Assembly: GCA_046082485.1 (NCBI GenBank)
Contig: JBJTXX010000467.1
Span: forward strand, 1 to 49,246
Source: Actinomycetota bacterium
GTDB lineage: Bacteria; Actinomycetota; Acidimicrobiia; Acidimicrobiales; Ilumatobacteraceae
Reading direction: 5' to 3'
DNA length: 49,246 bases
A program made the translations under genes and the position numbers. Numbering within the stretch: the stretch's first letter is position 1; each line of letters starts with the position of its first letter. Of this stretch, positions 1 through 49,246 are shown piece by piece. The notes beneath the pieces are model-generated. The model worked only from the letters and a program-made list of their open reading frames with translations. It was not told the origin of the DNA and made no database searches.

Positions 1-312
1 TGGGCCAGCAGCTGCGGGCCCTGCAAGCAGGAACTGCCCGACTTCGCTGCGGCACACCTCGAGTACGGCGACCGGGTGCGATTCGTCGGCGTCGACTACC
101 TGCCCCCCAGCGAACTCGAGGAACGGTTCGCCCGCGACCGCGGCGTGCAGTACGAATTGCTCTACGACGCCAACAGTGAGTTCGTCGACGCGATGGAGGT
201 CGCTGCGTTCCCCGTGACCCTCTTCATCAGCCCCGACGGAACGGTGGTCGACCAGACCGGCAAGCTCGACAGGGCATCACTGGAGCAGAAGCTGCGGGAG
301 TTGCTGGCATGA
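1..312 (+). CDS. Thioredoxin-fold thiol:disulfide oxidoreductase (TlpA/ResA-like), 5' end cut by window edge
   Basis: Frame 1 reads WASSCGPCKQELPDF from nt 1, giving the CxxC redox motif CGPC, and continues through the 76..312 ORF. It has a 4-nt overlap with the following CcdA-type gene, which is the usual System II cytochrome c maturation pairing. Confidence 0.8.
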   Translation, partial: WASSCGPCKQELPDFAAAHLEYGDRVRFVGVDYLPPSELEERFARDRGVQYELLYDANSEFVDAMEVAAFPVTLFISPDGTVVDQTGKLDRASLEQKLRELLA

Positions 313-1148
313 ACCTGTCCCTCAGCTTCGTGCGCGGCCTGGTTGCGAGCATCAACCCGTGCGGGTTCGTGCTGCTGCCCACCTACCTCATGTACTTCCT
401 CGGGGTCAGCACCGCCGACGGCCGCTCACAGCGCGCCCCCATCGGCAGGGCCCTGCTGGTGGGAGCCGCGGTCTCTGCAGGCTTCCTCGGTGTGTTCTTC
501 GTGATCGGCACCATCACGCAGTTCGGCACCAGTTGGCTGCTGGCGAACGCGAAGTACGCGACCGCCGTCATCGGCGTGCTGTTCATCGGCCTCGGCATCG
601 CGATGCTGTTCGGCTACAAGTTGCCCATCGCCACGCCCACCGTGAACGCCGGTGAGACCCGGCGCACCATCCCGTCGATGCTGCTGTACGGCGTGGCATA
701 CGCGGTCGCGTCGCTGGGCTGCACGTTGCCGCTGTTCATGTCGACGCTCTTCCAGACCGGTGAGCGCGAGGGTTACTGGGCCGGGGTCGCGAACGTGGTG
801 ATGTACGCCACCGGCATGGCGATGGTGGTCATGTCGCTCACCCTCGCCCTCGCAACGGCCAACGCTGGTTTCGTGCGATGGCTCAAGCACAAGATGCAGT
901 ACGTCGAGATGGTCAGCGGCGCCTTCGTGCTGCTCTCGGGTCTGTACCTGCTGTGGTACTTCTACTGGCGCGACGTCCGCGAGGAGGGCGACCCGCTCAC
1001 CGATGCCGTCGATCGGCTGCAGCAGCGGGTGCAGACGTGGCTCAACGGCAACTGGCAGGTGGTTGCCGTGGTGCTCGGTGCCGCCCTGGTGACGGCCATC
1101 GGCTGGGCCACGCTCCGCGAGCGCACACGGGCCGACGGCACCGAATGA
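309..1148 (+). CDS. ccdA: Cytochrome c biogenesis protein CcdA (DsbD transmembrane-domain family)
   Basis: 279-aa polytopic membrane protein. The N-terminal SINPCGFVLLP and a second membrane-embedded Cys (ASLGCTLPLF) are typical of CcdA/DsbD-beta. The start overlaps the stop of the thioredoxin gene. Confidence 0.85.
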   Translation: MNLSLSFVRGLVASINPCGFVLLPTYLMYFLGVSTADGRSQRAPIGRALLVGAAVSAGFLGVFFVIGTITQFGTSWLLANAKYATAVIGVLFIGLGIAMLFGYKLPIATPTVNAGETRRTIPSMLLYGVAYAVASLGCTLPLFMSTLFQTGEREGYWAGVANVVMYATGMAMVVMSLTLALATANAGFVRWLKHKMQYVEMVSGAFVLLSGLYLLWYFYWRDVREEGDPLTDAVDRLQQRVQTWLNGNWQVVAVVLGAALVTAIGWATLRERTRADGTE

Positions 1149-1759
1149 CGCCTCCCCACGCCCCGTTCCGCGACCTGCTCGCCTCCGACGGCGTGGTCGA
1201 GGTGTGCGAGTTGCGCGGTCGGGTCGGCTTCATGGCGTATCACGGAGGGTCGCTGGAGGAGATGACCGACGTGGTCGCGCATCGTGCCGCCGATGCGTGC
1301 GACGCCAGTTACTACGGCGTGCTGCAGCCGCCCGACCTGAAGTGGCACATCCCTTCGCATCACGTCGCGCCCGAGCACTCACCGACGCTGCAGCAGTTCC
1401 TCGACCACGTGGACGTCGTGATCACCGTGCACGGCTACGGCCGCGACGGCATGTGGACGACGGTGCTGCTGGGCGGCCAGAACCGGGAACTGGCGCTGCA
1501 CCTCGCCGAACACCTCACGCCACACCTGCCCGACTACACGCTCGAGACCCGGCTCGAGCACATCCCCGTGGAGTTGCGCGGCCTGCACCACCGCAACCCG
1601 GTGAACCTGCCGCCCGGCAAGGGAGTACAGATCGAACTGCCACCCCGCATCCGTGGCCGAGGCACGAAGTGGGCCGACTGGCAGGGGCCGGGTCTCGTGC
1701 CGCACACCCAGTCGCTGATCGACGGCCTCGCCGCAGCGGTCGCTGCCTGGCAGTTGTGA
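1145..1759 (+). CDS. Poly-gamma-glutamate hydrolase family protein (YjqB/DUF867-like)
   Basis: The ATG at 1145 overlaps the ccdA stop (ATGA). Blocks matching the family pattern are MAYHGGSLEEMTD, VVITVHGYGRDG, LLGGQN and GKGVQIELPPRIR. The upstream part of the 878..1759 ORF is Arg-rich and looks non-coding. Confidence 0.7.
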   Translation: MTPPHAPFRDLLASDGVVEVCELRGRVGFMAYHGGSLEEMTDVVAHRAADACDASYYGVLQPPDLKWHIPSHHVAPEHSPTLQQFLDHVDVVITVHGYGRDGMWTTVLLGGQNRELALHLAEHLTPHLPDYTLETRLEHIPVELRGLHHRNPVNLPPGKGVQIELPPRIRGRGTKWADWQGPGLVPHTQSLIDGLAAAVAAWQL

Positions 1760-1769
1760 CGCCGTCGGG

Positions 1770-2429
1770 TCAGGGGGCCAGACGGTCGATCTGCCACGAG
1801 TCGCCGTCACCCTCACCCATCAGCGTGTAGGCAAGGCGGTCGTGCAGTCGGCTCGGACGGCCCTGCCAGAACTCGAATCGGCGGGGTCGCAGCAGCCAGC
1901 CACCCCAGAACGCAGGGCGCGGCACGGCATCGTCGCCGAAGGTCGCGGCCATCTGCTGCACACGCTGCTCCAGCCACTCGCGGTCGGGAATGCGCTGGGA
2001 CTGAGGTGACGACCACGCGCCGATCTGCGAGTTCCGCGGCCTCGACGCGAAGTAGTCGTCGCTCTCGCCCTCGGGCAGTCGTTCCACCTCGCCCACCACG
2101 CGCACCTGCCGGTGCAACTGCAGCCACGTGAACAGCATGCTCGCCCGCGGCTGCGCGCCCAGATGACGACTCTTGGCCGAGTCGTAGTTGGTGAAGAACG
2201 TGAACCCTCGACGGTCGGCACCCCGCACCAGCAGGTAGCGCGACTGTGGCCAGCCCTCCTCGTCGATGGTGCCGAGCACGAACGCATGGGGCTCGACACA
2301 GCCCGCTGCGGCGGCAGCGTCGAACCAGGTGTGCCACTGGTCGATGGGGTCGGGCAACAGGTCGGGCAGGTCGAGGCCCGCGGTCTCGTAGTCGTTGCGC
2401 AGCGACGCGAGGTCGTGCCGGGGGTTCAT
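1770..2429 (-). CDS. pdxH: Pyridoxamine 5'-phosphate oxidase
   Basis: 219 aa starting MNPRHDLASLRNDYE. Contains SRYLLVRG, FFTNYDSAKSRHL, RVVGEVERLP, DDYFASRPRNSQIGAWSSPQS and FEFWQGRPSRLHDR. The start overlaps the serS stop (ATGA on the minus strand, 2426-2429). Confidence 0.9.
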   Translation of the reverse strand: MNPRHDLASLRNDYETAGLDLPDLLPDPIDQWHTWFDAAAAAGCVEPHAFVLGTIDEEGWPQSRYLLVRGADRRGFTFFTNYDSAKSRHLGAQPRASMLFTWLQLHRQVRVVGEVERLPEGESDDYFASRPRNSQIGAWSSPQSQRIPDREWLEQRVQQMAATFGDDAVPRPAFWGGWLLRPRRFEFWQGRPSRLHDRLAYTLMGEGDGDSWQIDRLAP

Positions 2430-3727
2430 GCCGGGGAGATCACCTCGATGCCGCGCATGTAGCGGCGCAGGGCCTGCGGCACCACCACGCTGCCGTCGGG
2501 CTGGCGGTAGTTCTCGACGATGGCGGCCCACACGCGGGGCACCGCGAGCGCTGAGCCGTTGAGCGTGTTGGCGATGGTGGTGCCCTTCTCGCCCGCCTTC
2601 TTGAAGCGGATGTCGGCCCGACGGGCCTGGTAGTCGCTGAACCAGCTGCACGAGCTGACCTCCAGCCAGTTGTCGCAACCGGGTGCGTACACCTCGATGT
2701 CGAAGCTGCGGTGGTGGCTCTGGCCCATGTCGCCCGTGCAGATCTCGATGATCCGATACGGCAGCCCCAGACCCGAGATCAGCGCCTCCGCCCGATCGAC
2801 GATCTCCTGCAGCATCGCCGGCCCCTGCTCGGGCGTGGTGACGGCGAGGATCTCGACCTTGTCGAACTCGTGGGCGCGCAGCATGCCGCGTGTGTCTCGG
2901 CCGGCCGAGCCCGCCTCGCGGCGGTAGCACGAGGTGTGGGCCATCATTCGCTTCGGCAACGAGGCTTCCTCCAGCACCTCGCCTGCATAGAGGCTGGTGA
3001 GGGGCACCTCCGCGGTGGGAATGCACCAGAGGTCGTCGCGTTCGATGGCGTAGGCATCGTCGGCGAACTTCGGCAACTGGCCCGTGGCCGTGAGCGTCGC
3101 CGTGGTCACCAGCGAGGGCGGACGGATCTCCTCGAACGCGTCAGCGTTCATGTCGAGCGCGTACTGGCACAGTGCACGGGCGAGGGTGGCACCGGCGCCA
3201 CGCTGCATCGTGAACATCGCGCCGCTGATCTTGGTGGCGCGTTCGTTGTCGAGGATGCCGAGCGCAGCAGCCGTGTCCCAGTGCGGCACCCGCTGGTGCT
3301 CGGGAAAGTCGGTGGGCATGTTGTTCGGGCCCACCACCACCGGGTTCTCGCTGTCGTCGGCACCGTCGGGGGCGGCAGCATGCGGCAGGTTGGGAATGCG
3401 CAGCAGCAGTTCGCGCAGTGCCGCAGCGGCGTCGTCGGCCTCCGCGCCCAGTGCCCGCTCGCGCTCACCGAGTTCGCGACTGCTGGCCTGCAACGCCTCG
3501 GCCCCGGCGGCGTCACCTTCGCGTCGCTTCAGGCCGACCTGCTTCGACAGCTCGTTCACCTCGGCGCGCAGGGCATCGCGCTGGCCCTGCAGGTCGCGGA
3601 CCCTGCCCTCGAGATCGATGGCCTGCGAGACCTGCTCGAGCAGTTCGGGCTTGTTGCGGCGGGCGAGCGCAGCACGCACACCGTCGGGGTCCTGGCGCAG
3701 GAGGCGAACGTCGATCACGGCAGGCAA
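2426..3727 (-). CDS. serS: Seryl-tRNA synthetase
   Basis: 433 aa with the N-terminal coiled-coil arm (MPAVIDVRLLRQDPDGVRAAL...). Class II motifs are present, including TAEVPLTS, FRREAGSAGRDTRGMLRAHEFDKVE and LNGSALAVPR. Confidence 0.95.
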   Translation of the reverse strand: MPAVIDVRLLRQDPDGVRAALARRNKPELLEQVSQAIDLEGRVRDLQGQRDALRAEVNELSKQVGLKRREGDAAGAEALQASSRELGERERALGAEADDAAAALRELLLRIPNLPHAAAPDGADDSENPVVVGPNNMPTDFPEHQRVPHWDTAAALGILDNERATKISGAMFTMQRGAGATLARALCQYALDMNADAFEEIRPPSLVTTATLTATGQLPKFADDAYAIERDDLWCIPTAEVPLTSLYAGEVLEEASLPKRMMAHTSCYRREAGSAGRDTRGMLRAHEFDKVEILAVTTPEQGPAMLQEIVDRAEALISGLGLPYRIIEICTGDMGQSHHRSFDIEVYAPGCDNWLEVSSCSWFSDYQARRADIRFKKAGEKGTTIANTLNGSALAVPRVWAAIVENYRQPDGSVVVPQALRRYMRGIEVISPA

Positions 3728-3782
3728 GGCTACTTGCCACCCGCCTCCGAAATCATGGGCCGAACGGATAGCGTCGACCGGC

Positions 3783-4685
3783 GTGTCGGCTGTGGAGGTG
3801 CAGGGTCTGACGGTGCGCTACGGCGACCTCGTCGCGGTCGACAACGTGTCGTTCGCCGCGGAAGCCGGGGCCGTCACGACGGTGCTGGGGCCCAACGGTG
3901 CGGGGAAGACGAGTACCATCGAGGTCTGCGAGGGCTATCGCAAGGCGGCCGGCGGCACGGTGCGGGTGCTCGGGCTCGATCCCGCCACCCAGCAACGCCG
4001 ACTCGGCGAACGCGTCGGCGTGATGCTGCAGGAGGGCGGCGTGTACCCCAGTGCCCGGGTGCTCGACACCGTGCGGCACTACTGCCGGCTCTACGACCGG
4101 GGCGCTGACCCTTCCAGTCTCGTGCAACAGGTCGGCCTGCTCGACAGGGCGAAAGCGACATGGCGTCGGCTGTCCGGCGGCGAACGCCAGCGTCTGTCGC
4201 TGGCTCTCGCCCTGGCCGCCCGCCCGGAGGTCGTGTTCCTCGACGAGCCCACCTCGGGGGTCGATCTACACGGTCGGCAGGCCATCCGCGAGATCATCCG
4301 GTCGCTGGTCGACGGAGGCTGCGCCGTGCTGCTGGCCACCCACGAACTCGACGAGGCCGAACGCCTGGCCGACCGCGTCCTCATCTTCGACAGCGGGCAG
4401 GTGGTCGCCGACGGCACGCTCGCCGAGTTGCGCAAGGGGCACGACGAGATCCGCTTCCGCAGCGCACCCGATCTCGACCTGCACGCACTGGCCGCCTCGA
4501 TCGGCATGGTCGCCAGCCAGGTGGGCGCCGACGAGTACGTCATCGACGCCCCGCCGCACCCTCGGCTGATGGCCCAGCTCACCGCATGGCTCGCCGAGCA
4601 GGGCCACCCCATCACCGACATGCGAGCCGGCGCCCAACGACTCGAGGACGTCTTCCGCAGGCTCACCTCGCAGGAGGGTGCGTGA
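3783..4685 (+). CDS. ABC transporter ATP-binding protein (ABC-2/DrrA-like exporter)
   Basis: Walker A GPNGAGKT, signature LSGGERQRLSLA and Walker B VVFLDEPTSGVD are present. There is no in-frame ATG near the domain start, so I propose a GTG start at 3783 (alternatives 3792 and 3798). The stop overlaps the permease start. Confidence 0.85.
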   Translation: MSAVEVQGLTVRYGDLVAVDNVSFAAEAGAVTTVLGPNGAGKTSTIEVCEGYRKAAGGTVRVLGLDPATQQRRLGERVGVMLQEGGVYPSARVLDTVRHYCRLYDRGADPSSLVQQVGLLDRAKATWRRLSGGERQRLSLALALAARPEVVFLDEPTSGVDLHGRQAIREIIRSLVDGGCAVLLATHELDEAERLADRVLIFDSGQVVADGTLAELRKGHDEIRFRSAPDLDLHALAASIGMVASQVGADEYVIDAPPHPRLMAQLTAWLAEQGHPITDMRAGAQRLEDVFRRLTSQEGA

Positions 4686-5407
4686 AGCAGTTCACCACCC
4701 AGTTCCGCACGGAACTGGGCCTCACCCTCCGCAACGGCGAGCAACTGCTGCTCACGCTGGGCATCCCGGTGCTGTTGCTCGTCTTCTTCAGCCTCGTCGA
4801 CGTGCTGCCGACCGGCACGGCCGAGCCGGTCGACTTCCTCGCGCCCGGCGTGCTCGCTCTCGCGGTCATGAGCACCTCGATGGTGAGCCTCGGCATCGGC
4901 ACCGGCTTCGAGCGCAGCTACCACGTGCTCAAGCGCCTTGCCCTCACCCCGCTCGGTCGACCGCGGTTGGTGCTGGCCAAGATCGCCACGGTCGCAATGG
5001 TGGAACTGCTGCAGTTCGCCGTGCTGGTGCCCGTGGCATACGCACTCGGTTGGTCACCGTCGTCACCGAACTGGCTCGCTGCGATCTGCGCCGTGCTGCT
5101 GGGAACGGCGGCCTTCGCCGGAATCGGCCTCACCCTGGCCGGTCGGCTGCGCGGCGAGGTGAACCTGGCTGCCCAGAACGGGCTGTATCTCGTGCTGCTG
5201 CTGCTCGGCGGAATGGTGGTGCCGTTCGAGAAGTTGACGGAGGCGCTTCGTGTCGTCGCCCATGCGCTGCCCTCCGGTGCCCTGGCCGACGTGCTGCGCG
5301 AGACCATCGGCACCGGAGGGGTGCAACCGGCCACGAGCTGGCTGGTGCTCGCGATCTGGGCGGCGGTCACGCCCCTCTTGGCGGCGGCCCTGTTCCGCTG
5401 GGACTGA
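4682..5407 (+). CDS. ABC-2 type transporter permease
   Basis: The GTG at 4682 overlaps the ATPase stop (GTGA). About 241 aa with roughly 6 hydrophobic helices. Its size and position are typical of an ABC-2 permease partner. Confidence 0.8.
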   Translation: MKQFTTQFRTELGLTLRNGEQLLLTLGIPVLLLVFFSLVDVLPTGTAEPVDFLAPGVLALAVMSTSMVSLGIGTGFERSYHVLKRLALTPLGRPRLVLAKIATVAMVELLQFAVLVPVAYALGWSPSSPNWLAAICAVLLGTAAFAGIGLTLAGRLRGEVNLAAQNGLYLVLLLLGGMVVPFEKLTEALRVVAHALPSGALADVLRETIGTGGVQPATSWLVLAIWAAVTPLLAAALFRWD

Positions 5408-5468
5408 CTCACCGAATTCACACCCTCCGCGAGGCCACCCGGAAGGCGGTGTGCGCGATGATCCGCGC

Positions 5469-6644
5469 ATGACCATCGTGGAAGAACCCCCCACCCTCCC
5501 CCCGATGTCCGCCTTCCCGCCACCGACGCCACCGACGCCGCCGGCACCGACGCCCGAGCCGCCACCGAGGCGCGGCGGCCGAGGCCCGGCGCGGCTGCTG
5601 GGCACCGTCGCGGTGTGCGCCGCGGTCTCCGCCGGAGTCTCGTACGGCACCGTGCAGCTCACCGATCGCGGCGGCACCGTGAACGTGGTTCCCAGCGCCG
5701 GCGGCAGCGCCGTGCTGCAGGGCGACGTCGATCTGCACGACCTCCTGCAACGCACCCAGCCCGCCGTCACCGCCATCGAACTGGCGGCGCGTGAGGGTGG
5801 CGCCACCACCGAGGTCGCTGCCGGTTCGGGCGTGGTGATCTCCGCTGACGGGCTGATGCTCACCAACGCCCACGTGGTCGACGCCACCGACGGCTCCGGC
5901 AACCGGATTCCCGATCCGGTGATCACGGTGAAGATGTTCGATGGTTCGGTGCGTTCGGCCGAGGTTCTCGGCACCAGCGTCGAGTACGACATCGCCCTGC
6001 TGCAACTCGACGACACCAGCAACCTCACGGCGCTGCCACTCGCCGACGCATCGACGTTCCGGGTGGGCGATCAGGTGGTGGCCATCGGCAATGCACTCGA
6101 CCTCGGCGATGCTCCCACCGTGTCGACCGGCATCATCAGCGCGCTCGATCGCACCCTGCAGGTGAACGATTCGGTCACGCTCCGCGGCCTCATCCAGACC
6201 GACGCGGCAATCAACCACGGCAACTCCGGCGGGGCCCTCGTCAATGCGGCTGGCCAGCTCGTCGGCATCAATTCCGCCGGCATTCCCGACGCGCAGAACA
6301 TCGGCTTCGCCATCTCGGTCGGCACCATCGCGCCGCTGCTTGCCGACCTGCAGGGCGGCAAGCAGGTCACCCCGCCAGCGATCGGCTACATCGGCGTCAC
6401 CCTGGCGCAGACGCCCGATGGCATCGAGGTGCAGGAGGTGCAGGACGGCACCCCCGCCGACACCGCCGACATCCGTGTCGGCGACGTGCTGCTCACCGTC
6501 AACGGCACCAAGGTGCGCACGACGAACCAGTTGTCGACAGTGCTCCGCGATCTCGCACCCGGCACGGCGGCGACCATCGTCGTCGACCGCTCCGGCAAGC
6601 AGGTCACCATCGAACTCGTGCTCGCCGAACGGCCCGACGCCTGA
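5469..6644 (+). CDS. Membrane-anchored S1C (HtrA/DegP-like) serine protease with C-terminal PDZ domain
   Basis: ATG at 5469. Pro-rich N-terminus, then one TM (LLGTVAVCAAVSAGV). Trypsin-fold blocks are LTNAHVV, DIALLQL and INHGNSGGALVN (catalytic Ser). The PDZ-like tail is GIEVQEVQDGTPADTADIRVGDVLLTVNG. Confidence 0.85.
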   Translation: MTIVEEPPTLPPMSAFPPPTPPTPPAPTPEPPPRRGGRGPARLLGTVAVCAAVSAGVSYGTVQLTDRGGTVNVVPSAGGSAVLQGDVDLHDLLQRTQPAVTAIELAAREGGATTEVAAGSGVVISADGLMLTNAHVVDATDGSGNRIPDPVITVKMFDGSVRSAEVLGTSVEYDIALLQLDDTSNLTALPLADASTFRVGDQVVAIGNALDLGDAPTVSTGIISALDRTLQVNDSVTLRGLIQTDAAINHGNSGGALVNAAGQLVGINSAGIPDAQNIGFAISVGTIAPLLADLQGGKQVTPPAIGYIGVTLAQTPDGIEVQEVQDGTPADTADIRVGDVLLTVNGTKVRTTNQLSTVLRDLAPGTAATIVVDRSGKQVTIELVLAERPDA

Positions 6645-6651
6645 CCCCGGC

Positions 6652-7590
6652 TCAGCGCCGGTCGGCCGAGGGTTCGGTCGGTGGCGTGCTGCGCTCGAAC
6701 GCCGCCTCGACCTCGCTGAACGACAGGGGCTCCTCGTCGTGACCGACGATCTCTGCGGTGGGAATGCGTCGATCGCGGCGATAGGTGCGCTCGGACGCGA
6801 CGGAACCGAAACGCTTGAAGAACATGTAGATCACGATGCCCCAGAGGAAGAAGCCACCGGCGATCTTCATGATCGCCCCGGCGAGCTGCTGGTCGTCAGC
6901 CGGCGAGAGACCCCACACCCTCACGGGCTGCTCGCCGTAATGGCGGTAGACGGCTCCGTCCGCGAACGTCAGCCAGGCCGCGGGCACGGTGGGCACGACG
7001 CTCTGCAGGAACAGGTAGATCATCTTGCCGCCTGCCGAGATCTGCAGTTCGGGCAGTGGGCCCACCACCGGCATCCACATCAGCGTGGCGGCGAGCACGA
7101 CGAACAGGTGCAGGCCGAAGTGCAGCGCACCGTTCGTGGTCGAGGCGTTCACCACACCCGGAACGTGGAGGATCATCACCATGACGTTGAAGATCACGCC
7201 GGCCACGACGGCCCTCGCGAAGAACCGCACCACACGGTAGGTGCGGCCCGCGCCGATCAACGTGCGCAGCAACCACTCCGGCGTGGCCATCAGCGCCAGC
7301 GGCGGGAAGAAGTAGCTGAGCATCATGTGCTGCACCATGTGCACGCTGTAGAGGTAGCCCTCGGCGATCTGGTGCACCGGCCACGTACTGGCGACGAACA
7401 GCACCACCATCGCCGCGACGAAACAGGTCACCTGCCGACGGGTCACCACCGGTTGGCCCGCCTGCACCACACCCGGCCCGATGTTGCGCACCATGTAGAC
7501 GTACGCGCCCACGAGGAACGCCACCAGCACGTACACCTCGGGGTTCGACTCGAACCTCCAGGGGTCCGCGAACGCTGCCGCGGCAGTCAT
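6652..7590 (-). CDS. ctaG: Cytochrome c oxidase assembly factor CtaG (caa3/Bacillus type membrane protein)
   Basis: 312-aa polytopic membrane protein immediately downstream of ctaF on the same strand. Blocks such as VHMVQHMML, MWMPVVGP and YLFLQSVVPTVPAAWL resemble the Caa3_CtaG family. Confidence 0.7.
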   Translation of the reverse strand: MTAAAAFADPWRFESNPEVYVLVAFLVGAYVYMVRNIGPGVVQAGQPVVTRRQVTCFVAAMVVLFVASTWPVHQIAEGYLYSVHMVQHMMLSYFFPPLALMATPEWLLRTLIGAGRTYRVVRFFARAVVAGVIFNVMVMILHVPGVVNASTTNGALHFGLHLFVVLAATLMWMPVVGPLPELQISAGGKMIYLFLQSVVPTVPAAWLTFADGAVYRHYGEQPVRVWGLSPADDQQLAGAIMKIAGGFFLWGIVIYMFFKRFGSVASERTYRRDRRIPTAEIVGHDEEPLSFSEVEAAFERSTPPTEPSADRR

Positions 7591-7597
7591 GATCGAC

Positions 7598-7921
7598 CTA
7601 GTTCTTGAAGAACTGGAAGGTGAAGAGGAACGCGATGTAGACGAGGACGGCCAGCACCAGGCCCGCGTAGAACATCAGGCTGAACACCTTGCTGTCGAAC
7701 TTCAGGTGCATGAACACCGACACGATCATGAAGAACTTGATCGCCATCATGATGAGCAGGGCCACCATGCCGACGGTCTCGAGGCTCTTGGGCCACCAGT
7801 AGGTGGAGGTCTCGAGCGCCGTCACCACTGCGAGGATGATCGCGATCTTGATGAAGTAGCGGTCGGACGGTGTGTGGTGCTCGTCGGCAGCGTGCGCTGC
7901 GTGCTCTGTTGTGGCGCTCAT
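7598..7921 (-). CDS. ctaF: Cytochrome c oxidase subunit IV (prokaryotic COX4_pro type)
   Basis: 107 aa with 3 TM helices. The sequence KIAIILAVVTALE...MAIKFFMIVSVFMHLKFD is characteristic of the small subunit IV of Bacillus-type aa3/caa3 and quinol oxidases. It lies 10 nt downstream of ctaE. Confidence 0.75.
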   Translation of the reverse strand: MSATTEHAAHAADEHHTPSDRYFIKIAIILAVVTALETSTYWWPKSLETVGMVALLIMMAIKFFMIVSVFMHLKFDSKVFSLMFYAGLVLAVLVYIAFLFTFQFFKN

Positions 7922-7931
7922 GCGGGTGACC

Positions 7932-8588
7932 TCAGACCGGGATCAGGTAGACGAGGGTGAAGATGACGACCCAGACGACGTCGACGAAGTGCCAGTAGAG
8001 GCCGACGAGTTCGACCACCTCTGCTCGATCGCCGGTGATGCGGTCACGGGTGATGATGCCGACCAGCACCAGCAGCATGATGATGCCGAGCGACACGTGC
8101 ACACCGTGGAAACCGGTGAGGGTGTAGAAGCTCGAGCCGAAGAGGCTGGTGGTGTAGCCCAGACCCTCCTGGTAGAAGGCCGTGAACTCGTAGACCTGAC
8201 CACCCACGAAGAGCGCACCGAGTGCGGCGGTGATGGTGAGCCACAGGTTGGTGTTGCGCTGGTCGTTGCGCTTCGCCGAGTTCACCGCGAGCACCATCGT
8301 CAGCGAACTCATCAGCAGGATGAAGCTGCTGACCGACGTGAGCGGGATGTCGAAGATCTGGTTCGGGCCGGGGCCACCTTCGCTGCGACCGCGGTACAGC
8401 ATGTAGGTGGAGATCAGGCCACCGAACAGCAGGCACTCGCTGCCGAGGAACAGCCACATGCCGAGCTTGTTGTTGCTCAGCCCGGTGCTGGTGACGTGGG
8501 CGCCGTGGCCCGAGTCGTGTGATGCGTGGTCCACGTCGTGGACAGCGATGTCAGCCAAGGGTCGCCAACTCCTTCGAGGGTTCGCCAC
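7932..8588 (-). CDS. ctaE: Cytochrome c oxidase subunit III (short 5-TM type)
   Basis: Contains GMWLFLGSECLLFGG, TGFHGVHVSLG and GLYWHFVDVVWVVIF. The annotated ATG gives a 38-nt overlap with ctaD. An internal GTG at 8534 would remove the overlap, so the start is uncertain. Confidence 0.9.
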   Translation of the reverse strand: MANPRRSWRPLADIAVHDVDHASHDSGHGAHVTSTGLSNNKLGMWLFLGSECLLFGGLISTYMLYRGRSEGGPGPNQIFDIPLTSVSSFILLMSSLTMVLAVNSAKRNDQRNTNLWLTITAALGALFVGGQVYEFTAFYQEGLGYTTSLFGSSFYTLTGFHGVHVSLGIIMLLVLVGIITRDRITGDRAEVVELVGLYWHFVDVVWVVIFTLVYLIPV

Positions 8589-10566
8589 CGGCCGGCGGCT
8601 CGTAATCGGTGTCGTCGGCGACCGAGGGCTCGAGGCACCAGCCGAAGATCGACAGCAGCAGCACCGCCAGACCGACGAAGCACAGCAACAGGTTGAAGAT
8701 CACGCCGTAGGCGATGATCGGCAACGACAGGGCCATCACGATCGGCCAGTACGACGGCGACGGCAGGTGGATGTGGTGATCCGCGTTCGCCTCTTCCTCG
8801 GCGAGGATCTCCTCGGCCGTGCGCACCTTCACCAGCTTGGCGCCGTCGGGCGTGTCCTGCTCCTCGTACTTCCGGTGGAAGAACTCGTCGAGGGCGTGCA
8901 CCGTCGGGATGCGGTCGAAGTTGTGCTCCTTCGGCGGACTCGCCGTGATCCACTCCAGGGTGCGGGCATCCCACGGGTCGAGCGGGGCGGCCGGCGCCTT
9001 CTTCGACGTGTGGAAGATGTTGATCACGAACAGCAGCACGCCGAGGGCGATCACGAAACTGCCGACACTCGCGACACGGTTCCAGAACGCGATGTCGAAG
9101 AAGCCCTCACCCGTGATCTTGTCCGGCCACACCACCATGCGGCGGGGCTGGCCCTGCAGACCGAGGATATGCATCGGGGCGAAGGTGAGGTTGATGCCGA
9201 AGAACATCAGCCAGAAGTTCCACTTGCCCAGCCGCTCGCTCAGCATCTTGCCGAACATCTTCGGCCACCAGAAGTAGAAGCCGGCGAACAGGCCCATCAC
9301 CGCACCACCCACGATCACGTAGTGGAAGTGGGCGACGATGTGGTACGTGTCGGTCTGCTGCGTGTCGCTGGGCGCCACGGCGTGGGTGACGCCCGAGAGA
9401 CCACCGATGGTGAACAGCACGATCACGCCGATCGAGAACATCATCGCGACGCTGTACTGCAGCTTGCCGCCCCACAGGGTGAGCGTCCAGTTGCAGATCT
9501 TCACGCCGGTGGGAATGGCGATCAGCATGGTCGCCACCGAGAACACCGCCACGCTGACGGGCCCTAGGCCGCTGGCGAACATGTGGTGGGCCCATACGCC
9601 CCAGCCGACGAAGCCGATCGCCGCACCCGAGAAGACCACGAACTTGTAGCCGAACAGCGGCTTGTGGGCGAACGTGGGAAGCACCTCGGAGATGATGCCG
9701 AAGCTCGGCAGGACGATGATGTACACCTCGGGGTGGCCGAAGATCCAGAACAGGTGCTGCCACAGCAGGGGGTCTGCGCCGGCGTTCACGTCGAAGAACG
9801 TGGCACCGAAGTTGCGCTGGAAGCTGAGCAGGAAGAGCGCCACGGTGATCACGGGCATGGCGAACAGCAGCAGGAACTGCACCACCAGCACCATCCAGGT
9901 GAACACCGGCATGTCCATCAACTTCATGCCCGGTGCACGCATGTTCAGCACCGTCACGATGAGGTTGATGGCACCGACGAGTGAGGCGATACCGGTGATC
10001 TGCAGGCCGAGCACCCAGAAGTCGATGCCGTGCGAGGGCGAGAACAGGGCGCTGCTGTTCGGGGAGTACATAAACCAGCCGCCGTCGGCCGCGCCGCCGA
10101 GGAACCACGAGGTGTTCAGGAAGATGCCGCCGAAGAGGAACAGCCAGAAGCCCAGCGCGTTGATGCGCGGGAAGGCCACGTCACGGGCGCCGACCTGCAG
10201 GGGCAGGAAGTAGTTGGCGAACGCAGCGGCCATCGGCATCACGAAGAGGAACACCATCGTCGTGGCGTGCATCGTGAACATCTCGTTGTAGAGCCCAGCG
10301 CTGAGCACCGTGTTGTCGGGGGCTGCGAGCTGCAGACGGATCAGCAGCGCCTCGATACCGCCCACCAGGAAGAAGAACAGCGCCACGGCGCCGTACATCA
10401 GGCCCAGCTTCTTGTGGTCGACGGTGAACAGCCAGCTCTTCCAGCCGGTGCTGGCGACTGGCCGACGCAGCACGCCGAGAGCCCGCGGCGTGGTGACCAC
10501 AGCGGGGGCCGAGGCACCGGCACCGACGGTGGCCGGGACTGCTGAGGGTCGTTCGATGATTGCCAT
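8551..10566 (-). CDS. ctaD: Cytochrome c oxidase subunit I (A-type heme-copper oxidase) with about 115-aa two-helix C-terminal extension
   Basis: All canonical ligand blocks are present: FTMHATTMVF (helix II His), WQHLFWIFGHPEVY (CuB His plus Tyr), WAHHMF (two CuB His) and VAHFHYV (heme a3/heme a His). Also has TVDHKKLG and DPWDARTLEW. Confidence 0.95.
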   Translation of the reverse strand: MAIIERPSAVPATVGAGASAPAVVTTPRALGVLRRPVASTGWKSWLFTVDHKKLGLMYGAVALFFFLVGGIEALLIRLQLAAPDNTVLSAGLYNEMFTMHATTMVFLFVMPMAAAFANYFLPLQVGARDVAFPRINALGFWLFLFGGIFLNTSWFLGGAADGGWFMYSPNSSALFSPSHGIDFWVLGLQITGIASLVGAINLIVTVLNMRAPGMKLMDMPVFTWMVLVVQFLLLFAMPVITVALFLLSFQRNFGATFFDVNAGADPLLWQHLFWIFGHPEVYIIVLPSFGIISEVLPTFAHKPLFGYKFVVFSGAAIGFVGWGVWAHHMFASGLGPVSVAVFSVATMLIAIPTGVKICNWTLTLWGGKLQYSVAMMFSIGVIVLFTIGGLSGVTHAVAPSDTQQTDTYHIVAHFHYVIVGGAVMGLFAGFYFWWPKMFGKMLSERLGKWNFWLMFFGINLTFAPMHILGLQGQPRRMVVWPDKITGEGFFDIAFWNRVASVGSFVIALGVLLFVINIFHTSKKAPAAPLDPWDARTLEWITASPPKEHNFDRIPTVHALDEFFHRKYEEQDTPDGAKLVKVRTAEEILAEEEANADHHIHLPSPSYWPIVMALSLPIIAYGVIFNLLLCFVGLAVLLLSIFGWCLEPSVADDTDYEPPAGGEPSKELATLG

Positions 10567-10578
10567 CGGTGGGCTCCC

Positions 10579-11817
10579 TTACTTCCGCTCGAGGAGGTAG
10601 GCGATGAGTTGGTCGATCTGATCCTCCTTGAGGTTCAGATTCGGCATGCCACGGTACTTGCCGCCCGTGGACTCGAGATTCTTGGGGTCGGCGAACATCG
10701 GCTTCATCGCCGGTGAGTTGCGCAGCCACTCACGAAGCTTCGACTCGTCGAAGCAGTCGGGCGTGACACCCTTCAGGTACATGGCACCGAACTTGTCGGG
10801 CGCGGCGTTCCACAGCGCATCACGACACTCCTCGTTGATGAGGTCGAACGTCCAGCCGGCGATGGCCGTACGGGTCATCAGGTTGGTGAGGTTCGGCGCC
10901 ACGCCCGACACGACGTAGAGGTCGGGGTCGGAGAGCACCGGGCTGCCGTCGGCGTTCTCGATGCCGTTCACCTGGTGGCACTTGCTGCAGTTCGCGATGA
11001 AGGTTCCCTCACCGGCGAGCGCCAGTTCGTCGGTCGGTGCCGCGTAAGGCTGCAGCTGGTTGTCGACCCACGCCTGGAAGTCGGCGGTGTCGAGGGCAAC
11101 GGCGGCCTGCCGCATACGGGCGTGGCTGAGGCCGCAGAACTCCGTGCACTGGCCCATGTAGAGGCCGGGCTCGTCGGCCTGCAGGCGCAGAGAGTGCAGG
11201 CGACCGGGCACCGCGTCGCGCTTGCCGTTGAGGGCGGGAATCCAGAAACTGTGGATCACGTCACGGCTGGTGATGCGCAGGATCACGGGAGTGTTGGTCG
11301 GAATCACCAACTCGCCGCTCGTGACGATCGGCTCGGGGATCTTCACGCCGCCGCACTCGCCGGTGGCGTAGTCCATCTCCCACCACCACTGCTGGCCGGT
11401 GACGTTGATCACGCATTCGGTGTCGGTCTTCTTGTCGAGTTCGAAGACGGTGATCACGGTGGGCACCGAGACACCCGCGAGGATCACTGCCGGCAGCACC
11501 GTCAGGAAGATCTCCAGCTTCGGGTTGCCGTGGGTCTGCTCGGGGATGTCCTGGCCGCGGTCCTTGAACTTCCAGAGGGTGTAGGCGACCGCCGCCAGCA
11601 CGATCACGCCCACCACACCGGCGATGTAGAACACCGGCCGCTGCAGGTTGTCGATCTTCGTTGCGTTCGGGCCCCTGGGCTCGAAGATGTCCTGCGGCGC
11701 GTTCTCGGCGCAGGCGGCAAGCACCGCCGCCACGACCGCCGCCACCATCAGGTGGGGACGGCGCCGGGGGGTGCGTATCTCGCCGTGGTTGCTCATGCTG
11801 TGTTCGCTCCGGTCCAT
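10579..11817 (-). CDS. ctaC: Cytochrome c oxidase subunit II with fused C-terminal cytochrome c domain (caa3 type)
   Basis: CuA site HSFWIPALNGK...CTEFCGLSHARM. Heme c site CSKCH with a distal RGMPNL. Two N-terminal TM helices. Start at ATG 11817 (MDRSEHSMSNH), with an alternative ATG at 11796. The 713-aa ORF upstream of this is an antisense/readthrough artefact. Confidence 0.9.
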   Translation of the reverse strand: MDRSEHSMSNHGEIRTPRRRPHLMVAAVVAAVLAACAENAPQDIFEPRGPNATKIDNLQRPVFYIAGVVGVIVLAAVAYTLWKFKDRGQDIPEQTHGNPKLEIFLTVLPAVILAGVSVPTVITVFELDKKTDTECVINVTGQQWWWEMDYATGECGGVKIPEPIVTSGELVIPTNTPVILRITSRDVIHSFWIPALNGKRDAVPGRLHSLRLQADEPGLYMGQCTEFCGLSHARMRQAAVALDTADFQAWVDNQLQPYAAPTDELALAGEGTFIANCSKCHQVNGIENADGSPVLSDPDLYVVSGVAPNLTNLMTRTAIAGWTFDLINEECRDALWNAAPDKFGAMYLKGVTPDCFDESKLREWLRNSPAMKPMFADPKNLESTGGKYRGMPNLNLKEDQIDQLIAYLLERK

Positions 11818-11819
11818 GA

Positions 11820-12968
11820 TCAGGGCACCACCACTTTGATCTCTTGCTCTTCGACCTCGGGCACCGTCAGGCGGAACGGGGTCGTGCTGGCGGCCTGGGA
11901 CTTGCTGATGCGGAAGGTCAGGAACGCCTTGCCGCCCTTCTCGATCGTCGTGGTGCAGTCTGCCTGCTCGGTTCCCTCGGTGCCATCCGTGGCCTTGAAT
12001 GTGCCCAAATGCACAGTCAGGCGGCGGGCTTCCTCGGTGCGGTTGGTGAACAGCACGTGCACGTCGGTCGAGCGCGGCACGTAGATCTCGTGGTACTCGA
12101 CGTTCGGGATCGCCGTGTTGAAGGCCACCAGCCGGTTGTCGTCGGTGAGGACGACGTTGGCGATGACATTGCTCTTCGCGGACACGCTCTGCGAGGCCTT
12201 GTGGTCGACCTCCTCGATCTCGGACTCGGGCGCCTGACCGAGGCACACCGCGGCGCTGATGTGCGCGTGCTCCTCGATGGTGCGCTGACCCGACACCGCC
12301 GAGGCGACACCGACACCCAGCATCGCCAGCAGGCCGACGGCGCTGATGCCGCCGATCGTCGTCTTCGACAGACCGCGACGGGCGGCGATCATGAAACCGA
12401 CCACCACGATGACGGCGCCGAGCAGGATGAAGGCCCAACGACCGGCGTCCTTGCTGATGGTGAGCATCAGCCGCGAGAAGCCGTAGAGCATGGCGCCGAG
12501 CACGACGGTGGCGAGCACCGGGAACTCGAGTGGATGCATGAGGCGCTTGCGCAGGCCGTCGTTGAAGGCCGCGTCGCCACTGGCGCGCTGGGCCCAGGTC
12601 TCGACCATCCACTCGACGATGGCAGCGATCAGCACCACCACGGCGACCTTGAACACCACCGGCTTGCTGACCGCGCCGACGGCCAGGCCGGCGACACTCA
12701 CCGCCGAGACCAGCGGCCACAGGCTGCGACCGACGGGCCCGCGGCCCGCAGCGCTCTGCGAAACCGCAGCTTCGTCCATGGGCGGAACGTTGCAGTCGCG
12801 AACGTAGATGTTGATGCCGGCGAGGAAGGCGAAGACAACGCCGACCGACACGAGGCCGATGGTGCCCAGCAGGCCCGTGGGCCCGCCGTTGGACATCCCG
12901 AACAGCAGCGCGCCCACGAACGAGAGCACCGTGCCGCCGAGGAACAGCTTTGAACCAGTGGTGAACAT
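11820..12968 (-). CDS. Polytopic membrane protein (about 7 TM) with beta-rich extracytoplasmic C-terminal domain; function unknown
   Basis: 382-aa ORF with high GC3. Its stop is 2 nt before the ctaC start, and its start is 10 nt after the stop of the subunit III paralogue. It has seven hydrophobic segments followed by about 150 aa of alternating beta-like sequence (VHVLFTNRTEEARRLTVHLGTF...FLTFRISKS...FRLTVPEVEEQEIKVVVP). Confidence 0.7.
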   Translation of the reverse strand: MFTTGSKLFLGGTVLSFVGALLFGMSNGGPTGLLGTIGLVSVGVVFAFLAGINIYVRDCNVPPMDEAAVSQSAAGRGPVGRSLWPLVSAVSVAGLAVGAVSKPVVFKVAVVVLIAAIVEWMVETWAQRASGDAAFNDGLRKRLMHPLEFPVLATVVLGAMLYGFSRLMLTISKDAGRWAFILLGAVIVVVGFMIAARRGLSKTTIGGISAVGLLAMLGVGVASAVSGQRTIEEHAHISAAVCLGQAPESEIEEVDHKASQSVSAKSNVIANVVLTDDNRLVAFNTAIPNVEYHEIYVPRSTDVHVLFTNRTEEARRLTVHLGTFKATDGTEGTEQADCTTTIEKGGKAFLTFRISKSQAASTTPFRLTVPEVEEQEIKVVVP

Positions 12969-12978
12969 CGGCTCCCCG

Positions 12979-13560
12979 TTACTTCGTCACGTAAACCACG
13001 AACCACACCAGTGCGAAGATCGCACTGAAGCAGTACCAATACAGGGCGTGCGCCGCCACGACCTCGCGGTCGGTGTCACGGCCGCTGAGATAGCGGAACG
13101 CAGTGATGGCGCTGAAGAGCACGCCGACGATCATGAGGGCGGCGGTCACCCCGGTGACGGCGTAGAACATGATCTGGTAAGTGCCGCCGTTGGCAGCGAG
13201 GCCCATCTGACCCCAGATGTAGGCCTGGGCGTTGATGAGCGCCACACCCAGCACCAGCACGAGGAACAGTGCCGTGCCCGTGTGCGGGCGGTCATCGCGC
13301 TTGGCCGAGTACACCGCCCACTGGGCGAAGATGCACAACGGCAGCAACGCGATCAGCATGACGTTCGCCGGCACGAGCGGCACGTTGGTGCCCTTGGGCA
13401 CCCAAGCACCGTCGGGGCCGTTCAGGCCCGCCTCGCGGAAACGCAGGAACAGGGCGAGCATGCCGCCGATCAGTGCCACCGCAGCGGCGCAGGCGAGCGC
13501 GGCGCCCACCAGCAACTGGCGGCGCGGCTCGGGGGCAGGGGCCGGGGGAAGTGCGAGCAT
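12979..13560 (-). CDS. Divergent heme-copper oxidase subunit III family paralogue
   Basis: 193 aa with 5 TM. The C-terminal HALYWYCFSAIFALVWFVVY parallels the canonical LYWHFVDVVWVVIF of ctaE in this window. The start ATG overlaps the stop of the upstream subunit I paralogue (ATGA at 13558-13562). Confidence 0.7.
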   Translation of the reverse strand: MLALPPAPAPEPRRQLLVGAALACAAAVALIGGMLALFLRFREAGLNGPDGAWVPKGTNVPLVPANVMLIALLPLCIFAQWAVYSAKRDDRPHTGTALFLVLVLGVALINAQAYIWGQMGLAANGGTYQIMFYAVTGVTAALMIVGVLFSAITAFRYLSGRDTDREVVAAHALYWYCFSAIFALVWFVVYVTK

Positions 13561-15212
13561 CAGGCCTCACTCCGGTTCGAGGGCTTCAGGTCGAGCAGGG
13601 GCTCTGCCGACTTCACCACGTGGATGTCGACGAAGTTGTGCTCCGGCGCAGGCGAGGTGGTGGCCCACTCGAGCGTCTGGCCGTTCCACGGGTCGTCACC
13701 GGCGCGCTCGCCCTTGGCGGCCGAGCGCCACTCGAGGGCGACGAATGCCAGCACCGTCAGCAGCACCAGCAGGTGACCGATGCCGCTGAGGGCGTTCCAC
13801 AGGCCCGACGGGCCGGAGTACGAGAAGTTCGTGGGGCCGGGCAGGCCGGCCTCCACGGCGGGCAGGGCCTCACCGGGCTGATCGGCGAAACCGGCGATCA
13901 TCATCGGCAGGCTCGCCAACACGCCACCGAGGAACCCCAGCAGGCCCAGCGGCAGCGTCGCCTTCATCGGCATCACCCGGCCGCTCCACTTCGGCATCCA
14001 GTGCGCCACGGCACCGAGACCGGCGAGCACCGAGCCATAGACGACCGCCAACCATGCGCCTTCCTCGAAGGTCGTGCCGACGAGGCCGGCATCACCGACG
14101 TGGTTCAGCACTCCCGCAGCGGCACCGAGCAGCACCAGCAGGGCGCCGTGCAGGGCGAACACGAGCGGGGCCCCGATCGCAGGCTTGCTGCGAAGGGCGC
14201 CTGCGGTGAGCGCCACCGAACCGAGCACACCCAGCAGCGGCAACAGGTGCACGAGAGCGAACGGCACGAGGTCGGACACCTTCTGTCCTGCGGTGAGACC
14301 CGAGAACCCGGCACGCAACAGCACCGGTGCCTGCACCGCAGCGGCGAACATCGCCGTGCCGACCAGACCGATGGCGCCGAGCAGCACCCCGCGGGGCCGC
14401 AGGCGTGTGTTGGTCGCCGTGGCCACCACGTCGGCGAGGAAGCCGAGCGCAGGGAGGGCGAAGACCAGTGTGGTCGGCTGCGTCAGACCGAAGCCCACCC
14501 AGCGGCCGAGCGCCCGGTTCCCGCTCAGTTCGCTGACGCTCGGGTAGCGGTGGGCGAGATACACGTAGAGCAGATCGCCGATCACGATCGGCAGCACGAC
14601 CAGCAGTGCCAGCGACGACACCAGCACCGCCCACGAGAACCAAGGGATGCGACGCATGTTCATGCCGGGCGCACGGGTCGTGAGCACCGTGGCCGCGAGC
14701 GAGACGGCCGTGGCCACGAGGCCGAGCGCCACGAGGCCGAACGACAGGGTGAACAGGTCGACGAACCGGCGGTTGCCACCGTTCGGGCCGCCGTTCGCAG
14801 CGATCGCAATCACGGCGAGCACGGCGCCGATCGCCCAGGTCCAGAAGCCAGCCGCAGCCACCCTCGGGAAGGCGTTCGAACGGGCGCCCACCTGCAGCGG
14901 GACCACCACGAGTGCGATGCCCACCAGCAACGGCAGCGCCACCAGGAAGGTGAGGCCGAAGCGGTACAGCGAGAACAGCTGGGTGATCGACTCGACGGGC
15001 AGCAGCTCGCTGCCCGAATCGGCGCGCTCGAATGCCAGCAGGGCGCCCACCACCACGGCGCCGAGCAGCGCCAACGTCGCCAGACTCATGAACAGCCGGC
15101 CGATCTTCTTGTGGTCGGTGGAGGTGATCCAGTCAGCCACGGTCGCAAGTCCGCCACCTGCGGAGGTGGCGGGTGCGTGGGTGTCGACGGTTGTCATGGG
15201 CAACGGACTCAT
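13560..15212 (-). CDS. Heme-copper oxidase subunit I-like paralogue lacking the canonical heme/CuB histidine ligands
   Basis: Retains the superfamily blocks STDHKKIG, PLQVGARSNAFPR, TRAPGMNMRRIPWFSW, HWMPKW and DPWNGQTLEWATTSPAPEHNF. It has no His between DHKKIG and AFPR, no GHPEVY, no HH and no HFH block. The start is ambiguous: ATG at 15212 (MSPLPM...) or 15197 (MTTVDT...). Confidence 0.8.
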   Translation of the reverse strand: MSPLPMTTVDTHAPATSAGGGLATVADWITSTDHKKIGRLFMSLATLALLGAVVVGALLAFERADSGSELLPVESITQLFSLYRFGLTFLVALPLLVGIALVVVPLQVGARSNAFPRVAAAGFWTWAIGAVLAVIAIAANGGPNGGNRRFVDLFTLSFGLVALGLVATAVSLAATVLTTRAPGMNMRRIPWFSWAVLVSSLALLVVLPIVIGDLLYVYLAHRYPSVSELSGNRALGRWVGFGLTQPTTLVFALPALGFLADVVATATNTRLRPRGVLLGAIGLVGTAMFAAAVQAPVLLRAGFSGLTAGQKVSDLVPFALVHLLPLLGVLGSVALTAGALRSKPAIGAPLVFALHGALLVLLGAAAGVLNHVGDAGLVGTTFEEGAWLAVVYGSVLAGLGAVAHWMPKWSGRVMPMKATLPLGLLGFLGGVLASLPMMIAGFADQPGEALPAVEAGLPGPTNFSYSGPSGLWNALSGIGHLLVLLTVLAFVALEWRSAAKGERAGDDPWNGQTLEWATTSPAPEHNFVDIHVVKSAEPLLDLKPSNRSEA

Positions 15213-15310
15213 TTCGTCTCGGGCGCGCGCATGGCGGGACCCACAGATCACAGGTCAGGTGGAGTTACAGGTGCGACATTACCCACAGCCATGGTGCGGA
15301 GAGGAAATTC

Positions 15311-16258
15311 TCAGACACCGTGACGCACGAGCACGTCGACGGTCATCGCCGTGAAGAGCAGCGTCACGTACGTGATCGAGTAGCCGAAGACCCGCATCGA
15401 CCTTTGCGGCGTGGGGTTCCGGCCGAGGTCGATGGTGCCCCACAGGAACAGTGCGCCGAGCACGACGGCCGAGATGCCGTACACCGGACCGAGCGACGCG
15501 ACCGGCCACAGCACCAGCGTGCCGGCCACCATGACAGCGGTGTAGAGCACCATCTTGCGCACCGTCACCTCGAGGGTGCTGACGGCCGGCAGCATCGGCA
15601 CGCTGGCCGCCCGGTAGTCGTCGGCGTAGCGGATGGCCAGTGCCCAGAAGTGCGGAGGGGTCCAGAGGAACATCACGACGAACAGCACGACCGGAGTCCA
15701 CGTCACGTCGTTGCGCACCGCCGCCCAGCCCACCAGCACCGGCACTGCGCCTGCGGCACCTCCGATGACGATGTTCTGGGTGCTCGTGCGCTTGAGCCAG
15801 AGCGTGTAGACGAAGACGTAGAACAGCATCGCGGAGAGCGCCAGCACGGCCGACAGCAGGTTCGCCCACTTCCAGAGCACGCCGAATGCGACGACCTCGA
15901 GCAGGATCGCGAAGACCAACGCCTCGCGCGGCCCCACGAGGCCGGTCACGAGGGGGCGGCCCTGGGTGCGCGGCATCAGGCTGTCGATGTCTCTGTCGAC
16001 CACCATGTTGATGGCGTTCGCGCCGCCGGCGGCCAGCGTGCCGCCCACGAGGGTCACGATCAGCAGGCTCCACGACGGCCAACCCCGTTCGGCCAACACC
16101 ATCGTGGGTACGGTGGTGATGAGCAGCAGTTCGATGATGCGCGGCTTTGTGAGCGCAACGAAACCGCCGATGCGGGTGCTCGGGGTGCGGCGACCGCCGT
16201 GCACCACGCCACCGGGTGCGAGCCGCGAAGGCACGATGGGGCGGGCGCCGACAGCCAT
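15311..16258 (-). CDS. ctaB: Protoheme IX farnesyltransferase (heme O synthase)
   Basis: UbiA-family motifs are present: ALTKPRIIELLL, GGANAINMVVDRDID and WTPPHFWALA. I chose the start at the internal ATG 16258 (MAVGARP...), because the upstream 40 codons are Arg/Pro-rich. Confidence 0.9.
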   Translation of the reverse strand: MAVGARPIVPSRLAPGGVVHGGRRTPSTRIGGFVALTKPRIIELLLITTVPTMVLAERGWPSWSLLIVTLVGGTLAAGGANAINMVVDRDIDSLMPRTQGRPLVTGLVGPREALVFAILLEVVAFGVLWKWANLLSAVLALSAMLFYVFVYTLWLKRTSTQNIVIGGAAGAVPVLVGWAAVRNDVTWTPVVLFVVMFLWTPPHFWALAIRYADDYRAASVPMLPAVSTLEVTVRKMVLYTAVMVAGTLVLWPVASLGPVYGISAVVLGALFLWGTIDLGRNPTPQRSMRVFGYSITYVTLLFTAMTVDVLVRHGV

Positions 16259-16377
16259 GGGGTCATCGTAGGGTGCCGATGCGGACGGCACCACTTCGCC
16301 ACGCGCTGCCTGCGTCGGGGGACGAGAGTCACATCGGTTCCGTGCTCGCGGCGGCAGCGGGCGACGGCGACGGCACA

Positions 16378-16683
16378 ATGGGGCACATGCCCACGGTGCT
16401 GGAACCGGTTCGAACCGAACAACCCGACGCCGACACCACCACCGTTCCCGACCGCCCGTGGCTGGTGCTGGTGTGGAACGACCCGATCAACCTGATGAGC
16501 TACGTCACCCTGGTGCTGCAGAAGGTGTTCGGCTACAGCCGTGAGAAGGCGACGTCGCTGATGCTCGACGTGCACCACAGGGGTCGGGCCGTGGTCAGCA
16601 GCGGCACCCGCGAGAAGGCCGAGATCGACGTGTTCAGGCTGCACGAGCACGGGTTGTGGGCCACGATGCAACAGGACGACTGA
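16378..16683 (+). CDS. clpS: ATP-dependent Clp protease adaptor ClpS
   Basis: 101 aa. PWLVLVWNDPINLMSYVTLVLQKVFGYSREKATSLMLDVHHRGRAVV is the ClpS core. An alternative ATG lies 9 nt downstream. Confidence 0.9.
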   Translation: MGHMPTVLEPVRTEQPDADTTTVPDRPWLVLVWNDPINLMSYVTLVLQKVFGYSREKATSLMLDVHHRGRAVVSSGTREKAEIDVFRLHEHGLWATMQQDD

Positions 16684-16696
16684 CCCCGGACGCGAC

Positions 16697-16722
16697 AGTG
16701 CCCCCGCCGAGGCGGGGGCACT
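16697..16722. terminator. GC-rich hairpin between convergent clpS and a membrane-protein gene (putative bidirectional terminator)
   Basis: AGTGCCCCCGCC / GGCGGGGGCACT form an almost loop-less perfect inverted repeat, effectively about a 10-bp stem with a 4-6 nt loop. There is no clear U-tract. Confidence 0.45.
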
Positions 16723-16749
16723 GGGTCGAACGCTCGGGGGCGTCGGAGG

Positions 16750-17448
16750 TCAGACGCTGACGGTCTCGCGGTGGTGCTCGACGGCCAGCACCACGTCGTC
16801 GGCCTTCTTGGAGGCGAAGGCGTGGATGAAGCCGGCAAGCGACAGGGCGAACAGCACGATGGCGGCGATGATCGTCACCCACGCGGCCTGACCGGCGCGC
16901 TCGCCGAAGATGCTGAACCCGTAGGTGGTCAGCAGCAGACCGCGGAGTGTCTCACCGGTCTGCAGCGTGCCCCGCAGGCCCTTGGCGCCGTCGAGTGCCT
17001 TCTGCGCCTCGTCGATCTTGGCCTGGTCGCCCGATTCCTGGGCGGCGGTCAGGGCATCGACCAGCGAGACCTCGGTGCCGGGACGCACGTAGGCGCCCAT
17101 CGTGGCGTAGGTGGCGCCCTCGTAACCGGCGGCCTTCGCTGACTCCTCCATGTGGAGGGCGATGTACGAGCTGGCATAGCACTCGGCCTTCTTGCCCGAG
17201 TCGAGCACCTGACCCTTCGTGGCATCGCCGACGGTGGTGCCGTACTCGACGAGGCAGGGGGCAGCCTTCTCCTCGTCGGACAGGAACTTGGCCGGCGTGA
17301 AGTTGATCTTCTGCGCGGTCAGTTCGGTGCGGACGTAGTTGTCCGCGAAGCTCTTCTGGTTGTTCAGGATCAGGCCGACGACGAGCAGCAGCACGCTGAA
17401 GACCACGCCGCCGATGCTGAACGCCACGTCGAGAGTGCGACGCTTCAT
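16750..17448 (-). CDS. Two-TM membrane protein with about 170-aa extracytoplasmic domain; function unknown
   Basis: ATG at 17448 is preceded by a strong SD (GGAGGAAACACA-ATG on the minus strand). The N-terminal TM is VAFSIGGVVFSVLLLVVGLIL and the C-terminal TM is AAWVTIIAAIVLFALSLAGFI. The loop contains two Cys. Confidence 0.7.
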   Translation of the reverse strand: MKRRTLDVAFSIGGVVFSVLLLVVGLILNNQKSFADNYVRTELTAQKINFTPAKFLSDEEKAAPCLVEYGTTVGDATKGQVLDSGKKAECYASSYIALHMEESAKAAGYEGATYATMGAYVRPGTEVSLVDALTAAQESGDQAKIDEAQKALDGAKGLRGTLQTGETLRGLLLTTYGFSIFGERAGQAAWVTIIAAIVLFALSLAGFIHAFASKKADDVVLAVEHHRETVSV

Positions 17449-17683
17449 TGTGTGTTTCCTCCTTGCGACCGTCGGGGACTCGGGCCGCTGGAGCCATCCT
17501 CGTCGTCGAAACGGCACCGGCGACAGGGACCCACAGCCCCTCCTGTTCGGGACTTTGGGCCGCGCGACGTCGACGACGGCCGCAAACGTGCCGCTGAGCA
17601 GGGGTGATACACATCAAGACAGCATCAACCGGTGGTGCCGACGGGAGGATCGAAAGCACTCTCCGTGAGTATTGCGGCGTATA

Positions 17684-17712
17684 TTGACACCGAGAGTGTT
17701 CACGGGTACCGT
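17684..17712 (+). promoter_or_regulatory. Candidate housekeeping-sigma promoter for the FtsH-like gene
   Basis: TTGACA at 17684-17689, a 17-nt spacer, then TACCGT (TAnnnT) at 17707-17712. A GGAGG SD lies 6 nt before the ATG at 17740. This is a pattern match only. Confidence 0.3.
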
Positions 17713-17739
17713 GCCCTCCAGCAACCCCGGAGGCACACC

Positions 17740-19479
<1,740 letters not shown>

Positions 19480-19497
19480 CCGCCTAGCCTCCCCGAT

Positions 19498-20256
19498 GTG
19501 AGCCTGTTCCGCCGACGGCGACAGCGGCCCGTGCCCGACGAGCGCATCGCGCACGCGGTGCCACGATGGACACCCTCGTGGGGTGCCCTCACACCCGACG
19601 AGCGAGACGTGCTGGTGCAGTACTCGGCGGCCCTGGCCGACGGCTTCCGCTGGGAGGCCGCTCGCGGCTTCCGTCTCACCGACGAGGTCCGGGTGGCCAT
19701 CGGAGCCCAGGCGGCGCTGCTGCTGCTCGGACTCGACGACGGCCTCGACAACTACGAGCAGGTCACCTCGGTGATCGTGCACGCCACCACCATCGTGCGG
19801 ACCGGCGAGCACGCATGGGGCGACGGACTCGTCGCCGAGGGCGACGACCCGTTGATCGGTGAGGCCATCCATCGAGGCCCCGTCGTGCTGGCGTGGGACG
19901 CCGTGGTGCAGCAGGCGCTGCAGCCCCAACGGGGCGAGAACGTGGTGCTGCACGAGTTCGCGCACCGACTCGACATGCTCGACGGTCTCAGCGACGGCAC
20001 GCCGCCCCTGGCCGATGCGGGCGAACTCGCCCGATGGGTCACCACGTGCCGGGCAACGCTGGAGCGTCTGCGTGCCCACACCGCACCGTCGGTGCTGCGT
20101 GCCTACGCCGAGACGAACCCGGCCGAGTTCTTCGCGGTCGCCACCGAGGTGTTCTTCACCCGGCCGGTGGCTCTGCGCGAGGAAGACCCCTCGCTCTACG
20201 ACGTGCTGCGCTCGTACTACGGGCAGGACCCTGCCACCCGACTGCAGTTCACCTGA
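19498..20256 (+). CDS. MtfA-like zinc peptidase (M90 family)
   Basis: GTG start 18 nt after the FtsH-like stop. Has an HEFAH zinc motif followed by AETNPAEFFAVATEVFF, matching the M90/MtfA pattern. Confidence 0.7.
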   Translation: MSLFRRRRQRPVPDERIAHAVPRWTPSWGALTPDERDVLVQYSAALADGFRWEAARGFRLTDEVRVAIGAQAALLLLGLDDGLDNYEQVTSVIVHATTIVRTGEHAWGDGLVAEGDDPLIGEAIHRGPVVLAWDAVVQQALQPQRGENVVLHEFAHRLDMLDGLSDGTPPLADAGELARWVTTCRATLERLRAHTAPSVLRAYAETNPAEFFAVATEVFFTRPVALREEDPSLYDVLRSYYGQDPATRLQFT

Positions 20257-20262
20257 CCGGCG

Positions 20263-20958
20263 TCAGCCCGCCGAGTCCAGCAGACCGGCGTCGAGTCGGC
20301 CGTCGACGATGTGCACCGTGCGGTCGGCGAAGTGCGTGATGCGCGTGTCGTGGGTGACGATGATCGCCGCGGTGTCGCGTGCCTTCATCTCGTTGCGGAT
20401 CAGTTCCATCACCTGCTGGCCGATCTTCGTGTCGAGGGCCGACGTCGGCTCGTCGAACAGCACCAGGCGCGGGTTGTTGAACAGGGCCCTTCCGATGGCC
20501 ACCCGCTGACGCTCGCCGCCGCTCAACTGGCCCGGGAGATTGCCGAGACGATGGCCGAGTCCGAGTTCGTCGAGCAACTGGCGGGCACGGGCCTTCGCTG
20601 CCTTGCCGCCCTTGCCGCCGCCGAGTTCGTCGACCACCAGCAGGTTCTCCTCCGCCGTCAGGAACGGCACGAGGTTGACCGACTGGAACACGAACCCGAC
20701 GTTCTCGCGGCGGAACTCGGTGAGTTGCTTGGGCGTGTGCCCGCTGATGTCGTGACCGGCCATGACCACGGTGCCGTCGGTGGGCGTGAGCAGACCACCG
20801 GCGATCGACAGCAGCGTGGTCTTGCCCGAGCCCGAAGGGCCCAGTAACGCCACGATCTCGCCGTGGTCCACCTGCACGGTGGCGTGGTCGAGGGCGACGA
20901 TGTCGGCGTCACCGCTGCGGTACACCTTGCGCACGTCGCGCATGTCGAGGACGGTCAT
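20263..20958 (-). CDS. ABC transporter ATP-binding protein (MacB/LolD-type)
   Basis: Starts MTVLDMRDVRKVY. Walker A GPSGSGKTT, signature LSGGERQRVAIGRA and Walker B LVLFDEPTSALD are present. Confidence 0.9.
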   Translation of the reverse strand: MTVLDMRDVRKVYRSGDADIVALDHATVQVDHGEIVALLGPSGSGKTTLLSIAGGLLTPTDGTVVMAGHDISGHTPKQLTEFRRENVGFVFQSVNLVPFLTAEENLLVVDELGGGKGGKAAKARARQLLDELGLGHRLGNLPGQLSGGERQRVAIGRALFNNPRLVLFDEPTSALDTKIGQQVMELIRNEMKARDTAAIIVTHDTRITHFADRTVHIVDGRLDAGLLDSAG

Positions 20959-20971
20959 GGATGGCCCTTTC

Positions 20972-22057
20972 TCACGAAGCACTCCCGATCGCCGACGCAG
21001 GGTCGACGCGTGTGACACGGCGCAGCGAGATGGCGCTGCCGAGCACGGCCGCCACCAGCAACCCGATGAACGTGGAGACGAAACGTGCCGGTGTGAGCTG
21101 CAGCGGCACCTTGGCGGGCAGCGCCGCCGTGGCGAGTAGCGCCAGTGCGGCACCGATCACGAACGCGATCACCGCCACCACCACTGCCTGCAGCACGACC
21201 CCGGCGAACAGACGACGGGTGGATGCACCGATCGCCTTCAGCACGCCGTACAGCGCCAGCCGCTCGAGCGTGAGCAGGCTGAAGAACAGGCCCACCACGG
21301 CGAGCACCACCACCAGCGTCGAGTAGATGATCTGGTTGAAGGTGTCGCGCTGCTGTTTCACCCCAGGAAGGGCGAGCACCGCGTCGTCGACGGTCAGCGA
21401 CTTCGTCGCACCTGTCGCCGCGTCGATGGCCTGCGGCGTCACGTCGCCGCGCACCACGAGAGCCTGCACCACGTCGTCGGCGACCGCAGCGTCGGGTCGG
21501 TTGGCGTTCTGCACCTGACGCCATGTGGCGAGGTCCACCCAGACGGAACTCTGCAGCAGATAGGCGGTGTCGTCGACGAACCCGACGACCTCGATGGGCG
21601 ACTTCGCCGGCCCGACGAGGATGACGTCACCCACCGACACGCCCAGATCCCTCAGGCGACTGTCGGCCACACCCGTGCCGGTTGCCGGCGGCTCGGGCAG
21701 GCCGGCCGGGGGCAGTTCGTAACCCGCGACCGCCACATCGGCCAGTTCATCGCTGCCCGGCACACGTGCACCCAGCAACACGAAGCCGAGGCCACCGACG
21801 CTCTCCACCCCGTCGACGCGCTCCACAGCGGAGCGCAAGAGCGGTGGAATGCGGCTGCGCAGGAACGAGTCGCGAGCCGTCGACGAGTAGACCACGGCGT
21901 CGGCGCGCTGCGACCGGATGGCTCCGGTGGAGCCCAGGTAGAGGCCGTCGAGCAATCCACCGAGGAAGAGCAGCAGTGTGGCGAGGAACGCCAGCACCGC
22001 GGTCGCCACCACGAACCGCGAGGGTCGGCGGCGCAACTCGAGCAGGGGCAGTCTCAT
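20972..22057 (-). CDS. ABC transporter permease, FtsX/MacB-type
   Basis: 361 aa. It has an N-terminal TM, a large extracytoplasmic domain and three C-terminal TMs (LKAIGAS...). The start overlaps the stop of the upstream permease (ATGA). Confidence 0.8.
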   Translation of the reverse strand: MRLPLLELRRRPSRFVVATAVLAFLATLLLFLGGLLDGLYLGSTGAIRSQRADAVVYSSTARDSFLRSRIPPLLRSAVERVDGVESVGGLGFVLLGARVPGSDELADVAVAGYELPPAGLPEPPATGTGVADSRLRDLGVSVGDVILVGPAKSPIEVVGFVDDTAYLLQSSVWVDLATWRQVQNANRPDAAVADDVVQALVVRGDVTPQAIDAATGATKSLTVDDAVLALPGVKQQRDTFNQIIYSTLVVVLAVVGLFFSLLTLERLALYGVLKAIGASTRRLFAGVVLQAVVVAVIAFVIGAALALLATAALPAKVPLQLTPARFVSTFIGLLVAAVLGSAISLRRVTRVDPASAIGSAS

Positions 22058-23172
22058 GCGCTCACCCCTGCGCCGGTGGTGGCGGCCAACGGGTCGATGC
22101 GCAGCACGCGGCGCACCGCCACCAGCGAGGTGAGCAGGGCGAGCACCAGCACCACGACCGAGGTGACGACGACCGACATGGGCTCGACGCGCACACCGAG
22201 GTTCTTCACGCCCTGCAACGAACCCGCATAGAGGCCGAAGGCGATCACCGAGCCCACCACCATCACTGACACGACCTGCACCAGCAGACCGCGCACCAGC
22301 ACCCGCGCCGGCGCGCCGATGGCCCTCAGCAACGTGAGTGCCGAGGCCTTCTGGAACGTCACGATCAGGAAGAACAAGCCGGTGACCAGCGGCACGACCA
22401 GGTAGAAGAGGGCAAGGATCACGGCGAAGCTCGAGCGCACGCTGCTCACACCCGGCGAACCGTCGACGGCCTGCTGCCGGGTCAGGGCCTGCACTCCGTC
22501 CACCGCGGCATCGATGGCGGTGGCCACTGCCGCTGGGTCCGCGCCCGGTTGCACCCGAACCGCGACGGCCGAGGGCAGCACCACCTGGGCATCCGGATTG
22601 CGCGTACGCACGGCCGACTCGAAGGTTGAAGTGTCGACGAACAGCACCGGCGCCACGGAGTAATTGATGTCGCGGGCAAGGCCGACCACCGTGATGCGCG
22701 TGCCGTCCGGCTCCACCGACACCACGTCACCGATGCCGAACCCGTCGGCGCGGTCCTTCTCGCTGGCGACGGCCTCGTCCGGCCCCTGCGGCAGACGGCC
22801 CTCCACCAGGGTGGTGGGCTGCCCGGGCCCGCCGAGTCGGTAGCCGAAGATCACGGCGTCCTTGATCTCCCCGAGTGCCGTCACGCTGAAGGTGCTCTCG
22901 CCGAGAGGGGCGGCATCCGCCACGCCCGTCACGGAGGCCACGGCCTGCACCTGTTCGGGCGTCACCCGAGAACCCTCGAGGTTCTGGCGAGCCTGGTCGT
23001 TGTAGACCACCACGTCGGCACTCTGGTTGCGCAGGGCACCGATGAACTGGGTGATCAGCCCGCCGAGCAGCGCCTGCTGGAACAGGATGAGGAACACCAG
23101 CAGCCCCACGGCACCGGCGAGCAGGCCGAAGCGCAGCTTGGCCCGCTTGATCTCCTTGAGCGCGAGGAACAT
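22054..23172 (-). CDS. ABC transporter permease, FtsX/MacB-type (second paralogue)
   Basis: Start at ATG 23172 (MFLALKEIKRAKLRFGL). It has the same architecture as 20972..22057 (LLRAIGAP...). The long upstream extension of the ORF is Arg/Gly/Pro-rich and not credible. Confidence 0.8.
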   Translation of the reverse strand: MFLALKEIKRAKLRFGLLAGAVGLLVFLILFQQALLGGLITQFIGALRNQSADVVVYNDQARQNLEGSRVTPEQVQAVASVTGVADAAPLGESTFSVTALGEIKDAVIFGYRLGGPGQPTTLVEGRLPQGPDEAVASEKDRADGFGIGDVVSVEPDGTRITVVGLARDINYSVAPVLFVDTSTFESAVRTRNPDAQVVLPSAVAVRVQPGADPAAVATAIDAAVDGVQALTRQQAVDGSPGVSSVRSSFAVILALFYLVVPLVTGLFFLIVTFQKASALTLLRAIGAPARVLVRGLLVQVVSVMVVGSVIAFGLYAGSLQGVKNLGVRVEPMSVVVTSVVVLVLALLTSLVAVRRVLRIDPLAATTGAGVSA

Positions 23173-23186
23173 CGCTGCGGAATCTG

Positions 23187-24287
23187 TCAGAGCGGCGGCG
23201 CGGCGTCCAAGCGGGCACCGGGGTTGGCGGCGAGGTGGTCGAACCGACCGGCGGGGCGGATGCGGCGGTAGGCCTCGACCACCGGGGCGAGTTCCGCTGG
23301 CGCAGCACCGTGCAGGATGACGCTGTCGGCACCGAGTTCCATCTGCCGCAGCACCGCTGCCGCGCACTGCTCGGCGCTGCCGGTGGCCGCGGGTGCCAGC
23401 CACTCCTGCGGGATGAGCGTCGCCACGTGTTCGAGCTCCGCCGTGGTGGCCTTGCCGTCCAGCGCCCCTCGGAAGCCGGCCACGAACGGGTCGGCCCGGA
23501 AGCGGGCCAGCACCGCTGGATCCCAGTCGTTGGTTCGCACCATGAGGTCGCCGTAGGCCTGCAGGTAGGTGGCCATACGGCCCACCGTCTTCTTCAGCCG
23601 GACGTCCCCGGGCAGCCAGTCGCCGATCACCGCGTAGCAGCTCCACACCCGCACGGCAGCGGGGTCTCGGCGCGCCTGCTCGGCGCTCGCGCGCACCGTG
23701 GCGACACACCGCTGCAGGGTCTCGTCGGTGAAGAACGTGTGCAGCAGCACCGCGTCGAATGCCCGACCGGCAAGGCGCAGGCTCTGCGGACCGAACGCAC
23801 TCATCAGCAGCGGGATGTCCTCGCGGAACTCCGGGTCGAGCGCCAGCACCGGCCACTTCCCTGCCGGGCCGTCGTGGCCCAGCACCACGTCGCCGCGCCA
23901 CAGTCGCCGCATCAGCCCGGCGAAGTCCTCCATCTGCGCAGTCGTGATGCGCGGCAGCCCGAACGCATCGAACATGCGGTCCATGCCCCGGCCCAGACCC
24001 AGCGCGAACCTGCCGCCTGTCAGTCGGTGCATCGTGGTGGCGTAACTGGCCGTGACCACCGGGTGCCGGGTGTTGTGGTTCGTGACACCGGTGGTGATGC
24101 CGAGGCTGGACGTCACGGCCGCGGCTGCCCCCGAGAGGGTGACGGCCTCCTTGATGTTGAACCGCTCGCTCAGGAACACCGAACCGAAGCCCAGGGCCTC
24201 ACCGTCGCGGCACTCGGAAAGCAGGTCTGCCGGCGAGCGAGGGGCTCCCGGCAGACCATAGAAGGCGAGTTCGTTCAGTTGTTCCAC
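23187..24287 (-). CDS. Luciferase-like monooxygenase (LLM) family oxidoreductase, probably F420-dependent
   Basis: 366 aa. Contains GFGSVFLSERFN, GGRFALGLGRG and a TIM-barrel LLM pattern. The cofactor assignment is inferred from the family and taxon only. Confidence 0.75.
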   Translation of the reverse strand: MEQLNELAFYGLPGAPRSPADLLSECRDGEALGFGSVFLSERFNIKEAVTLSGAAAAVTSSLGITTGVTNHNTRHPVVTASYATTMHRLTGGRFALGLGRGMDRMFDAFGLPRITTAQMEDFAGLMRRLWRGDVVLGHDGPAGKWPVLALDPEFREDIPLLMSAFGPQSLRLAGRAFDAVLLHTFFTDETLQRCVATVRASAEQARRDPAAVRVWSCYAVIGDWLPGDVRLKKTVGRMATYLQAYGDLMVRTNDWDPAVLARFRADPFVAGFRGALDGKATTAELEHVATLIPQEWLAPAATGSAEQCAAAVLRQMELGADSVILHGAAPAELAPVVEAYRRIRPAGRFDHLAANPGARLDAAPPL

Positions 24288-24330
24288 GCCGCAACCGTAG
24301 GCCGCGGTCGAAGAGGGGGCACGGCCGTGC

Positions 24331-25281
24331 TCAGCCGTTCGAGGTGTCGTCGCCGCCCTTGCCCTTGCCCTTGCCCGAGCCGGGAGTCGTCGAGGGCGTG
24401 CTGGTCACCGGCGAGGACGAAGCGGTGGTGGTGACGGGGGCGGCATCGTCGCTGCCCTTGCCCTTGCCGCCCTTGCCCTTGCCGCTGTCGTCGGTGGTGC
24501 CGCCCGAGGGCGTGGTGACCGAAGGGCTGCTGGTGCCGGGGGCATCGTCGGCGCCATGGCCGCCACTGTGGCTGCCGCCGCCGTGGTCGTCGCCCGCTGC
24601 GTCATCGGCACCGTGACCGCCACTGCCGTGGTCGTCGCCCGCGTCGTGCGCAGCGTCGGCGAGCAAGCAATAGTCGGCGACCGAGACGCCCATCGAGGCG
24701 GCCTGCGCCGCGAGGGCTGCGGTGTCGTCCGCCGAGGCGAGGCCTTTCTGGGCGTCCTCGCACTGGTCGTGCGCATCGTGTGGGAACAGGCCCGAGTCGG
24801 CCACCGACGACGACGTCGCCGAATCGTCGATCGAGCTGCTCGTCACGGCACCGTCGACGGAGGTGCTCGTCGCCGAGTCGTCGGCCGAACTGCCGGGCAC
24901 GCTGACCGAGATGGTGGTGGCCGAGTCGTCGGCCGAGCTCACGAACGGGGTGGGGATCACGCCGCCAGCCGCAGCGGCGGCGGTGCCAGCGGCGAGCAGG
25001 GTGACGGCTGCCATGGCAGCGGCGCGCTTGGTGATGCGGGTGGTGAGCATGTGGACGACTCCGTTTCGGTGGGCGGCTGGGGCCGCGTGAGATGAAATAA
25101 CCGAAGCGGAGAACTGCTGCACGAAGGCAGCCATCCCCACCAGCTCGTCCGGCGTTGCCGGAGAGCGCATCGCATCGAGCAGCTCGGCTGCACCGTGGAA
25201 GGTGCCGGGAGCAGTGCCTGCTGCAGCGGTGCCATCGACCTGACCGTTGGCCAGGTCGTCGGGGAGGATGTGCTCGGTCAC
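24331..25281 (-). CDS. Putative single-pass anti-sigma factor with repeat-rich, His-rich extracytoplasmic domain
   Basis: The GTG start at 25281 overlaps the ECF sigma stop (GTGA). About 90 cytoplasmic residues are followed by the TM AAAMAAVTLLAAGTAAAAAGG. After that come 3 x S-S-(A/I)-D-D-S-A-T repeats, 2 x GDDHG..GGHGADDA and 2 x GKGKG tracts. Confidence 0.6.
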   Translation of the reverse strand: MTEHILPDDLANGQVDGTAAAGTAPGTFHGAAELLDAMRSPATPDELVGMAAFVQQFSASVISSHAAPAAHRNGVVHMLTTRITKRAAAMAAVTLLAAGTAAAAAGGVIPTPFVSSADDSATTISVSVPGSSADDSATSTSVDGAVTSSSIDDSATSSSVADSGLFPHDAHDQCEDAQKGLASADDTAALAAQAASMGVSVADYCLLADAAHDAGDDHGSGGHGADDAAGDDHGGGSHSGGHGADDAPGTSSPSVTTPSGGTTDDSGKGKGGKGKGSDDAAPVTTTASSSPVTSTPSTTPGSGKGKGKGGDDTSNG

Positions 25282-25895
25282 GCCGAACAGATCGTCGGGG
25301 AGGGGGCGTGCATTACAGGTTCCGCGGATTTTTCCGCGAAATGTTCCGCGAGCTTGCGCAGCGCCCGGTGCTGCGTCACGCGGACCCAGTTGGCGGGCCG
25401 GTCGTGCACCTCGGCGACGTGCGCCACGTCGAGGTCGCCGAGCACGCGCATCAGCAACACCTCGGCCTGGTCGGGCGGCAGGAGGGCCGTCACCAGATCG
25501 GCGGCGTCCTGACCCGAGAGTTGTCGCAGCACCACCTGCTCCGTGCTCTCGGAGGCCGGTAGCAGTGTGTCGGCGTGGTCGAAGTCGGTGGGGTCGGTGG
25601 CCCGGCGCACCGCCGTTCGCCGGTGATCGGCCAACCGTCGCCGAGCGATCGAGAACACCCATGAACGAAACCCGGTCAGGTCTCCCTCGAACGTCTGCAG
25701 GCCGCGGGCGACCGCCAGCCACACCTCGCCGGCAAGGTCGTCGGCCGACCGGGGTTCGGAGGCCCTCAGGAAGCGGAGCAGGCGCGGCTGAAGGTCCCTG
25801 AACAGGACCTCAGCCGCCCATGCCTCTCCCGCTCGGGCGGCAGCGAGCGCCTCAACGACGCTCCCGTCGCGAAGTTGGTCACTCGCTGCCGCCAC
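25278..25895 (-). CDS. ECF-type RNA polymerase sigma-70 family factor
   Basis: 205 aa. Region 2 is DDLAGEVWLAVARGLQTFEG..FRSWVFSIARRRLADHRR. Region 4 is LPPDQAEVLLMRVLGDLDVAHVAEVHDRPANWVRVTQHRALRKL. Confidence 0.85.
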   Translation of the reverse strand: MAAASDQLRDGSVVEALAAARAGEAWAAEVLFRDLQPRLLRFLRASEPRSADDLAGEVWLAVARGLQTFEGDLTGFRSWVFSIARRRLADHRRTAVRRATDPTDFDHADTLLPASESTEQVVLRQLSGQDAADLVTALLPPDQAEVLLMRVLGDLDVAHVAEVHDRPANWVRVTQHRALRKLAEHFAEKSAEPVMHAPSPTICSA

Positions 25896-25981
25896 TTACC
25901 GAGTATCCATTGGTCTCGGGGCGCGGCGCCCGTGCAGGGCCCTGAACAGGTCGAACGACCTACTCCGTTAGAATCGACCGG

Positions 25982-26941
25982 ATGGCGGGTTTCACGTTGC
26001 GTCCCCTGTCGGCCACCGACCTGGACGAGGTGTGCGTCCTGTACAACGCCGCATATCGCCACGACGGCTCGCCGATGGTGATGGAGGTCGAGGAACTGGC
26101 GGAGGAACTCGACGACGAGCACGTGGTGTTCGCCACCGACACGATGGCAGCCGAGGCCGACGGCAGCATCGTCGGCTACGCCCACACGTACCACCTTCCC
26201 AGCGAGGTCCGTGAGGAGCGGTGCTACGTGTTCGGCATTGTGCACCCCCAGCACCGCAGGGCCGGCGTCGGCACGGCACTGATGCAGTGGGGGCTCCGCC
26301 GGGCCACCGAGCAGGTGCTGTCGTCGAGCAGTTCGCTGCCGGGCTTCGTGCGCACCGACGTGTCGGACACCATCACCGATGCGCACCGGGTGTTCGACAC
26401 CCTCGGCATGACACCCGTGCGGTACATGGACGAGCTGCTACGACCCCTCACCGACCTGCCGCCGCTCACCTCGGTCGACGGCGTGCGCATCGTGCCGTGG
26501 CCCGACGACCGCGACGAGGAGATCCGCACCGAGAAGAACATCTCGTTCGAGCAGCACTGGGGCAGCACGCCCACCTCGGCGCACCACTGGCAGCAGATGG
26601 TGCGCGGTTACGGCGCACGCCCCGACCTGTCGTTCGTGGCCCTCGACCCCGACGACCGGGTGATCGGTCACTGCCTGAACAAGCGCTTCCCGGCCGACGA
26701 CGATCTGCTGGGCCGAATGGATGCGTGGATCGACAACCTCGGGATCCTTCCGCAGTGGCGCGGTCGAGGTGTGGGCAGCGCCCTCATCGCCGCATCGCTG
26801 CACGCGTTCGCGGCCGAGGGCCTGACCCACGCGTCCATCGGGGTCGACAGCGAGAATCCCAGCGGGGCGGCCCAGCTGTATCGGGCCCTCGGGTTCCGCA
26901 CGAACCGCAGCTCCATCACACATCAATTGCAGGTCCGCTGA
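25982..26941 (+). CDS. Tandem-GNAT N-acetyltransferase (MshD-like architecture)
   Basis: 319 aa with two acetyl-CoA binding blocks (HPQHRRAGVGTALM and LPQWRGRGVGSALI). The size and two-domain layout resemble mycothiol synthase. The specific substrate is not established. Confidence 0.7.
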   Translation: MAGFTLRPLSATDLDEVCVLYNAAYRHDGSPMVMEVEELAEELDDEHVVFATDTMAAEADGSIVGYAHTYHLPSEVREERCYVFGIVHPQHRRAGVGTALMQWGLRRATEQVLSSSSSLPGFVRTDVSDTITDAHRVFDTLGMTPVRYMDELLRPLTDLPPLTSVDGVRIVPWPDDRDEEIRTEKNISFEQHWGSTPTSAHHWQQMVRGYGARPDLSFVALDPDDRVIGHCLNKRFPADDDLLGRMDAWIDNLGILPQWRGRGVGSALIAASLHAFAAEGLTHASIGVDSENPSGAAQLYRALGFRTNRSSITHQLQVR

Positions 26942-26975
26942 CCGAAGTCGTCCTGGGCGCGCCTATCGTTCGCCC

Positions 26976-28430
26976 ATGGAATTCGTCACCACACCGCTCG
27001 ATGCCATCGGGCCCCTCGTGCAGGGTGCCCGCGACTCGTACGACCGAGGCACCACGAAGCCCGCCGAATGGCGGGTCGCCACGCTCCGCCGGATGAAGCA
27101 ACTGCTGGTCGAGCGCGAAGAGCGTCTGCTCGCCGCGCTGGCCGCCGACTTCGGCAAGCCCCGCGCCGAGGCCTGGCTCACCGAGATCGGTTTCGCCATC
27201 AGCGACATCGACCACACCCTCGCCCACCTGCCGCTGTGGATGAAGCCCGAGAAGGTGGCCACACCCGTCGCGTTCAAGCCCGGCACGTCGTACGTCGTGC
27301 CCGAACCGGTCGGTGTCACCTGCGTGATCGCGCCGTGGAACTACCCGGTGCAGTTGCTGATCGTGCCGATGGTCGCGGCGATCGCGGCCGGCAACGCCGT
27401 GGTGGGCAAGCCCAGCGAACTGGCGCCGGCCACCGCTGCCGAACTGATCGACCTCATCGGCGCACTCGGCGACACGGCGGTCGTGGCCGTGCAGGGAGGC
27501 GTGGCCGAGACCACCGAACTGCTGGCCCAGCGGTTCGACCACATCCTCTACACCGGCAACAGCCGCGTGGCCCGCATCGTGATGCGCGCCGCCGCCGAGA
27601 ATCTCACGCCGGTCACCCTCGAACTCGGCGGCAAGAGCCCGGCCATCGTCAGCCGCAACGCGAACGTCGACGTGGCCGCGAAGCGCATCGCCTGGGGCAA
27701 GTTCGTGAACGCCGGCCAGACCTGCATCGCCCCGGACTACGTGCTGGTCGAACGGTCCGTGCACGACCAGTTGGTGCAGGCGATGGGCCGCCACGTCACG
27801 TCGTTCTACGGCGATGACCCGAAGGCGAGCGCCGACTACACGCGCATCGTGAACGCCCCGCACTTCCACCGGCTCGAGAAGTTGCTCGACAGCGGCACGG
27901 TGGCCTTCGGGGGCGACACCGACCCCGACACCCGCTACATCTCACCCACGGTGCTCACCGGCGTGTCGAAGGACGACCCGGTCATGGCCGAGGAGATCTT
28001 CGGCCCGATCCTGCCGGTGATCGCCGTCGACTCGATCGACGAGGCGCTCGCCTTCGTGAACGAGACCGCCGCCAAGGGCGACAAGCCCCTGGCCCTCTAC
28101 ACGTTCAGCGAGAGCGACGACGAGAACGACCGGGTGCTGGCCGGGGCCACCAGTGGCGGGGCCTGCGTGAACGGCACCCTCATGCACGTCAGCAACCCGC
28201 ACCTGCCCTTCGGTGGCGTGGGCGAGAGCGGCATGGGCGCCTATCACGGCAAGTTCGGCTTCGACGCGTTCAGCCACCACCGCGCCGTGCACAGCCGCAC
28301 CACGAAGATCGACCCTGCGCTGATGTACCCGCCGTACACGGCGAAGAAGGAGAAGGTGCTGCGCAAGGGCATGGGCATGCCCGACCCGCGAGACGTGGTC
28401 GCGAAGGCGCGCGGCCTGCTGCGACGCTGA
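26976..28430 (+). CDS. Aldehyde dehydrogenase family protein (class 3-like)
   Basis: Contains PWNYPVQL, ELGGKSPAIV, the catalytic Cys block NAGQTCIAPDY, and EEIFGPILPV. Confidence 0.9.
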   Translation: MEFVTTPLDAIGPLVQGARDSYDRGTTKPAEWRVATLRRMKQLLVEREERLLAALAADFGKPRAEAWLTEIGFAISDIDHTLAHLPLWMKPEKVATPVAFKPGTSYVVPEPVGVTCVIAPWNYPVQLLIVPMVAAIAAGNAVVGKPSELAPATAAELIDLIGALGDTAVVAVQGGVAETTELLAQRFDHILYTGNSRVARIVMRAAAENLTPVTLELGGKSPAIVSRNANVDVAAKRIAWGKFVNAGQTCIAPDYVLVERSVHDQLVQAMGRHVTSFYGDDPKASADYTRIVNAPHFHRLEKLLDSGTVAFGGDTDPDTRYISPTVLTGVSKDDPVMAEEIFGPILPVIAVDSIDEALAFVNETAAKGDKPLALYTFSESDDENDRVLAGATSGGACVNGTLMHVSNPHLPFGGVGESGMGAYHGKFGFDAFSHHRAVHSRTTKIDPALMYPPYTAKKEKVLRKGMGMPDPRDVVAKARGLLRR

Positions 28431-28439
28431 CCCGAACGG

Positions 28440-29018
28440 TCAGTCGTTGATCATCATCAGCACGTGCGACGACAACACGTCGATGCCCGTGCCCTTGGCG
28501 GCGCTGACCCAGATGACGTCGCCCGGGTCCAGCCCGGCGGCCTTCGCCAGTTCTCGCTTGCGCGTTCCCAGTTTGCTGGGTTTCACCTTGTCGAGCTTGG
28601 TGGCGACCACGGTGTGCGGCACTCCGTTGGCGCGCAGCCATTCCAGCATCTGCACATCGAGCTTGGTGGGGCCGATCTCACCGTCGACCAGCACGAACAC
28701 CAACTCCAGACCCTCGCGCTGCAGCAGGTAGCCCTCGATCATCGCCTGCCAGCTCGAGCGCTCGCGCTCGGGCACCTTGGCGTACCCGTAGCCGGGCAGG
28801 TCGACCACGGAGGCACCGTTCGGTAGGGCGAACATGTTCAACAACTGGGTGCGACCGGGGGTGTTCGACACCTTCGCCAGCTGTCTGCGGTTGGCGAGCG
28901 CGTTGATGAGCGACGACTTTCCGACGTTGCTGCGGCCGACGAACGCGACCTCGGCGGGAGTCTCGGGCAGGTCGGTGTGCCGCTTGGCCGACGTCACGAA
29001 GTTGAGCGCAAGGGGCAT
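28440..29018 (-). CDS. engB: Ribosome biogenesis GTP-binding protein YihA/EngB
   Basis: Start at ATG 29018 (MPLALNF). G1 is GRSNVGKSSLINAL, followed by NTPGRTQ, DLPGYGYA and G4 TKLDK. Confidence 0.9.
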   Translation of the reverse strand: MPLALNFVTSAKRHTDLPETPAEVAFVGRSNVGKSSLINALANRRQLAKVSNTPGRTQLLNMFALPNGASVVDLPGYGYAKVPERERSSWQAMIEGYLLQREGLELVFVLVDGEIGPTKLDVQMLEWLRANGVPHTVVATKLDKVKPSKLGTRKRELAKAAGLDPGDVIWVSAAKGTGIDVLSSHVLMMIND

Positions 29019-29059
29019 GACGTCCACCGTACCGCCGCCGCGCCTGCGCGGGTCGTTGC

Positions 29060-29827
29060 TCAGCGCACCAGCACCGCGTCGAACTCGGCAGTCGTGTACA
29101 CCTCGTCGTCGCGGGTGATCACGCAACCGCCGTAGCCCCGGTGCCGCTGCAACCACTCGAGCCCCGGCAGTCCCATGACGTAGAGGGTGGTGGCGTAGGC
29201 ATCGGCGTCGGCCAGCGACGGGCCGACCACCGTCACGCTCGCGAGGTCGGTCACCGGGCGGCCGTCACGGGGGTCGATGATGTGGGCCCCCCGTTCGTAA
29301 CTGCCCGAGGTGGCCACTGCCAGTGGCCCCTCTGCGCGCAGCACCATCGCCAGCCGCTGGGGGTCGTCGGGGTGCCGGATGCCGAGACTCCGAGGTCCGC
29401 CGTCGTGGTTCCGGCCCGCCAGCACGATGTCGCCGCCCGCGTTGAGGCAGAAATGATGACAGCCCTGCTGCTCCAGCAGGTACGCAGCGCGCTCGACACT
29501 CCAACCCTTCACGTACCCGCACGGGTCGAATCGGGTGCCGTTCGGCGAGGGCAGGTTCCAGACGTCGAAGACCCCCTCGGTCGCTGCGACCAGCTGTTCG
29601 CAGCGGTGCAGCACCTCGAGCACGTCACCCGACAGTTCCGGCGCCGAGGGGCCGATCTCGCCACGACCGATGCGGCTGACGATGCTGTCCGGCTTGTAGG
29701 GGCTGAACACCTCGTCGACATGGTGGAACCAGCGGACGAGACGGTCGACCACGCTCAGGTCGTGCGAATCGACCACGTCAATGCTGACGGTGGTGCCCAT
29801 CACCGCCTCGACGTGGTGCAGCGCCAT
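29060..29827 (-). CDS. apbE: FAD:protein FMN transferase (ApbE family)
   Basis: Starts MALHHVEAVMGTTVSI. Contains DPCGYVKGW, GGDI, ATSGSYER and ADADAYATTL. The start lies 1 nt after the FMN-binding gene stop. Confidence 0.85.
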   Translation of the reverse strand: MALHHVEAVMGTTVSIDVVDSHDLSVVDRLVRWFHHVDEVFSPYKPDSIVSRIGRGEIGPSAPELSGDVLEVLHRCEQLVAATEGVFDVWNLPSPNGTRFDPCGYVKGWSVERAAYLLEQQGCHHFCLNAGGDIVLAGRNHDGGPRSLGIRHPDDPQRLAMVLRAEGPLAVATSGSYERGAHIIDPRDGRPVTDLASVTVVGPSLADADAYATTLYVMGLPGLEWLQRHRGYGGCVITRDDEVYTTAEFDAVLVR

Positions 29828-29828
29828 C

Positions 29829-30614
29829 TCAGCCGGTGATGCCCGAGGCTGCCTTCGCCGCGTCGATCGCCGACTGCAACGAGGCAACGTAGCTGCGCGA
29901 GGTGTAGGTGGCGCCGGAGATGCCGGCAATGCCCGTGCCCTGCGCCGACAGCGCCTGGTCGACGAGGCGCGGCAGCGAGTACTGGCTGATCCGCAGGCTA
30001 CGCCGGTCGCCGTCGGGGTATCGCAGGACCTGCACGTCGACCAACTGCCCGCCGCTGTACACGGCCTGCACCTGCACGGTGCCCCAGCGGTTGCGTGATC
30101 CCTGGCCCGGGTAGGTGCCGTCGGCGATACCGGCCGACGCCGGAGTCTGGGTGACGGGGGCGGCCGTGACCGGAGCCGTCGTCGCGGCCGGCTGCACGGT
30201 GGTGATGATGGGGGTGGTGACAGCCGTCTGGTTCGACACCACCGTGGCGGTCACCGGGCTCGGCGCAGGCGTCAGGACCGGTGCCAGGGTGCCACTGGTG
30301 AGCACCACGGAATCCGATGACGTGTCCTGCTGCGAGAACAGCGCCGCCATCGCACCGGTCGAGACCACGCTGACGGCAAGTGCCGTCGCCTTGGCCTTGC
30401 GGGCTGGCTTGGCCCGGCGGCCGGTGCGGGGGGTTGCACCGGCTGCCTTGGGTCCGGCCGCGCTCGCTGCCTTGCCCGGTGCCGTCCCCGCCGGGCGGGG
30501 TAGCGCCGAAGGGGGAGGCAGCGGCTGGCCCTGCCGGCGGCTCAGCGCCTCGAGACGCTTCGCGACGAGCGGGTCGATCGGGGTGGGGCGGTTGGGGATT
30601 TCCTTCGGCGACAT
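29829..30614 (-). CDS. Membrane-anchored FMN-binding domain protein (covalent flavinylation substrate candidate)
   Basis: ATG at 30614 is preceded by AGAGGAA. There is a Pro/Ala/Lys-rich N-terminus, the TM ALAVSVVSTGAMAALF and a Thr/Pro/Val linker. The C-terminal FMN_bind-like domain ends in GIAGISGATYTSRSY, which carries the SGAT flavinylation core. Confidence 0.75.
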   Translation of the reverse strand: MSPKEIPNRPTPIDPLVAKRLEALSRRQGQPLPPPSALPRPAGTAPGKAASAAGPKAAGATPRTGRRAKPARKAKATALAVSVVSTGAMAALFSQQDTSSDSVVLTSGTLAPVLTPAPSPVTATVVSNQTAVTTPIITTVQPAATTAPVTAAPVTQTPASAGIADGTYPGQGSRNRWGTVQVQAVYSGGQLVDVQVLRYPDGDRRSLRISQYSLPRLVDQALSAQGTGIAGISGATYTSRSYVASLQSAIDAAKAASGITG

Positions 30615-30627
30615 GGGGTTCCTCTGT

Positions 30628-31170
30628 TCAGGCGACCGCACGACGGGCCTGGGCGACGCCGATCAGGCGAACGGTGACAGGGTAGATGCAGGCGCCGACG
30701 AGCACGGCGAAGGCGCGGGAGAAGATCGTCGAGCCGCTGTCGGTGCCCGACTGGTAGGCGTGCACCGCGGTGAGTACCACGGCGGGAATCGAGAGGAGGT
30801 GCACCGCATGCCAGGCCTTGCGCGGCAGCCGACGGCGCACCCGGGCCACCGACGGCAGCACCACGACCAGGAACATCCAGAAGGCCAGCACGCCCCACCC
30901 GATGCTCCAGCCGACCGAGCCGCTCGGCACGAACAGGTCGACGAACCCGATGCCGGTCTCGGTGTCGAGGAACGACACGACCATGTGCAGCGCCACGAAC
31001 GCGAGGGTCAGACCGCCGAGCCAGTTGTGCAGGGCCAGCCACCAGTTCGGCTTCAGTCGGTTGCCCGTGTTGCGGGCGGAGAAGAACAGCCCCCACACCA
31101 GCGACGCCACGGAGAGCACCGCCGCAACGATGCCGGTCGACCGGGTCAGGGGGTACCACCACGAACTCAC
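30628..31170 (-). CDS. Ferric reductase-like transmembrane (di-heme b, MsrQ/YedZ-like) protein
   Basis: 180 aa with about 5-6 TM. It has spaced membrane His residues (LALHNWLGG, FVALHMVV, AWHAVHLL, TAVHAY). It sits directly upstream of the FMN-binding and ApbE genes. Confidence 0.65.
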   Translation of the reverse strand: MSSWWYPLTRSTGIVAAVLSVASLVWGLFFSARNTGNRLKPNWWLALHNWLGGLTLAFVALHMVVSFLDTETGIGFVDLFVPSGSVGWSIGWGVLAFWMFLVVVLPSVARVRRRLPRKAWHAVHLLSIPAVVLTAVHAYQSGTDSGSTIFSRAFAVLVGACIYPVTVRLIGVAQARRAVA

Positions 31171-31194
31171 GGCACGAATCCTGACGGGCCTCGT

Positions 31195-33414
31195 CTAGGG
31201 CCGGTTCGCGGGAAGGTGAAAGTTGCGTGAGAGCAATTCCTCGGCCGCGACCTCGATCTCGGCCTCGCTGAGCAGCACCAGCTTCGCTGCATCACCCAAC
31301 GGGATGAAGCTGTCCTTGCTGGTCACGCGGGCGAGGTGGCCGATGTAGCCGGCATCGACCAGCTCGGCCACGATGCCCTCCCCCACTCCGCCCGACCGGC
31401 GGGTCTCGTCGACCACCAGCGTGCAGCAGGTGGCGTTCGCCTCGCGGACGATGTCGTCGACCGGCAGCGGGCACACCCACCTCAGGTCCACCACCCGCAC
31501 CCCCACTCCGCGCTGCGCAAGGCGGTGCGCCACGCGCAGCGACATGAACAGGCCGTTGCCGAAGGTGAGGATGGTGAGGTCGTTGCCGTCGCCGTGGGTG
31601 CGTGCCCGGCCGATGGGCACGTGCACCACGGGGTCGGCGGCGGCCAGCCACTGCTGGTCACCACGCTCGTGCAGGTCGGCGGTGTGGTAGCGGGCGATGG
31701 GCTCCACCATCACGCCGACGGTTCCATCGACCCTGGCCGCAGCGACCAGCGTGCGCAGCATGCCGGCTGCGTCGTCGGGAAGGGCGGGCACCCCCACGAC
31801 CACGCCGGGGATGTCGCGCAGCACGGTCAGCGAGTCGTCGTTGTGGAAGTGACCTCCGAAGCCCTCCTGGTAACCGAGACCGGCGATGCGCACCACCATG
31901 CCGTTGCGGTACTGCCCGTTCGAGAAGAACTGCAGCGTCGCGGCCTCACCGCGCAACTGGTCCTCCGCGTTGTGCAGGTAGGCGAGGTACTCGATCTCAG
32001 CAATGGGCAGCAGACCGCTGACCGCGGCCCCAAGGGCGACACCAAGGATCGACGTCTCGTCGAGGAGCGTGTCGAACACCCGGGCCGCGCCGACCTGGGC
32101 CAGCAGTCCCTTCGTCACGCCGTAGACACCACCCTTGGCAGCCACGTCCTCGCCGAACAGCAGCACGTCGGTCTGCTCACGCAGCAGGTCTCCGAGCGTG
32201 CCGTTGATCGCCTGGGCGAGCGTCAGGCGCGGGGCATCCTCGGCGGCCGGTGCCGCAGCCGTCGTGGCCGCTCGTTCGACGGCATCCGGTTGCCGCGGGG
32301 CCAGCGGGGCCATCACCTGGGCGGCCGTCGCCAACTGTGGACGTTCGGCCACCTCCTCTGCAGTGGAATGGACGAGGTCGCGGAGTTCGTCGTGACGGGC
32401 GAGCAGGTCATCGAGCGACACACCGTGGTCGAGCAGGCGAGCCGCCGTCGCCGTGATCGGGTCGAGCGCGGCCTCGGCGCGGATCTCGGCAGCCGAACGG
32501 TAGGCGGCCTCCATGTCGGTGCCCGCGTGGCCGCCGTAGCGCACCGTCCGCAGGTGCAGGAATGCCGGTCGACCGGTGGTGCGCACCCAGTCGCCCAGTT
32601 CGCGGCTCAGAGCCAGCACCGCATCGGGCTCGGTGCCGTCGACGCGCTCGTAGCGCAGGTGCGGGCGGCTGCCGTACGCGGACTCCACCCAACCCTGCGG
32701 GGTGCGCACGCTGATGCCCAGGCCGTTGTCCTCACAGAGGAACAGCAGCGGAAGGGGTAGGCGCTGATGGGCGCAGTGCAGGGCGGTGTTCACCGCGCCC
32801 GTCGCCACCGAGTGGTTCGCCGAGGCGTCACCGAACGAGCAGACGGCCAGGGCATCATCAGGCCACGGGGAGGCGACCCCCAACCGACGGGCCCTCCCGA
32901 TAGCGAACGCGACGCCCACCGCACGCGGAAGGTGCGACGCAATGGTCGAGGTCTGCGGGATGACGGCCAGGTCGTGACGGCCGAACACCTTGTGGCGGCC
33001 ACCGGCGATCGGCTCGTCGGCTGCCGCGACCACCCCGGCGAGGATGTCGCGAACACCCTCCACGCCGCTGCGGGCGAGATAGAAGCCACCGCTGCGGTAG
33101 TGCAGCAGGGCGGGGTCGGTCGGACGCAGGCCCATTGCAACGGCTGCGTTGCTCTCGTGCCCCGAGGAACCGATCGTGTAGTAGCCCTTGCCCCTGCCGC
33201 GCAGCCAGCGCGCAGCGAGGTCGGTGTGACGACTTGCGACCTGCACGTCGAACAGCGTGCGGAGGTCGTCTGGCGACACGACCGGCGCCGATCCCGCTGC
33301 ACGGCCACGGAGGGCCTCCAGCGAGTCGATCAACTGCCGCTCGAGCGGAGGACGGTCAGGTGCAGCCACCCGGGAAGTCTGCCAGACGACACCTGTGAGC
33401 GGACTTTGGGCCAC
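31195..33414 (-). CDS. Fused alpha-beta E1 component of a 2-oxoacid dehydrogenase (TPP-dependent)
   Basis: 739 aa. The N-terminal half has E1-alpha features (GSSGHESNAAVA, FGDASANHS). The C-terminal half has E1-beta/transketolase-like features (VFDTLLDETSILGVALGAA, and a pyrimidine-binding plus C-terminal domain). Confidence 0.8.
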   Translation of the reverse strand: MAQSPLTGVVWQTSRVAAPDRPPLERQLIDSLEALRGRAAGSAPVVSPDDLRTLFDVQVASRHTDLAARWLRGRGKGYYTIGSSGHESNAAVAMGLRPTDPALLHYRSGGFYLARSGVEGVRDILAGVVAAADEPIAGGRHKVFGRHDLAVIPQTSTIASHLPRAVGVAFAIGRARRLGVASPWPDDALAVCSFGDASANHSVATGAVNTALHCAHQRLPLPLLFLCEDNGLGISVRTPQGWVESAYGSRPHLRYERVDGTEPDAVLALSRELGDWVRTTGRPAFLHLRTVRYGGHAGTDMEAAYRSAAEIRAEAALDPITATAARLLDHGVSLDDLLARHDELRDLVHSTAEEVAERPQLATAAQVMAPLAPRQPDAVERAATTAAAPAAEDAPRLTLAQAINGTLGDLLREQTDVLLFGEDVAAKGGVYGVTKGLLAQVGAARVFDTLLDETSILGVALGAAVSGLLPIAEIEYLAYLHNAEDQLRGEAATLQFFSNGQYRNGMVVRIAGLGYQEGFGGHFHNDDSLTVLRDIPGVVVGVPALPDDAAGMLRTLVAAARVDGTVGVMVEPIARYHTADLHERGDQQWLAAADPVVHVPIGRARTHGDGNDLTILTFGNGLFMSLRVAHRLAQRGVGVRVVDLRWVCPLPVDDIVREANATCCTLVVDETRRSGGVGEGIVAELVDAGYIGHLARVTSKDSFIPLGDAAKLVLLSEAEIEVAAEELLSRNFHLPANRP

Positions 33415-33423
33415 CGGCCACGG

Positions 33424-33975
33424 TCACACGTCGATGCGGTAGCGCACCACGAGCGGGTCGGTGCTGCGCTGCACCACCGCCCGGTAGCGGTTCACGAGGG
33501 CGCGCATGCCGAGGTTCTCGCGCAACACGTCGGCGATGATGCGGTTCACCCCTCGCCGTCTCGCCAACGCCAGCAGCGCATCCATCAATCGACTACCCAC
33601 CCCCATGCCCTGATAGGCGTCGATCACGGTGATCGACAACTCGGGCGGGCCCTCGGGTCCGCTCATCCAGCGGGCGACGCCGATCGGCTTGCCCTCGGGG
33701 TGGTCGGGCAGCATCACGGCTGCGTCGAACGCCACGATCGCTGCATTGCGATGACCGTCCACCTCCGCCAGTTGCGCGCGAAGGCGCGGCGGGATCTCGC
33801 GGACAGCCGTGAAGAACCGGAGGTGCCGCGACTCCGCGGACAACTCCTGGAACCCCTCGTCGAAGTACCGCTCGAAATCGCCGGGTACCGCTTCGCGGGT
33901 CACGATGGCGGGCACGTGTTCGATGCCCTCCATGATGCCCCCCTCGGCGGCGGGGTCGGGTGCGACAGGCGCCAC
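33424..33975 (-). CDS. GNAT family N-acetyltransferase
   Basis: Has the acetyl-CoA block VIDAYQGMGVGSRLMDALLALARRRG. The start is uncertain: ATG at 33975 or the internal ATG at 33933. Confidence 0.7.
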   Translation of the reverse strand: MAPVAPDPAAEGGIMEGIEHVPAIVTREAVPGDFERYFDEGFQELSAESRHLRFFTAVREIPPRLRAQLAEVDGHRNAAIVAFDAAVMLPDHPEGKPIGVARWMSGPEGPPELSITVIDAYQGMGVGSRLMDALLALARRRGVNRIIADVLRENLGMRALVNRYRAVVQRSTDPLVVRYRIDV

Positions 33976-33988
33976 ACCCGCGTGGCGA

Positions 33989-34180
33989 CTACTTCTGCTC
34001 GGCCGAGCCGTCGTCGAGCTTCTCGACGAGGTCCTTCACCACGCCGGCGCCCTTCTCCACCTGAGCGTCGACGTCGTCCGAGGTCTTGCTCTGGATGAGG
34101 TCGGCAGCCTTGTCGACGCCCTCGGTGATCGTCTTCTTGTTGCCCTTGACCAGACCCTTGATCGTGTCGAGCAGACCCAT
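33989..34180 (-). CDS. Small MT0933/CsbD-like 'antitoxin-family' protein
   Basis: 63 aa, MGLLDTIKGLVKGNKKTITEGVDKAADLIQSKT... The ATG at 34180 is preceded by a GAGGGGGAAG SD. The amphipathic Lys/Asp-rich pattern fits the family. Confidence 0.6.
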   Translation of the reverse strand: MGLLDTIKGLVKGNKKTITEGVDKAADLIQSKTSDDVDAQVEKGAGVVKDLVEKLDDGSAEQK

Positions 34181-34267
34181 TGCACTTCCCCCTCTGGACC
34201 AGCGGCCGCGCCGCCGTGCGCGCAAAGTGTTGCACACCGCACGCAGCGAGGGAACCGGCGATGCCGC

Positions 34268-34299
34268 TGAAAAACACAACAGCGGCCGGAAGGCCGCTG
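34268..34299 (-). terminator. Intrinsic terminator after the tRNA operon
   Basis: On the minus strand the sequence is CAGCGGCC-TTCC-GGCCGCTG (8-bp stem, 4-nt loop) followed by TTGTGTTTTTC. It begins 1 nt after the tRNA-Phe CCA end. Confidence 0.65.
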
Positions 34300-34300
34300 C

Positions 34301-34376
34301 TGGTGGTCGAGACCGGCGTCGATCCGGTGACCCTACGCTTTTCAGGCGTATGCTCTGCCGACTGAGCTACTCGACC
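34301..34376 (-). tRNA. tRNA-Phe (anticodon GAA), CCA encoded
   Basis: The reverse complement is GGTCGAGTAGCTCAGTCGGCAGAGCATACGCCTGAAAAGCGTAGGGTCACCGGATCGACGCCGGTCTCGACCACCA. The acceptor stem is GGTCGAG/CTCGACC, the anticodon stem TACGC/GCGTA and the loop CTGAAAA. Confidence 0.95.
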
Positions 34377-34396
34377 CGAACGGGGTTGCCCCCGAG

Positions 34397-34470
34397 CGGT
34401 CCCGACGGGACTCGAACCCGCGACCTCCGGCTTGACAGGCCGGCGTGAACTCCAACTTCACCACGGGACC
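34397..34470 (-). tRNA. tRNA-Asp (anticodon GTC)
   Basis: The reverse complement is GGTCCCGTGGTGAAGTTGGAGTTCACGCCGGCCTGTCAAGCCGGAGGTCGCGGGTTCGAGTCCCGTCGGGACCG. The anticodon stem is CCGGC/GCCGG and the loop CTGTCAA. CCA is not encoded. Confidence 0.95.
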
Positions 34471-34507
34471 AGGCTGTTTCCAGGCTGATCTGAATTGCAC
34501 TTCCTTG

Positions 34508-34580
34508 CACCCCCAACGGGATTCGAACCCGTGTCGCCACCTTGAAAGGGTGGTGTCCTCGGCCACTAGACGATGGGGGC
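34508..34580 (-). tRNA. tRNA-Glu (anticodon TTC)
   Basis: The reverse complement is GCCCCCATCGTCTAGTGGCCGAGGACACCACCCTTTCAAGGTGGCGACACGGGTTCGAATCCCGTTGGGGGTG. The anticodon stem is CCACC/GGTGG and the loop CTTTCAA. CCA is not encoded. Confidence 0.95.
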
Positions 34581-34675
34581 CAGGCACCCTCCTGTTGAGA
34601 GCGTGGAAAACCTAGCACCGCAACTGCGGAATCCCACAGGCGATTCACGCAAACTTCGCCGGGTACGGTGCTGCC

Positions 34676-35104
34676 GTGCGACTCGACCTCGAACCCGGCC
34701 TGGTGGCCGACGATTACCCGTACCATCACCGTCTGCGGGTGCGATTCGCCGAGACCGACGCCATGGGCATCGTGCACCACAGTCGATACCTGCCGTATCT
34801 GGAGGAAGCCCGGGTCGAGTACCTGCGGCACCTCGGCCACCCGTACACCGAGATGCGGGCAGAGGGGGTCGACTACGCGGTGCTCGAGGCGTGGGTGCAG
34901 TACCGGTCGCCGCTGCGATTCGACGACGTCGTCGACGTGCACCTGCGACTCGGCTCAGCCACCCGTGCCAGCTTCCAGATGGCTTATCTGCTCACGGTCG
35001 ACGGCGAGGTGCGGGCGACGGCCGTCACGGTGCACGGCTGCGTGAACGCGCAGGGCCGCCCCGTGCGGATGCCCGCCTGGCTCAGCACTCTCGCCAACCC
35101 CTGA
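34676..35104 (+). CDS. Acyl-CoA thioesterase, 4HBT/YbgC-like hotdog fold
   Basis: GTG start, 142 aa. RVRFAETDAMGIVHHSRYLPYLEEARVEYLR is the YbgC-type catalytic Asp block. Confidence 0.85.
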   Translation: MRLDLEPGLVADDYPYHHRLRVRFAETDAMGIVHHSRYLPYLEEARVEYLRHLGHPYTEMRAEGVDYAVLEAWVQYRSPLRFDDVVDVHLRLGSATRASFQMAYLLTVDGEVRATAVTVHGCVNAQGRPVRMPAWLSTLANP

Positions 35105-35107
35105 CCC

Positions 35108-35139
35108 ACCCCGAACCCCCGAACCCCCGAACCCCCGAA
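35108..35139 (+). repeat. Tandem 8-nt C-rich repeat (CCCCCGAA x3 perfect plus one degenerate unit)
   Basis: Read directly: ACCCCGAA CCCCCGAA CCCCCGAA CCCCCGAA. It starts 4 nt after the thioesterase stop. Confidence 0.9.
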
Positions 35140-35188
35140 GGATGTCGCGCCCGTTTCGACGGTTCGCCATGAAAGGGGCGCGACATCC
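35140..35188. terminator. 13-bp perfect hairpin between convergent genes (putative bidirectional terminator)
   Basis: GGATGTCGCGCCC (35140-35152) pairs with GGGCGCGACATCC (35176-35188), leaving a 23-nt loop. There is no U-tract. Confidence 0.4.
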
Positions 35189-35195
35189 TCGCGAT

Positions 35196-35261
35196 GGGGT
35201 GGGGTGGGGAGTGCGGCGCCGGGGTCGCCGGGGCCGGGTCGACGGGGGCGGGGCGACGGGG
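35196..35261 (+). repeat. Dense G-run tract (G-quadruplex-forming potential)
   Basis: GGGGTGGGGTGGGG is followed by six more runs of 3-5 G within 66 nt. It ends 3 nt before the stop codon of the minus-strand DUF2017-like gene. Confidence 0.6.
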
Positions 35262-35264
35262 TGA

Positions 35265-35756
35265 TCAGTCGCCGCTGATCGCGTGCACGGTCACCTCCAG
35301 CAGCCAACTGGTGTAGTTGTACAGCTGGTGTTCGGCCACCATCGGGTGGTCGTCGTCAACGTCGGTGGGGTCGTGGTCCTCGCCCACGTCGAGCAGCGTG
35401 CCCAGCACCAGACGCACATTGTTCAGCGACTGCATGAATCCCGTGATCTCGCCGTCGGTGAGGGGTCGACCGGCCCGAAGAGCATCGGTGACCGCATCCA
35501 TGCCGCCGAGACGTGAGGTCATCAACTCCTCGCGCATGTAGCGCTGGTACTCGGCGTCGGCCTCGTCGTCGAGGTGGTAGGCCGGCGGGAAGAGCCGCCG
35601 CACCAGCGGGGCCACCTGCGGGTCGTCGCTCTGCAGCAGGCCCCGCAACTCGGCCAGCAGCCGCAGCAGCAGCGAGATGTCCTGCTCGCCGAGACGCACG
35701 ACGTAGCCCTGGTCGGTGCGTTCCACAACGGGACGGTTGAACCAACGACGAGGCAT
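35265..35756 (-). CDS. DUF2017-like protein (actinobacterial ClpS-associated family)
   Basis: Start at ATG 35756 (MPRRWFNRPVVERTDQGYVVRL). It is an acidic 163-aa protein. The pattern ISLLLRLLAELRGLL...RLFPPAY...DAEYQ..M.EEL fits my recollection of DUF2017. Confidence 0.55.
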   Translation of the reverse strand: MPRRWFNRPVVERTDQGYVVRLGEQDISLLLRLLAELRGLLQSDDPQVAPLVRRLFPPAYHLDDEADAEYQRYMREELMTSRLGGMDAVTDALRAGRPLTDGEITGFMQSLNNVRLVLGTLLDVGEDHDPTDVDDDHPMVAEHQLYNYTSWLLEVTVHAISGD

Positions 35757-35784
35757 CGGGTGCGACGGTAGCGGGGCCGCGGCC

Positions 35785-36411
35785 CTATGAGGGGTCGACG
35801 ACACCCGCCTCGGCCGCGGCGTCCAGTCGCGCCAGTGCCTCCGCCCACACCTCGGGCAGGGAGGGTTGCACATGCTTGCCGTTGCGTTGCACGACCCTCG
35901 ATCGGGTCACGCCGTGCTCGCGCCAGACGCTGGCGCCCTCCGCCAGGTTGAGCAGCATCGGCGCCACACGGTCGACGGCCATCACGTAGCGCGCCTCGGG
36001 CGTCTCGCCCGCCTCGTATTCCTCCCACAGTTCGCGGAAGTGCGCACCCATCGCCGACGGCAACAGCCCGAAGAGGCGGTCCGCGGCGGCTTCCTCGCGG
36101 GCGCGCTTCGTGGCGGCCGCATCGCTGGTGTCGTAGGCGAACGTGTCACCTGCATCGATCTCGACGATGTCGTGCACGAGTGCCATGCACACAGCCCGAC
36201 CGACGTCGACGGGCTCGGTGGCGTGACCGGCGAACACCATGGCCGCGATGCCGAGGTGCCACGAGTGCTCGGCCGTGTTCTCGCGCCGTGAGCCGTCCGA
36301 CAGCCAGTTCCGCCGCTCGACGCCCTTCAGGCGATCCGCCTCCATGAAGAAGCGCAGCGCCGACTGCACCTCGGTGAGCGTGGCCACCTCGTCCGCACGA
36401 CCGTCGTCCAT
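35785..36411 (-). CDS. HD-domain phosphohydrolase (YfbR-like 5'-nucleotidase family)
   Basis: Start at ATG 36411 (MDDGRADE). Contains ENTAEHSWHL and ALVHDIVEIDAGD (H..HD..D metal motif). Confidence 0.8.
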   Translation of the reverse strand: MDDGRADEVATLTEVQSALRFFMEADRLKGVERRNWLSDGSRRENTAEHSWHLGIAAMVFAGHATEPVDVGRAVCMALVHDIVEIDAGDTFAYDTSDAAATKRAREEAAADRLFGLLPSAMGAHFRELWEEYEAGETPEARYVMAVDRVAPMLLNLAEGASVWREHGVTRSRVVQRNGKHVQPSLPEVWAEALARLDAAAEAGVVDPS

Positions 36412-36468
36412 GGACTGCGACGGTACTCGCTTCGTCGAAGTTACTGATGAGTAGATACTGTTCGCCGA

Positions 36469-37320
36469 ATGAGCGAGATCAAGCGTGTGGGCGTGTTGGG
36501 TTCGGGCATCATGGGTTCGGGACTGGCCGAGGTGGCAGCCCGCGCCGGCTACGACGTGGTCGTGCGGTCGCGCAGCATGGCCGCCGCCGAGGCAGTGCTC
36601 GCCACCATCGACCGTGGCTTCACGAAGGCCATCGAACGGGGCAAGGCCACCGAGGACGAGCGTGCTGCGGTCATCAGCCGCATCTGCCCCACCGACCACC
36701 TCGGTGATCTCGCCGGCTGCGACCTCGTGATCGAGAGCGTGGTGGAGGACCTGGGCGTGAAGAAGGCCCTGTTCGCCGAACTCGAGCAGATCGTGAAGCC
36801 CGAGGGCATCCTCGCCACCAACACCAGCACCCTTCCGGTGGTGGAACTGGCGATGGTGACCCAGCGGCCGGACAAGGTGTGCGGCATCCACTTCTTCAAC
36901 CCTGCGCCGATGATGAAGTTGGTGGAAGTGGTGCGGCCCATCACGGCGAGCGACGACACCATCGCTGCGGCACTCGGCTTCGCCACGGCCTGCGGCAAGG
37001 ACGCTGTCGAGGTGAAGGACCGCGCCGGCTTCATCGTGAACGCACTGCTGTTCCCCTACCTGAACAACGCGATCCGCATGCTCGAGAACGGCACGGCGTC
37101 GATGGAGAGCATCGACACCGCGATGAAGGGCGGCTGCAACTTCCCGATGGGCCCCTTCGCCCTGCTCGACCTGGTCGGCCTCGACACGTCGCTGGCGATC
37201 CTCGAGGCGCTGCACGCCGAGTTCGCCGACCCGAACTACTCGCCGGCACCCACGCTGCGCCGCATGGTCACCGCCGGCCACCTGGGCCGCAAGACCAAGC
37301 GCGGCTTCTACAGCTACTGA
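36469..37320 (+). CDS. hbd: 3-hydroxybutyryl-CoA / 3-hydroxyacyl-CoA dehydrogenase
   Basis: Rossmann motif VGVLGSGIMGSGLA, plus NTSTLPV, HFFNPAPMMKLVEV and GFIVNALLFPYLN. Confidence 0.9.
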   Translation: MSEIKRVGVLGSGIMGSGLAEVAARAGYDVVVRSRSMAAAEAVLATIDRGFTKAIERGKATEDERAAVISRICPTDHLGDLAGCDLVIESVVEDLGVKKALFAELEQIVKPEGILATNTSTLPVVELAMVTQRPDKVCGIHFFNPAPMMKLVEVVRPITASDDTIAAALGFATACGKDAVEVKDRAGFIVNALLFPYLNNAIRMLENGTASMESIDTAMKGGCNFPMGPFALLDLVGLDTSLAILEALHAEFADPNYSPAPTLRRMVTAGHLGRKTKRGFYSY

Positions 37321-37330
37321 TCGGGGCTGG

Positions 37331-37999
37331 ATGACACCGGCCCCCGTCGAACCGCCGCCCAGCCGCTGGCAGATGCCCGACCCGGGCACGGCCGACCGCA
37401 GCGGACTGGTCTGCGTGGGGGGAGACCTCGAGCCCGGCACCCTGCTGTCGGCGTACCGCAGCGGTCTGTTCCCGATGCCGTTCGACCGGCGACGCATCGG
37501 CTGGTGGTCACCCGACCCGCGCGGCGTGCTGCCGCTCGACGGCCTGCGGGTGTCGCGGTCGTTGCGCAAGAGCTGCGCCCGCTTCGACATCACCTTCGAC
37601 ACCCGCTTCGACGACGTCATGCGGGCCTGCGCCGACCCCCACCGCCCCCACGGCTGGATCAACGAGCCCTTCGTCGCGGCCTACACCCGTCTGCACCGGA
37701 TGGGCTGGGCGCACAGTGTGGAGGCATGGCTGGACGGTCGGCTCGTGGGCGGCCTGTACGGCGTGCGCATCGCTGGCCTCTTCGCCGGGGAGTCGATGTT
37801 CCACGAAGCCACCGATGCATCGAAGGTGACGCTGGTGGCGCTGGTGCAACACCTGAACGACACGGGGGCGCTGTTGCTCGACGTGCAGTGGCGCACCGAT
37901 CACCTCGCCAGTCTCGGCGTGGTCGACGTGCCCCGCGCCGACTACCTGCACCTGCTGGCCGATGCCATCGCCCCTGCCTCGGGTGGCGAAACCCGATGA
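37331..37999 (+). CDS. aat: Leucyl/phenylalanyl-tRNA--protein transferase
   Basis: Contains LLSAYRSGLFPM, WWSPDPRGVLPL, GWAHSVEAW..G.LVGGLYGV and GESMFH. Confidence 0.9.
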   Translation: MTPAPVEPPPSRWQMPDPGTADRSGLVCVGGDLEPGTLLSAYRSGLFPMPFDRRRIGWWSPDPRGVLPLDGLRVSRSLRKSCARFDITFDTRFDDVMRACADPHRPHGWINEPFVAAYTRLHRMGWAHSVEAWLDGRLVGGLYGVRIAGLFAGESMFHEATDASKVTLVALVQHLNDTGALLLDVQWRTDHLASLGVVDVPRADYLHLLADAIAPASGGETR

Positions 38000-39969
38000 G
38001 AGAGGACACACTTCCCGCCATGACCCAACGCGACGAACCGTGGTTGATGCGCACCTACTCCGGCCACTCGTCGGCGAAGGCATCGAACGAGCTCTACCGC
38101 ACGAACCTGGCGAAGGGGCAGACCGGGCTGTCGATCGCATTCGACCTTCCCACCCAAACCGGCTACGACCCCGACCACGTGCTGGCGCGCGGCGAGGTGG
38201 GCAAGGTGGGCGTGCCCGTGGTGCACCTCGGCCACATGCGCACGCTGCTCGACGGCATTCCGCCCGGGCAGATGAACACCTCGATGACCATCAACGCGAC
38301 GGCGGCCTGGTTGCTGGCGCTCTACGTGGCCAACGCAGAGGAACAGGACGTGCCGTCCGTCGCCCTGCGCGGCACCACCCAGAACGACATCGTGAAGGAA
38401 TACCTGTCACGCGGCACCTACATCTTCCCGCCCGAGCCCAGCCGACGGCTGATCGTCGACGTTGTGGCGTGGTGCGCGCAGCACGCCCCGAAGTGGAACC
38501 CGATGAACGTCTGCAGCTACCACCTGCAGGAGGCCGGTGCCACGCCCGTGCAGGAGATCGCCTTCTCGTTGGCCACCGCCATCGACGTGCTCGACGCGGT
38601 GAAGGCCAGTGGTCAGGTCGCCGACGAACAATTCGCACAGGTCTTCGGCGCCATCTCGTTCTTCGTGAACGCCGGCATCCGGTTCGTGGAGGAGGTCTGC
38701 AAGCTGCGCGCCTTCACCGATCTCTGGGATCGCATCGGGCTCGAGCGCTACGGCGTCACCGACGCCAAGGCCCGCCGGTTCCGTTACGGCGTGCAGGTGA
38801 ACAGCCTCGGCCTCACCGAGGCTCAGCCCGAGAACAACGTGCAGCGCATCGTGCTCGAGATGCTGGCCGTCACGCTCTCGAAGAAGGCCAGGGCCCGCAG
38901 TGTGCAGCTGCCGGCGTGGAACGAGGCCCTCGGTCTGCCCCGCCCCTGGGACCAACAGTGGGCCCTGCGCATGCAACAGGTGCTGGCGTTCGAGACCGAC
39001 CTACTGGAGTACGGCGACCTGTTCGACGGCTCGCACGTCATCGAGGCGAAGACCGCCGAACTGCGCGACGCCGCGTGGGCCGAACTGCAGGAGGTGCTGT
39101 CGCTGGGCGGCGCCTTCGCGGCAGTCGACGAACTGAAGGGCCGTCTGGTGCGCAGCATGGCCGAGCGCACACGCCGCATCGAGGCGGGTGAGCAGACGGT
39201 GGTGGGCGTGAACGCCTTCACCGAGACCGAACCCAGCCCGCTCGACTCGCCGGGCAACATCCTGACGGTCGACCCGGCCATCGAGCACCAGCTGATCGAT
39301 GAGACCGCAACCTGGCGGGCCGCCCGCGACCAACGCGCCGTCGACGCAGCCATCGCCGCCCTGCACGACGCCGCTGTCGGGGGCGGGAACATCATGGAGC
39401 CCTCGATCGCGCTCGCGAAGGCGGGCGGCACCACCGGCGAGTGGGCGGCGTGCCTGCGCGAGGTGTTCGGCGAGTTCCGGGCACCCACCGGGGTGAACGC
39501 CGCGGTGGGTCGGCGGGTGGGCGAGTTGGCCGAGGTGGCCGAGTACGTGCGCAGCATCCCCGGCGGACCGCCCCGCTTCCTGGTCGCCAAGCCGGGCCTC
39601 GACGGCCACAGCAACGGCGCCGAACAGATCGCAGTCGCCGCGCGCGACGCCGGCATGGAGGTCGTGTACAGCGGCATCCGCCTGACACCCGAGCAGATCG
39701 TCGCGAGCGCCCGCGACGAGGACCCCGACGTGATCGGCCTGTCGATCCTCAGCGGGTCGCACCTCGAGCTGGTGCCCTCCATCGTCGACATGCTGCGGGC
39801 CGTGGGGGTCGAGGCTCCCGTGGTGGTCGGTGGCATCATCCCCGAGACCGACCGCGGACGCCTCGCCGACGCAGGTGTCAGCGCGGTCTACACCCCGAAG
39901 GACTTCGAGCTGTCACGCATCATGCGCGATGTGGCCCAACTGGCCGCAGCGCACCGCACTGCGGGCTGA
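37996..39969 (+). CDS. meaA: Fused methylmalonyl-CoA mutase family protein (MeaA/ethylmalonyl-CoA mutase-like) with C-terminal B12-binding domain
   Basis: The ATG at 37996 overlaps the aat stop (ATGA). PWLMRTYSGHSSAKASNELYR..GQTGLSIAFDLPTQTGYD..ARGEVGKVGV matches the MeaA-type N-terminus as I recall it. The C-terminal GLDGHSNG block is the DxHxxG-type cobalamin motif. Substrate specificity is not proven. Confidence 0.75.
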   Translation: MREDTLPAMTQRDEPWLMRTYSGHSSAKASNELYRTNLAKGQTGLSIAFDLPTQTGYDPDHVLARGEVGKVGVPVVHLGHMRTLLDGIPPGQMNTSMTINATAAWLLALYVANAEEQDVPSVALRGTTQNDIVKEYLSRGTYIFPPEPSRRLIVDVVAWCAQHAPKWNPMNVCSYHLQEAGATPVQEIAFSLATAIDVLDAVKASGQVADEQFAQVFGAISFFVNAGIRFVEEVCKLRAFTDLWDRIGLERYGVTDAKARRFRYGVQVNSLGLTEAQPENNVQRIVLEMLAVTLSKKARARSVQLPAWNEALGLPRPWDQQWALRMQQVLAFETDLLEYGDLFDGSHVIEAKTAELRDAAWAELQEVLSLGGAFAAVDELKGRLVRSMAERTRRIEAGEQTVVGVNAFTETEPSPLDSPGNILTVDPAIEHQLIDETATWRAARDQRAVDAAIAALHDAAVGGGNIMEPSIALAKAGGTTGEWAACLREVFGEFRAPTGVNAAVGRRVGELAEVAEYVRSIPGGPPRFLVAKPGLDGHSNGAEQIAVAARDAGMEVVYSGIRLTPEQIVASARDEDPDVIGLSILSGSHLELVPSIVDMLRAVGVEAPVVVGGIIPETDRGRLADAGVSAVYTPKDFELSRIMRDVAQLAAAHRTAG

Positions 39970-39983
39970 ACCATCGCCGCGGT

Positions 39984-41891
39984 CTAGAAGAAGTAGAGGG
40001 CGCCGCGCAGATCGACGCCGAGTTGCGTGCCCTCGAGCGTCAGGTGGCGCGGGTTGAACCCGGCGGCATGGATGGTGAGCGCGATGCGGTCGGTGTCGAC
40101 GTCGCTGGGGGTGGCGAACGCGAACATCCCGTTGACATCGGTGCGACCACGCGCCAGTTCCTTGGCAGGCCTGCCCGTACGGTGCGCCATCACCGCCACC
40201 TCGGCACCCGGCACCGGTGGGCGCTCGCCCGTCGTGTCGGGGTCGTTCTCGCAGACGGTGACCCTGGCGGTGCGCAGGTCGGGCTTGCGCTCGACCTCGA
40301 CGTGCAGGTCGATCAACCAGATCATCGGTTCGGCCACCACGGCGGCGAAGCCGGCCTCGAGGGCGTGACCGGACGGGTTGGCACGCAACGAGACGTCCTG
40401 GGGCGCCATGCCGTGGTCGGCGGTGAGCACGAACAGCGTGTCGTCGAACAGACCCTGTTCATCGAGCACGGCCAACACCTCACCGATGCGGAGATCGGTC
40501 TCGGCCAGCGCATCGGAGAGCCCGTGGGAGTGCGGCCCGTACTCGTGACCGGCCCCGTCGGTGAGCGCCAGCTCGTGGTACACGAACAACGGCGGCTCGA
40601 GACCCTCACGAGTGAACAACTCCACCACTTGGGCGAGGCCGCGGGTGTCGAGCAGCGACTCGCTGGCAACCGACTGGTGCTCATCGGCCCAGCGCGGGTT
40701 CATGTGCTCGGCGAACCGTGCGGTCAGTTCCTTCACACGCGCCCGGTCGCACAGGTTGCGGCCCTCGAGCACGGCGTGGGTGGCCGAACGGCCGAAGGGA
40801 GCATGGATGGCCGCGGTCGTGCAGTCGGGGTGCACGCGCTGGCAGGCCTCGTGCAGGCTCTCGACGGCAGTGCTCGCGAATCGCTCGGTGCCGACCTGCA
40901 GACCCTGCGGCGACACCGTCTCGCGCGTGTCGCGCAGGTAGTAGGTGGGGTTCACCACGTCGTGGTGCCCGCACCACGTGCCGGTGCCGATGGTGGTGTG
41001 GCTGGGCCACGTGATCGAGGGGAAGTTCACCATCGAGCCGCCGTCCATCACGGCGGCCCGCTCGCGGAGCCTGCGGATGTTGGGCAGCGCCATCGGGTCG
41101 GTGGCCAGTTGGCGTTCGAGTTCGGTGTGGTGCAGACCGTCGAGCAGGAACACGTAGAGCCGTGTGGGCCGGGCACCCCGCTTGTCGACGACGTCGTGCA
41201 GCACGCTGCCGTCCTGCCGGGCGAGGTACACGTCGCCCGACGGCTGCCCTCCGGGGCCGACACCTTCCACGCGCGGGAAGCCCATCGCTGCGAGGCACGT
41301 GGGCGCGATGTCGACCGCACGCGCCGCAGCGGCATGGTGACCGGCTCGCACACCACGACCGCTGAACCACAGTGGGGCCCTCGCCTGACGCACGTGCAGC
41401 GCACCATGGGTGCCGGGCTGCGAACCCGAGCACCAGTCCCGCGGCGACACCGCGATGTCGGGCGCGTTCGGCGAGTCGAAGAGTTGGGCGATCCGCTCGT
41501 AGGCGAACGGATAGGTCTGGTGCTCCGGTGCGACGAAGCGACGGGTCGGGTCGGCTCCGTCGAAGCCCGACGCGTCGGCCGCAAGCTCCTCGAGTTCCAC
41601 CGAGTTCAAGGCAAGAGGGTCCTGCCGGGCGACCGGGTTCTCACCCAGCACCTCCACCACCTCGAAGTGCAGTCGGCCCTCGTCGTCGACGAAGCGCTGG
41701 AACCGCACCATGCCCCGTTCGGCCCATGCCTCGTAACCCGTGGGTCGCCAGGTGAGCAACAGGTCGATCTGCGGACCGACCACCGGATCGGTGAGCAGCG
41801 TGGCGATCAGTCGGTTGCCCGACTCGGTCTGCTGCGGGTCGAGACCCTGGCCGACCAGTCGCTCGGGTCCGTGTTCACGCATGCTGATCAC
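39984..41891 (-). CDS. Alkaline-phosphatase superfamily nucleotide pyrophosphatase/phosphodiesterase (NPP-like) with extra N- and C-terminal domains
   Basis: Metal/nucleophile blocks are FLLDGL, FPSITWPSHTTIGTGTWCGHHDV, TDGAGHEYGP and LTADHGM. I recognise no signal peptide. The C-terminal roughly 90 aa are beta-rich (carboxypeptidase-regulatory-like). Confidence 0.7.
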   Translation of the reverse strand: MISMREHGPERLVGQGLDPQQTESGNRLIATLLTDPVVGPQIDLLLTWRPTGYEAWAERGMVRFQRFVDDEGRLHFEVVEVLGENPVARQDPLALNSVELEELAADASGFDGADPTRRFVAPEHQTYPFAYERIAQLFDSPNAPDIAVSPRDWCSGSQPGTHGALHVRQARAPLWFSGRGVRAGHHAAAARAVDIAPTCLAAMGFPRVEGVGPGGQPSGDVYLARQDGSVLHDVVDKRGARPTRLYVFLLDGLHHTELERQLATDPMALPNIRRLRERAAVMDGGSMVNFPSITWPSHTTIGTGTWCGHHDVVNPTYYLRDTRETVSPQGLQVGTERFASTAVESLHEACQRVHPDCTTAAIHAPFGRSATHAVLEGRNLCDRARVKELTARFAEHMNPRWADEHQSVASESLLDTRGLAQVVELFTREGLEPPLFVYHELALTDGAGHEYGPHSHGLSDALAETDLRIGEVLAVLDEQGLFDDTLFVLTADHGMAPQDVSLRANPSGHALEAGFAAVVAEPMIWLIDLHVEVERKPDLRTARVTVCENDPDTTGERPPVPGAEVAVMAHRTGRPAKELARGRTDVNGMFAFATPSDVDTDRIALTIHAAGFNPRHLTLEGTQLGVDLRGALYFF

Positions 41892-41924
41892 AGTATCCGT
41901 GGCAAGGGGTTGCCCGCCTGTCGG

Positions 41925-43415
41925 TCATGAGCCGCCGGTGACGGGAATGCGCAGTCGCGTGGGGTTCGGGTTGCGCTCGCCGCGCTCACGAGCGCGCAGG
42001 GCCGCCCAACGCTGCTCGACGCGCTCGCGATGGGCGTCGGGTTCCACGTCGGGCAGCATCGCGTGCCGACAGCGGCTGAGTCCCGCCTCGCGCCGGCGGA
42101 GGTCGAGCAGGTCGTGCAGGCTGAGGTGCAACTCGCGGTACATCTCGGTGCCGTAGGTGCCGCGGAACATCATCGCGAGGTCGCCGCTGTGTTCCCAGTT
42201 GGCCTGATCGTCGAGTTCGAGACGGACCATCTCGTGGAAGCGAGTGCCGGGCAACGGGTAGCTGACGCTGACGCCGATGTCGTCGGGCAGCAGTTCCGAC
42301 ACCATCGACACGGTCGATTCGATGTCGTCCCACGTCTCGCCCGGATAGCCGAACTGGATGAAGAAGCATGCCCGGATGCCGTGGTCGCCGAGACGCATGC
42401 GCGCCGTGCGGATCTGCTCGACGGTGATCTCCTTGTCCATCGCATCGAGCACCCGCTGGCTGCCGCTCTCGGCACCCAGCCACACTTCCTCGCAGCCGCT
42501 GCGCGCCAGTGCGTCGACGGCCTGCTCGTTCATCAGGTCACAACGGCTCTGCATCGTGAACGGCACGCGCACACCGGCCTGCTGCACACGGTCGGCGAAC
42601 GCGGCCAGCCAGTCGCTGCGCAGGCCGAAGATGTCGTCGGCGAACCACAGGTGGTCGGGTGCGTAGTCCCGGGCCAGCAGGATGACCTCGTCGGCCACCT
42701 CCTGCGCGGACCGCATCGCGTAGCGCTGACCCCAGATCGGCTTGGCGCACCAGTTGCACGAGTAGGGGCAGCCGCGGGTGGAGACGATGTTCAGCGAGAA
42801 CCGCCCGTGCGCCTGCACCCACGCCTGCCGGTAGGCATCCATGTCGACGAGGTCGCGGGCCGGCAGGCCGAACACGTCGGGGTGGCGCTCGATGGAGCGT
42901 CGGCCGTTCGAGTGCACGGAGCCGTCGTCGATCACCGCAACCCCGGGGATGTCGGCGAGCGACTGCAGCGGGTCGGGGCCCAGCCAGCGGCTCACCACCT
43001 CGCGCATCGAGTGCTCGCCCTCGCCGAGCAGGCATGCCTCGGCGCCGGCTGCGAGGTACACCTCGGCATGGTCGGTCACGTCGGCACCGCAGACGGCGAC
43101 ACGGCAGCCCGCCTTGCGAGCCATGCCGATCATGACGATCGCTGCCTCGCGCATGCGGGTGAGGCACATCTTCGAGAGGAAGTTGAAGTTGTCCTCGAAC
43201 AGCACCACCACCTGCGGCCGGTGCTCGGTCAGGCTGTCGCGGAACTCGTGTTCGTCGGCGGCAAGCATCGCGTCGAAGAGCGCCACGTCGAGGCCGTCGG
43301 CCCGCAGCACCGTGGCCGCGTGCAGCGTGTTCAGCGGCGGGTACGGCTTCATCTTCGCGTGCTGCTTCGGGTCGAGGCGCAGGAAGTACGAGTGCGCCAA
43401 CAGGACGGTGGTCAT
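41925..43415 (-). CDS. B12-binding domain radical SAM protein (class B)
   Basis: Start at ATG 43415 (MTTVLLAHSYF). The N-terminal region is cobalamin-binding-like. The radical SAM cluster motif is GCPYSCNWC. GAESGSQRVLDAMDK is also present. Confidence 0.85.
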   Translation of the reverse strand: MTTVLLAHSYFLRLDPKQHAKMKPYPPLNTLHAATVLRADGLDVALFDAMLAADEHEFRDSLTEHRPQVVVLFEDNFNFLSKMCLTRMREAAIVMIGMARKAGCRVAVCGADVTDHAEVYLAAGAEACLLGEGEHSMREVVSRWLGPDPLQSLADIPGVAVIDDGSVHSNGRRSIERHPDVFGLPARDLVDMDAYRQAWVQAHGRFSLNIVSTRGCPYSCNWCAKPIWGQRYAMRSAQEVADEVILLARDYAPDHLWFADDIFGLRSDWLAAFADRVQQAGVRVPFTMQSRCDLMNEQAVDALARSGCEEVWLGAESGSQRVLDAMDKEITVEQIRTARMRLGDHGIRACFFIQFGYPGETWDDIESTVSMVSELLPDDIGVSVSYPLPGTRFHEMVRLELDDQANWEHSGDLAMMFRGTYGTEMYRELHLSLHDLLDLRRREAGLSRCRHAMLPDVEPDAHRERVEQRWAALRARERGERNPNPTRLRIPVTGGS

Positions 43416-43486
43416 CGCCGACCCTGTCCGGCTGCGCGTTGCGTCAGCCCCGTCTTCGTGCGCCCCATGAGGCCATCGTAGGCGGA

Positions 43487-44575
43487 TCACCGACCCCGTG
43501 GCGAGGGTTCACGCCAGAACCGACGAACACGCGCGGAAAGCCCCCCACCGACCAACGACTGCGCCAGCTGTCGCACCACCGCCCGGCGCTCGCTGCCCCC
43601 GTCCGCGAACGCCAGCCGCCAGCGCCCGGTGGTGCGCTGCGTGGGGTCGCGCAGCACGGCTGCGGGGTCGAGCCCAGTGAGTCTTCCGGCGGCGGGAAGC
43701 CGCCGCAGCTCCCGGTCGAGCAGGTGTCGGGGCACCACTGTCGGCAGCAGGCTGTCGCACATCCACAGGCCGGGGGCTGTGAGGCGAGGGTCGATGGTCG
43801 CCATCACATCTGCGATCGCGTCCCAGTCGACTCCAGCGGAATGCAGGAACCACACGTCCACGACGTTCACCGCCCGCACCTCGGCGCGCACCACGGTCGA
43901 CGACAGGTGGCCGATCGCATGGGCAGCCATGTGCGCCCTCGACCATTCACCGGTGAAGGTGGGCCCGGGCGCGGTGTAGCCGTGGAGGAACTGCCCCCAA
44001 CCCGGGTGCACCTCGATGCGGCCGTTGTGCTCGGCCGACTCGCCGTCGGTCCTTCCCACGTCTCCGTCTCCCCAGGCGAGGAACGTGTCCTCGTGCTCCG
44101 ACGACGACTCGAGCCGATGGCCGTCTGCCGTCAGCGCGGCACACGCCGCTGCCCGCATCGACACCGGCACCATCAGGTCCACGTCACTCATGGGTCGTGT
44201 GTCGGCAGGCAGCCATACCGGCGCCTCACCGGTGTGGCCGCACAGCGCCGCGCCCTTCAGCGCCACGACCGGCACGCCGGCCGCACCCAGCGAACGCAGC
44301 ACCTCCGGCACCAGCGCCGCGAACCTGCCATGGCGCAACGCCACCTCATGCCGCTGGTCGTCGAGATAGCGCCGCACCGGCCCGTCGCCGTCCACCAGGC
44401 CGAGATGCGCGGCGAGTGCCGTCAGGCCGGTGGCGAACCCAACGGTGGACAGGTCGTCCGCCGACATCCTCCGCTGGTCCACGGGTTCGCCCCGCAGCGC
44501 GCCCAGCACGCAACGCATCAACTCGTCCTGCTGGCGGCGGAAGGGCGTGACGGAGGGGCCGATGCCCGCCGACAC
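43487..44575 (-). CDS. Uncharacterised nucleotidyltransferase family protein (PF14907/NTP_transf_5-like)
   Basis: VVALKGAAL....RPMSDVDLMVP....A...L..DGH fits the family pattern (KG...R..DxD). This is motif recognition only. Confidence 0.55.
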   Translation of the reverse strand: MSAGIGPSVTPFRRQQDELMRCVLGALRGEPVDQRRMSADDLSTVGFATGLTALAAHLGLVDGDGPVRRYLDDQRHEVALRHGRFAALVPEVLRSLGAAGVPVVALKGAALCGHTGEAPVWLPADTRPMSDVDLMVPVSMRAAACAALTADGHRLESSSEHEDTFLAWGDGDVGRTDGESAEHNGRIEVHPGWGQFLHGYTAPGPTFTGEWSRAHMAAHAIGHLSSTVVRAEVRAVNVVDVWFLHSAGVDWDAIADVMATIDPRLTAPGLWMCDSLLPTVVPRHLLDRELRRLPAAGRLTGLDPAAVLRDPTQRTTGRWRLAFADGGSERRAVVRQLAQSLVGGGLSARVRRFWREPSPRGR

Positions 44576-44611
44576 TACTGACGCCCAGTGCGCCCGATCA
44601 GGCGTGACGGA

Positions 44612-45310
44612 TCAGACGAGGGCCGGCGACTGGCTCTGGATCCAGTCCTCGAGGTGAGGGGTGCACTCGAGGCTGGTGATGAGGGCGTACCGCGGCGTGG
44701 TGGCGTTGTGCACCACCACGTGCCAGAGACGCTGGGTGTCGACCACGAACCGCGAGCCGCGGGCCAGCGGCACACGCCGCTCGGTGCCGCGAACGGGCAG
44801 GTTGTCGTCGCCGAGATCCATCAACAGCATGTAGCTGTCGGGGGAATCGGTCAGCTCCACCCACGTGCGCACCACCCAGCCGGTGCCCTCGGGGTTGAAC
44901 CGGTTGTTGTCGTCGCGATGGAAACTGCGCAGGGCGGTCTCGTGATCCTGCGGCTCGAGCTTGATGATGCGCACCCGACCGAAGTTGGCGCCGATGCCGT
45001 CGACGTAGGCCTTCAGCGTGGGTGCCTTGTCCGCGTTCGAGGTCCAGAGCGCGTCCTTGTCGGTCTTGCCCTTGTCCCAGAAGCCACGGCAGTCGAGTTG
45101 CCCGTCGGCCGAGGCGAGGGGGGCGAAGTTCGTGTCGCCGCCGCTCTTCCAGTCCATGTACTCGAGCGACTCCCACTCGAGCGCGGGCACGTCGACGTCG
45201 AGGGGTTCGAGCATCGCGAAGCCGGTGTCCTCCAGCGAGGGGCACAGGTAGTGGTTCGTGCGCCGGGGGATGGCGACGCTCCAGTGCTCGGAGTTGGGCC
45301 AGAAACTCAT
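44612..45310 (-). CDS. Cupin-fold Asp/Asn beta-hydroxylase-like (AspH/LpxO family) oxygenase
   Basis: LEPQDHETALRSFHRDDNN ... RTWVEL ... GSRFVVDTQRLWHVVVHNATTPRYALI fits the His-x-Asp...His cupin pattern. I chose the start at ATG 45310 because hand-counted GC3 falls from about 95 percent (39 of 41 codons) after it to about 70 percent in the in-frame upstream extension. Confidence 0.55.
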   Translation of the reverse strand: MSFWPNSEHWSVAIPRRTNHYLCPSLEDTGFAMLEPLDVDVPALEWESLEYMDWKSGGDTNFAPLASADGQLDCRGFWDKGKTDKDALWTSNADKAPTLKAYVDGIGANFGRVRIIKLEPQDHETALRSFHRDDNNRFNPEGTGWVVRTWVELTDSPDSYMLLMDLGDDNLPVRGTERRVPLARGSRFVVDTQRLWHVVVHNATTPRYALITSLECTPHLEDWIQSQSPALV

Positions 45311-45420
45311 GCGGCGAGCGTATCCCAGCCGTTCCGGGCCCGGCAGGGCAGAAGGTCCCGAGGCAACGGCGATCTCCGAGCCGACCACCCGTCCGGCCGG
45401 CTCGAGGATCATCGTGGATC

Positions 45421-45500
45421 GGAGTTCCCGGCGGTCACCCGTGCTCCGGGGGGCGGAAGCGGGTGACCTGCCGGGACTCCGAGGTTGCGTCCCCGCAACC
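45421..45500 (-). other. Two adjacent stem-loops in the 252-nt spacer between the LysM gene and the hydroxylase-like gene
   Basis: GGAGTTCCCGGCGGTCACCC (45421-45440) pairs with GGGTGACCTGCCGGGACTCC (45461-45480), giving about 18 of 20 pairs with bulges. GGTTGCG-TCCC-CGCAACC lies at 45483-45500. Confidence 0.6.
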
Positions 45501-45562
45501 TTCAACCAACACGCCTCTTCCATCGGCACCGCGGGTGACGGGCTTGAGGGAAATTTCGTGAA

Positions 45563-45919
45563 TCAGGGCGCGACGCTGGACGAAGTCGCGGGCGACGCCG
45601 CCGAGGTGGGCGGAAGCGTGTCGGCCACCTGCTTCGGCGGCGGGATCTTCAGAACCTGGCCGGCCTCGATGTGGTCGGGGTCGTCGATGCCGTTCACGCT
45701 CATCAGGTCGGCCTGCGTCACCCCGAACGACTCGGCGATCTTGCTGAGGATGTCGCCGCTCTGCACCTCGTAGTAGCTCACCATCGTGGTCGTGGTGACG
45801 AGCATCGTGGTCGTCGTGGTGGTGGTGATCATCGGGGGCAAGGTGTCGCTGCTGCCGCTGTCGTCGCCGCAGCCGGCAGCCACTGCCAGCACGGCCACAG
45901 CCCCGGCGATTCCCGACAT
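45563..45919 (-). CDS. LysM-domain lipoprotein
   Basis: The signal peptide has a lipobox (AVLAVAAGC). A poly-Thr linker (TTTTTTTMLVTTTT) follows, then the LysM motif YYEVQSGDILSKIAESFGVTQADLMSVNGI.DPD.I..GQVLKIP. An alternative upstream ATG lies at 45970. Confidence 0.8.
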   Translation of the reverse strand: MSGIAGAVAVLAVAAGCGDDSGSSDTLPPMITTTTTTTMLVTTTTMVSYYEVQSGDILSKIAESFGVTQADLMSVNGIDDPDHIEAGQVLKIPPPKQVADTLPPTSAASPATSSSVAP

Positions 45920-46015
45920 CCGGCGCCTCGCCCGCACCGCTACACGGTCCGATCCCACGCCGCGGAGCATACGCCGGTTGGGTGCCGACGGCCACCGCGC
46001 CGTAGCCTGCGCCGA

Positions 46016-46927
46016 ATGGACGAGGTGACGTACCCGGGTGCGCAGGCCCCCGCCCGGCAGTACCACCTCGACGTGAACGGGGTCTCGATCGCCGTGCACG
46101 AATGGGGCGACGAGACCGCCGATCCCCTGTTCCTGGTGCACGGTGGGCTCGATTTCGCACGCACCTACTCGGCGTTCGCACCTCGCCTCGCCGCCGCCGG
46201 ACGGCGGGTCGTCGCCTGGGACCAACGCGGGCACGGTGACAGCGAGCACGCCGCGCTCTACGGATGGGATGCCGACATCCGCGACGCGATCGGCGTGATG
46301 TCGCGCATCACCTCGCGTCCAGCGCCGGTGGTGGGTCACAGCAAGGGCGGTGCGCTGATGATCCAGTTGGCCGACGCGCACCCGTTCCGGTTCAGCCACC
46401 TCGTGAACCTCGACGGGCTGCCCTCCAAGCGGCCGATGGCCGACGTGGCCGAACACGAACGCACTCGCATGATGGCCAGCGACCTCGCCGGCTGGCTCGA
46501 CCACCGTCGCACCACCGCCACCGCTTCGCGCAAGGCGGGCAGTCTGCAGGAACTGGCCGAGCGTCGGGCGAAACTGAACCCGCGCCTGCCCATCGAGTGG
46601 CTGCGCTACCTGGTGAGTGTCGGTGCGCGTCACGACGTCGACGGCTGGCGCTGGAAGCTCGACCCATCCCTGCGCTTCGGTGGTTTCGGCCCGTGGCGAC
46701 CGGAATGGACGGCCCTGCGCCTGCCGGGCCTCGGCATGCCGTTCCTCGGTGTGCTCGCCGGCCAGCAGGAACCAATGGGCTGGGGCACCCTGCCGCACCA
46801 CATCACCCCGATGCTGCCACCCGGCGGACGACTGGAAGTGATGAAGGACGCCGGCCACTTCGTGCACATCGAACAGGGCGAGTATGTCGCCTCGATAACC
46901 CTCGACTTCCTCGGGGGTGGGCGATGA
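46016..46927 (+). CDS. Alpha/beta hydrolase
   Basis: Has LFLVHGGLD, the nucleophile elbow VVGHSKGG and a C-terminal DAGHFVH catalytic His block. Confidence 0.85.
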   Translation: MDEVTYPGAQAPARQYHLDVNGVSIAVHEWGDETADPLFLVHGGLDFARTYSAFAPRLAAAGRRVVAWDQRGHGDSEHAALYGWDADIRDAIGVMSRITSRPAPVVGHSKGGALMIQLADAHPFRFSHLVNLDGLPSKRPMADVAEHERTRMMASDLAGWLDHRRTTATASRKAGSLQELAERRAKLNPRLPIEWLRYLVSVGARHDVDGWRWKLDPSLRFGGFGPWRPEWTALRLPGLGMPFLGVLAGQQEPMGWGTLPHHITPMLPPGGRLEVMKDAGHFVHIEQGEYVASITLDFLGGGR

Positions 46928-47571
46928 CCGTCGAGTTCCTCACTCACAACCGCATCCAGTTGGCGCTGCACCGCCTCCGCGAGGGCGATGGTCGGCCACT
47001 GCTGCTGCTGCACGGTCTGGGCGAGCAGGCCCCGACATCGGTGCCGCACTGGGCCGCCGACTGGCCCGGGCCCGTGACGGCGCTCGACTTCACCGGGCAC
47101 GGCCGATCCACGGTGCCTGCCGGTGGCGGCTACTCGGCCGAGATCCTGCTGGCCGACGCCGACATCGCGCTGGGTGCACTCGGCGAGTCGACCGTGGTGG
47201 GCCGGGGCCTTGGTGCCTACATCGCGCTGCTGCTGGCCGGTGCACGCCCCGCGTTGGTGCGCGGCGCCGTGCTGTGCGACGGACCCGGCCTGTGGGGCGG
47301 CCCGTCCGGGCCGACCTCGAGTTCCTTCATCGTGCTGTCCGATTCGCGAGAGGTGCCCGACCCGTACGCGCTGGCCGACCTGTCGCGTGATCTCCGCCCG
47401 CGCGACTACGCCTCGTTGTTCGTGCGCCTCGCGCTGCAGGGCAGCGGTGTCGACGAGCCGATCAGCGTGGTGGCGGGTGTGCGTCCGCCCTGGCTGGAGG
47501 CCGTGGTCGACGAGGTCGGAGTGGTGGAGACCACCCTCGAGCAGGCGCTGCTCACCTACTCCGCGCTCTGA
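46924..47571 (+). CDS. Alpha/beta-hydrolase-fold protein with non-canonical nucleophile elbow
   Basis: The ATG at 46924 overlaps the upstream stop (ATGA). It has LLLLHGLGE and DFTGHGRS, but the elbow reads VVGRGLGAY where G-x-S-x-G is expected. Confidence 0.65.
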   Translation: MTVEFLTHNRIQLALHRLREGDGRPLLLLHGLGEQAPTSVPHWAADWPGPVTALDFTGHGRSTVPAGGGYSAEILLADADIALGALGESTVVGRGLGAYIALLLAGARPALVRGAVLCDGPGLWGGPSGPTSSSFIVLSDSREVPDPYALADLSRDLRPRDYASLFVRLALQGSGVDEPISVVAGVRPPWLEAVVDEVGVVETTLEQALLTYSAL

Positions 47572-47601
47572 TCATCCACGGGCCGCGTGAACAGCAGGGG
47601 T

Positions 47602-48663
47602 TCAGACCTGCCGATGGCTGACGTAGGCCGCCAGCGCCACCAACTCGTCGCGGGCGACGCTGTCGATCGGCGCCCGGCCGATGGCCGACACGGCCTCGTC
47701 GGTGAGACGGCTGATGGTCTCCTCGAGGTCGGCCAGCGCCCCGGTCTCGACGATCACCTGCTGCACCCGGGCGACATCGACGTCGGAGAGCGTGGTGGTG
47801 CCCACCAGATCCAGCACGTGCAACTGGGCTGCGTCGGCTCGCTCGAACGCGCGGGCCAGCAGTGGTGTGGGCTTGCCCTCGCGCAGGTCGCCGCCCACGG
47901 GCTTGCCGGTGAGCGCCTCGTCGCCGAATGCGCCCATCACGTCGTCGCGCATCTGGAAGGCATCGCCCAACGGCAGGCCATACGCGCTGAGCGCTGGCAG
48001 CAGGTCGGGCCGGTCGGGGGCGGCCATCGCCGCACCGAGGTGCAGGGGGCGCTCGATCGTGTACTTGCCGCTCTTGTAGCGGCAGATGCGCTCGGCCTTG
48101 TCGCGACGGCGCTCGTTGCGCACGCTGCCGAGGATGTCGAGCACCTGGCCGATGTTCAGTTCGATGCGCAGTTCGTCCCAGATGTGCCAGGCGGCTTTCG
48201 GCACCGGGGCCATCAGGCGGTCGGCGAACACGAAGGCGAGGTCGCCCACGAGGATGGCGACGCCGTCACCGAAGCGCCGCCCGTCGCCCGCCCACCCCTG
48301 TTCGGCATGCAGCGCCGTGTACCGGTGGTGAGTGGTCGGCGCGCCGCGACGGCTGTCCGCGTCGTCCATCACGTCGTCGTGGAAGAGGGCGAACGCGTGC
48401 ATGAGCTCGAAGGCCGCACCCGCATCCACCACCATCGGGTCGTCGGGGTCACCGCCGGCGCCGACGAACGCCCAGTGGCAGAACGCCGGCCTCAGGCGCT
48501 TGCCGCCGACCAGCACCAGACGACCGATCTCGCCCACCGGGCCGGCCAGTTCGGGGTCGAAACCCGACCATCTGGATTCCTCGGCGGCGAGCACCTCGGC
48601 GAGCCGGGTCTGCACCCGGGTGGCGATGCCGGCAAGGGAGGGCGGGGGAGCCGACGGGGTCAC
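47602..48663 (-). CDS. Polyprenyl diphosphate synthase (trans-IPPS, GGPP/long-chain type)
   Basis: GGKRLRP, first Asp-rich motif FHDDVMDDADSRRG, and second motif GDAFQMRDDVMG. Confidence 0.9.
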   Translation of the reverse strand: MTPSAPPPSLAGIATRVQTRLAEVLAAEESRWSGFDPELAGPVGEIGRLVLVGGKRLRPAFCHWAFVGAGGDPDDPMVVDAGAAFELMHAFALFHDDVMDDADSRRGAPTTHHRYTALHAEQGWAGDGRRFGDGVAILVGDLAFVFADRLMAPVPKAAWHIWDELRIELNIGQVLDILGSVRNERRRDKAERICRYKSGKYTIERPLHLGAAMAAPDRPDLLPALSAYGLPLGDAFQMRDDVMGAFGDEALTGKPVGGDLREGKPTPLLARAFERADAAQLHVLDLVGTTTLSDVDVARVQQVIVETGALADLEETISRLTDEAVSAIGRAPIDSVARDELVALAAYVSHRQV

Positions 48664-48758
48664 GCACGGCAGGCTAGGGGCAATCCCCCACCGCCGCTCT
48701 GCGGGTTCCCGGGTCGGGAGGACCGCCCGGTCGGCGCTGGTCAGCGGGCGAACCAGCG

Positions 48759-48971
48759 TCAGTCGGTCTCGGCCAGACCGGCCACCGCGGCCTCGATCTG
48801 CAGCTTGGCGCTGCCGATGCGCTCACGGCAGAAGCCGATGAGCTGCGTGGCGCGTTGCACGCGTGCCGCCAGCACGTCGACGTCGACGTCGGCACTCTCG
48901 AGGTCGGCGAGGATGCCCTCCAGTTCGGCGAGGGCCTCTGCGTAGCCGATGGGGTCGGGTGAGTTGGTCAT
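48759..48971 (-). CDS. xseB: Exodeoxyribonuclease VII small subunit
   Basis: 70 aa. YAEALAELEGILADLES.DVDVD.L...V.RA..L...C...I fits the family pattern. The start overlaps the xseA stop (ATGA). Confidence 0.9.
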   Translation of the reverse strand: MTNSPDPIGYAEALAELEGILADLESADVDVDVLAARVQRATQLIGFCRERIGSAKLQIEAAVAGLAETD

Positions 48972-49246
48972 TGCGTGGTCTCCTCCACACGGCTGCGAGC
49001 CGTGCCAGTGGCGAATGTGGTGATGATCTCGTCGCCCGGCCGCAGGTCGGCAGCCGAGCGCACGGTTCGGCCGTCAGCCGAGCGGGTGATGCTCCAGCCC
49101 CTGGCCATCGTGTGCACGGGGTCGAGCAGGCGCACCCTGCCCGCGAGCCCTTCGAGGTGGCGCAGTTCGGAATCGACGCGTTGCGGCGCTCGTGTCACCG
49201 CAGCGCTCGCGGCATCGAGGTGCTGACCGGCGCGCTGCACCACGTG
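48968..49246 (-). CDS. xseA: Exodeoxyribonuclease VII large subunit, C-terminal fragment (runs off window)
   Basis: The frame is open to the window edge. The C-terminal LDPVHTMARGWSITRSADGRTVRSAADLRPGDEIITTFATG matches the XseA tail. It lies directly upstream of xseB. Confidence 0.85.
   Translation of the reverse strand, partial: HVVQRAGQHLDAASAAVTRAPQRVDSELRHLEGLAGRVRLLDPVHTMARGWSITRSADGRTVRSAADLRPGDEIITTFATGTARSRVEETTQ

Follow-up and report, generated by a model that had tools for sequence, protein, structure and literature searches.

Few membrane enzymes have been studied as well as the heme-copper oxidases. The A-family caa3/aa3 core of these oxidases is represented by the actinobacterial aa3 of the bcc-aa3 supercomplex (PDB 6ADQ, 6HWH, and 7Q21) and by Thermus caa3 (2YEV). 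This article describes three actinobacterial genes whose products, called I', III', and X, resemble parts of that core. I' can be aligned over its full length with the catalytic subunit CtaD, III' corresponds to a subunit III with five transmembrane helices (TM), and the N-terminus of X weakly resembles the actinobacterial subunit IV (PF12270). Unlike the core, the module has no ligands for heme a, heme a3, or CuB, no tyrosine cross-link, no D or K channel, and no heme-propionate arginines, and the cupredoxin-like domain of X is without a CuA site.

The only precedent found is a relic in Acetobacter. There, a "deranged" COX1-like protein without metal ligands is encoded beside ctaB (Matsutani et al. 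2014, BBA 1837:1810, as described in PMC10715153 by Degli Esposti et al. 2023), and it is regarded as structural (PMC10715153). By description, the likeness is that of a ligand-less subunit I homolog adjoining the heme O synthase gene. The relic, as described there, is one gene in an alphaproteobacterium that has lost cytochrome c oxidase, whereas here three paralogous subunits and a complete caa3 share an operon, across the class Acidimicrobiia and under purifying selection. An Acetobacter-type relic was considered for the module and rejected: adjacency to ctaB and ligand loss fit, but the same operon encodes a complete caa3.

NifEN is an example of a pseudoenzyme paralog, serving as scaffold or partner for nitrogenase. 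The general concept is that an active enzyme may have a pseudoenzyme paralog as its scaffold or partner (PMC11266112). The module is similar in being a dead paralog that is selected and, putatively, co-expressed with the active enzyme. It differs in that the duplication took in an entire membrane complex of several subunits, whose copy is now devoid of cofactors, and in that its interaction with a partner is presumed.

Organization of the Locus

The window, a stretch of 49,246 nucleotides from a bacterium of the Ilumatobacteraceae, class Acidimicrobiia (assembly GCA_046082485.1, contig JBJTXX010000467.1), carries nine tightly packed genes on its minus strand. The initial annotation gave their order as ctaB, I', III', X, and ctaC-D-E-F-G, and these identities are borne out by Pfam and NCBIfam, X alone having no family above cut-off.

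15311..16258, minus strand: ctaB, heme O synthase, 315 aa (NCBIfam NF003349, 393 bits, and Pfam UbiA)
15276..15310, minus strand: promoter-like element in the ctaB-I' spacer, conserved across aligned spacers
13560..15197, minus strand: I', subunit I-like, 545 aa, without heme or copper ligands (Pfam COX1)
12979..13560, minus strand: III', subunit III-like, 193 aa, 5 TM (Pfam COX3)
11820..12968, minus strand: X, 382 aa, 7 TM and a predicted extracytoplasmic cupredoxin-fold domain (AF2, Foldseek)
10579..11817, minus strand: ctaC, subunit II, CuA and fused cytochrome c domain (Pfam COX2, COX2_TM, and Cytochrom_C; TIGR02866, 194 bits)
8551..10566, minus strand: ctaD, catalytic subunit I, 671 aa (Pfam COX1, 510 bits)
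7932..8558, minus strand: ctaE, subunit III, TTG start (Pfam COX3, 78.6 bits)
7598..7921, minus strand: ctaF, Bacillus-type subunit IV, 107 aa (Pfam COX4_pro, 29.5 bits)
6652..7590, minus strand: ctaG, Caa3_CtaG assembly factor (Pfam PF09678, 146 bits)

From I' to ctaG the junctions are spaced by -8 to 12 nt. I' starts at ATG 15197 (MTTVD..., 545 aa), matching all homologs, and the ctaB-I' spacer is therefore 113 nt long, not roughly 98 nt as first estimated. The ctaB start that gives 315 aa is the same as in the ortholog at locus L082. I' and III' had been described as joined by ATGA coupling at 13558-13562; the actual sequence is TGATG, with an overlap of 1 nt. The 10-nt gap reported between III' and X (12969-12978) agrees with the junction sequence. 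The 2-nt gap between X and ctaC (11818-11819) is right provided that ctaC uses its first ATG. An alternative start lies at 11796, and gene callers place the ctaC start of relatives at an ATG 21 nt downstream in two cases and about 2 nt past the X stop in a third. A 12-nt gap separates ctaC from ctaD, and ctaD overlaps ctaE by 8 nt, the TTG start of ctaE at 8558 being set by the starts called in orthologs and by the sequence at the junction.

The ctaB-I' spacer contains the element GA(A/T)TTTC(C/G) - ~21 nt - TA(A/G)T(G/C)T. Its core bases are invariant in 24 of 24 aligned spacers, despite I' identity down to 38%, and a similar element can be found in L086 and L089. The element was not flagged in a sigma-70 consensus scan and has no match in Rfam. 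It is a putative promoter, and the probable first gene of the transcription unit in the window's subfamily is I', not ctaB. Because the genes from I' to ctaG are tightly coupled and the promoter-like element lies upstream of I', the three extra genes would head the structural operon. This suggests that their expression is comparable to that of the enzyme subunits, and not in trace amounts, operon position being a weak proxy for stoichiometry.

The oxidase beside the module is complete, as had been claimed. The motifs CTEFCGLSHARM for CuA and CSKCH for heme c are in the CtaC translation, and all ligands are present in CtaD. CtaD also carries a fused, subunit IV-like C-terminal extension of two TM, with a PF12270 match at residues 587-646.

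The Subunit I-Like Protein

I' is a full-length homolog of COX1 (PF00115, E 2.2e-31, 109.6 bits against a cut-off of 34.8, 407 of 436 model positions). Its profile matches CtaD in the PDB with an E-value of 3e-48, the top hits being CtaD chains from mycobacteria and corynebacteria. Identity to the adjacent CtaD is 25%, and NCBIfam scores fall far under the equivalog cut-offs (175 vs 671). The two proteins have structural loops and the C-terminal segment DPW..TLEW..SP..NF in common. The C-terminal 2-TM extension of CtaD is absent from I'.

The description of this protein as ligand-less holds. All six metal-binding histidines (two for the low-spin heme, one for the high-spin heme, and three for CuB) are gone from the window's I' and kept in the neighbouring CtaD. 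None of 21 I' family members compared has the full ligand set, and a few have a stray histidine at one site. The cross-linked tyrosine, Y288, is Leu in the window's I'; across the family the position is mostly Phe, Leu, Ile, or Val, with Tyr still found in 3 of 21. Substitutions have likewise removed the residues of the D and K channels and the pair of heme-propionate arginines (E286 to T/A, D132 to S/A, N139 to A, K362 to P, and R481/R482 to G/A). In the adjacent CtaD, all ligands, Y288, the channel residues, and R481/R482 are kept in 15 of 15 sequences. A role of I' as a catalytic oxidase subunit is ruled out by the loss of ligands, tyrosine, channels, and propionate arginines.

The family has conserved features of its own. 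Polar residues in or near the helices are FEE 382-384 (helix 10), ER 62-63, and QP 245-246, numbered on the 550-aa translation from 15212 (minus 5 for the 545-aa protein), and an NGGPxGGN outer loop is also conserved.

Genes of the I' type are now annotated as "cbb3-type cytochrome c oxidase subunit I".

The Subunit III-Like Protein and X

III' matches Pfam COX3 (PF00510) with 34.3 bits, above the cut-off of 23.8, and NCBIfam aa3_CtaE_Actin with E 2.7e-10 and 40.8 bits, under the cut-off of 190; it is therefore a divergent COX3 member. It is 27% identical to the window's CtaE (BLASTP E 2e-12).

X had been described as a 7-TM protein with a beta-domain, and seven helices and a beta-sandwich were indeed found. 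The AF2 model of residues 145-382 has a pLDDT of 82.5, with values above 90 in the cupredoxin-fold domain itself (about residues 260-382). In a Foldseek search of the PDB, the best 50 matches are all cupredoxin-type, with probability 1.0; they include blue copper proteins, multicopper oxidases, and related domains (EfeO, SufI), and there are no COX2 chains among these 50. Aligned with hhalign, X gives a probability below 1% both against the family's CtaC and against 54 diverse CtaC. The CuA motif H...CxExCxxxHxxM was not found in X, nor was any copper-ligand motif. Two cysteines are invariant in X, and C242 and C338 are the only conserved candidate ligand residues of the domain. The positive-inside rule and the two invariant cysteines lead us to infer an N-in/C-out topology, in which the domain lies on the outer side of the membrane. 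Only the window's subfamily has this domain; X of other Acidimicrobiales is without it.

The N-terminus of X weakly resembles the actinobacterial subunit IV, CtaF. Residues 6-124 match positions 5-126 of 132 of the PF12270 model at 20.4 bits, weaker than the cut-off of 26.9, and 12 of 30 X family members have a PF12270 match (best E 2e-4). Residues 77-122 can be aligned with the PF12270-like C-terminal extension of CtaD (hhalign probability 83%, E 9e-6). A PDB profile search with X found nothing.

Distribution and Graded Loss of Ligands

The I'-III'-X module is class-wide in Acidimicrobiia. The exact gene order, ctaB-I'-III'-X-ctaC-D-E-F-G, is present in every related contig that is long enough, in 22 species-level genomes and 9 further contigs (loci L001-L022, L081-L084, and L085-L089), and no contig breaks it. 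Thus, when relatives were checked for synteny, the module was neither absent nor scattered, and in the loci examined it always accompanied the caa3 operon. Within L001-L022, I' is as little as about 38% identical, and L085-L089 come from clusters that diverge further still. Named members all belong to Acidimicrobiia except for two labels of metagenome-assembled genomes (MAGs), which are taken to be binning or naming errors. More than 1,000 proteins belong to the I' family, which forms at least about 125 clusters when grouped at 50% identity. A check for an already characterised subunit set gave no match in databases or in the literature, where no description of the I'-III'-X module was found either.

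I', III', and X are real proteins under selection. Their dN/dS values are 0.12, 0.18, and 0.16, similar to that of ctaC (0.11). The earlier view that these are not decaying pseudogenes is upheld by the intact reading frames, the purifying selection (dN/dS 0.12-0.18), and the fixed synteny, and the comparison supports a retained, presumably co-expressed paralogous set beside a complete caa3.

Ligand loss differs among relatives. The bis-His low-spin heme site is kept in 88 of 134 distant relatives sampled, and in the window's subfamily 110 of 119 members have no histidine at any of the six positions. Judged from these sequences, the ligand-less state in the window is the end of a graded series of losses. 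The module and its synteny are present both in relatives that keep the heme site and in the window's subfamily; since the module persists with and without the low-spin heme site, its function must be heme-independent.

Possible Functions

Our favoured reading, held with somewhat less than even confidence, is that I'-III'-X forms a catalytically dead, oxidase-shaped subcomplex that stays permanently associated with the active caa3 in a structural role. I' would provide a core of twelve helices without hemes, CuB, or proton channels, and III' would dock on it as CtaE does on CtaD. X would give in trans the subunit IV-like hairpin that CtaD carries fused; since I' is without the 2-TM extension and X 77-122 is homologous to it, these pieces would complement each other. 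In the window's subfamily, X would also contribute an outward-facing cupredoxin-like domain that has no copper. The assembly would be co-transcribed and co-translated with CtaCDEF, and may serve as a "dummy protomer" or a supercomplex adaptor with no redox chemistry of its own. Binding among the three proteins, binding to caa3, and the structural role are what we infer. In favour of this reading are the resemblance of each protein to an oxidase subunit, the limitation of what I' shares with CtaD to structural elements, the purifying selection, the invariant gene order, the tight gene coupling with the promoter-like element ahead of I', and the persistence of the module with and without the low-spin heme site. 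The low-spin ligands kept in many lineages count against a structural reading, as the ancestral function could have been in redox or heme handling.

The main rival, which we consider rather unlikely, is that I'-III'-X mimics a nascent oxidase core and acts as a biogenesis scaffold outside the mature enzyme, either stabilising CtaB (and CtaA) or holding CtaD during insertion of heme a and CuB. I' lies directly downstream of ctaB at every locus; in distant lineages the ctaB-I' gap shrinks to 16-22 nt, with ctaA divergent just upstream, and the operon carries further assembly genes, ctaB and ctaG. The ligand-less COX1-like protein beside ctaB in Acetobacter is proposed to be a CtaB stabiliser (PMC10715153). 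The ctaB/ctaA adjacency and this precedent fit a scaffold as well as they fit a structural partner, and the bis-His site of most distant relatives sampled could be a holding site for heme a. However, the window's subfamily keeps the module without a conserved heme ligand, and its promoter-like element divides ctaB from I'. Moreover, three large membrane proteins (about 1,120 aa together), coupled to the structural genes at the 5' end of the operon, would be an expensive sub-stoichiometric chaperone.

The oxidase fold might instead have been adapted to conduct ions or protons or to work as a transporter, in a protein set that is merely co-regulated with respiration. Such an independent membrane function would account for the conserved FEE, ER, and QP residues and NGGPxGGN loop of I' and for the conserved extracytoplasmic domain of X, but it is improbable: I' has lost the gating Glu along with the D/K-channel residues and the heme-propionate arginines, no transporter-like signature was found, and in the loci examined the module never stands apart from the caa3 operon. 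That the genes are relics of a duplicated ancestral aa3 oxidase, in decay and still intact by chance, is hardly credible. The three genes do evolve faster than their canonical counterparts (I' has 38-62% identity across loci where CtaD is 70-87% identical), and the ligands were lost stepwise, but selection at dN/dS 0.12-0.18, intact frames and fixed order in more than 30 contigs across the class, and a family of at least about 125 clusters (50% identity) with invariant motifs of its own all argue against decay.

Significance

The standard classifier of heme-copper oxidases explicitly dropped sequences without six histidines (PMC3084760), and because such sequences are discarded the I' family went unnoticed. 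The "cbb3-type" mislabel inflates metagenomic oxidase counts and is a warning for annotation. The family also offers a natural series in which a heme-copper core tolerates stepwise cofactor loss.

The structural-partner reading can be carried further, to a version that is itself doubtful. The caa3 of Acidimicrobiia would then be an obligate hetero-assembly with I'-III'-X as a "dummy oxidase", whose core subunit lost first CuB, next heme a3, and last heme a, and kept its shape. If true, this would be the first case in which an entire respiratory enzyme was duplicated and its copy kept, free of cofactors, as a structural protomer. The idea of a dummy partner is directly testable because cultured Ilumatobacter species exist. 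I'-III'-X points to an undescribed non-catalytic partner of a real oxidase. The module probably represents a new principle in the architecture of a respiratory complex, or in how such a complex is made, and the class that carries it is abundant in water and soil.

Gene Order and Junctions

Between ctaB and ctaC, the caa3 operon of the window encodes three extra proteins: one resembling subunit I (I'), one resembling subunit III (III'), and a protein with seven transmembrane (TM) helices (X). According to the ORF listing and profile scans, nine co-directional genes are present:

15311-16258, minus strand: ctaB, heme O synthase, 393 bits
13560-15197, minus strand: I', Pfam COX1, 109.6 bits, full length
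12979-13560, minus strand: III', COX3, 34.3 bits, above cut-off
11820-12968, minus strand: X (382 aa), no family above cut-off
10579-11817, minus strand: ctaC, COX2 and cytochrome c, with CuA motif CTEFCGLSHARM and CSKCH present
8551-10566, minus strand: ctaD, COX1, 510 bits
7932-8558, minus strand: ctaE, COX3
7598-7921, minus strand: ctaF, COX4_pro
6652-7590, minus strand: ctaG, Caa3_CtaG

The junction sequences bear out the tight packing proposed in the initial annotation, including the gaps of 10 nt between III' and X and of 2 nt between X and ctaC (23 nt if an alternative ctaC start is used). A Shine-Dalgarno-like GGGGAG lies inside the III'/X gap. ctaC and ctaD are separated by 12 nt, and there is an 8-nt overlap between ctaD and ctaE. 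Two details were revised. The I'/III' junction had been read as ATGA coupling, but the actual sequence is TGATG, with one base in common. The ctaB-I' spacer, put at about 98 nt, is 113 nt long because the true I' start is the ATG at 15197; the protein begins MTTVD, has 545 residues, and starts in the same way in all homologs.

Housekeeping genes flank the operon: serS and genes for ClpS, two proteases (HtrA-like and FtsH-like), an M90 peptidase, and an ABC transporter. None of qcr, sco, and ctaA adjoins it in the window. Upstream of ctaB are ClpS (16216-16683, plus strand), a conserved hypothetical protein (16750-17517, minus strand), the FtsH-like AAA/M41 protease (17632-19479, plus strand), and the M90 peptidase (19498-20256, plus strand). 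This arrangement is kept in the close relatives L081-L083, and ctaA-ClpS-DUF2017 takes its place in more distant lineages. A cluster of three tRNAs (Phe-GAA, Asp-GTC, and Glu-TTC) lies at 34301-34580 on the minus strand.

Distribution and Selection

A database search found 608 I' homologs. The best 120 of these are 57-100% identical to I', almost all have 544-570 residues (one is a 443-residue partial), and they come from Ilumatobacteraceae or Actinomycetota MAGs. For X there are 388 homologs, every one labelled "hypothetical". Searching 1.84 billion cluster representatives with an I'-family HMM gave 396 proteins at E ≤ 1e-30. Among the best 150 of these, bit scores drop smoothly from 930 to 220 and none has all six histidines. 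The named members are Ilumatobacter sp., Ilumatobacteraceae, Acidimicrobiaceae, Acidimicrobiales, Acidimicrobiia, and "Actinomycetes" MAGs; the family reaches far beyond the lineage of the window. One MAG labelled Jiangellaceae and one locus labelled Bifidobacterium are regarded as errors of binning or naming.

Scanning species-representative genomes gave 22 family loci (L001-L022). When these were searched by tblastn with the nine window proteins, the gene order first described in the window, ctaB-I'-III'-X-ctaC-D-E-F-G, was identical wherever the contig sufficed. Across these loci identity is 38-62% for I' and 70-87% for CtaD.

Selection was estimated as dN/dS (NG86) between the window and L082, a relative with 89% identity. 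The values are 0.117 for I', 0.183 for III', and 0.164 for X, compared with 0.111 for ctaC and 0.077 for ctaB. Evolution is faster in the shadow genes than in the catalytic ones, yet purifying selection clearly acts on all three, in agreement with the earlier view that they are not decaying pseudogenes.

Ligand Loss in I'

I' aligns with the neighbouring CtaD at 25% identity (E 4e-42). Ligand positions were compared in an alignment of 21 I' orthologs and 15 adjacent CtaD proteins. All 15 CtaD have the six histidines, the cross-linked tyrosine, E286, D132/N139, K362, and R481/R482 intact. The I' of the window is replaced at every one of these, and is thus ligand-less as initially claimed; none of the 21 orthologs has the full set. 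A few members have a stray histidine at one site, and some have tyrosine at the Y288 position. Typical replacements are H102 to Y, Q, E, or F; H284 to Q; H333/H334 to A or V; H419/H421 to A or L; D132 to S or A; K362 to P; and R481/R482 to G or A. Structural loops and a C-terminal DPW..TLEW..SP..NF segment are common to I' and CtaD. Motifs specific to I' are NGGPxGGNxRF, FEE in helix 10, and a C-terminal SAEPLLDLKPSNRS tail. An R84-E383/E384 ion pair occupying the heme a pocket of I' was considered and dropped because R84 varies in divergent members.

The loss is graded across the family. A profile search seeded with distant members gave 1,042 proteins, whose histidines were counted after alignment to the canonical CtaD HMM. 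In the window subfamily, 110 of 119 proteins have no histidine at the six positions. Exactly the two axial histidines of the low-spin heme are kept in 88 of the 134 proteins sampled from distant Acidimicrobiales, one in helix 2 (FSLHAV context) and one in the AQxHYV motif of helix 10; the heme a3 histidine and all three CuB histidines are gone in the same 88. A few proteins (P0289, P0352, and P0349) keep all three heme histidines. Judging from these residues, distant I' proteins with heme histidines may be single-heme HCO-like proteins that have no binuclear centre, a distinct uncharacterised state.

Individual distant I' proteins include those of the divergent-cluster loci L085-L089 and P0269, P0427, P0420, P0481, P0289, and P0352. 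Most of the distant proteins sampled have the two low-spin heme histidines, a few have three heme histidines, and none has CuB ligands. The genes at L085-L089 are arranged as (ctaA divergent)-ctaB-I'-III'-X-ctaC-D-E-F-G as far as the contigs extend, L088 stopping just after I'.

I' might be a recent duplicate of the neighbouring ctaD. This origin was rejected, since the I' HMM scores the neighbouring CtaD no higher than CtaD from other phyla, and a rough neighbour-joining tree places I' outside a single clade that holds every canonical CtaD, those of the Acidimicrobiia operons included. Nearest to that clade are P0385 and P0352, which keep heme histidines, and the window subfamily is among the farthest. 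The tree fits progressive degeneration of I'; dating is unreliable because of long-branch effects, so that the duplication is not datable.

The Third Module Protein

AlphaFold2 predicts seven helices and a C-terminal beta domain for full-length X (pLDDT 60). For residues 145-382, modelled with 96 sequences, pLDDT is 82.5, and above 90 in the beta domain. The top Foldseek hits in the PDB are cupredoxin-type folds only (probability 1.0, target TM-score about 0.65-0.7): the Cupredoxin_1 domain 4HCF/4HCG, amicyanin, auracyanin, laccase and nitrite-reductase domains, and related cupredoxin-like proteins. No subunit II chain is among the top 50 hits. Neither an H...C...H...M nor a CuA pattern is present in the domain, whose sole standout residues are two invariant cysteines. 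A disulfide between them is probable and would agree with an extracytoplasmic location. A Cys2-His metal site (H234, C242, and C338) was rejected because H234 varies once divergent members are added, and a disulfide is likelier.

In other Acidimicrobiales, X has only 258-279 residues, with seven TM helices and an acidic tail but no cupredoxin domain. In the X-family HMM, these short proteins match positions 1-240, corresponding to the seven helices:

L085, 3665-4468: short X gene
L086, 10276-11115: short X gene
L087, 10206-11039: short X gene
L089, 10286-11062: short X gene

The cupredoxin-like domain is therefore an addition specific to the lineage of the window. Its absence from the short proteins, the generic nature of the folds matched, and a profile-profile comparison with CtaC that found nothing led to the rejection of X as a fused subunit II. 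The modelled domain is cupredoxin-fold and ligand-free, with nothing more specific retained.

The four N-terminal helices of X weakly match nearly the whole of PF12270, actinobacterial subunit IV (20.4 bits, cut-off 26.9; 12 of 30 members). The two-TM C-terminal extension of CtaD also matches PF12270, and X residues 77-122 align with it (hhalign probability 83%, E 9e-6). Since I' does not have this extension, X appears from the alignment to supply I' in trans what CtaD has in cis. The Streptomyces loci looked at for a direct subunit IV comparison had no obvious ctaF. An X profile had 0 hits against PDB sequences, and no entry in Pfam, NCBIfam, or PDB covers X.

The fused CtaD extension is encoded at 8551-8850 (CtaD residues about 587-646), and a Bacillus-type subunit IV (COX4_pro) has its own gene in the same operon. 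The caa3 enzyme thus mixes actinobacterial and Bacillus-type features.

The ctaB-I' Spacer

All 24 aligned ctaB-I' spacers contain an invariant element, GA-TTTC(C/G), about 21 nt, then TA(A/G)T(G/C)T, located at 15276-15310 (minus strand) in the window. The loci, which include L001-L022, L082, and L083, span I' identities of 38-100%. In the most divergent, the TAnTnT box is only about 10-15 nt ahead of the ATG, and similar elements occur in L086 and L089. Close relatives have a second block, CGCGCCCGAnAnGAAAnGAGTTCG, immediately 5' of the I' start codon. Together, element and block probably make up a promoter and leader. The spacing of 21 nt is unusual and suggests either a regulator site or a promoter of non-sigma-70 type; a generic sigma-70 consensus scan did not flag the element. 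A riboswitch or known RNA was rejected, as the spacer has no Rfam hit and the only Rfam matches in the window are three tRNAs. With a promoter here, the structural operon of the window subfamily would begin with I'. Some distant lineages have a gap of only 16-22 nt between ctaB and I', so ctaB is probably co-transcribed there.

Possible Functions

I', III', and X are under selection, each is homologous to an oxidase subunit, and their architectures are complementary, with no redox or proton-transfer residues. Their genes invariably lie between ctaB and ctaC and are tightly coupled to the structural ones. The three proteins would form an oxidase-shaped, cofactor-free subcomplex, which could bind active caa3 as a structural partner, either a dummy protomer or an adaptor. 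This role is proposed tentatively, because the module heads the structural operon, is large and complete, and has a function that evidently outlasts the disappearance of every heme ligand.

The main rival, a somewhat doubtful one, is a role in biogenesis, as a scaffold stabilising either CtaB/CtaA or nascent CtaD; the invariable position next to ctaB speaks for it. A precedent comes from Acetobacter, where a COX1-like protein without any of the ligands persists beside ctaB and has been proposed to stabilise CtaB (PMC10715153, citing Matsutani 2014). An independent ion-conducting role is improbable, and a mere relic is very improbable indeed.

Relation to Known Systems and Annotation

No description of the module was found in the literature searched. 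Ligand-less COX1-like relics and pseudoenzyme partners are known concepts; compared with these, the present module is unusually complete and widespread. The family has been missed so far because the HCO classifier in standard use explicitly removed any sequence lacking the six histidines (PMC3084760).

I' and III' score far under the NCBIfam equivalog cut-offs, and I' should not be annotated as a catalytic HCO subunit because it fails the defining tests of that class. Among the best 120 of the 608 homologs, labels, where given, are "cbb3-type cytochrome c oxidase subunit I" or "hypothetical". P0004, P0027, P0090, P0246, and others are publicly labelled either with the former name or as "cytochrome o ubiquinol oxidase subunit 1". 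Systematic mis-annotation of this ligand-less family would inflate oxidase counts in metagenome surveys.

Follow-up and report, generated by a model that had tools for sequence, protein, structure and literature searches.

The cta operon of a member of the Ilumatobacteraceae (class Acidimicrobiia) encodes, beside a real caa3-type oxidase, a full-length homologue of A-family heme-copper oxidase (HCO) subunit I that lacks any ligand for heme or CuB. The gene for this protein, which we call I', is followed by those for a subunit III-like protein (III') and a 382-residue membrane protein (p382). Because this module is devoid of heme- and copper-holding residues, it probably serves the real enzyme as a partner without catalytic activity of its own. 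More specifically, we propose, with confidence and doubt in about equal measure, that I' is a non-catalytic, cofactor-free paralogue of subunit I that works with III' and p382 as a partner of the oxidase, in its structure or its assembly. All positions given below refer to the window, i.e. the whole stretch of 49,246 nucleotides that was analyzed (contig JBJTXX010000467.1 of assembly GCA_046082485.1).

Identification of a subunit I homologue

The gene for I' is located on the minus strand. A preliminary description of this DNA had placed it at 13560–15212 without stating the strand; an ORF of 550 codons starting with ATG is indeed found there, but homologues put the start at Met6, resulting in a protein of 545 amino acids encoded by 13560–15197. 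Starts farther upstream, at 15212 (ATG) and 15251 (GTG), are possible. The GC3 of the gene (0.88) is like that of real genes, and all of the motifs quoted in the preliminary description are present in the translation.

I' matched the Pfam model COX1 (PF00115) with 109.6 bits (cutoff 34.8; E = 2e-31), and TIGR02891 covered it end to end (profile positions 1–501 of 504), bearing out the earlier view of a full-length HCO subunit I paralogue; the TIGR02891 score of 175.3 bits nevertheless falls below the equivalog cutoff of 670.75. HHalign comparison with the CtaD family returned a probability of 100%. An AlphaFold2 (AF2) model of I' (pTM 0.85) was superimposed with Foldseek on A-family subunit I structures, giving TM-scores of about 0.77–0.82 with all of them. 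I' belongs to the HCO superfamily by virtue of its sequence homology and its 12-TM subunit I fold. Judged from the profiles, the homology to subunit I is far beyond chance, and the 12-helix fold is retained.

The likeness to CtaD/CoxA (A1 type, caa3/aa3; PF00115, TIGR02891) extends from the fold (TM-score ~0.8) to the cytoplasmic-loop motifs DHK, PLQVGAR..AFPR, RAPGM, WxPK and DPW..TLEW..SPP..NF, and to the placement of the gene, which has subunit III- and IV-like genes beside it within a cta operon. The differences lie in the ligands and proton-channel residues, an unconserved periplasmic face, faster evolution and the low TIGR02891 score (175 vs. 671 bits).

Loss of ligands and proton-channel residues

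The ligand positions of I' were checked in four independent ways: by HMMER alignment to 6adq_F (the CtaD of M. smegmatis), by MAFFT alignment with 120 and then ~110 relatives, by HHalign, and by superposition of the AF2 model. All four agree that the six histidine ligands (two for the low-spin heme, one for the high-spin heme and three for CuB/FeB) have been replaced and that the cross-link Tyr is absent, as had been claimed from an alignment by eye. The earlier inspection missed that proton-channel residues are also lost: the Glu286 equivalent, the K-channel Lys and the D-channel Asp have all been replaced, as has the Arg pair that binds the propionates. In the MAFFT alignments of the I' family, Leu stands in place of Tyr, Thr in place of Glu, Ser in place of Asp, Ser or Ala in place of Lys, and Gly-x in place of Arg-Arg. 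The six His, the Tyr, Glu, Lys, Asp and the Arg pair are replaced in all 121 close relatives, and the MAFFT alignment of ~110 full-length representatives at 50% identity revealed the same losses. With the ligand positions empty in profile- and structure-level comparisons alike, I' would be unable to bind heme a, heme a3 or CuB in the canonical manner, in line with the preliminary description.

That description had paired FWIFGHPEVY with WVGFGLTQPTT around the first CuB His. The absence of His or Tyr from this region of I' holds in every register, but a better register places QPTTL under HPEVY, with Pro on Pro, and fits the superfamily motif QPQ(V/I)(Y/F). The TM2 His is replaced by Tyr in I' and in 46 of the 121 relatives; Q, E and A also occur at this site. 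The histidines that had been flagged as possible substitute ligands (in LAHRYP, FALHGAL, LNHVGD and VAHWMP) do not appear to be functional ligands, each being variable or merely clade-specific: those in VAHWMP and FALHGAL vary within the I' family, and H366 (NHVGD) is invariant in the close clade (at least 57% identity) and not across the superfamily. The sole His column conserved superfamily-wide is that of the N-terminal DHK motif. Particular to the close clade are an NGGPNGGN loop and several invariant polar residues that lie in the membrane core or near it, namely R79, H366 and E378-E379; H317 is conserved there along with H366, and an invariant EE pair is found in TM10. No new common active site is visible in the superfamily, because every residue that is invariant superfamily-wide also occurs in canonical subunit I.

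NOR-type and other variant HCOs (cNOR, qNOR, eNOR, sNOR, gNOR and NOD-like enzymes) keep the axial His of both hemes and a three-His metal site, their changes being confined to channel or cross-link residues. I' shares the superfamily and an altered active site with the NORs, yet it has no His in those ligand columns. The six His are regarded as the defining signature of HCO subunit I and, to our knowledge, are kept by every described variant family. Scans of NCBIfam and Pfam identified no model specific for I'. Our full-text literature searches, which covered few subscription journals and so are no proof of absence, returned no published description of a ligand-less HCO subunit I or of a set like the present one. 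These outcomes agree with the earlier statement that I' belongs to no described variant family.

Selection and the pattern of conservation

I' is under purifying selection. Compared to its closest orthologue, omega was 0.117 at an unsaturated dS of 0.55; the same comparison yielded 0.119 for ctaB, 0.096 for ctaC, 0.18 for III' and 0.16 for p382. The dN/dS of 0.34 relative to a distant orthologue (locus L001) is an upper bound, because dS was saturated in that pair. The earlier supposition of a selected gene thus survived the dN/dS check, and no signs of a pseudogene were detected. The module does evolve about threefold faster than ctaD (48–88% vs. 73–93% identity).

The conservation of I' is patterned by topology. 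The identity of its consensus to canonical CtaD is 43% in the N-side loops, 24% in the TM helices and 17% in the P-side loops (Fisher p = 1.8e-5). Conservation within the family follows the same order (0.77, 0.64 and 0.46, respectively), compared to a uniform 0.86–0.89 for the real CtaD. It is therefore strongest at those cytoplasmic loops that are still common to the real subunit I; free drift is seen on the periplasmic face and in the helices of the former binuclear center, with TM6–8 being the least conserved part.

Partner proteins

The gene for III' (12979–13560, minus strand; 193 aa) adjoins that of I' in every locus compared, and its start codon overlaps the I' stop (ATGA), implying translational coupling. 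By profile homology, III' is placed with subunit III: Pfam COX3 (PF00510) scored 34.3 bits (cutoff 23.8; E = 3e-8), and HHalign to the CtaE family gave a probability of 98.1% (E = 1e-13). It aligns end to end with the actinobacterial CtaE model (NF050119, aa3_CtaE_Actin; positions 13–189 of 190) but scores far below the cutoff (40.8 vs. 190 bits).

The protein p382 (11820–12968, minus strand) comprises an N-terminal helix bundle resembling actinobacterial subunit IV (CtaF, PF12270), then about three further TM helices and finally a cupredoxin-fold domain without Cu ligands; the latter two are additions relative to CtaF. The N-terminus covers positions 5–126 of the 132 in the subunit IV profile with a weak score of 20.4 bits, near the threshold of 26.9, which the orthologue in locus L089 exceeds (29.9 bits). 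HHalign detected similarity of p382 to the IV-like C-terminal extension of CtaD (E = 5e-4). AF2 modeled the TM part with low confidence (pLDDT < 60) and the C-terminal domain with a pLDDT of ~80, and the Foldseek matches of this domain were cupredoxins. A disulfide may link C242 and C338, two invariant Cys of p382. Within the cupredoxin domain, C338 is the single invariant Cys; invariant or conserved His or Met were not found, and p382 does not contain the CuA motif H..CxExCxxxHxxM. We also considered p382 as a bona fide subunit II (PF00116). The cupredoxin fold and the topology are all that favor this assignment, which was rejected: Pfam COX2 did not match, and HHalign to the CtaC family gave a probability of 0.3%. 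Searches for homology of I', III' or p382 to Surf1, CtaG, Sco, PCuAC, CtaA or CtaB were negative; Pfam and NCBIfam returned COX1, COX3 and Cyt_c_ox_IV only.

The operon and its conservation

The module sits between ctaB and ctaCDEFG, the genes of the real caa3 oxidase, all on the minus strand. The first gene of the row, ctaB (15311–16378), encodes heme O synthase (NF003349, 393 bits, and TIGR01473, 322 bits, both above cutoff); its true start is probably ~120 nt downstream of 16378, because its orthologues have ~315 aa. Downstream of the module, ctaC (10579–11742; TIGR02866, 195 bits, above cutoff) encodes a subunit II with a fused cytochrome c, as in caa3-type enzymes, the translation of which contains the CxxCH motif CSKCH; its start is approximate and could lie up to ~70 nt upstream. 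The real subunit I, with all ligands, is encoded by ctaD (8551–10566; Pfam COX1, 510 bits, and TIGR02891, 688 bits, above cutoff) and carries a subunit-IV-like C-terminal extension (PF12270 at residues 587–646). The remaining genes are ctaE for the real subunit III (7932–8588; Pfam COX3, E = 9e-22), ctaF for a Bacillus-type subunit IV (COX4_pro; 7598–7921; PF03626, 29.5 bits vs. a cutoff of 28.9) and ctaG for a Caa3_CtaG assembly factor (6652–7590; PF09678, E = 1.6e-42). Divergent from ctaB is clpS (16216–16683, plus strand; PF02617, E = 3.5e-23), which serves as context here and keeps its position in loci L001–L004 and L088–L090. The intergenic gaps of the operon measure 10–100 nt. No convincing internal promoters or terminators that would split it were found, only weak consensus matches inside coding sequence, and the window contains no qcr genes that would provide a link to a bc/qcr complex.

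The order ctaB-I'-III'-p382-ctaC-D-E-F-G is kept in nearly all of the 84 loci anchored on the module, even in members that are only 35–40% identical. Anchoring on CtaD led to the same order in 41 of the 43 metagenome loci that extended far enough upstream; the remaining two are orphan ctaD copies. Directly upstream of I' is ctaB in all loci compared, and ctaA is divergently adjacent in loci L088 and L090. Two loci have the module in front of a different aa3-type oxidase, so that its partner is not strictly the caa3 enzyme; one of these two lacks the cupredoxin domain, which is thus dispensable.

Distribution and origin

The preliminary description had called for a survey of orthologues, and hundreds with the same ligand losses exist. 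Relatives of I' are encoded by 482 GTDB genome stretches; the best 80 all derive from MAGs of Acidimicrobiia, match over essentially the full length and have intact ORFs. The module, which had gone unnoticed as a three-gene, cofactor-less unit, is lineage-wide and kept together across the class Acidimicrobiia.

The wider superfamily comprises at least 150 clusters at 50% identity. None of 348 members has a CuB triad. No His occupies any ligand position in 230 of them, a group that includes the whole clade of the window's I', and 56 (about one in six) keep only the two axial His of the low-spin heme. The Arg pair for the propionates is missing even from these bis-His members, a subclade that was also overlooked earlier. 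The bis-His types are the first to branch off in a neighbor-joining tree, although this is a distance tree and its branches are long. These data suggest that an ancient duplication within the lineage was followed by degeneration in steps, with the ligands of CuB and heme a3 lost first, in all members, and the bis-His low-spin site lost later and repeatedly, including in the clade of the window. An origin from an actinobacterial-type aa3 enzyme, instead of the local caa3, was considered but is not supported; in profile and phmmer searches, the ligand-less family scored 126 bits with the co-resident CtaD lineage, 115 with M. smegmatis CtaD and 80 with another aa3 type, favoring the co-resident CtaD, with a small margin over the mycobacterial protein.

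Possible roles of the module

I', III' and p382 mirror the subunit set of an aa3 oxidase from which the redox-cofactor ligands and proton-channel residues are all gone. Given the gene linkage and translational coupling, the three proteins may assemble into a membrane subcomplex in fixed proportion to the real caa3 oxidase. Such a subcomplex would presumably be neither an oxygen or NO reductase nor a proton pump itself; it could act as a pseudo-dimer partner or as a scaffold presenting the cytoplasmic surface of subunit I. A stronger version, that the main terminal oxidase of Acidimicrobiia is an obligate pair of a catalytic caa3 unit and a cofactor-free ghost unit (I'-III'-IV'/cupredoxin), is offered only tentatively. 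Several observations weigh against a partner role: the cytoplasmic-face conservation of I' could reflect folding constraints alone; the threefold faster evolution is unusual for a tightly packed stoichiometric subunit, although there is a precedent in the fast-evolving CydB; and the bis-His members suggest some importance of heme binding, in ancestors at least. The two loci with a different aa3-type oxidase speak against a strict caa3 partnership.

CydB, the subunit just mentioned, has few or none of the heme ligands of cytochrome bd. Although the fold and superfamily are unrelated, the duplication logic is similar to that of the ghost module. According to one source (bioRxiv 10.1101/2021.01.16.426971), CydA/CydB and CydAA' are paralogues that arose by duplication and are co-associated in one enzyme, and the very divergent cydB is thought to evolve faster than cydA. 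In bd oxidases, however, the two subunits have been demonstrated to associate and together constitute the minimal enzyme, whereas association would here be an inference, and the real oxidase is already complete in its subunits.

A different role, which we regard as unlikely though worth weighing, is that I' handles heme O or heme A, holding the farnesylated heme transiently in its former pockets before passing it to nascent CtaD, as a functional analogue of Surf1 made from a paralogue. The invariable position of the gene immediately after ctaB, the adjacent ctaA in L088 and L090, and the conserved cytoplasmic face common to I' and subunit I are consistent with this idea, as is the retention of exactly the two low-spin axial His by early-branching lineages. 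However, most members of the superfamily, including the window's whole clade, have no His at a ligand position, the residue that replaces the TM2 His varies, and the Arg pair for the propionates is gone even where the bis-His site persists. Nor would a heme chaperone have an obvious need of its own subunit III and IV/cupredoxin partners.

It is rather improbable that the module has been neofunctionalized outside of oxidase function, with the emptied 12-TM scaffold serving as a channel, transporter, lipid or quinone binder, or sensor, and with the place in the operon reflecting co-regulation with aerobic respiration only. Strong purifying selection without any catalytic residue, the invariant polar residues and NGGPNGGN loop of the close clade, and the occurrence before a different oxidase type would fit. 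Yet these clade residues do not extend to the superfamily, the invariants of which are those of the real subunit I, and the canonical proton path is gone; moreover, the module and A-type oxidase genes are strictly linked whichever of the two is taken as the anchor, which speaks for a role connected with the oxidase.

We find it very hard to credit that I' is still a redox enzyme, with heme and/or metal bound by ligands of an unconventional kind (Tyr, Glu, Met, Lys or non-homologous His). The Tyr at the TM2 site, H317, H366 and the EE pair of TM10 could be named as such ligands; however, each of these residues varies within the superfamily, TM6–8 are the least conserved helices, the partner cupredoxin has no Cu ligands, and no electron entry site (CuA, heme c or quinol) is recognizable. 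Finally, the notion that I' is a decaying relic, i.e. a functionless, slowly eroding pseudogene, draws on its faster evolution and the loss of all catalytic residues but is effectively refuted by the low omega (0.12) at unsaturated dS, the intact full-length ORFs in hundreds of genomes over a range of 35–100% identity, the GC3, the near-universal synteny and conserved translational coupling, and the topological pattern of conservation.

Implications

Genes for I' are currently annotated as "cbb3-type cytochrome c oxidase subunit I" or "cytochrome o ubiquinol oxidase subunit 1", and the oxidase repertoires inferred for the abundant Acidimicrobiia of freshwater, soil and wastewater are consequently inflated. 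Throughout a bacterial class, purifying selection has maintained a subunit I without the ligand His, along with matching ligand-less III- and IV/II-like partners, inside an oxidase operon; the HCO scaffold thus has a selectable role independent of redox chemistry. The superfamily also offers a natural series for cofactor loss, from the full enzyme to bis-His only to nothing. Were the obligate pair to prove true, the module would be the first HCO paralogue persisting as a pure pseudoenzyme subunit set, the ghost unit would be the HCO counterpart of CydB relative to CydA, and the bis-His clades would record the stepwise stripping of metals from an oxidase with its scaffold kept. The ghost module points to an unrecognized component of oxidase architecture or biogenesis in Acidimicrobiia.

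Homology and ligand loss of the dead subunit I

The open reading frame at 13560-15212 (minus strand, ATG start) encodes 550 aa; because its orthologues start at Met6, the gene likely spans 13560-15197 (545 aa). Its GC3 (0.88) is like that of the neighbouring genes. We refer to the product as I', the dead subunit I. Every I' motif quoted in the preliminary description was present in the translation, and the claim made there, that this is a paralogue of heme-copper oxidase (HCO) subunit I without the canonical heme and CuB ligands, was confirmed by HMMER, MAFFT, HHalign and superposition of an AF2 model. I' matched Pfam COX1 (E=2e-31, 109.6 bits) and, end to end (1-501 of 504), the TIGR02891 CtaD profile, with 175 bits vs. 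a cutoff of 671. The window's real CtaD, which retains all ligands (8551-10566, minus strand), reached 510 and 688 bits, respectively. When I' was aligned to M. smegmatis CtaD (6adq_F) with HMMER, SLY lay beneath TMH and GAWLA beneath AHFHY, and no I' histidine stood opposite GHPEVY or AHH. In a MAFFT alignment of I', 120 relatives and the window's CtaD, the six histidine ligands, the cross-link tyrosine, the Glu286 equivalent, the K-channel lysine, the D-channel aspartate and both propionate arginines were substituted in 121 of 121 dead-family sequences.

HHalign related the dead family to the CtaD family with 100% probability (E=3e-52), and the AF2 model of I' (pLDDT 79, pTM 0.85) superposed on each PDB structure of an A-family subunit I with a TM-score of ~0.77-0.82. 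By homology and modelled fold, I' is assigned to the A-family lineage of the HCO superfamily; the dead family scores highest against the CtaD lineage that shares its operon (126 bits), while mycobacterial CtaD reaches 115 and the other aa3 type 80. I' fails on every functional criterion of the HCO family and should therefore be classed neither as an oxidase nor as a NOR.

A ghost module within the cta operon

I' is one of nine genes in a minus-strand row running from ctaB through ctaG. The heme O synthase gene ctaB (15311-16378) is followed by I', III' (12979-13560; a 193-aa COX3 homologue whose ATG overlaps the I' stop), p382 (11820-12968; 382 aa), ctaC (about 10579-11742; subunit II with a fused cytochrome c), ctaD, ctaE (7932-8588; subunit III), ctaF (7598-7921; COX4_pro) and ctaG (6652-7590; Caa3_CtaG assembly factor). 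The ATG/stop overlap implies that I' and III' are translationally coupled. We term I', III' and p382 the ghost module.

HHalign identifies III' as a genuine homologue of subunit III (98.1%). The N-terminal ~125 residues of p382 resemble actinobacterial subunit IV (PF12270; 20.4 bits), and the orthologue in the related locus L089 scores 29.9 bits, over the 26.9 cutoff; in HHalign, this N-terminus also weakly resembles the IV-like extension with which the real CtaD ends. After ~three further helices in the middle of p382, its C-terminus is modelled as a beta-sandwich (pLDDT ~80), the top PDB matches of which are cupredoxins (E ~1e-4). Given the number of helices and the positive-inside pattern, this domain would lie outside the cell. 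It contains an invariant C338 but no invariant His or Met, and an invariant C242 lies just upstream. Judged by these homologies, the three genes are counterparts of the aa3 oxidase subunits I, III and IV(+II), and none of their products has a cofactor site.

The C-terminal ~85 aa of the real CtaD (8551-8800, minus strand) form a two-helix extension that matches PF12270 (28.5 bits, residues 587-646). Since ctaF provides a Bacillus-type subunit IV (COX4_pro) as well, subunit IV elements of two kinds seem to be present in the real oxidase.

Linkage to the real oxidase

The ghost module is linked to the A-type oxidase in both directions. Of 84 loci anchored on the ghost, nearly all keep the order ctaB-I'-III'-p382-ctaC-D-E-F-G to the contig limits. 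Members just 35-40% identical keep it too, with ctaA and clpS upstream in divergent orientation. For the reverse comparison, the real CtaD was the anchor in metagenome contigs with at least 5.5 kb upstream; the whole module was present in 41 of 43 such loci, and in all shorter contigs it was visible as far as each reached. The two exceptions (L130 and L150) are ctaD copies in 18-kb loci where neither ctaC nor ctaE nor any ghost gene could be recognised. The L130 copy (7923-10013) is, on inspection, a stand-alone 696-aa ORF, and the content of the L150 locus (ctaD at about 7947-9941) was judged from a profile scan only; both copies are 66-72% identical to the window's CtaD.

In two Acidimicrobiia MAGs (L037, 12718-17486; L065, 11227-15637), what follows the module is another aa3-type set, composed of a COX2 without cytochrome c, a COX1 37% identical to the window's CtaD, a COX3, and Sco or PCuAC copper chaperones. 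The third ghost gene of L065 encodes the 155-aa IV-like part alone, without the cupredoxin domain.

Selection on the module

Selection was assessed by NG86 against the closest orthologue (L003; 89% amino-acid identity to I'), for which the dS of 0.55 indicates that the comparison is unsaturated. The dN/dS of I' was 0.117, next to 0.119 for ctaB, 0.096 for ctaC, 0.18 for III' and 0.16 for p382. I' is thus under purifying selection and is not a pseudogene, a possibility that the preliminary description had named as a refutation. More distant I' pairs gave 0.23-0.37 vs. 0.10-0.17 for ctaD, with dS approaching saturation there.

Subunit I has an established N-in topology, with its ligands in TM2, 6, 7, 8 and 10; this orientation, the ligand positions and hydropathy were used to assign topology. 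The dead and real CtaD consensus sequences were 43% identical (49/113) in cytoplasmic loops and termini, 24% (69/291) in TM helices and 17% (18/109) in periplasmic loops (cytoplasmic vs. periplasmic loops, Fisher p=1.8e-5). Conservation in these three regions was 0.77, 0.64 and 0.46 in the dead family vs. 0.87, 0.89 and 0.86 in the real CtaD. The most diverged helices were TM6-8, the former binuclear-centre site (9-22% identity). I' has preserved the fold and the cytoplasmic face of subunit I. The only residues invariant across the wider superfamily are ones also found in real subunit I (PLQ, FPR, RAPGM, W.PK and TLEW), and no new common active site is apparent among them.

Distribution and ligand states

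A word-indexed search with I' returned 608 clusters (90% identity) at E<=1e-10. The best 120 were 57-100% identical to I' and carried generic product names (e.g., "cbb3-type cytochrome c oxidase subunit I"); their named sources were mostly Ilumatobacteraceae or Actinomycetota MAGs, with one labelled Acidobacteria. Among GTDB genomes, sampled at one per species, 482 stretches encode a relative, and the best 80 were all from Acidimicrobiia MAGs, a few mislabelled. When 1.84 billion representatives at 50% identity were searched exhaustively with a profile, 401 matched at E<=1e-30; the best 150 all scored at least 220 bits, vs. 166 bits for the window's real CtaD with the same profile. A third search, whose profile was built from distant members, yielded 958 clusters, the named ones being almost all Acidimicrobiales and one labelled Jiangellaceae.

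Ligand states were counted in 348 full-length superfamily members. No histidine occurs at any ligand column in 230; exactly the two axial histidines of the low-spin heme (TM2 and TM10) are kept in 56, and the TM2 histidine alone in 21. The CuB triad was found in none of the 348. Recurrent substitutes are QPQ(V/I)(Y/F) for HPEVY and AWAQP for WAHH. The 56 bis-His members, a subclade that includes P0269 (L088, 9001-10635), are without CuB and heme a3 ligands and may still bind one heme. In an NJ tree rooted on the real CtaD, the first to diverge are the bis-His types, which also lie at the smallest distances from the root; the clade of the window is derived. This tree is tentative, being distance-based and having long branches.

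Other genes of the window

Divergent from ctaB lies clpS (16216-16683, plus strand), conserved there in all related loci. With a DUF2017 protein (35265-35873, minus) and a Leu/Phe-tRNA protein transferase (37331-37999, plus), ClpS makes three N-degron pathway components in the window; the DUF2017 protein adjoins ClpS in other Acidimicrobiia loci (L088-L090). An FtsH-like AAA+/M41 protease (17632-19479, plus) and an M90 (glucose-regulated) metallopeptidase (19498-20256, plus), conserved near the cta operon in the close relatives L003 and L004, may be connected with membrane-protein quality control acting on the oxidase. A conserved 255-aa protein, encoded between clpS and the FtsH-like gene (16750-17517, minus), has no match in Pfam or NCBIfam and recurs in many related loci at 39-93% identity. 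Farther away, a cluster at 39984-44575 (minus) resembles a small cassette for modification or biosynthesis; it encodes a type I phosphodiesterase/sulfatase-like protein, a radical SAM enzyme of the B12-binding kind and an uncharacterised nucleotidyltransferase (NTP_transf_5). A 180-aa ferric-reductase-like transmembrane protein with an MsrQ-type domain (30628-31170, minus) adjoins a 739-aa single-chain E1 dehydrogenase with fused alpha and beta parts (31195-33414, minus).

Possible roles of the ghost module

I' and its partners constitute a class-wide, selected set of paralogues without cofactor ligands, embedded in the cta operon. We propose that I', III' and p382 would form a membrane subcomplex, which may be a partner of the real oxidase, either structurally or in its assembly. 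This partner or scaffold model is the best supported, and we hold it with moderate confidence. First among its rivals is a role in heme O/A handling, which the position of the module after ctaB and the existence of bis-His clades favor but which the complete ligand loss in two thirds of the members disfavors. An unrelated new membrane function ranks second, and unconventional cofactor binding third. That the module is a functionless relic is effectively excluded.

In its logic, the nearest analogue of the ghost module is the cytochrome bd superfamily. A preprint on that superfamily (bioRxiv 10.1101/2021.01.16.426971) describes paralogous subunits as co-associating in one enzyme, CydAA', and the second subunit, cydB, as highly divergent and probably faster-evolving than cydA.

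The proposal that I' stands outside described families was borne out: neither NCBIfam nor Pfam has a model specific to I' or p382, and full-text literature searches, together with term searches within the relevant papers PMC9145763 and 10.1101/2020.03.01.968255, returned no description of such a ligand-less family. The ghost module is a real, conserved, non-catalytic variant of the heme-copper oxidase system, and apparently an undescribed one.
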